A stretch of 32,000 nt of DNA from the NCBI RefSeq assembly GCF_017876815.1, contig NZ_JAGIOS010000001.1, positions 1,740,001-1,772,000 on the forward strand, written 5' to 3'. Of this stretch, positions 1 to 32,000 are shown one piece after another. Source of the stretch: Sinorhizobium meliloti (GTDB taxonomy: Bacteria; Pseudomonadota; Alphaproteobacteria; Rhizobiales; Rhizobiaceae). The notes beneath the pieces were generated by a model that had not been told where the DNA came from, did no database searches, and saw nothing but the letters and a program-made list of their open reading frames with translations. The translations under genes were made by a program, and so were the position numbers. Numbering within the stretch: the first letter of the stretch is position 1; every line of letters starts with the position of its first letter.

Positions 1-35
1 GGACAACCACCGAGTGCCGGTATTCGGCTGCTCCC

Positions 36-530
36 CTATATGGAGCGCTCGTCGAAGTTCGGTCTCGATCGAATGAACGTCCATAGACGTTTGCTGATAT
101 CGGTGATCTCGCGGACCGCATTGTCGAGACGCGCCATCTCGCGTGCATCCAGCTGCTCGACCTTGCCGTAGCGCACATCCTTCTCGCCTTCGACGAGCCG
201 CATCAGCTGCGTGCTCGAAATCTCGCCCTGCTCGTCGACGGAGTAGATGCAGTGATTGTACTTGTTGCGCATCTTCGATTGCTGCTTCAGGCGCTCGGTT
301 ATGGCGAGCACCTCGTCGCGAGTCGCCACGGGGATCCGCGGCAGCTTCGCCAGACGCTCTGTCAGATCGATACGCGCGCGGGTCGTATTCAGCGTCAGGA
401 AAACGACGATGGCCGCGTCCTTTTCCACCCCCAGAAGGTGGGCGATCACGTAGATCAGCAGGCTTTCGGTGTTGGTCCACACGTAGTTCAGGCGACCAAC
501 GAGCAAAAGCACATCCTGTGCAGCCGCCAT
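36..530 (-). CDS. hypothetical protein, 164 aa (track ORF starts at an upstream TTG at 542)
   Basis: Complete ORF, co-oriented with the HlyD-family gene and about 100 nt downstream of it. The ATG at 528-530 is preceded by TGGAGA with 5-nt spacing. I do not recognise the translation (MAAAQDVLLLVGRLNYVWTNTESLLIYVIAHLLG...) as any family. It has a moderately hydrophobic N-terminal third and a charged helical-looking C-terminal part. Confidence 0.5.
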   Translation of the reverse strand: MAAAQDVLLLVGRLNYVWTNTESLLIYVIAHLLGVEKDAAIVVFLTLNTTRARIDLTERLAKLPRIPVATRDEVLAITERLKQQSKMRNKYNHCIYSVDEQGEISSTQLMRLVEGEKDVRYGKVEQLDAREMARLDNAVREITDISKRLWTFIRSRPNFDERSI

Positions 531-628
531 GGCGATCTCCAAGCGGTCCCGAGAATGATGCGCCAGGACCGGATTTGCGCAATTGCATTTTCCGCCGATC
601 GAAACCGGCTTCCATCGATGTCCTGCAT

Positions 629-1981
629 TCAGGTCTCCTTGAACGCGCGCGACATGCTGTCTGTGATGGGCTTCGTCAGATATTCGAAGAAGGTGCGCTC
701 CGAGGTGGTGATCAGCACCTCGGCCGGCATGCCGGGCACGGGGTGGAAGCCGTGGATGCGTCCGATCTCGCTCGCCGGCACTTCGACGCGCACGATATAG
801 ACGTCGCGCTGCTGGCCGCCGGCTACTTCCTCCTCGATCGAATCCGCCGACACGTAGAAGACCTTGCCTTTCAGCACCGGCGTCGTGCGGCGATTGAGTG
901 CCGAAAGCCGGATCGTCGCGTCCTCGCCGACCTTGAGCTGATCGATGGCGGTACGCAGCAACTGCGCCTCGATGATCAGCGGCACATTGGCCGGTAGGAT
1001 CTCCATGATCGGCTTTCCGCTTGCGATGACGCCGCCGGCCGTATGGAAGTAGCTGCGCACGACGGTGCCGTCGACAGGCGAGCGGATGGTGGCGCGGCCG
1101 AGCACTTCTGACGCCTCCCGAACCTGCTCGCGTACGCCGTCGAGATCGGCCTCGGCCGCTTCGAGGCCATCGAGCGCCGCCTGCTTGTTGGTATTGACGG
1201 CGATGACCGCCTCCTGGCGGTAGCGGTCGATCTGCGTGTAGCTCTCCTTGACCTCGGATTCGAGCCGGCCGATCTCGCCGATCGCGTCGGCGATCGCGCG
1301 GTCCAACGCCATGAGTTCCGGGCGCCGGATCAGGCCCTTGTCGGCGAGCTTGCTCTTGGCCTCCCGCTCCTCGTTGAGAATCTCCAGCTGCCGGTTGAAC
1401 GATGCCTGCTGCAGAGCGTATCCCCTGGCCCGGAATTCAAGCGAACGGATGTTCTGGTCGATCAGGTTCAGCTGGTCGCGCAGCTTGATCTTCTTGCTCT
1501 GAAAATTGACGTTCTGGCTTTCCATGATGGCGCGGACGTCGGGATCGTCGGCCTGTCGGGCGACAATTTGGGGTACGCTGAAGGCGTCTTCGCCCACCGC
1601 CTCCGCCCTCAACCGCCCGACGACTGCCTCCAGGCGGAGGCGCTTGAGGTTGAGCATACGTGCGTTGGCCCGGGCGACCGTCTGGTCGAGCTTCACGAGA
1701 ATGTCGCCGGCCTTGACCTTGTCGCCCTCGGCGACCAGCAGTTCCTCGATGATGCCGCCTTCCAGATGCTGGACGATCTTGTTGTTGCCGTTGGCGACGA
1801 AGCTTCCCTGCGCGATGATTGCCGCGGCGAGCGGTGCCGCGAAAGCCCAGTAGCCGAAGCCGCCGAAGGAGATCGCGATCAGCGCCAGGCCAAGCAGGGT
1901 GTGGAGCCGGATCGAACGGGGGACCTCGGCATACCACTCCGCCGGATTTCGAGGTTCGCCGCTCCGCTTGTCGCTTTGCAT
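629..1981 (-). CDS. type I secretion periplasmic adaptor (membrane fusion protein), HlyD/PrtE family, 450 aa
   Basis: Translation from the ATG at 1979-1981 (MQSDKRSGEPRNPAEWYAEVPRSIRLHTLLGLALIAISFGGFGYWAF...) has one N-terminal TM segment. It then shows a lipoyl-like motif (AEGDKVKAGDILVKLD), a long coiled-coil and a C-terminal barrel (SPVDGTVV...GGVIASGKPIMEILP...IIEAQL...LKVGEDATIRLSA), as in HlyD-family T1SS adaptors. A GGAGAG RBS is present and the ATG lies 2 nt after the ABC gene stop. I rejected the extra 44 Arg-rich residues of the track ORF, which overlap the ABC gene. Confidence 0.9.
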   Translation of the reverse strand: MQSDKRSGEPRNPAEWYAEVPRSIRLHTLLGLALIAISFGGFGYWAFAAPLAAAIIAQGSFVANGNNKIVQHLEGGIIEELLVAEGDKVKAGDILVKLDQTVARANARMLNLKRLRLEAVVGRLRAEAVGEDAFSVPQIVARQADDPDVRAIMESQNVNFQSKKIKLRDQLNLIDQNIRSLEFRARGYALQQASFNRQLEILNEEREAKSKLADKGLIRRPELMALDRAIADAIGEIGRLESEVKESYTQIDRYRQEAVIAVNTNKQAALDGLEAAEADLDGVREQVREASEVLGRATIRSPVDGTVVRSYFHTAGGVIASGKPIMEILPANVPLIIEAQLLRTAIDQLKVGEDATIRLSALNRRTTPVLKGKVFYVSADSIEEEVAGGQQRDVYIVRVEVPASEIGRIHGFHPVPGMPAEVLITTSERTFFEYLTKPITDSMSRAFKET

Positions 1982-1983
1982 CG

Positions 1984-4071
1984 TCACTCTCCGTGAATGC
2001 GGGATTGCCCGCGGTCGCCTTCGGCCTTTGCGCCAAGCGCGGCGAGCACCTCGTTTCGGGCGCCGAACATCGCCACGGTGCCTTCGTGCAGCACCATAAT
2101 CTTGTCGACACACTGCAGGAGAGCAGGGCGCTGCGTGATGGTGACGGTGGTGATGCCCTCCTTCCTGGCATGCAACAGCGCGCGGGCAAGTGCGGCCTCG
2201 CCATTGCTGTCGAGGTTCGAATTCGGCTCGTCGAGGACGACGAATTTCGGATTGCCGAAGAAGGCGCGCGCCAGAGCTATGCGCTGTTTCTGACCGCCCG
2301 ACAGCGGGGCGCCGTCAGCGGCGACCACGGTCTCGTAGCCTTGCGGAAAGGTTGCGATCAGTTCGTGCACGTCGGCGAGCACCGCCGCCTCATAAACCAA
2401 GCTGTCGTCGACATCGTCGCGCATGCGGCAGATATTGGCCTTGATCGTACCCGGGAAGAGCTGGACGTCCTGGGGAAGGTAGCCGATGCTTTCGCCGAAC
2501 TGGCGCTGATCCCAGTTGCGCAGGTCCATGAGATCGAGGCGAACACTGCCGGACGTGGGCAGAATCGAACCGACCAGCATCTTGCCGAGGGTGGTCTTGC
2601 CGGAGCCGGAATTGCCGATGACCGCAAGCGATTCCCCCTTTGCCAGCGAAAAGGAGATGCCGTTCAGGATCACCCGCTTCTGCGGCGGCGGGACGAAGAG
2701 GATGCGCTCGACGTCGAGCCTGCCTTCCGGCTTCGGCAGGCGCAGCCGCGGGAAGTTCAAGGGCGAGGTGAGCAAGAGCTGCCTGATGCGCTGATAGGCG
2801 GCACGCGAGTGATTGAGCTGGTTCCAGCCTTCGATAGCCCCTTCGACGGGCGCGAGCGCACGCCCGGCAATGATCGAAGCGGCGATCACCATGCCGCCGG
2901 TCAGTTGCCCTTCCATCGCCAGATGCGCTCCCCAGCCGAGAAGTGCCACCTGGGTGAACATCCGCACGGCCCTGGAGGCGCCGGTGAACATTATGTTGCG
3001 GTCCTGAGCGTAGACCTGCGCCTTGAGCGAGGCCGCCGTCTCCTGGCCCCACATCCTCACCGCTTCCGGAATCATCGCCATGGCATTGATGATCTGGGCG
3101 TTGCGCGCCATCGAGTCGAGATGAAAATTGGCCCGGCCGAGCGAGGCATTGGCTTCGCTGAACGGTTTTGTCGTCGCCTTCTGATTGAGATAGGCGATGA
3201 CGAAGAGAACCGTACAGCACAGGATGACGATCATGCCGAGTTGTGGCTGTATGAGGTAGACCACGATCACGAAGAGCGGTGTCAGCGGAGCGTCGAGGAA
3301 AGCGGTGAGCGTGCCGGAGGTGATGAAGGCGCGAAGCTGCTGCAGGTCGCCCAATATCTGGTAGTCCCGGCCGCTTCCGTGCAGCGAGGCTCGGGCTGCC
3401 GCACTGAGGATCGGTGTGCCGAGCTGGACCTCGATTTCGACGGCGGTGCGCATCAGGATGAAGCGGCGGATCGCGTCGAGAATAACCTGGAGCGCCACGG
3501 CGCCGAGCACGGCGATCGTCAGCATGACCAGCGTGTCCTGCGAGCGGCTGGTCAGGACCCGGTCGGATATCTGGAACAGATAGATCGGGATGGCCAGGAC
3601 CAGGACATTGATGGCCAGGGTGAAAGCGATGACGATCAGCATGTTGCGCCGGACAGCGGCCATGCCGTTGTGCAGGCTGGCGGCGAAGTTCGCCGGTCCC
3701 ATGCGCTTGTGAAGCGTGCTCCGGCCGCCGCCGTTTTCGCTCGCTTGCCCTTCACCCGTTGCGCTCGGTTCAACCGGGCGAAGGTCGCCTTGCTTCATCG
3801 GGCCCGGATCATTGTCGATCGTTCGCGGCAGCCCTGGGGGTTGCCGGCGTCCCACCTTGGGAACCTCGCCCTCGTTGCGGCACGCATCGGTCGATGCCGA
3901 TGCTTGCTCTCGCTCCGAGAAGCTTGCCGCGGCTGCCTTTCCGTCCGACCCTGACCGCTTTCCGAAGCGTGTGACAGCCTCGGCTTCGGCCGTCCCGGGC
4001 AGCTCCAGCCGTGCGACATCGTGGCGCTGCGGCTTGCCTCGCCCGGCATACCACTTCGACATGTCGTTCAT
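1984..4071 (-). CDS. type I secretion ABC permease/ATPase, PrtD/AprD class (no C39 peptidase domain), about 695 aa including an N-terminal extension
   Basis: Walker A GNSGSGKTT, ABC signature LSGGQKQRIALARA and Walker B VVLDEPNSNLD are present. The TMD begins with LFQISDRVLTSRSQDTLVMLT, typical of T1SS exporters. The start is uncertain. The ATG at 4069-4071 has a GGGGAG RBS at 5-nt spacing. The track start at 4236 would overlap the upstream gene by 62 nt and has a poor RBS. Internal ATGs at 3798 and 3702 have no RBS. Confidence 0.9.
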   Translation of the reverse strand: MNDMSKWYAGRGKPQRHDVARLELPGTAEAEAVTRFGKRSGSDGKAAAASFSEREQASASTDACRNEGEVPKVGRRQPPGLPRTIDNDPGPMKQGDLRPVEPSATGEGQASENGGGRSTLHKRMGPANFAASLHNGMAAVRRNMLIVIAFTLAINVLVLAIPIYLFQISDRVLTSRSQDTLVMLTIAVLGAVALQVILDAIRRFILMRTAVEIEVQLGTPILSAAARASLHGSGRDYQILGDLQQLRAFITSGTLTAFLDAPLTPLFVIVVYLIQPQLGMIVILCCTVLFVIAYLNQKATTKPFSEANASLGRANFHLDSMARNAQIINAMAMIPEAVRMWGQETAASLKAQVYAQDRNIMFTGASRAVRMFTQVALLGWGAHLAMEGQLTGGMVIAASIIAGRALAPVEGAIEGWNQLNHSRAAYQRIRQLLLTSPLNFPRLRLPKPEGRLDVERILFVPPPQKRVILNGISFSLAKGESLAVIGNSGSGKTTLGKMLVGSILPTSGSVRLDLMDLRNWDQRQFGESIGYLPQDVQLFPGTIKANICRMRDDVDDSLVYEAAVLADVHELIATFPQGYETVVAADGAPLSGGQKQRIALARAFFGNPKFVVLDEPNSNLDSNGEAALARALLHARKEGITTVTITQRPALLQCVDKIMVLHEGTVAMFGARNEVLAALGAKAEGDRGQSRIHGE

Positions 4072-4174
4072 GCTCGCTCCCCTGCGCTTGCGCTTGAAGT
4101 CGTTTCGGTTCGAACCGTCCAACGGGTCTTCCGTTCGAACCTGTGCAGTCCCAAGGGCTCGAAGCGGATCGGCT

Positions 4175-6229
4175 TCAAGCCAGTATCGTATGCATGACGT
4201 CGCTCCACTGGCTCCCGGACTGGTCGGTGCCGACATCGCCGTCCATGTCTTCGCCTTGCCGCGCCGTATCCTCGCCGATAAAGGCGATGAGTTCGGTCGT
4301 CAGACCGCCACTTTCCCGCTGAAGGTCCGGCATCCCGTCGACTATTCCCGATTGAATGAGCACCGCGTCGGAATAGGACCCGCCTCCGACATAGGTCGTC
4401 CCGCTGGAACCGTCGAAGTCGATGATTTCGGCGACATTAACGACGGCATTGTTTCCCGTATGCACCGTGACCGAGGCCTCCGATCCATCTTCGAGCACCT
4501 TGCCGACGGCATACGAGACGGCATCGGCGTCGCCGAGAATGCTGACCTGTTGGACGATCGTGATGTCGTAGAGATTGCCGGTGATGAACAGGATGTGCAG
4601 GTCGGCATAGCCCTCGAAATCATGGTCTCGCAGGAGTTCGTCCGGCAATGTACCGTCGCCCTCGCGCATCTGGTCGGCGGCCTCATGAAAGTAGTCCGGC
4701 ATTGCCTCAAAGCGGACGCCGGAGCTCACGTTTTCGATCGAGGCCATGTTCCAGACGAGATTGCCGCCCGTGTCCAGCGCGATGCCCTTGCCGGCGGATA
4801 TGCCTGCGATCTCGTCATTGTCGTAGAGGATGGAGATCTGGCTGATGACGTTGAGATCGACTAGCCGGCCGCCGACGAGGACCAGATCGTAATGCTCGGC
4901 AATGCCGAGGAACGATGCGACGTTCACTGCCGTGTTGCCGCCGCTGAGTACGGTCGTCTCCGCACCCGTCCTGGTGACGGTCAGCCTGTCATTGTCGCTG
5001 ACGAAGTTGTACTGCTCGATCCAATGGACGAGGGAAAGGTCGCCTTCGACGACATTCACCTGCCAGTTTTTTGGGAATGTCGGAGATTCGGCCGGAATCT
5101 CCGGTTCCCCGGGAAGGCTCGCCCCGGATTCGCCTCCCCCGAAGCTTGCTATGTTCAGTGCGACGGTCGTGGTCATCGTCGCGCATGTACCGGAGATCGC
5201 GCCGTCGAGCGTGTCCCTGTCGGCATAGACGTAGGATTGCGAGATGACATCGATTTGATGGTAGTCGCCCATCACGGCGGTCACGGGTGCGGCCGCGGCA
5301 GTGCCGACGACGCTGGCAACATTGGCGACGACATTGGTCCCCGCGTCGATGTCGAGGTCGCCGTTCTGAAGCGGTTTGTCGAGGGGCGTCTCGGCGGGGT
5401 GCGCGGTGTGCTCTCGCCCGGGAAGATTGTCGCGCAGTTCCGGCGCGGTCTCGGCGCGGGTGCCGTTGACATAGGTGCCTTCAATGCGCTCTGCGATGAG
5501 AACGGCATCGCCCGACTCGTTCTTCACCAGTTCGTCCGGAGAGGCGGCTTGCGGAAGGTTCTCCGGTCCGCCTGTCGCGGGCGCGGCCGGAACGGCCTGT
5601 TGGCTGGTGCCCGCCATGGAGGCAAGTGCTTCAAGGTTCGCCACCCCTGCGGCGAAAGAGGCGGGCGCATCGGCGGCGCCGATCCGCGCGAAGGGCGAGG
5701 CTTCAAGGGCTTCCGCGAGAAAATCTTCGAGCGTTTGGTCAACATGCGTCAGGTTGCGCGGTTCCACAAGCATGCCGGTCAGGTTCACGACATCGTCGTC
5801 ATGAAGGGTGCTTGCCTGATAGATATGGCTGAACACCGGGTCGGGACCCGCAGGAGGCATCGTACCCGACGCTTCGGGGCCGTTGCCGGAGATGCCGTGG
5901 TCCTCCCGGGACCGGACATCCACCTGTCCGGCTTGCGCCGCGCCGGCCGGTTGGTCGAGGTGATGCCGTGACGGGGCTACATGATCGGCGGAGTCGAGCC
6001 GGGCGATGTCGTAAGCCCGGAGTTCGTAGGAGATATCGGGATCGTAGCTTTTCAACGCGAAGTCAGACCGGAAATCAGGCGATTGTACGTAGTCGGAATC
6101 TTCCTTTTGCACAGTCTTCGGGGTTTCATATCCCTGCAGGTATTCAAATCTTATACGCGCGTCATCGATAGCCGTGTTGAACAGCCCTATGAAATGCGCA
6201 ACGATCTCGTTGATCTTCTCCGAGTGCAT
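4175..6229 (-). CDS. 684-aa acidic repeat protein, candidate T1SS cargo (non-RTX)
   Basis: ATG at 6227-6229 with a GGGGAAGGA RBS, located immediately upstream of the ABC/MFP pair. There is no N-terminal signal peptide. Five degenerate modules carrying an N-x-A motif and a hydrophobic-x-Q-x-S-I-L-x-D-x-D motif span aa 296-631. The C-terminus is acidic then hydrophobic (...GEDMDGDVGTDQSGSQWSDVMHTILA). There are no GGxGxD nonapeptides. Confidence 0.7.
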   Translation of the reverse strand: MHSEKINEIVAHFIGLFNTAIDDARIRFEYLQGYETPKTVQKEDSDYVQSPDFRSDFALKSYDPDISYELRAYDIARLDSADHVAPSRHHLDQPAGAAQAGQVDVRSREDHGISGNGPEASGTMPPAGPDPVFSHIYQASTLHDDDVVNLTGMLVEPRNLTHVDQTLEDFLAEALEASPFARIGAADAPASFAAGVANLEALASMAGTSQQAVPAAPATGGPENLPQAASPDELVKNESGDAVLIAERIEGTYVNGTRAETAPELRDNLPGREHTAHPAETPLDKPLQNGDLDIDAGTNVVANVASVVGTAAAAPVTAVMGDYHQIDVISQSYVYADRDTLDGAISGTCATMTTTVALNIASFGGGESGASLPGEPEIPAESPTFPKNWQVNVVEGDLSLVHWIEQYNFVSDNDRLTVTRTGAETTVLSGGNTAVNVASFLGIAEHYDLVLVGGRLVDLNVISQISILYDNDEIAGISAGKGIALDTGGNLVWNMASIENVSSGVRFEAMPDYFHEAADQMREGDGTLPDELLRDHDFEGYADLHILFITGNLYDITIVQQVSILGDADAVSYAVGKVLEDGSEASVTVHTGNNAVVNVAEIIDFDGSSGTTYVGGGSYSDAVLIQSGIVDGMPDLQRESGGLTTELIAFIGEDTARQGEDMDGDVGTDQSGSQWSDVMHTILA

Positions 6230-6310
6230 TGTCCGATCCTTCCCCTTTCCGCAGCAAAGGGTGCCTTCGACCTCTTTTTTTCTTCAAACGGATACGAGTG
6301 AAGGAAACGT

Positions 6311-6326
6311 GCGGGCGTTCGCCCGC
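6311..6326 (-). terminator. intercistronic GC hairpin between the small and large cargo genes (possible attenuator or processing site)
   Basis: GCGGGCGTTCGCCCGC is a near-perfect palindrome in the 137-nt gap between the stop at 6367 and the start at 6229. On the minus strand it is followed by ACGTTTCCTTC, so the U-tract is only weak. Confidence 0.3.
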
Positions 6327-6366
6327 GATCGGTCTTCCCCGTTGCACGGCCGGAGCATCCGGTAAT

Positions 6367-6918
6367 TCATTCGACGTCGCCATCCGACCCCGCCGGGATC
6401 ACGCCCGGATCGCCAACGATGGTGCTGACGTCGGCGTTGCTGAGAAGGTTCGCGCCCTGGACGATTTCGTGGTGGAAGTCCGGATTTACCGGGCCTGGCG
6501 GCGTCTCCGTCGAGGGGTGGGACGCATCCTCGCCCTTGAGATCCCAACCATCCGGGGCGAGGCCGTCGGCACCAGGTTCTCCGCTACCTGCGCCGGGATC
6601 GGCATTGCCGCTCTTGCTGACGTCATAAGCACGGTCCTGATCGGCGAGGCTATTGGCCTGGGCGAGGCTGAACCCGGCTTCGTAGATGCTGGCGCCATTG
6701 CCCAGAACATTGTCGACGTCAAGGGAAAAGGAAAAGCCGTCGCCGAGGGAGAAGGCAAAGTCGCCCCCGGCGGTCTCGGTGAGACTGGTGCTGCCACCGG
6801 CAACCGACCTGCTGGACGTGTTCGTCGCTACGCCATCGGCAAGCGCACCCGTCTTCAGCTCGTCATCGGCACTGAAGTTGTCGTGGAGCCCAAGATTCTT
6901 CTGTGAGGAATCGGGCAT
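6367..6918 (-). CDS. 183-aa highly acidic Gly/Asp/Ser-rich protein, second candidate T1SS cargo
   Basis: The ATG at 6916-6918 is preceded by GAGGAAG at about 6 nt. The track start at 6963 lacks an RBS. By my count there are 30 Asp+Glu versus 6 Lys+Arg, and no Cys. There is no signal peptide. It contains the mini-repeats GDFAFSL / GDGFSFSL / EAGFSLA. It is the first gene of the apparent T1SS operon. Confidence 0.6.
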   Translation of the reverse strand: MPDSSQKNLGLHDNFSADDELKTGALADGVATNTSSRSVAGGSTSLTETAGGDFAFSLGDGFSFSLDVDNVLGNGASIYEAGFSLAQANSLADQDRAYDVSKSGNADPGAGSGEPGADGLAPDGWDLKGEDASHPSTETPPGPVNPDFHHEIVQGANLLSNADVSTIVGDPGVIPAGSDGDVE

Positions 6919-7928
6919 AAGCACTTCCTCATAAGAGGGGGAGCCAGCACCGAAACCCTTCATCTTTTATAGGATTCTTGAGGCGCTGGCTCTTTTGGCG
7001 GTTTAGCGGAAATGAAATCTTCCGTCTCTGCTTGCAATGTCATTTTGGCGCGATACTAAGCGCCTAAATTTATACGTATGATAAATTCATAGTCATAAGA
7101 TTTGGCATATAAACGTAAGTATCTATACTTCCGATCTTCTACGCGAAACAACGACCGAAGACGCACAAAATGTTGGTGCGACCATTGGAGTGTGATCTGG
7201 AACGCTGCTGAGTGAAAGCTACCTATTGTGGTTATGAGACTCGGCACCGGCCGCCTCGGAATTTTCGCCTTATATTCGATGCGCCGCAACCGAAGCGCTC
7301 GTTTCGAGCGCAGCTCGCGCTTCCCTCGCCATGGCTGTGCATATACATTGATCCAGCCGCTGCGCTAAGAAACTGAAAATACTCGAGAATGTTGATCGGA
7401 GTCGTGCAGGTCGTTTGCCGGGGCCCGCTTGGAACGCGGGAGTGAAGGCCGGCTGCAGGAATCCGTGGCGGAAAGTGCGCCGGCCACCTGCGTCAGCACC
7501 CGATCGAGTGTATTGGCCGCGGCCCGCATTACCTTCGCGATAATCCGATGTGAGTATCGACCTCGTCAAACGGAGTGGCGAATACTTGTCCGAGTTACTG
7601 CGAAGAACTTCGCGGGACTGACGAGGCGTAAGGTGCGGCACCCCTCAAAACCGAGGGCCCGGCGAAAGGCGCGAGTGGCGTTGCCGATCCCGTACGAATT
7701 TCGCGGATTCGCCCAAAATTGGTTCGTTCTTGAACGATTTAGACAGGATTGTGGCCGCCACCTAATCCTTTTGGGCGGTTTTACATCCCCCATATTTACG
7801 ATACATTAGCCAACATAAATTCTTTTTTTCCAGAAATTTTTTTTATCCAAGCAATTTTCACAACGCGGGCCTTTCTCCACATGGGTAAAAAACCCGTAAA
7901 AACCAAGGGGAAGTCCGAGGAGGGGATA
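6919..7928. promoter_or_regulatory. ~1-kb divergent intergenic control region with strongly AT-rich flanks
   Basis: No convincing ORF. AT-rich blocks lie at about 7040-7290 and 7720-7930 in an otherwise GC-rich window. Homopolymer runs T7 (7823-7829) and T8 (7837-7844) lie upstream of the LuxR gene. The region sits between divergent starts at 6918 (-) and 7929 (+). Confidence 0.5.
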
Positions 7929-8717
7929 ATGTATCGTGCGAGTTCGGGGTTGGGCGGGTTCGAAGACAGCAAAAGTGTATTACCGAAAAAAAGCAAAATA
8001 GTCATGCTAGCCAGGACGGACCTCTTCGCCGAGTGTCTGACCCAGGCGATCGGGGCGCGTTTTCAGGACCGGGAAGTGGTGCGGCTTTCGGACGCCGACA
8101 GCCTTCTGGACGGCAACCTCGTAGATGTGACGCTGGTCATGCTCTACCGCGTGCCGACGGCAAACTTTCCGTCGATCATCAGGATGATCCATGAGTTTCA
8201 TCCGAAAGCGGCGATCGGCCTGCTGGTCGACAACGCGGAAGGGCTCGACGCGTCGGTTTCGCACCTGGTCGAGGAGGGGATGATCCACGGTGTGTTGCCC
8301 CTGAATCTCCACCTCGATGTCTGCCTCACCGCCATAGACCTCCTGATGAAGGGCGGCGAACATTTTCCCGCCGCACTGCTCAGGCGCCTCGCGCCGAAGA
8401 ATCCTGGAGAGCGGGACCTCGCCACCCGGAACGAGACGGCTTCTGAAAATGTCGATCCGGAGCGCAGGAAAGGATTTGGCCAGGTCGTCCTTACGACACG
8501 CGAAATCCAGATTCTCGATCTCATCTGCATGGGCACGCAGAACAAGATCATCGCAGATCGCCTCGGACTGTCCGAAAACACCGTCAAGGTGCATGTGCGC
8601 AACATCTACAAGAAGATGAACGTGCGCAATCGCACCGAGGCGGCCTCGCGCTATTTCAGAAACGACGGAGGCATGGGCCCTTCCCTCACGCCCTCGCCGA
8701 CGCGCTGGCGCAACTGA
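7929..8717 (+). CDS. LuxR/FixJ-family transcriptional regulator with a degenerate receiver-like N-terminal domain, 262 aa
   Basis: C-terminal GerE/LuxR HTH (LTTREIQILDLICMGTQNKIIADRLGLSENTVKVHVRNIYKKMNVRNRTEA). The ATG at 7929 is preceded by GAGGAGGGG. Alternative ATGs are at 7881 and 8004. The N-terminal domain has a receiver-like beta-alpha pattern, but the positions expected for the acidic pocket (KIVMLARTDLF) and the phospho-Asp (VDVTLVMLYRVP) are not Asp. Confidence 0.8.
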   Translation: MYRASSGLGGFEDSKSVLPKKSKIVMLARTDLFAECLTQAIGARFQDREVVRLSDADSLLDGNLVDVTLVMLYRVPTANFPSIIRMIHEFHPKAAIGLLVDNAEGLDASVSHLVEEGMIHGVLPLNLHLDVCLTAIDLLMKGGEHFPAALLRRLAPKNPGERDLATRNETASENVDPERRKGFGQVVLTTREIQILDLICMGTQNKIIADRLGLSENTVKVHVRNIYKKMNVRNRTEAASRYFRNDGGMGPSLTPSPTRWRN

Positions 8718-8737
8718 CCGTTCGACCCTAAGACAAG

Positions 8738-8771
8738 GCTGCCGCGCGGCGTCTCTACGCCGCCCGGCAGC
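8738..8771. terminator. GC-rich hairpin between the convergent luxR-type and hpd genes (likely bidirectional terminator)
   Basis: GCTGCCGCGCGGCGT-CTCT-ACGCCGCCCGGCAGC forms a 15-bp stem with one mismatch and a 4-nt loop. It lies in the 89-nt gap between the stops at 8717 (+) and 8807 (-). Confidence 0.5.
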
Positions 8772-8806
8772 TCTATGTTTCCGGCCATACTGGACATCAG
8801 CAGCCG

Positions 8807-9919
8807 CTATTCCGCGGCCTCGTGGCCAAGGACGCCGCGCCGGATCTGGTCGGCTTCGATCGATTCGAACAATGCGCGGAAATTGCCTTCGCCGAAGCCC
8901 TCGTCGCCCTTGCGCTGGATGAATTCGAAGAAGATCGGACCGATCACCGTTCGCGAGAAGATCTGCAGCAGGATCTTCGTCATGCCGCCATTCACCACGC
9001 CCTCGCCGTCGATCAGGATGCCGTGTGTCCTCATCCGGTCGATCGGCTCGTCGTGTCCGTGAACGCGCTGATGGGACATTTCATAATAGGTTTCCGGTGG
9101 CCCCGGCATGAACTTCAGGCCGTTTTCGGCGAGTTTGTCGGTCGCATCGTAGATCGCCTCGGTACCGACGGCGATGTGCTGGATGCCTTCGCCTTTGTAC
9201 TTCTTCAGATACTCCTCGATCTGGCTCGTGTCGTCCTTCGATTCGTTCAGGGGAATGCGGATCTTGCCGCAGGGCGAGGTAATCGCCCGGCTGACGAGGC
9301 CGGTGATGCGGCCATCGATGTCGAAGAAATGGATCTGCTTGAAATTGAACAGTTCGCGATAGAAGGCCCACCACTTGTCCATGTTGCCGCGATAGACGTT
9401 GTGGGTCAGGTGGTCGAGATAGTAGAAGCCGACGCCGGGCGGCTTCGGATCACGCTCTCCCAGCCATTCGAACTCGGCGTCATAGGCCGATCCCTTTTCG
9501 CCGTAGGCTTCCACGAAATAGAGAAGCGAGCCGCCGATGCCGACGATCGCCGGCACGTCCAGGCACTTGTTGTTGCCGGTATAGGCTTCGGCGCCCTTGG
9601 CGACGGCGTGCTCGAAAGCATGCTTCGCGTCGACGACGCGCCAGGCCATCGACGGGGCGCAGGGCCCGTGCTCGCCGACGAAGCGCATGGCATGCGATCC
9701 GGCTTGCGCATTCAGGACATAGTTGATATCGCCCTGCCGCCAGACGGTGATGTCCTTGGTCTTGTGCCTGGCGATCGGCGTATAGCCCATACGGCCGAAG
9801 AGCTCCGCAAGCTTCTCCGGCTCCGGGTGGGCGAACTCCACAAACTCGAAACCGTCCGTCCCTGCGGGGTTCTCCGCCGAAATCGCGGGGGGCGGTGCGT
9901 CATGTGGGAACGGGCCCAT
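8807..9919 (-). CDS. hpd: 4-hydroxyphenylpyruvate dioxygenase, 370 aa
   Basis: The translation has the typical HPPD C-terminus (GILIDGE...ILLQIFS...GPIFFEFIQRKGDEGFGEGNFRALFESIEADQIRRG). The ATG at 9917-9919 has an AGGAGA RBS. I rejected the 53 extra residues of the track ORF. Confidence 0.93.
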   Translation of the reverse strand: MGPFPHDAPPPAISAENPAGTDGFEFVEFAHPEPEKLAELFGRMGYTPIARHKTKDITVWRQGDINYVLNAQAGSHAMRFVGEHGPCAPSMAWRVVDAKHAFEHAVAKGAEAYTGNNKCLDVPAIVGIGGSLLYFVEAYGEKGSAYDAEFEWLGERDPKPPGVGFYYLDHLTHNVYRGNMDKWWAFYRELFNFKQIHFFDIDGRITGLVSRAITSPCGKIRIPLNESKDDTSQIEEYLKKYKGEGIQHIAVGTEAIYDATDKLAENGLKFMPGPPETYYEMSHQRVHGHDEPIDRMRTHGILIDGEGVVNGGMTKILLQIFSRTVIGPIFFEFIQRKGDEGFGEGNFRALFESIEADQIRRGVLGHEAAE

Positions 9920-10049
9920 CGTCAGTCTCCTCTTATCCTCCAAACTCTGCTGGATTATGGCGCAGTTTCGATGCATGGTGCTTGTATTCTTGCGTGATTC
10001 AGCAGGATCGGCGCATGAATTGTGCAGAGAAGCGTTTGAGGGTGCATGA

Positions 10050-10529
10050 ATGGAGCTGCTTGACGGATTCGATCTCAAGATCCTGAGCGAACTGCAGCGC
10101 GACGGTCATCTGACCAACAACGAATTGTCCGAGCGCGTCGCGCTGTCTCCTTCGCAATGTTCGCGCCGGCGTACGCGCCTGGAGGCGGAAGGCTTCATCA
10201 CCGGCTACCAGGCGCAGATCGACCGTCAGAAGCTGGGGCTCGATCTGATGGTGGTGATTTCGGTCACGCTGGCCACGCACAATCGCGACAATGCCAAGCG
10301 TTTCGCCAATCTCGTTTCGGCTCTGCCGGAGGTGCTGGAGGCCTACGCGCTGACTGGTGAAATGGACTACCATCTGCGCGTCGTGACGCCGGATCTTGCC
10401 GGGCTCTCCCGCTTCGTCAACGAGGTGCTCCTGCCGCATGACAGCGTGCAGCACGTCAAGACATCGATCGTACTGGAGACGCTCAAGAGTTTCGAGGGGC
10501 TGCCGATACCGGCGCGGATGAAGGGGTAA
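10050..10529 (+). CDS. Lrp/AsnC-family transcriptional regulator, 159 aa
   Basis: MELLDGFDLKILSELQRDGHLTNNELSERVALSPSQCSRRRTRLEAEGFI is a classical Lrp/AsnC HTH, followed by a RAM-type C-terminal domain. The gene is divergent from hpd. A GAGGG RBS is present. Confidence 0.9.
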   Translation: MELLDGFDLKILSELQRDGHLTNNELSERVALSPSQCSRRRTRLEAEGFITGYQAQIDRQKLGLDLMVVISVTLATHNRDNAKRFANLVSALPEVLEAYALTGEMDYHLRVVTPDLAGLSRFVNEVLLPHDSVQHVKTSIVLETLKSFEGLPIPARMKG

Positions 10530-10551
10530 GCGCTAACCGTCCGCACCTTTG

Positions 10552-10998
10552 CTAGCGGTCATTGATCGCCCGCTCCACGGCGCCCAGGCCCTGCGAGAGC
10601 GCCTCCATATTCTCTGCCCCAAGCACGGAATGCAGCTCCGCCTGATAGTCGCTCGCAAGCTCGGTCAGCTCCCTATAGGCCTGCCGGCCCGCCGGCGTCA
10701 GCGCCAGATGCTCGAAACGGCGGTCCCGCCCGTCCTCCTCGCGCTTCAGCCAGCGGCGCTGCTCGAGGCTGAAGACCGCGCGGCTTACTTTCGTCTTGTG
10801 CATGGTGGAGTGCGCGCCGATTTCGGTTGCCGTCATGCTGCGGCGGGAGCTGCCGAGTGCCGCAAGCGTTCTCCATTCCGGGCGCGTCAGCTGGTATCGC
10901 GCTTTGTATTGTGCGGCAAAACGGAGGGCGACGAATTCCGCCGCCCGGTTCAGCCGATAGGGCAGGAAGTTCTCCAGTTCGAACCGCTCCTCGGCCAT
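10552..10998 (-). CDS. MarR-family transcriptional regulator, 148 aa
   Basis: Winged-helix MarR pattern (...TRPEWRTLAALGSSRRSMTATEIGAHSTMHKTKVSRAVFSLEQRRWLKREEDGRDRR...). ATG with an AAGGAAGGAAAG RBS. The gene is divergent from hmgA. Confidence 0.85.
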   Translation of the reverse strand: MAEERFELENFLPYRLNRAAEFVALRFAAQYKARYQLTRPEWRTLAALGSSRRSMTATEIGAHSTMHKTKVSRAVFSLEQRRWLKREEDGRDRRFEHLALTPAGRQAYRELTELASDYQAELHSVLGAENMEALSQGLGAVERAINDR

Positions 10999-11015
10999 GG
11001 CTTTCCTTCCTTGAT

Positions 11016-11046
11016 AGTTACAAAACTGACAGTTACGCTTGTAACT
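11016..11046. promoter_or_regulatory. candidate MarR operator in the marR-hmgA divergent promoter
   Basis: AGTTAC (11016-11021) is followed by the palindrome AGTTAC-GCTT-GTAACT (11031-11046), inside the 79-nt gap between the two start codons. Confidence 0.35.
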
Positions 11047-11077
11047 AATATAGCGAAGGAATGAGGAGGCTCAAGCC

Positions 11078-12439
11078 ATGTTGGAGAAGGCGGAAAAACA
11101 GCGGCGGGCAGGTTCGGGTCAGCAGCGCGCAGCCGGCTATATGCCTGGATTCGGCAACGACTTCGAGACGGAAAGCCTGCCCGGAGCGCTGCCGCAGGGG
11201 CAGAACAGCCCGCAGAAATGCAATTACGGCCTTTATGCCGAACAGCTTTCCGGCTCACCCTTTACGGCACCCCGCGGCACGAACGAGCGCTCCTGGCTCT
11301 ACCGGATCCGACCGAGCGTCCGCCACACCGGACGCTTCCGCAGGGTCGACTATCCGCATTGGAAGACAGCGCCGCATGTGGGCGAGCATTCCCTGGCGCT
11401 CGGGCAGTTGCGCTGGAGCCCTTTGCCGGCGCCCTCGGAAGCGCTGGACTTCCTTCAAGGCATCCGCACGATGACGACGGCGGGCGACGCGCTGACGCAA
11501 GCCGGCATGGCCGCGCATGCCTATGCCTTCAATGCCGACATGGTGGACGACTATTTCTTCAACGCCGACGGCGAGTTGCTGATCGTTCCCGAAACGGGCG
11601 CGATCCAGGTTTTCACCGAACTCGGCAGGATGGACGTGGAGCCGTCCGAAATCTGCCTCATACCGCGCGGCATGATGTTCAAGGTCACTCGCCTCGGAGA
11701 GGAGAAGGTCTGGCGCGGTTACATCTGCGAGAATTACGGCGCGAAGTTCACGCTCCCGGATCGCGGCCCGATCGGCGCCAATTGCCTTGCCAATCCGCGC
11801 GACTTCAAGACGCCGGTCGCCGCCTACGAGGACAAGGAAACGCCGTGCCGGGTACAGGTGAAGTGGTGCGGCTCGTTCCATATGGTCGAGATCGGCCATT
11901 CGCCGCTCGACGTCGTTGCCTGGCACGGCAATTACGCGCCCTACAAATACGACCTCAAGACCTTCTCGCCCGTCGGCGCGATCCTGTTCGACCATCCCGA
12001 TCCGTCGATCTTCACGGTGCTGACGGCGCCTTCGGGAGAGGAGGGGACGGCCAATGTCGACTTCGTCATATTCCCGCCCCGCTGGCTGGTCGCCGAACAT
12101 ACGTTCCGCCCTCCCTGGTATCACCGCAACATCATGAGCGAGTTCATGGGCCTGATCTACGGGCGCTACGATGCGAAGGAGGAAGGATTCGTTCCGGGCG
12201 GCATGAGCCTGCACAACATGATGCTGGCGCACGGGCCGGACTTCTCCGGGTTCGAGAAGGCTTCCAACGGCGAGCTGAAGCCGGTGAAGCTCGACAACAC
12301 CATGGCTTTCATGTTCGAGACCCGCTTCCCTCAGCAGCTGACGACGTTTGCCGCAGAGCTCGACACGCTGCAGGACGACTACATGGATTGCTGGTCCGGC
12401 CTCGAACGGAAATTCGACGGCACGCCTGGAATCAAGTGA
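11078..12439 (+). CDS. hmgA: homogentisate 1,2-dioxygenase, 453 aa
   Basis: Translation ([46 protein letters not shown]...[40 protein letters not shown]) is typical HmgA. The ATG at 11078 has a GAGGAGG RBS. Confidence 0.95.
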
Positions 12440-12519
12440 CTTCCGCCGCCGAACCGTGACATGCTGCAAATATCCGCGCCACCCGGCGAGGATCAACAAC
12501 GCATCGGGAACACCACTCC

Positions 12520-13536
12520 ATGAAACTCGCGACGCTGAAAGATTCCACCCGCGACGGCAAGCTCGTCGTGGTCTCGAAAGACCTGACCCGCTGCTCCGAG
12601 GTGGGTCATATTGCCCGCACGCTGCAGGCTGCGCTCGACGACTGGGCGCATGCGGGTCCGCGGCTGGAGCGCGTCGCCGAGGGGATCGAGACCGGGGCGC
12701 AGCCGACCATGCGATTTCATGAGCACGACGCAGCCTCGCCGCTGCCGCGTGCCTTCCAGTGGGCGGACGGTTCGGCCTATGTCAATCATGTCGAGCTTGT
12801 CCGAAAGGCGCGCAATGCCGAGATGCCGGCAAGTTTCTGGACCGATCCGCTGATCTATCAGGGCGGTTCCGACAGTTTTCTCGGCCCACGCGATCCGATC
12901 CTGATGGCCGACGATGCCTGGGGCATCGATATGGAAGGCGAAGCCGCTGTCATCGTCGACGACGTGCCCATGGGTGCGACGCTCGATGAAGCAAAGGCCG
13001 CGATCCGCCTAGTCATGCTCGTCAACGACGTCTCCCTGCGGGGCCTCATTCCCGGAGAACTCGCCAAGGGCTTCGGCTTCTATCAATCGAAGCCGTCCTC
13101 CGCCTTCTCGCCGGTCGCGGTGACGCCGGAGGAACTCGGCGAAGCCTGGGATGGCGGGAAGCTGCATCTGCCGCTTCACGTCGATCTCAATGGCGAGCCC
13201 TTCGGGAGGGCCAATGCCGGTATCGACATGACCTTCGATTTTCCGCAGCTGATCGTGCACGCCGCGCGAACGAGGCCGCTTTCGGCCGGCACGATCATCG
13301 GCTCGGGCACCGTTTCCAACAAGCTCGAGGGCGGGCCGGGCAGGCCGGTTTCCGAAGGCGGGGCCGGCTATTCGTGCATCGCGGAATTGCGCATGATCGA
13401 GACGATTGAAGGCGGGGCGCCGAAAACGCAATTCCTGAAATTCGGCGATGTCGTCCGCATCGAGATGAAGGATCGCACCGGCCATTCGATTTTCGGCGCC
13501 ATCGAACAGAAGGTCGGAAAATACGAGCGCGGCTGA
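12520..13536 (+). CDS. fumarylacetoacetate hydrolase (FAH) family protein, 338 aa, probable fumarylacetoacetase of the homogentisate pathway
   Basis: FAH-fold C-terminal motifs are present (EGEAAVIVDD..., ...GTIIGSGTVSN...). Its position between hmgA and maiA supports the pathway role. Confidence 0.85.
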   Translation: MKLATLKDSTRDGKLVVVSKDLTRCSEVGHIARTLQAALDDWAHAGPRLERVAEGIETGAQPTMRFHEHDAASPLPRAFQWADGSAYVNHVELVRKARNAEMPASFWTDPLIYQGGSDSFLGPRDPILMADDAWGIDMEGEAAVIVDDVPMGATLDEAKAAIRLVMLVNDVSLRGLIPGELAKGFGFYQSKPSSAFSPVAVTPEELGEAWDGGKLHLPLHVDLNGEPFGRANAGIDMTFDFPQLIVHAARTRPLSAGTIIGSGTVSNKLEGGPGRPVSEGGAGYSCIAELRMIETIEGGAPKTQFLKFGDVVRIEMKDRTGHSIFGAIEQKVGKYERG

Positions 13537-13547
13537 GGCCGGGCAGG

Positions 13548-14201
13548 GTGGAGACGGGTGTGGCGAACGAAACCGTGCTTTACGACTATTGGCGCTCGTC
13601 GGCGAGCTACCGGGTGCGGATCGCCCTCAACCTGTGCGGCGAAGCCTATCGCTCCGTCCCGGTCGACCTGCTCGCAAAGGCTCATCGCGCGCCGGAGCAT
13701 CTCGCCCGGAATCCGCAGGGATTGGTGCCGGTGCTCGACATCGACGGCGAGCGCCTCACCCAGTCGCTCGCCATCATCGAATATCTTGCGGAGACGCGGG
13801 ATGGGACGGGTCTCCTCCCGGCCCATCCCATCGACCGGCAACGCGTCCGCGCGCTTTCCTATGCCGTGGCGATGGATATCCATCCCGTCTGCAATCTCGG
13901 CGTGGTCGCCCGTGTGATGGCGGGCGCGGGCGACGGCGAGGCCGCGCGGCGCGAGTGGATGCAGAAATTCATCGGCGAGGGTCTCGCTGCCTTCGAGCGT
14001 ATGCTGGACCACCCCGCGACCGGTGCATTCTGCCATGGCGATCGTCCGACGATGGCGGATCTCTGCCTTGTGCCCCAGGTCTACAATGCGCGGCGCTGGG
14101 ATGTCGATCTTGCGGCCTGCCCGCTTCTGGTCGCCATAGATCGCCGCTGCGCCGGCATCGACGCCTTCCAGAGGGCGCATCCCGACCGCGCAAAACCTTA
14201 G
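13548..14201 (+). CDS. maiA: maleylacetoacetate isomerase (zeta-class GST), about 217 aa
   Basis: LYDYWRSSASYRVRIALNL...NPQGLVPVLDIDGERLTQSLAIIEYL is the zeta-GST/MaiA signature. It starts at GTG 13548, with an alternative GTG at 13560. Confidence 0.9.
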   Translation: METGVANETVLYDYWRSSASYRVRIALNLCGEAYRSVPVDLLAKAHRAPEHLARNPQGLVPVLDIDGERLTQSLAIIEYLAETRDGTGLLPAHPIDRQRVRALSYAVAMDIHPVCNLGVVARVMAGAGDGEAARREWMQKFIGEGLAAFERMLDHPATGAFCHGDRPTMADLCLVPQVYNARRWDVDLAACPLLVAIDRRCAGIDAFQRAHPDRAKP

Positions 14202-14364
14202 ATCCCCGTCGGGATGCGATTTCGTCATTCCGGACCTCGTGTGGCCTGTTCCGCCAAGCCGATGTCGCGAATGGATCGGCGGGCCGCAGATCGCCAAGCT
14301 AGTTTTTGCGCGACTGCCCGTGTAAGGGGGCGCGTGGGAACACCTCAAAACGAGAGATTCATCG

Positions 14365-15249
14365 ATGAAGAGCTATGTGCTGACCGTCAGCTGCAAATCC
14401 ACCCGCGGCATCGTCGCCGCCATCACCGGCTATCTCGCCGAAAAGGGCTGCTATATCAGCGACAGCTCGCAGTTCGACGATTTCCAGACGGGCCTGTTCT
14501 TCATGCGCCTCACCTTCATCAGCCAGGATGGCGCCAAGCTCGAAGAGCTGCGCGAAGGCTTCGAGCCGGTGATCAAGCGCTTCGAGATGATGATGGAGAT
14601 CCGCGATTCCGAGGAGCGCATGAAGGTGCTGCTCATGGTGTCGCGCTTCGGCCATTGCCTGAACGATCTTCTCTATCGCTGGAAGATCGGGGCGCTGCCG
14701 ATCGACATCGTCGGCGTCGTTTCCAACCACTTCGACTACCAGAAGGTGGTCGTCAACCACGACATCCCCTTCCACCACATCAAGGTGACGAAGGAGAACA
14801 AGCCCAAGGCCGAAGCCCAGCTGATGGACGTCGTCGAGCAGACCGGCGCCGAACTGATCGTGCTGGCCCGCTACATGCAGGTGCTTTCGGACGCGCTCTG
14901 CAAGAAGATGTCGGGGAAGATCATCAACATCCACCACTCCTTCCTGCCGTCGTTCAAGGGGGCGAACCCCTACAAGCAGGCCTATGAGCGCGGCGTGAAG
15001 CTGATCGGCGCGACGGCGCATTACGTCACCGCCGATCTCGACGAAGGTCCGATCATCGAGCAGGATATCGCCCGCATCACCCATGCGCAGTCGGCCGAGG
15101 ATTATGTCTCGATCGGCCGCGACGTCGAAAGCCAGGTGCTGGCCCGCGCCGTGCACGCCCATATCCACCACCGCTGCTTCATCAACGGCAACCGCGTCGT
15201 CGTCTTCCCGCCGAGCCCGGGTTCCTACGCCTCGGAACGGATGGGGTGA
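14365..15249 (+). CDS. purU: formyltetrahydrofolate deformylase, 294 aa
   Basis: An N-terminal ACT domain (YVLTVSCKSTRGIVAAITGYLAEKGCYI) is followed by a formyltransferase core (VSNH...IINIHHSFLPSFKGANPYKQAYERGVKLIGATAHYVTADLDEGPIIEQD). Confidence 0.93.
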   Translation: MKSYVLTVSCKSTRGIVAAITGYLAEKGCYISDSSQFDDFQTGLFFMRLTFISQDGAKLEELREGFEPVIKRFEMMMEIRDSEERMKVLLMVSRFGHCLNDLLYRWKIGALPIDIVGVVSNHFDYQKVVVNHDIPFHHIKVTKENKPKAEAQLMDVVEQTGAELIVLARYMQVLSDALCKKMSGKIINIHHSFLPSFKGANPYKQAYERGVKLIGATAHYVTADLDEGPIIEQDIARITHAQSAEDYVSIGRDVESQVLARAVHAHIHHRCFINGNRVVVFPPSPGSYASERMG

Positions 15250-15284
15250 TCGTCAATCCTTGCCAACATTGGCATTACAGCGCC

Positions 15285-15304
15285 GCGCGTCTTATTAGAC
15301 GCGC
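15285..15304 (+). terminator. short perfect hairpin downstream of purU
   Basis: GCGCGTCT-TATT-AGACGCGC has an 8-bp stem and 4-nt loop, 36 nt after the purU stop. There is no U-tract, so terminator function is uncertain. Confidence 0.35.
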
Positions 15305-15327
15305 AAAGGTGGCTGTAGTACTTTGAT

Positions 15328-15381
15328 CTACTGCATGTTTTTGTCCTTTAATCGGACACTATCAAAGGAAACATGCAGTAG
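15328..15381. repeat. long imperfect palindrome (hairpin element)
   Basis: CTACTGCATGTTT (15328-15340) pairs with AAACATGCAGTAG (15369-15381). An inner TCCTTT/AAAGGA pair extends the stem. Confidence 0.5.
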
Positions 15382-15392
15382 CGGTCACCCAC

Positions 15393-15554
15393 CCCCTCAA
15401 CCGCCTGCCGGCACCTTCTCCCCGCAGGCGGGGAGAAGGGATATGCTGCGCCCGCTCGCTCCCTCGAACGGGGCGGTGAATGCGGGATTCAGTTGGCGCC
15501 GCTTGTCCCTTCTCCCCGCCTGCGGGGAGAAGGTGGCGGCAGCCGGTTGAGGGG
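15393..15554. repeat. palindromic intergenic mosaic element (RIME/REP-like), two inverted ~47-bp copies
   Basis: Copy A (15393-15439) is CCCCTCAACCGCCTGCCGGCACCTTCTCCCCGCAGGCGGGGAGAAGG. Copy B (15508-15554) is its reverse complement with a few mismatches. Each copy has an internal hairpin, CTTCTCCCCGC..GCGGGGAGAAG. The element lies between the convergent purU and lpdV genes. Confidence 0.7.
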
Positions 15555-15633
15555 CAATCCCGACCGAAGGAGGTTGAGGCGGTTGGGTTCCCGAGGGATG
15601 AAGCCGGCGCGCGGGAGGGGTTCGGGCGTCGCT

Positions 15634-17028
15634 TCAAATATGCAGAGCGTGCCCCAACGTCTTGAGGGCTGCCTCCTGGAAGGCTTCCGATTGGGTCGGA
15701 TGCGCATGTATGGTGCCGGCGATGTCCTCCAGCCGCGCGCCCATCTCGATCGCCAGCGCAAAAGTCGCCGAAAGTTCCGAAACGCCATGGCCGACAGCCT
15801 GGATGCCGAGAACCAGGTGATTGTCGGCGCGGGCGATGACCCGCACGAAGCCGTCCTCGGAGAGCGTCGTCATGGCGCGGCCGTTTGCCTGGAAGGGAAA
15901 TTGGCCGATCTTGACGTCGATGCCGGCGGCGCGCGCCTCTTCCGGCGAGAGGCCGGCGCCGACGATTTCCGGGTCGGTGAAGCAGACCGCCGGAATGCAG
16001 CGCTTGTCCCAGCTCCGCTTATGCCCGGCGACGATTTCCGCGACCATTTCGCCTTGTGCCATCGCCCGGTGCGCAAGCATCGGCTCGCCGGTCACGTCGC
16101 CGATCGCATAGACGCCGCGCATCGAGGTGCGGCATTGGTCGTCGATGCGGATGAAGCGGCCTGAGTGGTCGAGGTCGATTTCCTCCAACCCCCAGCCATC
16201 CGTCACGGGCCGGCGGCCGACGGTGACGAGGACCTTCTCCGCCGGGACCTCGAAGGCGCGGCCGTTCTCCTCGGCAAGCAAGCCCCGCCGATCGGCGGAG
16301 AGCCGTTTGGCCGCGGTGCGGGTGAAGACCTCCACACCGAGTTCGCCGAGCCGCTTCATCACCGGCTTCGAGAGATCGGCGTCGTATTGCGGCAGGATCC
16401 GGTCCAGCGCTTCGAGCACGGTGACTTTGGAGCCAAGCTTGGCAAAGGCGGTTCCGAGTTCGAGACCGATATAGCCGCCGCCGATGACCGCGAGCGTCTG
16501 CGGCACGTCCGTCAGCGCCAGCGCTTGGGTCGAGGAAATGACGCTTCCGCCGAAGGGGAGGTCGGGAAGCTCGACCGGCGCCGAACCGGTCGCGATTACG
16601 ATTGCTTCCGCCCGAATGCGCTGAAGCCCGGTTTCCGTTTCTACATCCACCGTCTTGCCGTCTACGAATCGCCCTTCGCCGATGACCGCCTTGACGCCCG
16701 CCTTCTTCAGGAGCCCCGTGACCCCACCGTTCAGCCGTCCGACGATGCCGTCCTTCCAGGCGATCGTTCGCCTGAGGTCGATCGCCGGAGCACTCAAGGA
16801 AAGGCCGAGCGGGCCCTTGCCCGAGGCAGCCGCGCGCAGCCTGTGATATTCGTCCGCCGCATGGATCAGCGCCTTCGACGGAATGCAGCCGACATTCAGG
16901 CAGGTGCCGCCCGCCTTCGCTTTCTCGACGATCACCGTGTTGACGCCGAGCTGGCCGGCGCGGATCGCCGCGACATAGCCGCCGGGTCCGGCGCCGAGAA
17001 CCAGGAGCTTGCAGGAGATTTCCTTCAT
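15634..17028 (-). CDS. lpdV: dihydrolipoyl dehydrogenase (E3) of the branched-chain 2-oxoacid dehydrogenase complex, 464 aa
   Basis: FAD-binding motif LVLGAGPGGYVAAIRAGQLG and redox disulfide GGTCLNVGCIPSK are present, with the C-terminal HAHPTQSEA motif. It is the last gene of the bkd operon. Confidence 0.92.
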   Translation of the reverse strand: MKEISCKLLVLGAGPGGYVAAIRAGQLGVNTVIVEKAKAGGTCLNVGCIPSKALIHAADEYHRLRAAASGKGPLGLSLSAPAIDLRRTIAWKDGIVGRLNGGVTGLLKKAGVKAVIGEGRFVDGKTVDVETETGLQRIRAEAIVIATGSAPVELPDLPFGGSVISSTQALALTDVPQTLAVIGGGYIGLELGTAFAKLGSKVTVLEALDRILPQYDADLSKPVMKRLGELGVEVFTRTAAKRLSADRRGLLAEENGRAFEVPAEKVLVTVGRRPVTDGWGLEEIDLDHSGRFIRIDDQCRTSMRGVYAIGDVTGEPMLAHRAMAQGEMVAEIVAGHKRSWDKRCIPAVCFTDPEIVGAGLSPEEARAAGIDVKIGQFPFQANGRAMTTLSEDGFVRVIARADNHLVLGIQAVGHGVSELSATFALAIEMGARLEDIAGTIHAHPTQSEAFQEAALKTLGHALHI

Positions 17029-17034
17029 GGACGC

Positions 17035-18315
17035 CTATCCTTCAACGAAAATCAGCGCCGGCGTTTCGAGCAGCGTCTTCAGGCGCTGGACGAAGACCGC
17101 GGCATCCCAGCCGTCGATGACCCGGTGATCGAAGCTCGACGAGAGATTCATGATCTTGCGCGGGACGAATTGTGCGCCGTCCCAGACGGGACGGACAGCG
17201 ATCTTGTTGACGCCGACGATCGCCACCTCCGGATGGTTGATGACCGGCGTAGAAGCGATTCCGCCGATAGCGCCGAGCGAGGAGATGGTGATGGTCGAGC
17301 CGGTGAGTTCGTCGCGCGTCGCGGTTCCGGTACGGGCGGCGTCCGCCAGCCGGTTGAGCTCGGCCGCGCAGTCCCATATTCCGCGAGCCTCGGCATGGCG
17401 CACCACCGGAACGGTCAGCCCGGCGGGCGTCTGGGTGGCGATGCCGATATGGACGGCGGCGTGGCGGTGGATGACGCCGGCATGGTCGTCGAAAGTGGCG
17501 TTGACGCCGGGCTGCTCGGCGACGGTCTTTACCAGCGCGCGCATCAGGAAAGGCAGGATCGTGAGCTTGGCCTGCTCGGGCTTGCGGTCGCGGTTCATCG
17601 TCGCGCGCAGATCCTCGAGCGCCGTCATGTCCACCTCTTCCACATAGGTGATGTGGGGGATGCGTGAGGTGGAGAGCGACATCTTCTCGGCGATCCGGCG
17701 CCTGAGGCCGATCATCCTGACCTCCTCGACGGCGGTCTTGCGGACGAGGCCGGTCTGAGCCGGCAGCGGCTCGGCGCCACGGCTGATGAAGAGATCGAGA
17801 TCCTCATGGGTGATCCGGCCGGCCGGCCCGGTGCCGGCTACCTGCCTGAGATCGATGCCGCTCTCTCTGGCGCGCAGCCGCACCGCCGGGGAGGCGAGCG
17901 GCTTTGCCGAAAGATCCGGCGCTTCGCGCGGCGCCGGTGCGGGTTTCGGCGCAGGCTTTTCAGGCTGCGGCGGCGCCTTGGCCTCAAGCCGGGAGGAGAC
18001 GGCGACGGGCTCGTCCAGCACCTGTTCGGCCAGCGCCTCCGGGATGCTGTCCGGGGCAGCTTCACCCGCCTCGCCGGCGGTCTCGATCCTGACCAGCGGC
18101 GCCTTCACCGCGACCGTGTCGCCGACCTCCGCCCCGAGCCACAGGACCTTGCCGGTGACGGGCGAGGGGATTTCGACCGTCGCCTTATCGGTCATGACGG
18201 CGGCAAGCACCATGTCTTCGCGCACCGGGTCTCCGGGCTTCACATGCCATTCGACGAGCTCGGCCTCCGCGACACCTTCACCGACATCCGGCATCTTGAT
18301 GATGAATTCACCCAC
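17035..18315 (-). CDS. bkdB: dihydrolipoamide branched-chain acyltransferase (E2), 426 aa
   Basis: GTG start giving MGEFIIKMPDVGEGVAEAELVEWHVKPGD (lipoyl domain, ...MTDKATVEI). This is followed by an Ala/Pro linker, a subunit-binding domain and a catalytic domain with the SFDHRVIDG motif. Confidence 0.92.
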   Translation of the reverse strand: MGEFIIKMPDVGEGVAEAELVEWHVKPGDPVREDMVLAAVMTDKATVEIPSPVTGKVLWLGAEVGDTVAVKAPLVRIETAGEAGEAAPDSIPEALAEQVLDEPVAVSSRLEAKAPPQPEKPAPKPAPAPREAPDLSAKPLASPAVRLRARESGIDLRQVAGTGPAGRITHEDLDLFISRGAEPLPAQTGLVRKTAVEEVRMIGLRRRIAEKMSLSTSRIPHITYVEEVDMTALEDLRATMNRDRKPEQAKLTILPFLMRALVKTVAEQPGVNATFDDHAGVIHRHAAVHIGIATQTPAGLTVPVVRHAEARGIWDCAAELNRLADAARTGTATRDELTGSTITISSLGAIGGIASTPVINHPEVAIVGVNKIAVRPVWDGAQFVPRKIMNLSSSFDHRVIDGWDAAVFVQRLKTLLETPALIFVEG

Positions 18316-18318
18316 GGG

Positions 18319-19332
18319 TCAGCCCTCCATCGCTTCGGCGAGCGCACGCCCGACGCGTGCCGGACCGGGGAAATAATCCCACTCCTGTGCGTGCGGATAG
18401 GGCGTGTCCCAACCCGTTACCCGGACGACCGGGGATTCGAGGTGATAGAAGCAGTGTTCCTGAACGAGGGCGGCGAGCTCGGCACCGAATCCCGAGGTCA
18501 GCGTCGCCTCGTGCACGACCACGCACCGCCCGGTCTTCTTCGCCGATTGCACGATCGTCTCGAGGTCGAGCGGCAACAGACTGCGCAGATCGATCACTTC
18601 CGCGTCGATACCGGTCTCCTCGGCCGCCGCGAGCGCCACATGCACCATCGTACCATAGGCGATGACGGTCACGCCTGAGCCCTTGCGGCGTATCTCGGCC
18701 TTGCCGATCGGGATCGTATAGTGACCGTCCGGAACGTCGCCGAGCTCGTGCTTGGACCAGGCCGTGACCGGGCGTTCGTGATGCCCGTCGAAGGGGCCGT
18801 TATAAAGCCGCTTCGGCTCCAGGAACATCACCGGGTCCGGGTCCTCGATCGCCGAGATGAGGAGGCCCTTGGCGTCATAGGGATTCGACGGCACGACGAC
18901 CTTCAGCCCGCAAACATGGGTGAAGAGCGCCTCCGGGCTCTGGCTATGGGTCTGGCCGCCGAAGATGCCGCCGCCCGTCGGCATGCGCACGACGATCGGG
19001 CAGGTGAAGTCGCCGTTCGAGCGGTAGCGGATGCGCGCAGCTTCCTGCGTGAGCTGGTCGTAAGCGGGATACATATAGTCGGCAAACTGAATCTCGACGC
19101 AGGGTTTCAGCCCGTAGGCGGCCATGCCGATGGCGGTGCCGACGATGCCGGACTCGCTGATGGGGGTGTCGAAGCAGCGCGTCTTGCCGTATTTCGCCTG
19201 AAGCCCCTGTGTGCAGCGGAAAACGCCGCCGAAATAACCGACGTCCTCGCCGAAGACGACGACATTATCGTCGCGCGCCATCGACACGTCCATGGCGCTG
19301 CGCACCGCTTCGATCATCGTCATTCTGGCCAT
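18319..19332 (-). CDS. bkdA2: 2-oxoisovalerate dehydrogenase E1 beta subunit, 337 aa
   Basis: MARMTMIEAVRSAMDVSMARDDNVVVFGEDVGYFGGVFRCTQGLQAKYGKTRCFDTPISESGIVG is typical E1 beta. The ATG at 19330-19332 lies 1 nt after the E1 alpha stop (TGAcATG). Confidence 0.92.
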   Translation of the reverse strand: MARMTMIEAVRSAMDVSMARDDNVVVFGEDVGYFGGVFRCTQGLQAKYGKTRCFDTPISESGIVGTAIGMAAYGLKPCVEIQFADYMYPAYDQLTQEAARIRYRSNGDFTCPIVVRMPTGGGIFGGQTHSQSPEALFTHVCGLKVVVPSNPYDAKGLLISAIEDPDPVMFLEPKRLYNGPFDGHHERPVTAWSKHELGDVPDGHYTIPIGKAEIRRKGSGVTVIAYGTMVHVALAAAEETGIDAEVIDLRSLLPLDLETIVQSAKKTGRCVVVHEATLTSGFGAELAALVQEHCFYHLESPVVRVTGWDTPYPHAQEWDYFPGPARVGRALAEAMEG

Positions 19333-19333
19333 G

Positions 19334-20734
<1,401 letters not shown>

Positions 20735-20889
20735 TCAGGGGCCAGATGAAGGGCTTTCGCCGCCGCGCCCGGCTGCTGCGCGAAGAAAGACAGATTCGTG
20801 CCGGCACGCATGCGGCACGCGTTGGCACGCCCATGCCGGTGCTGGTGGCGGGTAATTTTCTTTCGTGAGACCGGCGGGCGACCGGCCCC

Positions 20890-22227
20890 TCAGACCGGTG
20901 GCGCGATCTCTATCGGGCTGCCATCGGCAAAGCGAGAAAGGCGGAACGCGGAGGGATCGACGATCGGCGGGTTTCCGGTGACGAGATCGGCGACGAGATG
21001 TCCGGCACCGGGGCCGATGCCGAAGCCGTGACCGGAGAAGCCGGTGGCGATAACGAGGCCCGGCAGCTCTTGCGCGAGCGAAATGACCGGCACGACGTCC
21101 GGCGTGACATCGATCAGGCCGGCCCAGATCTGCACCGGCTCGACGGTACGGAGCTTCGGAAGGGCCTTTTTTGCTTCCTCGAATGCCATGAGCACGGATT
21201 TCGGATCAGGCCGCGGATCGAGGATGCGGTGGCGCTCGAAGGCGCCAGGCCGATCGAGGGGCACGGATGCGATTTCGAAAAGCTCGCGCCAGCTCTGGGC
21301 GCTCAAGCCTGCCTGCACGGCTTCGCCCTCGGCCCGTCTCGCCGCGCGAAAATCGCGGAAGAATGCGAATGTGTCCGGCACAAGCGGATGCAGATTGGCA
21401 CCCGCGGTGGCGATCGTGTAGCCGCCGTCGATGCGTTTGCGATAGGCGTAAGTCGCCGTTGCGCCTGCGCCGTCCGGGCCGCCCTCGACCGGAGCGGTCC
21501 TGAGCACGGTGTTGCGCACCTTCAGCTGCGGCAGCCGAATGCCGAGGCCCTTGCAGAAGAGCCGCGACCAGGCGCCGCCAGCAAGCACCACCGTTGACGT
21601 TTCGATGCGGCCCTTTTCGGTGACGACGGCGCTTACCCGACCCGCACTCTTCTCGATCCCCCGCACCGCACAGCCGGTCACGATGCGTGCGCCGGCGCGG
21701 CGTGCTCCGGCCGCGATTGCGGGCACCGCTTTCTGCGGCTCGGCTCGGCCATCGCTCGGCGTATAGAGCGCGCCTTTGTAGCGGATCGCCGCTCCGGCCA
21801 TGCGCTCCCGGGTCTCGTCGGCGGTGAGCTGGCGGCTGTCGACGCCATGCGGCTTCGCGATCGCGAGCCAGGCATCGCGGTTGGCGACGTCCTGCTCCGT
21901 TTCGGAAATATAGAGAATGCCGCTCCGGCGAAATCCGGTCTCGCCGCCGACACGCGCATCGAGCGTGTCCCAGATTTTCAGCGCCTCCATCGCCAGGGGA
22001 ATCTCGCGCCGATCGCGGCCCATGACGCGAACCCAGCCCCAGTTGCGGCTCGATTGCTCGCCGCCGAGAACGCCCTTCTCGCAGAGGACGACCTCCACGC
22101 CGCGCTCGGCGAGAAAGAGCGCCGTGCTCACTCCGATGATACCGCCGCCGATGATGACGACGTCGGCACTGCCGGGCAGCGAAGGATCGGTTTCAACGAG
22201 GTCGAGAGCGGGGCCGGGCATGGTCAT
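20890..22227 (-). CDS. FAD-dependent oxidoreductase (DAO/amino-acid-oxidase-like family), about 445 aa
   Basis: N-terminal Rossmann motif DVVIIGGGIIGVSTALFLAERGVEVVLCEK and a DAO-type C-terminus (ATGFSGHGFGIGPGAGHLVADLV). The start is uncertain: ATG at 22227 or 22221 (the latter has AAGAGA at 5 nt), while the track start at 22266 is a TTG. Confidence 0.8.
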   Translation of the reverse strand: MTMPGPALDLVETDPSLPGSADVVIIGGGIIGVSTALFLAERGVEVVLCEKGVLGGEQSSRNWGWVRVMGRDRREIPLAMEALKIWDTLDARVGGETGFRRSGILYISETEQDVANRDAWLAIAKPHGVDSRQLTADETRERMAGAAIRYKGALYTPSDGRAEPQKAVPAIAAGARRAGARIVTGCAVRGIEKSAGRVSAVVTEKGRIETSTVVLAGGAWSRLFCKGLGIRLPQLKVRNTVLRTAPVEGGPDGAGATATYAYRKRIDGGYTIATAGANLHPLVPDTFAFFRDFRAARRAEGEAVQAGLSAQSWRELFEIASVPLDRPGAFERHRILDPRPDPKSVLMAFEEAKKALPKLRTVEPVQIWAGLIDVTPDVVPVISLAQELPGLVIATGFSGHGFGIGPGAGHLVADLVTGNPPIVDPSAFRLSRFADGSPIEIAPPV

Positions 22228-22397
22228 CTCTTGGGTTTGTTCAGCTGTTTCTATCGCTGCATCCAATGTCGGCTTCGATCAAGCCTGCCCGGCCGGTTTC
22301 GGGCGGCGATGCACAGTTCCCGCATGCCCGAAGTTCCCGCATGGTCTTTGAGCGGTCGCGCCTTCCCGTCTCCTGCGCGAGGCTTTATGTTCGCTCC

Positions 22398-22793
22398 ATG
22401 CGCGACACCGAAGCCGACCTCCGCCCGATCCTCCGCATCGACTTCCCGCCGGACGACCGTCTCGGGCGCGGCAAGATCATGCTTTTGGAACACATCCGCG
22501 AGACCGGCTCCATTTCCGCTGCCGGGCGGGCCATGGATATGTCTTACCGGCGTGCCTGGCTACTGGTCGACGCCTTGAACCGTATGTTCAAGGAGCCGGC
22601 GGTCGACTCCCAGCGTGGCGGCAAGCAGGGCGGCGGCGCCGTCCTCACCGCTTTCGGCGAGATGCTGATCGAGCGCTTCCGGGCGATGGAGGCCAAGGCA
22701 CAGGCGGCGATTGCGGACGATCTCGATTGGCTGGACGCCATGCGCGACTGCAATGGTGCTCCGCAAGAGGAGCCAGCTGGAAAGCCGTTCTAA
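22398..22793 (+). CDS. short ModE-like (N-terminal wHTH domain only) molybdenum-regulator homologue, about 131 aa
   Basis: LRIDFPPDDRLGRGKIMLLEHIRETGSISAAGRAMDMSYRRAWLLVDALNRMF resembles the ModE N-terminal DNA-binding domain. There is no C-terminal Mop/TOBE domain. It is adjacent to modC and convergent with it. The start is uncertain (ATGs at 22266, 22341 and 22398). Confidence 0.65.
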   Translation: MRDTEADLRPILRIDFPPDDRLGRGKIMLLEHIRETGSISAAGRAMDMSYRRAWLLVDALNRMFKEPAVDSQRGGKQGGGAVLTAFGEMLIERFRAMEAKAQAAIADDLDWLDAMRDCNGAPQEEPAGKPF

Positions 22794-22805
22794 CCATTCG
22801 CTTCT

Positions 22806-23879
22806 CTAATAATCGAGCGCGACGGTCTTGACGACGGCGTGCACCTGCTTCCCCGGCCGCAGGTCGAGCGCATCGCGGGAAAGGGTCGTGACTCGCGCGG
22901 CAATGACGTTGCCGCCGCAGTCTACGCGCACGTCGATGCTTCCTTGCCGCGGCGAAGAGAGGCCGACGATCGTTCCCGGAAGCACGTTGAGGGCGCTGAT
23001 GCCTTCCGGGCGGCGGGTCGCCAGCATGACGTCGCGCGCCGCGATGTAGAGGCGAAGTCTCTGCCCGGGCTCGGCGACGAGATGCGGCACGCGGATCAGG
23101 CAGTCTCCGGCGCGTACCACAGTCAGCTCGTGGCCTTCGTCATGACTGTCGACGATGCCCTCGATCAACGCGCCGGCTTCTCGCCGGCCGGGGCCGGATG
23201 TCGGGAACGGCTCGTTCAGAACGGCCGCCGTTTTGCCGGAGGCCTTGACCCGGCCGTTTTCCATGACGACGACGCGCTCCGCCAGCCGCGCCACTTCAGC
23301 CACCGAATGACTGACATAGACGATCGGAATCCGCGTCTCGTCGCGCAGCCGCTCCAGATAGGGCAGGATTTCGGCCTTTCTGGCGTCGTCGAGCGCGGCG
23401 AGCGGCTCGTCCATCAAGAGCAGGCGGGGGAAAGCGAGCAGCGCCCGGCCGATGGCGACGCGCTGCCGCTCGCCGCCCGAGAGCTTCGAGGGCATGCGAT
23501 CGAGCAAATGGCCGATGCCGAGCATTTCGACGATCCTGCCGAATTCGGGCCCTGACCGCGCCGCGCCTGCGAACCAGCGGCCATAGGCAAGATTTCCGCG
23601 GACGCTCAGATGCGGAAAGAGGCGGGCTTCCTGGAACACATAGGCAAAGCGGCGGCGGTGGACGGGGGTGAAAAGCCGGCGCTCACTGTCGGCGATCGTG
23701 TCGCCGTCGAGCACGACGCGGCCCTGATCGGGCCGGAGGAGGCCGGCGATGATGTTGACAAGCGAGGTCTTGCCGGAGCCGGAGCGGCCGAAAAGAGCGG
23801 TCACCCCGCCCTCCGAGCCGAAGGCGGCGTCGATCGCGAAGGAGCCGAGACGAAGGCGCGCTTCGACCTCGAGCCTCAT
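22806..23879 (-). CDS. modC: molybdate ABC transporter ATP-binding protein with C-terminal TOBE domain, 357 aa
   Basis: Walker [10 protein letters not shown], signature [14 protein letters not shown] and Walker [13 protein letters not shown] are present, plus a C-terminal TOBE-like beta domain. The ATG at 23877-23879 overlaps the modB stop (ATGA). The track ORF (to 24614) continues in-frame upstream across modB with no intervening stop codon. Confidence 0.92.
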
Positions 23880-24577
23880 GCCGCCACCGTCCGCCGCGCC
23901 GCTGCTGAAGCCATGGCTTCCGAAAGCATCAGCGCCGCCATCGAAATGACGACCGAGATCACGGCAAGGCGCATCGCGCCGGCGTCGCCGCCCGGCACCT
24001 GTGTGAAGGTATAGATCGCGGCGGAAAGCGTCTGCGTCTCGCCGGGAATATTGGAGACGAAGGTGATGGTCGCGCCGAATTCGCCCATGGCCTTGGCGAA
24101 GGAAAGGACCATGCCGGCGAGAATGCCGGGGAGGATCAGGGGCAAGGTGACCGTCAGGAAGATCCAGGCGGGGCTCGCGCCGAGGGTACCCGCCGCCTCT
24201 TCGAGCTTGCGGTCGACTGCTTCGATCGACAGCCGGATGCTGCGGACCATGAAGGGGAAGCCCATTACCGCGCAGGCGAGCGCCGCTCCCGTCCAGCGGA
24301 AGGAAAAGACCAGGCCGAAGTTCTCCGCGAGAAATGCACCGACCGGTCCGCGCCGGCCGAAAAGGAGCAGCAGAGCGAAGCCCGTGACTACCGGCGGGAG
24401 GATCAGCGGCATATGGACGAGGCCGTTCAGGAGCGACTTGCCCCAGAAGCGGCCGCGCGCAAGTATCATCGAGACGAGGAGCGCAGGCGGGAGGCTCGCA
24501 AGCATCGCTACGGTGGCGACCCGCAGGCTCAGGCGGACGGCCGTCCACTCCGCGTCGCTCAATGCCATCCAGTCCAA
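23876..24577 (-). CDS. modB: molybdate ABC transporter permease, about 230 aa
   Basis: [20 protein letters not shown]... together with the EAA-loop region ([23 protein letters not shown]) is typical of ModB. It starts at TTG 24577 (GGGAG at about 7 nt) or ATG 24568. Confidence 0.9.
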
Positions 24578-24624
24578 GCTCGTACTCCCGTTCCTGACGC
24601 GCCGTGTCGTGCAATCATTCGCTA

Positions 24625-24675
24625 GATCACGTTCATTTTTTCAGGTCGAGTCGGCCTGAAAACATGAGCGTGATC
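24625..24675. repeat. 21-bp imperfect inverted repeat in the modA-modB spacer
   Basis: GATCACGTTCATTTTTTCAGG (24625-24645) pairs with CCTGAAAACATGAGCGTGATC (24655-24675) around a 9-nt loop. It lies within an unusually long ~170-nt intercistronic gap. Confidence 0.5.
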
Positions 24676-24746
24676 GATTCCAAGAAATTGAGACGCGGGA
24701 TGCGGGCGGAAAACCGCACACACTTTTCCTCGTCCCGCTCCAGTTT

Positions 24747-25532
24747 CTATTCCAGAACCGTGAAGCCCTCGGCCTGGAAAAGCGCCGCCGCCTCCGGCGA
24801 GCGGACGAATTCGAGGTAGGCGGCGGCATCGGCATTCCTGCTGTCCGCGGTGATCGCGACCGGGTAGATGATTGGCGGGTGGCTGTCCTCGGGGAAGGTG
24901 CCGACCACTTTCACATTGGCATCGGCTGCGGCGTCGGTTCGGTAGACGATGCCGTAGGGCGCCTCGCCACGCGACACGAGGAGGAGGGCGGCGCGGACGC
25001 TTTCGGCGCCGGCGACCTTTCCGGCAACGTTCGGCCACAGCCCAAGCTTTTCCAGCGCGGCCTTGCCATACTTGCCGGCGGGGACGGAATCCACGGCTCC
25101 CATGGCCAATCGCCCGTCGCCGAGAAGACCGGCGAGGTCGAGACCCGGCTCGATCTCGACAGCCGGGGCGTCCGACTTGCCGGAGACGAGGACGATGCGA
25201 TTGCCGAGCAGGTTGGAGCGCGTGTCGGCCTTGATCAGCTTCTTGTCGGCGAGATAATCCATCCAGGCAAGATCGGCCGAGATGAACACATCGGCGGGCG
25301 CGCCCTGCTCGATCTGTTTCGCCAGCGCCGAACTCGCCGCATAGGACACGATCGCTTCCTTGCCGGTCTGCTTGAGCCATTCGCCGTTGATCGCATCGAG
25401 CGCATTCTTGAGGCTCGCCGCTGCGAACACGGTGACCTTCTCCGCCGCCTGGGCCGGTGCAAAGGCCGTTCCCGCCAGGACCACGCCGAGCGCCAGTGAT
25501 ATGGCCTTGAGCCAGTCTCTTCTCGTTGTCAC
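24747..25532 (-). CDS. modA: molybdate-binding periplasmic protein, 261 aa, GTG start, Tat-like signal peptide
   Basis: The mature part (KVTVFAAASLKNALDAINGEW...VSYAASSALAKQIEQGAPADVFISAD) is typical ModA. The GTG at 25530-25532 has a GGGGAGA RBS at 7 nt and yields the signal peptide VTTRRDWLKAISLALGVVLAGTAFAPAQA. The track ATG at 25613 adds 27 residues that look non-homologous. Confidence 0.88.
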   Translation of the reverse strand: MTTRRDWLKAISLALGVVLAGTAFAPAQAAEKVTVFAAASLKNALDAINGEWLKQTGKEAIVSYAASSALAKQIEQGAPADVFISADLAWMDYLADKKLIKADTRSNLLGNRIVLVSGKSDAPAVEIEPGLDLAGLLGDGRLAMGAVDSVPAGKYGKAALEKLGLWPNVAGKVAGAESVRAALLLVSRGEAPYGIVYRTDAAADANVKVVGTFPEDSHPPIIYPVAITADSRNADAAAYLEFVRSPEAAALFQAEGFTVLE

Positions 25533-25549
25533 ACCCAAGTCTCCCCGTT

Positions 25550-25573
25550 CGTGATATTTCCCAAGATATAACG
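25550..25573. promoter_or_regulatory. candidate ModE operator (Mo-box) upstream of modA
   Basis: CGTGATAT-N8-ATATAACG is a palindrome. It matches, with one mismatch, the ModE consensus I recall (CGnTATAT-N8-ATATAnCG, equivalent to CGnTATATA-N6-TATATAnCG). It lies 18-41 nt upstream of the GTG start. Confidence 0.55.
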
Positions 25574-25591
25574 CTTCGGTATTTTGGTTAC

Positions 25592-25615
25592 CGCTATATT
25601 CGTAGAAATACAATG
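25592..25615. promoter_or_regulatory. second, degenerate Mo-box-like site
   Basis: CGCTATAT-N8-ATACAATG. The left half-site is perfect and the right half-site has two mismatches. It lies 42 bp upstream of the first box. Confidence 0.35.
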
Positions 25616-25734
25616 CGGCCGTTGCGCCGTAATCAAAATCGGTGAACCGATGGGGCGGAGACTACGCGAGCGCTTGCGATAGGCGCCCAGGCGTCTAAAT
25701 TCCGGAATGGGACCCAAGGAGGTGGACGATCCAC

Positions 25735-32000: not shown

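Follow-up and report, generated by a model that had tools for sequence, protein, structure and literature searches.

A conserved type I protein-export locus of Sinorhizobium meliloti with two non-RTX candidate cargos

What does a type I exporter carry when the genes next to it code for none of the familiar substrates, and how is its production controlled? These questions are raised by six genes in a 32,000-nt stretch of Sinorhizobium meliloti DNA (GCF_017876815.1, NZ_JAGIOS010000001.1:1740001-1772000; hereafter the window), in a region corresponding to SMc03150 to SMc03145 of an S. meliloti 1021-type chromosome. A first description (the sequence-only reading) had listed the six genes as an orphan secretion cassette and an accessory insertion. 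An ORF check confirmed that all six are real, at the coordinates given below, and the cluster is a real type I protein-export locus of S. meliloti.

The export machinery and its inheritance

SMc03147 (1984-4071, minus strand) codes for a type I secretion ABC permease/ATPase of 695 residues. Its NCBIfam match to TIGR01842 (5.9e-226, 751 bits for a cutoff of 510) covers residues 138-679, and it also matches the Pfam models ABC_membrane and ABC_tran. Peptidase_C39 gave no match in Pfam and NCBIfam searches; together with the TIGR01842 score, this bears out the proposal of a PrtD/AprD-class exporter devoid of a C39 peptidase domain. The product of SMc03146 (629-1981, minus strand; 450 residues) is a HlyD-family type I secretion membrane-fusion protein, with matches to TIGR01843 in NCBIfam (7e-140, 467 bits, curated cutoff 209) and to HlyD_3 and HlyD_D23 in Pfam. 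By these profile matches, SMc03147 is a PrtD-class ABC exporter and SMc03146 a HlyD-type adaptor. An alignment of N termini from six species, together with the start of the TIGR01842 match at residue 138, delimited an N-terminal cytoplasmic extension of the exporter (3661-4071, minus strand), which the sequence-only reading does not mention. It is of low complexity, with ~137 residues here versus ~200 in Rhizobium and Agrobacterium, and harbours a conserved LP..TIDNxxGP(M/I) motif and a Gly run before the first transmembrane helix.

A search of the window found no outer-membrane factor gene, as had been reported. This absence is unremarkable because, according to the literature, the outer-membrane partner of type I systems in rhizobia is a TolC encoded at an unlinked site; the term 'orphan' therefore describes the ordinary rhizobial arrangement.

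The module is syntenic in ~80 species of Sinorhizobium/Ensifer, Rhizobium, Agrobacterium, Ciceribacter and Allorhizobium, in the order LuxR, 183-aa, 684-aa, ABC, membrane-fusion protein and 164-aa genes, usually followed by a TPR gene. Across these loci, the exporter and adaptor genes lie directly downstream of two genes for acidic, Cys-poor proteins and upstream of the 164-aa gene. At the species level, the machinery is 65-90% identical and the candidate cargos only 33-55%, a faster divergence that is expected of extracellular proteins.

The block had been regarded as a recently acquired accessory island beside the hpd catabolic region. The AT-rich kilobase at its edge and its absence from the sister species S. 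medicae speak for such an origin, but the comparative data refute it, and we consider it highly improbable. All 26 S. meliloti-type contigs read carry the block, hpd adjoins it in all Sinorhizobium/Ensifer species sampled, the module also occurs in Rhizobium and Agrobacterium, GC and GC3 (0.74-0.85 in the block) are the same as in the flanks, and mobile-element genes are absent. Moreover, S. medicae has lost the pump and SMc03148 through a deletion of ~5.6 kb. What is left there is the leader described below, a truncated SMc03149, ~15 codons from the start of SMc03148, the LuxR gene and SMc03145, and these remnants show deletion rather than prior absence. This loss is the sole variability that we found. 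Judged from these comparisons, the locus is core in S. meliloti and vertically inherited across the Rhizobiaceae. The retention of SMc03149, SMc03145 and SMc03150 in S. medicae also shows that all three can be maintained in a genome that lacks the exporter, and they may have functions unrelated to secretion.

The candidate cargos and SMc03145

The main candidate cargo is the acidic, non-RTX 684-aa protein SMc03148 (4175-6229, minus strand), identified as an ORF and identical to UniProt Q92JW0_RHIME. It has a pI of 4.17 and a single Cys. There are 131 full-length homologues in the Rhizobiaceae, and a profile search yielded 696 clusters at 50% identity, reaching Aureimonas. The second candidate, SMc03149 (6367-6918, minus strand), is likewise supported by its ORF and by identity to a UniProt entry, Q92JW1_RHIME. 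It is a Gly/Asp/Ser-rich protein of 183 residues with a pI of 4.05 and no Cys; we found no support for the name 'fibrinogen-binding protein' attached to its database entry. Both lack a hydrophobic N terminus, and neither contains a GGxGxD or GxGxD motif, so the description of two acidic proteins devoid of N-terminal signal peptide and RTX nonapeptides stands. SMc03148 matches nothing in Pfam, NCBIfam or PDB sequences and SMc03149 no family in Pfam or NCBIfam, nor do their homologues in alignments A1 and A2 match a Pfam or NCBIfam family even at E<=10. In agreement with the sequence-only reading, these profile searches indicate that both proteins belong to uncharacterised families. Alignment A2 shows conserved motifs among the SMc03149 homologues, and the C terminus of SMc03149, G-x-D-x-D-x, is unlike known PrtD-class signals.

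AlphaFold2 strands and a repeat consensus define a beta-rich repeat domain in SMc03148 (residues 289-632; 4334-5365, minus strand). Each of its five units comprises a strand G-x-N-x-x-x-N-x-A and a strand h-x-Q-x-S-h-L-x-D-x-D, modelled with pLDDT values of 65-89 within a model of low overall confidence (pLDDT 54.8), and the N, Q and D columns are invariant in the alignment. The C-terminal tail (residues 633-684; 4178-4333, minus strand), delimited by pLDDT and conservation, is predicted to be disordered (pLDDT <50). A conserved L-x-x-E-h-I-A-F segment and an acidic stretch lie within it, and its last residues, compared across 24 sequences, form a family-wide ending, D-V-M-(Q/H)-T-h-h-A. We infer that this tail is a putative uncleaved type I secretion signal. 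As modelled, five beta-rich repeats followed by a disordered acidic tail fit a type I secretion cargo.

The Foldseek neighbours of SMc03148 are all beta-solenoid or amyloid-like, none being significant, and the best is FapC (E 0.095). As CsgA occurs lower in the list, the conserved Asn and Gln positions recall curli repeats, and CsgD is among the best full-protein matches of the regulator in NCBIfam, one might envisage a curli-like amyloid secreted by a type I route, with SMc03148 as the fibre subunit, SMc03149 as nucleator or minor subunit and SMc03150 as a CsgD-like LuxR regulator. We find this quite improbable, however, since the Foldseek matches are non-significant (E >= 0.095, TM < 0.1), the similarity to CsgD is confined to the HTH, Curlin_rpt and Fap models gave no match, and two repeat-strand HMMs do not find SMc03149 above shuffled controls (hhalign E = 0.24).

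It is also conceivable, though unlikely, that the SMc03147/SMc03146 pump exports an unlinked protein or a non-protein polymer, and that SMc03148 and SMc03149 are intracellular or inner-membrane proteins, for example scaffolds or regulators. Residues 1-30 of SMc03148 are conserved to a degree that is unusual in type I cargos, and S. medicae, which lacks the pump, still has SMc03149. For the toaDE system discussed below, no toaD-dependent supernatant protein was found, and its authors considered that systems of this kind might 'secrete some other component' (Krehenbrink and Downie, PMC2275737). In contrast, cargo-like genes lie strictly next to the pump in ~80 species, which argues for export of their products, whose acidity, few Cys, conserved disordered C-terminal tail and beta-repeats are typical of type I substrates. 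S. medicae also lost SMc03148 along with the pump, the joint loss that one would expect of an exporter and its cargo. Both proteins remain natural cargo candidates, as first proposed from their acidity, their Gly/Asp/Ser-rich composition and their lack of N-terminal signal peptides, and the strict synteny strengthens their candidacy.

SMc03145 (36-530, minus strand), an ORF of 164 codons, codes for a basic protein (pI 8.7) predicted to be a conserved cytoplasmic protein. It has 1504 homologues, keeps its syntenic place at 65-90% identity in every complete locus, and exceeds the other proteins of the block in conservation (mean column identity 81% in alignment A3). The sequence-only reading says nothing of this conservation, nor of the fact that SMc03145 has outlasted the secretion genes in S. 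medicae. Its AlphaFold model (pLDDT 85.6) is a helical bundle with a three-stranded sheet; there is no significant PDB match, and the best BFVD match (TM 0.61) is unnamed. The R88-N-K-Y-N-H93 stretch (codons at 252-269, minus strand), a HEPN-like R-x4-H motif, is invariant in alignment A3, and UniRef labels the ortholog P0262 'HEPN AbiU2-like domain-containing protein', an assignment that no HMM confirms.

HEPN domains are common in conflict systems, and rhizobial bacteriocins are exported by type I systems. The R-x4-H motif and the ortholog's label, as well as the orphan immunity gene-like retention of SMc03145 in S. medicae after the loss of the pump and SMc03148, could therefore point to interbacterial antagonism, with SMc03148 and/or SMc03149 as secreted bacteriocin-like toxins and SMc03145 as the immunity factor. 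We give this little credence, as the locus is core and vertically inherited rather than strain-variable, immunity proteins usually co-diversify with their toxins whereas SMc03145 is the most conserved protein, SMc03145 has no Pfam or PADLOC match, and Pfam and NCBIfam searches found no toxin domain in either cargo.

The control region and the leader RNA of SMc03149

SMc03150 (7929-8717, plus strand) encodes a LuxR-type regulator of 262 residues. Its PF00196 (GerE) match (6.9e-21) places the HTH at residues 188-240 (nt 8490-8648), PDB matches are to the HTH alone, and a partial match to NCBIfam ErdR falls under the cutoff. In the N-terminal domain, Pfam models detected neither a receiver nor an autoinducer-binding domain, and the literature lists SMc03150 among the orphan LuxR proteins of Rm1021, in agreement with its earlier description as an atypical LuxR regulator. 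The best-placed start is at 7929, preceded by GGAGG, rather than further upstream. In nearly all loci, the gene keeps its syntenic position and divergent orientation, with 43-72% identity.

The 1010-bp intergenic control region (6919-7928, no strand), defined by GC profile, conservation and published TSS, sRNA and CtrA data, is the lowest-GC kilobase of the window (GC 0.511; window mean 0.638, sd 0.033). Its description as AT-rich holds for both ends (0.457 and 0.430) but not for the middle (GC 0.598). Conservation outside the S. meliloti clade is limited to 6923-6997 and 7700-7928. We placed published features on the window via exact matches of published promoter strings. They comprise TSSs of SMc03149 at 7126, 7182 and 7190 (minus strand), the sRNA candidates SMc_sRNA_315 (7157-7254, minus strand) and SMc_sRNA_314 (7690-7806, minus strand) and, for CtrA, a predicted motif at 7001-7015 and a ChIP-seq peak at ~7852 (PMC3616915/PMC4433202 supplements). 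The same supplements (PMC3616915/PMC4433202) place CtrA ChIP-seq peaks on both sides of the operon, within the intergenic region and immediately beyond SMc03145, and report SMc03149 mRNA to be unchanged upon CtrA depletion. Promoter prediction, the published pmTSS and hexamers, and an exact string match place the LuxR gene promoter, TTTTAC-N18-ACATTA, at 7779-7808 (plus strand), with a TSS at ~7815; it overlaps the divergent SMc_sRNA_314 promoter (7792-7820, minus strand).

Folding, covariation and a covariance model define a conserved structured 5' leader of SMc03149 (6919-7034, minus strand), with an MFE of -43.7 kcal/mol (z -3.6). On the same strand, it contains the hairpins HP1 (7005-7027), HP2 (6941-6992; arms GAGCCAGC and GCTGGCTC) and HP3 (6927-6938), in which the Shine-Dalgarno GAGG pairs with CCUC. 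Within the window, the HP2 pattern occurs only here; it is matched by 0 of 100 shuffles and found once per locus in 26 of 26 Sinorhizobium/Ensifer loci, S. meliloti-type copies included. RNAalifold recovered HP1 and HP2 on independent MAFFT alignments (compensatory pairs 8/17). The covariance model R1 has exactly one match per locus in 72 of 80 sources, and the window copy scores 21.8 bits in a separate 401-nt, filters-off R1 search. Overall, 96.9% of cells are paired and 19 of 28 pairs are compensatory, versus 2-7 in slid controls; the anti-SD:SD helix covaries. A comparison with Rfam 15 gave no family match, ROSE included. The leader lies within the published 5' UTR of 208-272 nt. This leader RNA is a new observation, backed by covariation, specificity and published TSSs, and was not part of the sequence-only reading. 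In Rhizobium and Agrobacterium, the anti-SD also forms part of the stem that closes a larger conserved hairpin, which makes the two folds mutually exclusive; the two corresponding helices of S. meliloti are not mutually exclusive. The SMc03149 start at 6918 is correct. We rejected an alternative ATG at 6963 because it lies within a non-coding hairpin with indels that break the frame between species.

Hairpins also follow each cargo gene, another feature on which the sequence-only reading is silent. A terminator-like site search found a GC-rich terminator- or attenuator-like hairpin (6311-6326, minus strand) in the SMc03149/SMc03148 spacer, and a much stronger hairpin of 12-13 bp (GCUGCACCGGC..GCCGGUGCAGC, then U's) is present in this spacer in Rhizobium, Agrobacterium and Ensifer.

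A working model and the closest known systems

We consider it probable that SMc03150-SMc03145 is a vertically inherited locus that exports SMc03148, and probably SMc03149, under multi-level gating. The SMc03147/SMc03146 pump with an unlinked TolC would export SMc03148 through its disordered acidic C-terminal tail, and the same pump would probably export SMc03149 too. Outside the cell, the five beta-rich units of SMc03148, where Asn, Gln and Asp-x-Asp ladders replace the RTX nonapeptides, may form an elongated structure of the cell surface or matrix; our best guess is an adhesion or biofilm-type role. Upstream of export, the orphan SMc03150 might act on the AT-rich overlapping divergent promoters, and CtrA binding, reported from published ChIP-seq, appears to add another level. 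In the long 5' UTR, the conserved hairpins would sequester the ribosome-binding site of SMc03149, and those after each cargo gene should reduce read-through into the exporter genes. Such gating would explain the silence of the system in ordinary culture.

The locus resembles PrtDEF, AprDEF and HasDEF in that its ABC and adaptor proteins pass the TIGR01842 (PrtD) and TIGR01843 cutoffs and its candidate cargo genes lie directly upstream, coding for acidic proteins devoid of signal peptide; as in several of these systems, the outer-membrane partner is unlinked. In contrast, its candidate cargos lack both RTX nonapeptides and any protease, lipase or hemophore domain, its ABC protein carries, unlike PrtD, a 135-200-aa low-complexity N-terminal extension with the TIDNxxGP motif, and conserved 164-aa and TPR genes, which have no equivalent in those systems, lie downstream. 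Non-RTX repeat substrates of rhizobial type I systems include PlyA/PlyB and the Rap proteins of PrsDE in Rhizobium leguminosarum as well as Rns1 of S. meliloti, all with matrix or surface roles. The secretion of Rns1, a 449-aa protein of S. meliloti encoded in a strain-specific pSymB cluster, is TolC-dependent (PMC9907072). PlyA, PlyB and Rns1 have PbH1 parallel beta-helix repeats and the Rap proteins cadherin-like domains, whereas SMc03148 and SMc03149 match none of these. Repeats with conserved Asn/Gln, a small partner gene and a LuxR-type regulator recall curli (CsgA/CsgB/CsgD) and Fap, but SMc03148 has no significant sequence or fold match to them, the export route is type I rather than CsgG or FapF, and SMc03149 lacks the repeat. 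In pairing its SD with an upstream anti-SD, through a helix backed by compensatory changes, the SMc03149 leader recalls ROSE and fourU RNA thermometers and translational riboswitches, but it fits no Rfam family, that of ROSE included.

Another close counterpart is toaDE (RL0072/RL0071) of Rhizobium leguminosarum bv. viciae 3841, described as an 'enigmatic' PrsDE-like system with orthologs and similar neighbouring genes in S. meliloti and Agrobacterium tumefaciens (PMC2275737). We regard it as no more than a candidate equivalent, since the published identities are 80% (S. meliloti) and 86% (A. tumefaciens), whereas those measured here among the exporters of the SMc03147 locus in R. leguminosarum, Agrobacterium and S. 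meliloti are 75-76%. In culture, toaDE gave neither detectable supernatant proteins nor mutant phenotypes; no known substrate was found nearby, and the upstream genes were not recognised as candidate substrates (PMC2275737). Both loci combine a PrtD-like ABC protein and an adaptor in a conserved, silent system, and the lack of a culture phenotype or supernatant protein for toaDE fits tight repression.

Gene content and distribution of the locus

The six-frame ORF list of the window places five genes on the minus strand and one divergent gene on the plus strand, exactly at the positions proposed by the sequence-only reading. With locus tags taken from the transcription start site (TSS) tables published for strain 1021, the minus-strand genes are, in order, SMc03149, which codes for a 183-aa protein (6367..6918), SMc03148 for a 684-aa protein (4175..6229), SMc03147 for an ABC exporter (1984..4071), SMc03146 for an MFP adaptor (629..1981) and SMc03145 for a 164-aa protein (36..530). 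The divergent gene, SMc03150 (7929..8717), codes for a LuxR-type regulator. The tags SMc03147 and SMc03146 occur in none of the tables searched; they were assigned by inference, because three genes sit between SMc03149 and SMc03145. Published promoter strings were found in the window where x = 3185461 - y predicts, y being the position on the strain 1021 chromosome.

The window shares 98.4% identity with the chromosome of strain Ak57 of S. meliloti. Window proteins are exactly those of UniProt entries Q92JW0, Q92JW1 and Q92LS7 of strain 1021/2011, and also those of SM11, BL225C and Rm41, and these exact sequences are present on hundreds of contigs. The rest of the window codes for tyrosine catabolism, the bkd operon, an FAD oxidoreductase, an ABC ATPase and cobalamin genes. 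The core-metabolism neighbours, at 8807-20400 and 27193-31733, comprise hpd, Lrp and MarR regulators, hmgA, fumarylacetoacetase, maiA, purU, the bkd/lpdV branched-chain keto-acid dehydrogenase operon and cobalamin biosynthesis genes (a CbiC-type gene and two precorrin methylases).

The block had initially been taken for an accessory insertion next to hpd, and comparison of the hpd flank across strains had been proposed as a check. That check showed no variable presence in S. meliloti, as the cassette is found in all 26 long contigs read, which were retrieved through the identical Lrp protein encoded beside hpd. In addition, tblastn searches with all six window proteins revealed the same gene order and orientation (LuxR divergent from the 183-aa, 684-aa, ABC, MFP and 164-aa genes) in Sinorhizobium/Ensifer, Rhizobium, Agrobacterium, Ciceribacter and Allorhizobium on every contig of sufficient length, with the hpd linkage limited to Sinorhizobium/Ensifer. 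The cassette genes and their flanks have equal GC3. Together with the nature of the only variation, a deletion in S. medicae described below, these observations refute the accessory-island explanation.

Identity to the window proteins is highest for the 164-aa protein and the MFP (65-90% each) and the ABC protein (69-84%), followed by LuxR (43-72%), the 684-aa protein (36-55%) and the 183-aa protein (33-51%). When one genome per species was scanned for the 684-aa family, 80 loci were found. S. meliloti is absent from this set, probably with its source region masked in that collection; a variable presence in the species was considered on that account and discarded, as the exact-protein look-ups showed the opposite.

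A gene for a TPR-repeat protein, SMc03144, lies just past the left edge of the window (strain 1021 coordinates 3185567-3186766), on the same strand and 3' of the 164-aa gene. Its counterpart in one of the compared loci, L001, is at 4683-5894. As a TPR gene follows the 164-aa gene in 45 loci across genera, the conserved block reaches past the window. For SMc03144, a separate leader TSS has been mapped and an sRNA name, SmelC713, given, and the gene is preceded by a CtrA ChIP-seq peak.

The sole genuine presence/absence difference is a loss. In S. medicae, all 24 contigs read carry a deletion of ~5.6 kb that removes the ABC and MFP genes and all but the first ~15 codons of SMc03148 (L090, the S. 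medicae locus, 9076-10000), while LuxR, the leader, a truncated 166-aa SMc03149, SMc03145 and the TPR gene are kept. The system is thus ancestral and was lost by deletion in S. medicae, which makes the two Medicago symbionts a natural knockout/wild-type pair.

Secretion machinery and candidate cargos

The ABC protein (1984-4071) matches TIGR01842 (PrtD) over residues 138-679, with 751 bits for a cutoff of 510 (6e-226), and a Pfam sequence search returned no Peptidase_C39 match on it at E<=0.1. Its assignment to the PrtD/AprD class of exporters devoid of a C39 peptidase domain thus stands. The adaptor (629-1981) is of the type I HlyD family (TIGR01843, 467 bits for a cutoff of 209, 7e-140), and the two genes are only 2 nt apart. 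No TolC-type outer-membrane factor is encoded within the window, as had been noticed; the S. meliloti tolC gene lies elsewhere, and literature cited in PMC2912261 describes TolC as required for protein secretion. The machinery is standard apart from an N-terminal extension of the ABC protein (3661-4071, minus strand), which is mostly low-complexity and comprises 137 aa here and ~200 aa in Rhizobium and Agrobacterium. This extension is real, because conservation across genera extends to its start, to a Gly run and to an LP..TIDNxxGP motif, and exporters of the PrtD class do not usually have one. It may serve in cargo docking.

The two proteins encoded upstream of the exporter had been singled out as acidic, non-RTX cargo candidates without an N-terminal signal, and their properties agree with this description. 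The 684-aa and 183-aa proteins have pI values of 4.17 and 4.05 and contain one and zero cysteines, respectively. Neither has a hydrophobic N terminus, and GGxGxD and GxGxD motifs are absent from both. Among 44 scanned members of the two families, none matches HemolysinCabind. We therefore rejected membership of the RTX proteins, which are defined by tandem GGxGxDxUx nonapeptide Ca2+-binding repeats. It had also been stated that neither protein belongs to a characterised family, and this holds in the searches performed. The 684-aa, 183-aa and 164-aa proteins have no Pfam or NCBIfam match, no member of the 684-aa family matches Pfam at E<=10, and profile searches against PDB sequences returned no match, including with the 684-aa family profile. 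Foldseek searches of the PDB with the AlphaFold models of the 684-aa and 164-aa proteins gave none at E<=0.001.

The 684-aa family comprises 131 close homologues that are full-length and collinear, and a profile search extended it to 696 clusters at 50% identity, out to at least Aureimonas. The alignment shows a strongly conserved N-terminal helix followed by a variable acidic linker. Asn, Gln and Asp columns are invariant in the C-terminal half, and the end, D-V-M-(Q/H)-T-h-h-A, is conserved. An AlphaFold2 model built with the family alignment has low overall confidence (pLDDT 54.8, pTM 0.59). However, residues ~290-632 are predicted with moderate confidence (65-89) to form five similar units, each made of one long G-x-N-x-x-x-N-x-A strand and one h-x-Q-x-S-h-L-x-D-x-D strand, and residues 633-684 are predicted to be disordered. 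The repeat is a new one, and the families of the two candidate cargos are uncharacterised.

A Foldseek search of the PDB with the 684-aa model gave no significant match, and its weak neighbours are all of the beta-solenoid or amyloid type (FapC, SufD, tapirin, pectate lyase, ice-binding protein and CsgA). A curli-like amyloid system is one of the main rival explanations for the locus, and the lack of any significant match speaks against it. Membership of the functional amyloids (curli CsgA, FapC) was rejected, as the best Foldseek match, FapC, has an E value of 0.095 and a TM score below 0.1, and no Pfam repeat matches. Similarly, we discarded the idea that SMc03149 shares the SMc03148 repeat in the manner of a curli nucleator: an hhalign comparison between the families gave E = 0.24, and HMMs of the repeat strands score the SMc03149 family no higher than composition-matched shuffles.

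The 183-aa family is characterized by the motifs GGDLTFNLGDDFSF, VQANxLADQD, GWDLK and EIVQGANLLSN. In Rhizobium and Agrobacterium, its members harbour an additional Thr/Asp/Lys-rich repeat insert, which is probably the reason for the unfounded database name 'fibrinogen-binding protein'. Some annotations begin the 183-aa gene at an ATG at 6963 (6916-6963, minus strand), giving proteins of 194-199 aa. We rejected this start, as it sits in the loop of the leader hairpin HP2 and interspecies indels break the frame; the real start is at 6918, after GAGGAA.

From the exporter class, the synteny and the sequence properties, SMc03148 would be exported by means of an uncleaved C-terminal signal; its C-terminal tail is conserved, acidic and predicted to be disordered, and ends in D-V-M-x-T-h-h-A. 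The best-supported reading of the locus is a dedicated, ancestral and tightly repressed type I secretion system, with the 684-aa beta-repeat protein as its cargo and probably the 183-aa protein as well. Another main rival holds that the pump exports something other than these two proteins. For the 684-aa and 183-aa candidates, an extracellular structural or adhesive role is our guess. The system class and the cargo candidates of the sequence-only reading stand, and its evolutionary scenario of an accessory insertion does not.

Leader RNA and control region

The spacer between SMc03149 and SMc03150 (6919-7928) is 1010 bp long and is the kilobase with the lowest GC content of the window (0.511 for a mean of 0.638). 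The initial description of a ~1-kb AT-rich intergenic region is therefore right as to size and composition, with the qualification that AT-richness is confined to the two promoter-proximal ends. Outside the S. meliloti clade, the only conserved parts are 6923-6997, beside the 183-aa gene, and 7700-7928, beside LuxR; the middle part (7271-7700) is not conserved outside that clade and has no Rfam match.

The conserved end beside SMc03149 harbours an inverted repeat, GAGCCAGC...GCTGGCTC, at 6941-6992, which is unique in the window and occurs once per locus in 26 of 26 Sinorhizobium/Ensifer loci, S. meliloti-type copies included. Rhizobium and Agrobacterium have a homologous leader element with different stem sequences. 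RNAalifold analyses of independent MAFFT alignments predicted two hairpins, HP1 (7005-7027) and HP2 (6941-6992), in which 5 of 28 and 8 of 17 pairs show compensatory changes. Ten sequences were used to build a covariance model, which has exactly one match at each locus in 72 of 80 sources (both strands of 1.64 Mb), and all matches are on the sense strand directly upstream of the 183-aa ortholog. The window copy missed the E<=0.01 threshold in the run over the whole collection and scored 21.8 bits in a search of 401 nt with filters off. In the covariance-model alignment, 96.9% of cells are paired, and double changes affect 19 of 28 pairs, versus 2-7 in slid controls, a count biased upward since the alignment is fitted to the model. 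G-U pairs are found on the sense strand only. A third helix, HP3 (6927-6938), pairs the Shine-Dalgarno sequence with an upstream anti-Shine-Dalgarno and covaries (CUCCGA:UCGGAG, CUCCAG:CUGGAG, CUCCAA:UUGGAG and CUCCGG:CCGGAG). In Rhizobium and Agrobacterium, the anti-Shine-Dalgarno is common to the closing stem of HP2. The three helices coexist in the predicted S. meliloti leader, with a minimum free energy of -43.7 kcal/mol and a z-score of -3.6.

Covariation and the sense-strand position upstream of a gene qualify the element as a structured cis-regulatory leader RNA in the generic sense. This leader spans 6919-7034 (minus strand), with counterparts at L041:8762-8888 and L023:8754-8889, two loci from other genomes, and in 70 other loci. 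Further conserved hairpins are seemingly present upstream of HP1 in Rhizobium and Agrobacterium, as judged by eye. The known cis-regulatory RNAs of Rfam 15 (ROSE, riboswitches and alpha-proteobacterial sRNAs) were rejected as identities: no covariance model matches at E<=1 in window 6200-8900, and the Rhizobium version gave only noise (E 2.9-4.5).

Published dRNA-seq data place TSSs of SMc03149 at window positions 7126, 7182 and 7190, 208-272 nt upstream of the ATG (PMC3616915 and PMC4433202 supplements); the leader is therefore transcribed. The same data include two sRNA candidates sense to the operon, SMc_sRNA_315 (7157-7254, minus strand) and SMc_sRNA_314 (7690-7806, minus strand), both of which may derive from a very long leader by attenuation or processing. 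The LuxR TSS was mapped at ~7815 in published work, and the same promoter was found here by a consensus scan. The SMc_sRNA_314 and LuxR promoters overlap back to back. A CtrA ChIP-seq table lists peaks at ~7852 and just past SMc03145, and a CtrA motif has been predicted at 7001-7015; SMc03149 mRNA is unchanged on CtrA depletion. In the literature, the sole mention of SMc03149 is among the CtrA-site genes altered in an ecpR1 mutant.

Directly after the 183-aa gene, other genera (Rhizobium, Agrobacterium and Ensifer) have a perfect and fully conserved GC stem of 12-13 bp, GCUGCACCGGC-loop-GCCGGUGCAGC, followed by U's, which is much stronger than the weak GC-rich hairpin of S. meliloti (6311-6326). 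Examples of the strong hairpin are found at ~9850-10000 in L023, L052, L064 and other compared loci. This hairpin suggests that more of the small protein is made than of the products of the downstream genes. A second hairpin follows the 684-aa gene.

The regulator SMc03150 has a GerE helix-turn-helix domain (HTH; 6.9e-21 in a profile search) and no Autoind_bind match, and its matches to SdiA and RhlR are limited to the HTH. A quorum-sensing LuxR, in which an autoinducer-binding domain accompanies GerE, was thus rejected. PGAP names it a response regulator; no Pfam Response_reg match was found at E<=0.1, and the usual acidic pocket residues of receiver domains are absent by eye. Residues 52-255 align with NCBIfam ErdR, well below the cutoff (50 bits for 390). 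The initial description of SMc03150 as an atypical LuxR-type regulator is in line with these results. In the literature, it is only listed as an orphan LuxR. Paralogs with ~78% nucleotide identity (7959-8667, plus strand; L089, a compared locus, 6977-7741) occur on pSymA/pSymB-type megaplasmids and small accessory plasmids of S. meliloti, S. medicae, S. fredii and S. kummerowiae. The one copy inspected has no adjoining secretion genes and a MucR-family gene beside it.

We propose that the leader RNA and this multi-layer control are the reason why the system is silent in culture, and the same control hints at how to switch it on. In a bolder and rather improbable scenario, the three-hairpin leader would be a new class of cis-acting riboregulator (riboswitch-like, a thermometer or a factor-docking site) that opens the SMc03149 ribosome-binding site only on a specific environmental cue, and the gated operon would export a new kind of surface fibre or adhesin, made of non-RTX beta-repeats and shared by all Rhizobiaceae.

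The 164-aa protein and relationships with known systems

SMc03145 is the best-conserved gene of the block, with a mean column identity of 81%. Its product is modelled as a helical bundle with a three-stranded sheet (pLDDT 85.6). No significant PDB neighbour was found with this model, no PDB HEPN structure appears among the Foldseek matches, and the closest BFVD neighbour is an unnamed phage protein (A0A4Y5TZQ9, TM 0.61). The family has an invariant R-N-K-Y-N-H motif (codons 252-269, minus strand) of the HEPN-like R-x4-H type. The UniRef name 'HEPN AbiU2-like' on one ortholog is the sole source of the HEPN label, and 20 members searched at E<=10 gave no Pfam or PADLOC match. As the gene is retained in S. 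medicae after loss of the pump, SMc03145 does not depend on the latter. That retention lends some help to the third main rival, a bacteriocin system with the 164-aa protein as its immunity factor, but the extreme conservation of the gene and the core status of the locus argue against it.

This chromosomal locus is shared by three model organisms, S. meliloti 1021, A. tumefaciens and R. leguminosarum, and has no assigned substrate or function. Two concrete cargo candidates can now be nominated, from families devoid of any Pfam or NCBIfam model, and a five-fold repeat architecture is defined in place of RTX repeats. The function of this conserved unknown is thus readily testable in three model organisms. 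In the improbable scenario of a gated fibre or adhesin given above, the SMc03148/SMc03149 system could conceivably be the machinery behind the calcium-dependent attachment activity called 'rhicadhesin', to which no gene is known to have been assigned.

Rns1, a type I-secreted S. meliloti protein (PMC9907072), was considered as the identity of the cargo and rejected: it is a different protein of 449 aa with PbH1 repeats, encoded on pSymB and unrelated to the cargos described here. The find is not categorically new. For R. leguminosarum, an enigmatic PrsDE-like system, toaDE, has been described without substrate or phenotype and with orthologs in S. meliloti and A. tumefaciens (PMC2275737). Although the exporter identities that we measured differ from the published figures, toaDE is probably the same system as this locus, which would then be the ortholog of one explicitly called enigmatic in 2008.

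Follow-up and report, generated by a model that had tools for sequence, protein, structure and literature searches.

Which kind of repeat is carried by the 684-residue protein that Sinorhizobium meliloti encodes beside a PrtD-type exporter, and is this protein the cargo of that exporter? We approached both questions in a stretch of 32,000 nucleotides of contig NZ_JAGIOS010000001.1 (positions 1,740,001 to 1,772,000), here called the window, using sequence and profile comparisons, AF2 models complemented with coevolution analysis, and the gene neighborhoods of related loci.

Five related modules and a sixth tail

A preliminary description of the window had divided the C-terminal half of the protein into five degenerate tandem modules, each opening with a G-x-N motif and closing with a strand around a conserved Gln and an Asp-x-Asp. 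Translation of its five nucleotide spans reproduces all of the motif peptides that it quoted, at aa 296-338, 353-414, 429-473, 487-569 and 590-631. We place the gene and its modules (M1 to M5) as follows:

4175..6229, minus strand: repeat protein gene, 684 aa (open reading frame and translation; 100% identical to an S. meliloti 'hypothetical protein')
5195..5368, minus strand: Module 1, aa 288-345 (similarity, profiles, AF2)
4970..5188, minus strand: Module 2, aa 348-420 (translation, profiles, AF2)
4796..4969, minus strand: Module 3, aa 421-478 (similarity, profiles, alignment)
4505..4789, minus strand: Module 4, aa 481-575 (AF2, module HMM)
4319..4483, minus strand: Module 5, aa 583-637 (translation, similarity, alignment)

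The five modules are real. Scored by Smith-Waterman against 300 shuffles, module pairs reach z values of 4-9 (M1/M3 8.9, M3/M4 7.3, M3/M5 5.4, M1/M5 4.9 and M1/M4 4.0), with M4/M5 at 3.5. When modules cut out of a 33-sequence family alignment are compared profile against profile, M1-M3 gives a probability of 93% (E 2.4e-7), M3-M4 92%, M1-M5 84% and M3-M5 80%. M2 reaches just z 0.1-2.6 with the other modules in the first comparison and stays below 5% probability in the second. Internal similarity is also significant in a profile self-alignment of the whole protein, where residues 391-602 match 316-498 at a shift of one module (96%, E 4e-9, 164 columns) and residues 297-441 match 430-603 at a shift of two (94%, E 1.5e-7). 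M2 lies in register in both of these off-diagonal matches, and it is only within the whole-protein profile that M2 can be demonstrated.

Could the repeat be an artefact of composition in a beta protein rich in Val, Asn, Asp and Gly, whose modules have no common origin? The sequence is compositionally biased, and M2 by itself has no significant similarity to any other module. Yet the M1/M3, M3/M4, M3/M5 and M1/M5 scores were never attained by composition-preserving shuffles, and the 164-column self-alignment match argues in the same direction. In addition, M1, M3 and M5 from many species align without gaps over 58 columns, in which G10, N12, G34 and Q44 are invariant across genera and N16 and V32 near-invariant. 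The shuffles, the self-alignment and the gap-free alignment refute the artefact, to which we attach a negligible probability.

The protein has exactly four full copies of G-x-N-x-x-x-N, one each in M1, M3, M4 and M5; of this pattern M2 keeps just the second Asn. M3 is the minimal and most canonical module (G430-G-N432, N436, Q464, D470-N-D472). M1 runs from strand b0 through the G297-x-N299 turn, b1 and b2 to a long b3 around Q331, followed by D337-x-D339. The divergent M2 is without G-x-N and retains N359; a loop is inserted at 368-387, and the tail of the module is centred on Q406 with D412-N-D414. M5 has G592-N-N594, N598 and Q626, and its terminal Asp-x-Asp is degenerate. Among the Asp-x-Asp residues, D337, D470, D567 and D569 are invariant, and D339, D412, D414 and D472 are conserved to at least 90%. 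The preliminary reading of M4 has to be corrected: it is a normal module that is split by a helical insert of ~40 aa (helices 512-523 and 530-533) between a head at 482-501 and a tail at 547-572. M4 carries Q561 and D567-A-D569, and an HMM built from the other modules picked up each of its halves independently.

The N-terminal ~290 residues had been taken as non-repetitive, which has to be amended for a cryptic module tail; the same region also begins with a conserved helix:

5783..5842, minus strand: cryptic sixth module tail, residues 130-149 (conservation, AF2, hhalign, coevolution)
6137..6229, minus strand: conserved N-terminal helix, residues 1-31 (alignment conservation, predicted structure)

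Residues 130-149 (VFSHIYQASTLHDDDVVNL) resemble a sixth module tail and are predicted to form a long strand, with Q138 conserved to at least 90% and D144-D146 invariant. Their hhalign match to M3 is weak (E 7e-4), and their in-register coevolution with the M2 tail is the strongest of all (z 8.7). The N-terminal helix is kept throughout the family, with residues M1, A11, H12, F13, G15 and R25 invariant.

A family missing from the curated libraries

The modules match no existing Pfam or NCBIfam (TIGRFAM) family above cut-off, known T1SS repeat models included, as the preliminary description had supposed. NCBIfam returned no family at E<=1 for the repeat protein and Pfam only SlpA_D2 (E 0.32; 12 bits, below the cut-off of 24.5); the T1SS-143 repeat, VCBS, Calx-beta, BIg and cadherin-like models gave no match above cut-off, and five distant relatives likewise had no match at E<=1 in either library. 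Neither the whole-protein profile nor single-module profiles found more than chance-level matches among PDB sequences. Foldseek found no match at E<=0.001 against the PDB, with full-length and domain-only models, or against viral predicted structures; the best matches reached E 0.012 (PDB) and 0.003 (viral), with TM<0.2. The repeat or domain type is absent from the curated Pfam and NCBIfam libraries and from the PDB. We also found no paper on the family in literature on toaDE, where unrelated matches dominated, on rhizobial exoproteomes or on Agrobacterium T1SS substrates.

The family nonetheless has many members. There are 131 close homologues, all full length and 35-90% identical, and at E<=1e-3 the family comprises 699 clusters at 50% identity, 485 of them with E<=1e-30. 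Its members come from Rhizobiaceae, Aureimonas, Pelagibacterium and the Roseobacter group, including Sulfitobacter, Aliiroseovarius and Halocynthiibacter. We obtained this wider taxonomy by looking up clusters and searching for homologues a second time; the contig scan yielded only Rhizobiaceae because it relied on conserved peptide patterns. The five-module layout is kept in 13 of 13 diverse distant relatives. This defines a domain or repeat family that Pfam, NCBIfam and the PDB lack, in hundreds of alphaproteobacterial lineages; among its hosts are the three model organisms S. meliloti, R. leguminosarum and A. tumefaciens, as well as marine bacteria of the Roseobacter group.

Predicted fold and coevolution of the modules

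The AF2 model of residues 286-645 is of moderate confidence (pLDDT 75.2, pTM 0.72), repeats one strand pattern in all five modules and has no linkers between them, and its pTM spans the 360-aa repeat region. Each module would consist, in order, of a short strand, the G-x-N turn, an 11-residue strand with the second conserved Asn and the Ala, another short strand, a strand of 15 residues with the invariant Gln at its centre, and the Asp-x-Asp turn. The proposal of a beta-rich solenoid or beta-sandwich array stands as far as secondary structure is concerned, as the model is all-beta apart from one insert, but not as an expandable tandem array. The predictions indicate a single compact domain with a fixed set of five modules; the C-terminal half may be described as a compact all-beta domain of five anciently duplicated modules to which the sixth tail at residues 130-149 would belong.

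In a coevolution analysis of 300 sequences, homologous strands of different modules are coupled in parallel and exactly in register, with z values of 4.9-8.7 against shifted-register controls with a mean of 0.42, a standard deviation of 1.07 and a maximum of 3.7. With strands arranged in this way, conserved Asn, Gln and Asp residues would line up as ladders, as in beta-solenoids, and we infer a solenoid-like packing of the modules. The strand order is non-sequential, N0-M2-M4-M3-M1-M5, and no coupling was found for M1-M2, for M2-M3 or between the tails of M4 and M5. M1 and M5 are coupled in register (head z 6.2, tail z 4.9) though they sit at opposite chain ends. The in-register parallel coupling is strong, but it joins non-neighboring modules, and the non-sequential order does not fit a plain solenoid with one module per coil.

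The modules might instead be independent small Ig-like or cadherin-like beta-sandwiches, strung one after another like those of many T1SS adhesins. Their length of 55-95 aa, their all-beta content and their conserved Asp-rich ends, which resemble the inter-domain Ca sites of adhesin repeats, would suit such an arrangement, and the antiparallel-type couplings found within modules (b2-b3 and b3-b4) would suit it too. Against this, the number of modules is five across orders while length varies in loops and the N-terminus, the model runs without linkers at a pTM of 0.72 over the whole region, and the strong parallel couplings are long-range and between modules. Neither Pfam nor NCBIfam yields an Ig, cadherin or BIg family match, and the Foldseek neighbors, although non-significant, are almost all beta-solenoids (CsgA, FapC, tapirin, SufBD, ice-binding proteins, pectate lyases) and not sandwiches. 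We regard the tandem sandwiches as highly improbable, and retain the single compact domain.

A conserved cassette with its own exporter

The repeat gene is part of a cassette of five genes. The gene for a LuxR/GerE regulator is transcribed divergently; the others encode an acidic Gly/Asn/Asp-rich protein, the repeat protein, an ABC exporter of the PrtD type and an adaptor of the AprE/HlyD type:

7749..8717, plus strand: LuxR/GerE-family regulator, divergently transcribed (conserved with the cassette)
6367..6963, minus strand: small acidic protein, 198 aa (open reading frame, synteny, composition)
6311..6326, minus strand: GC hairpin separating the small gene from the repeat gene (GCGGGC-GAAC-GCCCGC, followed by a T-rich tail)
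4178..4318, minus strand: acidic C-terminal tail of the repeat protein, residues 638-684 (conservation and AF2 model; putative signal)
1984..4236, minus strand: ABC permease/ATPase for type I secretion, PrtD type (TIGR01842, 751 bits; cut-off 510)
629..2113, minus strand: HlyD/AprE-type membrane-fusion (adaptor) protein (HlyD_3 match)

Across 81 Rhizobiaceae loci, the small acidic protein is encoded directly upstream of the repeat gene in every one and the regulator is present in 78. Downstream lie the ABC gene in 71 and the adaptor gene in 70, and nearly all loci without a downstream ABC gene end within ~600 bp past the repeat gene. The same five-gene order is found in Rhizobium leguminosarum and in the Rhodobacterales genomes of Sulfitobacter and Halocynthiibacter. 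The ABC exporter has a poorly conserved N-terminal extension of ~190 aa, and with the ATG listed as its start the gene would overlap the repeat gene by 62 nt, so that translation may in fact begin further downstream. The adaptor's listed GTG start, which overlaps the ABC gene, is probably over-called. The 198-aa protein has a pI of 4.05, is Gly/Asp/Ser-rich and Cys-free, and carries a C-terminal block conserved across orders, with acidic residues at its end; it is a probable partner or co-cargo of the repeat protein. The hairpin between the two genes resembles a terminator or attenuator.

Is the repeat protein the cargo? We consider it fairly probable that the adjacent PrtD-type T1SS is dedicated to exporting the 684-aa protein, which would combine a compact five-module beta domain with a surface or matrix role. 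A dedicated ABC and adaptor are encoded immediately downstream, and the protein is acidic (pI 4.17) with a single Cys; seven members of the family have pI values of 4.05-4.6 and 0-1 Cys each. Judged by eye, its N-terminus shows no Sec-type signal peptide, and no strong hydrophobic segment was found in the protein. The acidic residues 638-684 are of low confidence (disordered) in AF2, contain a conserved L-x-x-E-x-I-A-F block and close with a terminal D-V-M-x-T-[IV]-[LV]-A helix, which across family members reads D-[VI]-[ML]-x-x-[VIM]-[LV]-A. This acidic-hydrophobic end is a candidate C-terminal type I secretion signal.

Export would use the ABC protein, the AprE/HlyD adaptor and an outer-membrane TolC-type channel encoded elsewhere. 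The chain would be held unfolded in the cytoplasm, recognised at its C-terminus, exported in one step and folded outside the cell, where calcium bound at putative Asp-x-Asp and G-x-N turn sites may drive folding. There the protein would most likely serve as a structural or adhesive component of the surface or matrix, jointly with the upstream Gly/Asn/Asp-rich protein, and the divergent LuxR/GerE protein would control both.

Alternatively, the main cargo could be the small protein encoded upstream, with the repeat protein as a cytoplasmic or inner-membrane-associated accessory (chaperone, modifier or plug). The small protein is as tightly linked to the cassette as the repeat protein, its acidic, Cys-free composition and its cross-order conserved C-terminal block would suit an exported product, and the conserved terminator-like hairpin behind its gene suggests that it is made in excess. 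The conserved N-terminal helix of the repeat protein, with its invariant His, is moreover unusual for T1SS cargo, because the N-terminal parts of such cargo are normally variable. The gene order speaks against an accessory: in hly/prt-type operons the gene directly 5' of the T1SS ABC gene normally encodes the substrate, and this position is held by the repeat gene. An acidic, Cys-poor make-up with an acidic-plus-hydrophobic extreme C-terminus is also typical of PrtD/AprD-type cargo, whereas the small protein ends in acidic residues unlike such cargo, and the repeat protein matches no enzyme or chaperone family in Pfam or NCBIfam. An accessory role seems unlikely to us, and a non-RTX type I secretion substrate is what the repeat protein most likely is.

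Comparison with known secreted repeats

RTX proteins, the classical T1SS cargo, consist of tandem GGxGxDxUx nonapeptides (PF00353) that form a beta-roll. The repeat described here is not this nonapeptide, in agreement with the preliminary description: the regular expressions GG.G.D and G.G.D give no match in the protein, and Pfam gives no PF00353 match. As with RTX proteins, the gene lies beside a PrtD/AprD-type ABC and adaptor, the product is very acidic, Cys-poor and devoid of an N-terminal signal peptide, its C-terminal repeats are followed by an unstructured, presumed signal, and Asp- and Gly/Asn-rich turns between the beta strands are putative Ca2+ sites. Unlike them, it has a unit of 55-95 aa instead of 9 aa, strands of 11 and 15 residues, and a copy number fixed at five. 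It would represent a second kind of repeat beside the RTX paradigm for folding after putative type I secretion, and may help to understand or engineer Ca-triggered or secretion-coupled folding.

The curlin repeat of CsgA has 19-23 aa and the pattern S-x5-Q-x-G-x-G-N-x-A-x3-Q. With the functional amyloids CsgA and Pseudomonas FapC, which are strand-arc-strand beta-solenoids, the repeat protein shares five imperfect repeats with conserved Gln and Asn, a Gly-x-Asn-x-Ala turn, and parallel strand coupling in register. It might be a subunit or nucleator of an extracellular, functional-amyloid-like fibre exported by the T1SS, in which module 5 of one copy would stack on module 1 of the next. CsgA and FapC are its top, non-significant Foldseek neighbors, a low-complexity Gly/Asn partner is encoded upstream, and the M1-M5 coupling links modules at the two chain ends, although that coupling could equally be intramolecular. 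A curli relationship is rejected at the sequence level (hhalign probability 0.2% for the module profile against the five CsgA repeats, and no Pfam match), and Foldseek TM-scores lie below 0.1 (CsgA: E 0.012, TM 0.07). The modules are also two to four times as long as curli repeats, none of the nucleator, chaperone or assembly genes of the curli or Fap type lies nearby, and export is presumed to use the T1SS in place of the CsgG or FapF outer-membrane channels. We consider the amyloid-like fibre very unlikely. Slightly more weight, within what is still a quite unlikely range, goes to a two-protein extracellular assembly system on a dedicated T1SS, in which the repeat protein, as a new parallel-beta fold or head-to-tail polymer, would template or anchor the Gly/Asn/Asp-rich protein. 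If true, this would be a curli-like principle operating through type I secretion, previously unrecognised in Alphaproteobacteria.

The pectate-lyase-like parallel beta-helix is built of three-sided coils of ~22 aa, unlike the module period of at least 55 aa found here; Beta_helix/PbH1 gives no Pfam match and pectate lyases appear in Foldseek only at E>3. Other rhizobial non-RTX T1SS substrates with PrtD-like secretion are the parallel beta-helix glycanases PlyA/PlyB/Rns1 and the Rap adhesins (PMC2275737, PMC9907072). The repeat protein resembles them in being rhizobial, beta-rich, non-RTX and associated with a PrtD-type exporter. It differs in that Pfam and NCBIfam detect no PbH1/Beta_helix or Rap (cadherin-like) domain, and its family has its own ABC and adaptor, whereas those proteins use the promiscuous PrsDE. 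Identity with Rns1, a nodulation-specificity protein that S. meliloti exports by type I secretion, is rejected, as Rns1 has 449 aa, lies on pSymB and carries PbH1 repeats (PMC9907072).

A candidate cargo for the orphan exporter ToaDE

ToaDE (RL0072/RL0071) of Rhizobium leguminosarum 3841 is an orphan type I system of a PrsD-like ABC and an adaptor, for which synteny was reported with S. meliloti (identity 80%) and with A. tumefaciens (identity 86%) (PMC2275737). Its substrate was not found: no known type I substrate is encoded within 10 kb, and a toaD mutant revealed no ToaD-dependent protein in culture supernatants (PMC2275737), for which the expression conditions may have been wrong. In our comparison, the ABC cores of R. 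leguminosarum and a close Ensifer relative are 79% identical, the Ensifer core in turn being 98% identical to the window's, and the ABC genes of R. leguminosarum and Agrobacterium are 89% identical. Judged solely by the agreement of 79% and 89% with the published 80% and 86%, the window's exporter is probably the equivalent of ToaDE. For this conserved T1SS, probably the one that a targeted study of 2008 left without a substrate, the cassette would supply a candidate cargo together with a regulator and a partner protein, and with a concrete cargo candidate the long-standing orphan exporter becomes directly testable. The window's own ABC is also 81% identical to that of a second R. leguminosarum locus.

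An internal repeat of five modules

4175..6229, minus strand: open reading frame of the 684-aa repeat protein, with the five modules inside

The repeat protein, identical over 100% of its residues to a Sinorhizobium meliloti entry named 'hypothetical protein', most likely serves as a dedicated cargo of type I secretion, of a non-RTX kind, in which five degenerate modules (M1-M5) and the tail of a cryptic sixth form one parallel-beta domain. Translation of the five nucleotide spans proposed in the preliminary description (residues 296-338, 353-414, 429-473, 487-569 and 590-631) reproduces all the module peptides quoted there, and the internal repeat itself is confirmed by several comparisons. 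Local alignment of module pairs, scored against 300 composition-preserving shuffles, gives z-scores of 8.9 for M1/M3, 7.3 for M3/M4, 5.4 for M3/M5, 4.9 for M1/M5, 4.0 for M1/M4 and 3.5 for M4/M5, with just 0.1-2.6 for M2 against the other modules. Comparison by hhalign of module sub-alignments taken from a 33-sequence family alignment (A1) yields probabilities of 93% for M1-M3 (E 2.4e-7), 92% for M3-M4, 84% for M1-M5 and 80% for M3-M5, and below 5% for every pair that includes M2.

Self-alignment of the whole-protein profile, with alternative alignments listed and module boundaries not presupposed, matches residues 391-602 to 316-498 (96%, E 4e-9), a shift of one module, and residues 297-441 to 430-603 (94%, E 1.5e-7), a shift of two; M2 is in register with its neighbours in both off-diagonal alignments. 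A hidden Markov model built only from M1, M3 and M5 matches M4 in two pieces, its head at 482-501 and its tail at 547-572, so that M4 is a normal module broken by an insert. Drawn from a dozen genera, M1, M3 and M5 share a gap-free alignment of 58 columns, in which G10, N12, G34 and Q44 are invariant and N16 and V32 nearly so. The opposite outcome, no significant internal similarity, was tested for and did not occur; the module repeat is real and ancient.

Distribution and family assignment

A word-indexed search recovered 131 full-length homologues of 35-90% identity, all from Rhizobiaceae and all without a precomputed Pfam domain, some of which UniRef names 'Type I secretion protein'. When 1.84 billion cluster representatives were searched exhaustively with the family profile, 699 proteins scored E<=1e-3, including 485 at E<=1e-30, nearly all 640-750 aa long and aligned end to end; cluster look-ups and a second search added members from Aureimonas, Pelagibacterium, Sulfitobacter, Aliiroseovarius and Candidatus Halocynthiibacter. 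In 13 diverse members the module model recovers M1, M3, the split M4 and M5, while M2, assigned from its position between M1 and M3, gives at most a weak tail match in four of them. The constant layout, with extra length confined to the N-terminal part or the M4 insert, shows that the repeat region is a fixed five-module domain rather than an expandable array.

In some metagenomic relatives (P0240, 849 aa; P0256, 770 aa), M4 contains an insert that reaches ~230 aa and lies between M3 and the M4 tail, which shows that whole extra domains are tolerated in the loop between strands b1 and b2 of M4.

As proposed in the preliminary description, the modules are not the RTX nonapeptide, GGxGxD being found nowhere in the 684 residues, and they match no existing repeat family in Pfam-A, NCBIfam or the PDB sequences. 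Pfam-A returned a chance match alone (SlpA_D2, E 0.32) and NCBIfam nothing at E<=1; the curated family libraries likewise gave nothing for five distant family members or for the small proteins encoded nearby. Against all PDB sequences, the whole-protein profile had no match and the module profile chance-level matches only. None of the curated libraries searched contains the five-module repeat.

Predicted fold and coevolution

The full-length AF2 model is poor at residues 1-127 and in the C-terminal tail, and reasonable at 128-270 and in the repeat region. Modelled separately from 74 sequences, residues 286-645 reach a pLDDT of 75.2 and a pTM of 0.72, with an identical pattern in every module: strand b0 (~5 residues), the G-x-N turn, b1 (9-13), b2 (4-7), b3 (14-15, with a central Gln), the Asp-x-Asp turn and b4 (3-4). 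Foldseek found no significant match in the PDB or BFVD (TM-scores <0.1 and <=0.21, respectively); its non-significant PDB candidates are almost all beta-solenoids (CsgA, FapC, tapirin, SufB/D, ice-binding proteins, pectate lyases, AlgE4, Hbp). A relationship to CsgA was rejected at sequence level, as the module profile against the five CsgA repeats scored a probability of 0.2%.

Mean-field DCA was applied to residues 125-645 (window 4295-5857, minus strand) in 300 aligned family members with an effective number of 204. The strongest strand-level couplings are parallel and exactly at homologous register. For the tail part (b2+b3+b4), and with residues 130-149 designated N0, z-scores are 8.7 for N0-M2, 8.0 for M2-M4, 6.6 for M1-M3, 5.9 for M3-M4 and 4.9 for M1-M5; for the head part (b0+b1), they are 7.3 for M4-M5 and 6.2 for M1-M5. 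The 120 shifted-register control pairings have a mean of 0.42, an sd of 1.07 and a maximum of 3.7. Couplings of b2-b3 and b3-b4 are local and of antiparallel type. These data independently support modules that pack together in one domain with homologous strands parallel and in register, an arrangement that aligns the Asn, Gln and Asp positions into ladders.

The beta-rich solenoid or sandwich array suggested earlier holds in part: the modules are all-beta, the only helices within 286-645 being those of the M4 insert and of the linker from M4 to M5, but coevolution does not support a plain solenoid with one module per coil, because the M1-M2, M2-M3 and M4-M5 tail couplings are at background level and the implied b3 order, N0-M2-M4-M3-M1-M5, is non-sequential. 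This order could possibly reflect a non-sequential parallel sheet, two face-to-face sheets or inter-subunit contacts. Solenoid-like packing of the modules is moderately supported, and calcium binding by the Asp-x-Asp turns would be plausible, judged by their conservation.

The N-terminal ~290 residues had been regarded as non-repetitive, which does not hold for residues 130-149 (VFSHIYQASTLHDDDVVNL). These look like one further module tail, with D144-D146 invariant, Q138 conserved in at least 90% and weak hhalign matches to the modules (E 7e-4 to M3), and the N0-M2 coupling supports their belonging to the fold.

A probable dedicated type I secretion cassette

1984-4236, minus strand: type I secretion ABC permease/ATPase of PrtD type (TIGR01842; score 751 bits, cut-off 510), directly downstream of the repeat gene
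Second gene downstream of the repeat gene, minus strand: HlyD/AprE-type adaptor
6311-6326, minus strand: GC-rich hairpin and T-rich tail, in the spacer that separates the small gene from the repeat gene
6367-6963, minus strand: 198-aa small protein without family match, directly upstream of the repeat gene
Beyond the 198-aa ORF, upstream of the repeat gene: divergent LuxR/GerE regulator

Of 81 related Rhizobiaceae loci, all encode the small protein, 78 the regulator, 71 the ABC exporter and 70 the adaptor; where exporter and adaptor are missing, the locus nearly always ends ~300-600 bp downstream of the repeat gene. Gene order is identical in Rhizobium leguminosarum, Sulfitobacter sp. SK012 and Halocynthiibacter. 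Secretion of the repeat protein, predicted from this gene context, is well supported though unproven. By inspection, its sequence holds no Sec-type signal peptide, and no strong hydrophobic segment was found. Seven members across the family have a pI of 4.05-4.6, 0-1 Cys and a common C-terminus, L-x-x-E-x-I-A-F ... D-[VI]-[ML]-x-x-[VIM]-[LV]-A; residues 632-684 are unstructured in the AF2 model apart from a helix at the end. For PrtD/AprD exporters, the signal type described in substrates of the protease and lipase classes is an acidic residue and then hydrophobic ones at the extreme C-terminus.

The small protein is very acidic, with a pI of 4.05, Gly/Asp/Ser-rich and Cys-free. Its counterpart in two Rhodobacterales genomes (Sulfitobacter, Halocynthiibacter) is enlarged to 528-589 aa of Asn/Gly-rich low complexity and keeps the C-terminal block F-x-x-E-x-V-Q-G-A-N-L-L-S-N. 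A role of the repeat protein in matrix, adhesion or fibre formation with this upstream protein is conjecture. The intergenic hairpin has a perfect stem in 36 of the 81 loci, with a conserved 10-12-bp stem common to Rhizobium and Agrobacterium (CTGCACCGGC...GCCGGTGCAG), which suggests a terminator or attenuator allowing an excess of the small protein.

The exporter has a charged, Pro-rich and poorly conserved N-terminal extension of ~190 aa ahead of its TIGR01842 core; the R. leguminosarum exporter (765 aa) has this extension as well, and it matches no C39 or C39-like domain. As the ORF read from its listed ATG shares 62 nt with the repeat gene, the true start may be Met56.

Probable relation to ToaDE

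In R. leguminosarum 3841, Krehenbrink and Downie reported two enigmatic systems of PrsD-like type, among them ToaDE (RL0072/RL0071). For ToaDE they noted synteny with genes of S. meliloti (80% identity) and of A. tumefaciens (86%), and found neither a known type I substrate within 10 kb nor a ToaD-dependent secreted protein (PMC2275737). In our comparisons, the R. leguminosarum ABC core is 79% identical to that of Ensifer sp. USDA 6670, itself 98% identical to the core in the window; the window's core and the ABC at a second R. leguminosarum locus (L001) share 81% identity, and R. leguminosarum compared with A. tumefaciens gives 89%. With identities near the published values, the cassette is probably ToaDE, and the repeat protein probably its overlooked candidate substrate. 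A literature search found no paper on the cassette genes later than PMC2275737. Rns1 was rejected as the identity of the repeat protein, being a different protein.

Genes around the cassette

L082 4301-4798, minus strand: extra 165-aa gene, overlapping the GerE regulator gene at its 3' end
L083 4141-4638, minus strand: extra 165-aa gene, adjoining the GerE regulator gene at its 3' end

This extra gene of the Rhodobacterales cassettes (loci L082 and L083) has no Pfam match and is absent from the S. meliloti window. Window 8807-20731 holds ordinary catabolic genes, for tyrosine degradation (hpd, hmgA, fumarylacetoacetate hydrolase, GST-type isomerase) followed by lpdA/bkdB/bkdA-type branched-chain keto-acid dehydrogenase genes. 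HPPD adjoins the cassette in 11 of the 81 loci, Sinorhizobium/Ensifer only, and therefore lies outside it. In R. leguminosarum (L001 1-4545), the cassette has surroundings unlike those in S. meliloti and stands beside a polysaccharide cluster with GH26, DUF995, a cellulose-synthase-like GT2 and two epimerases.
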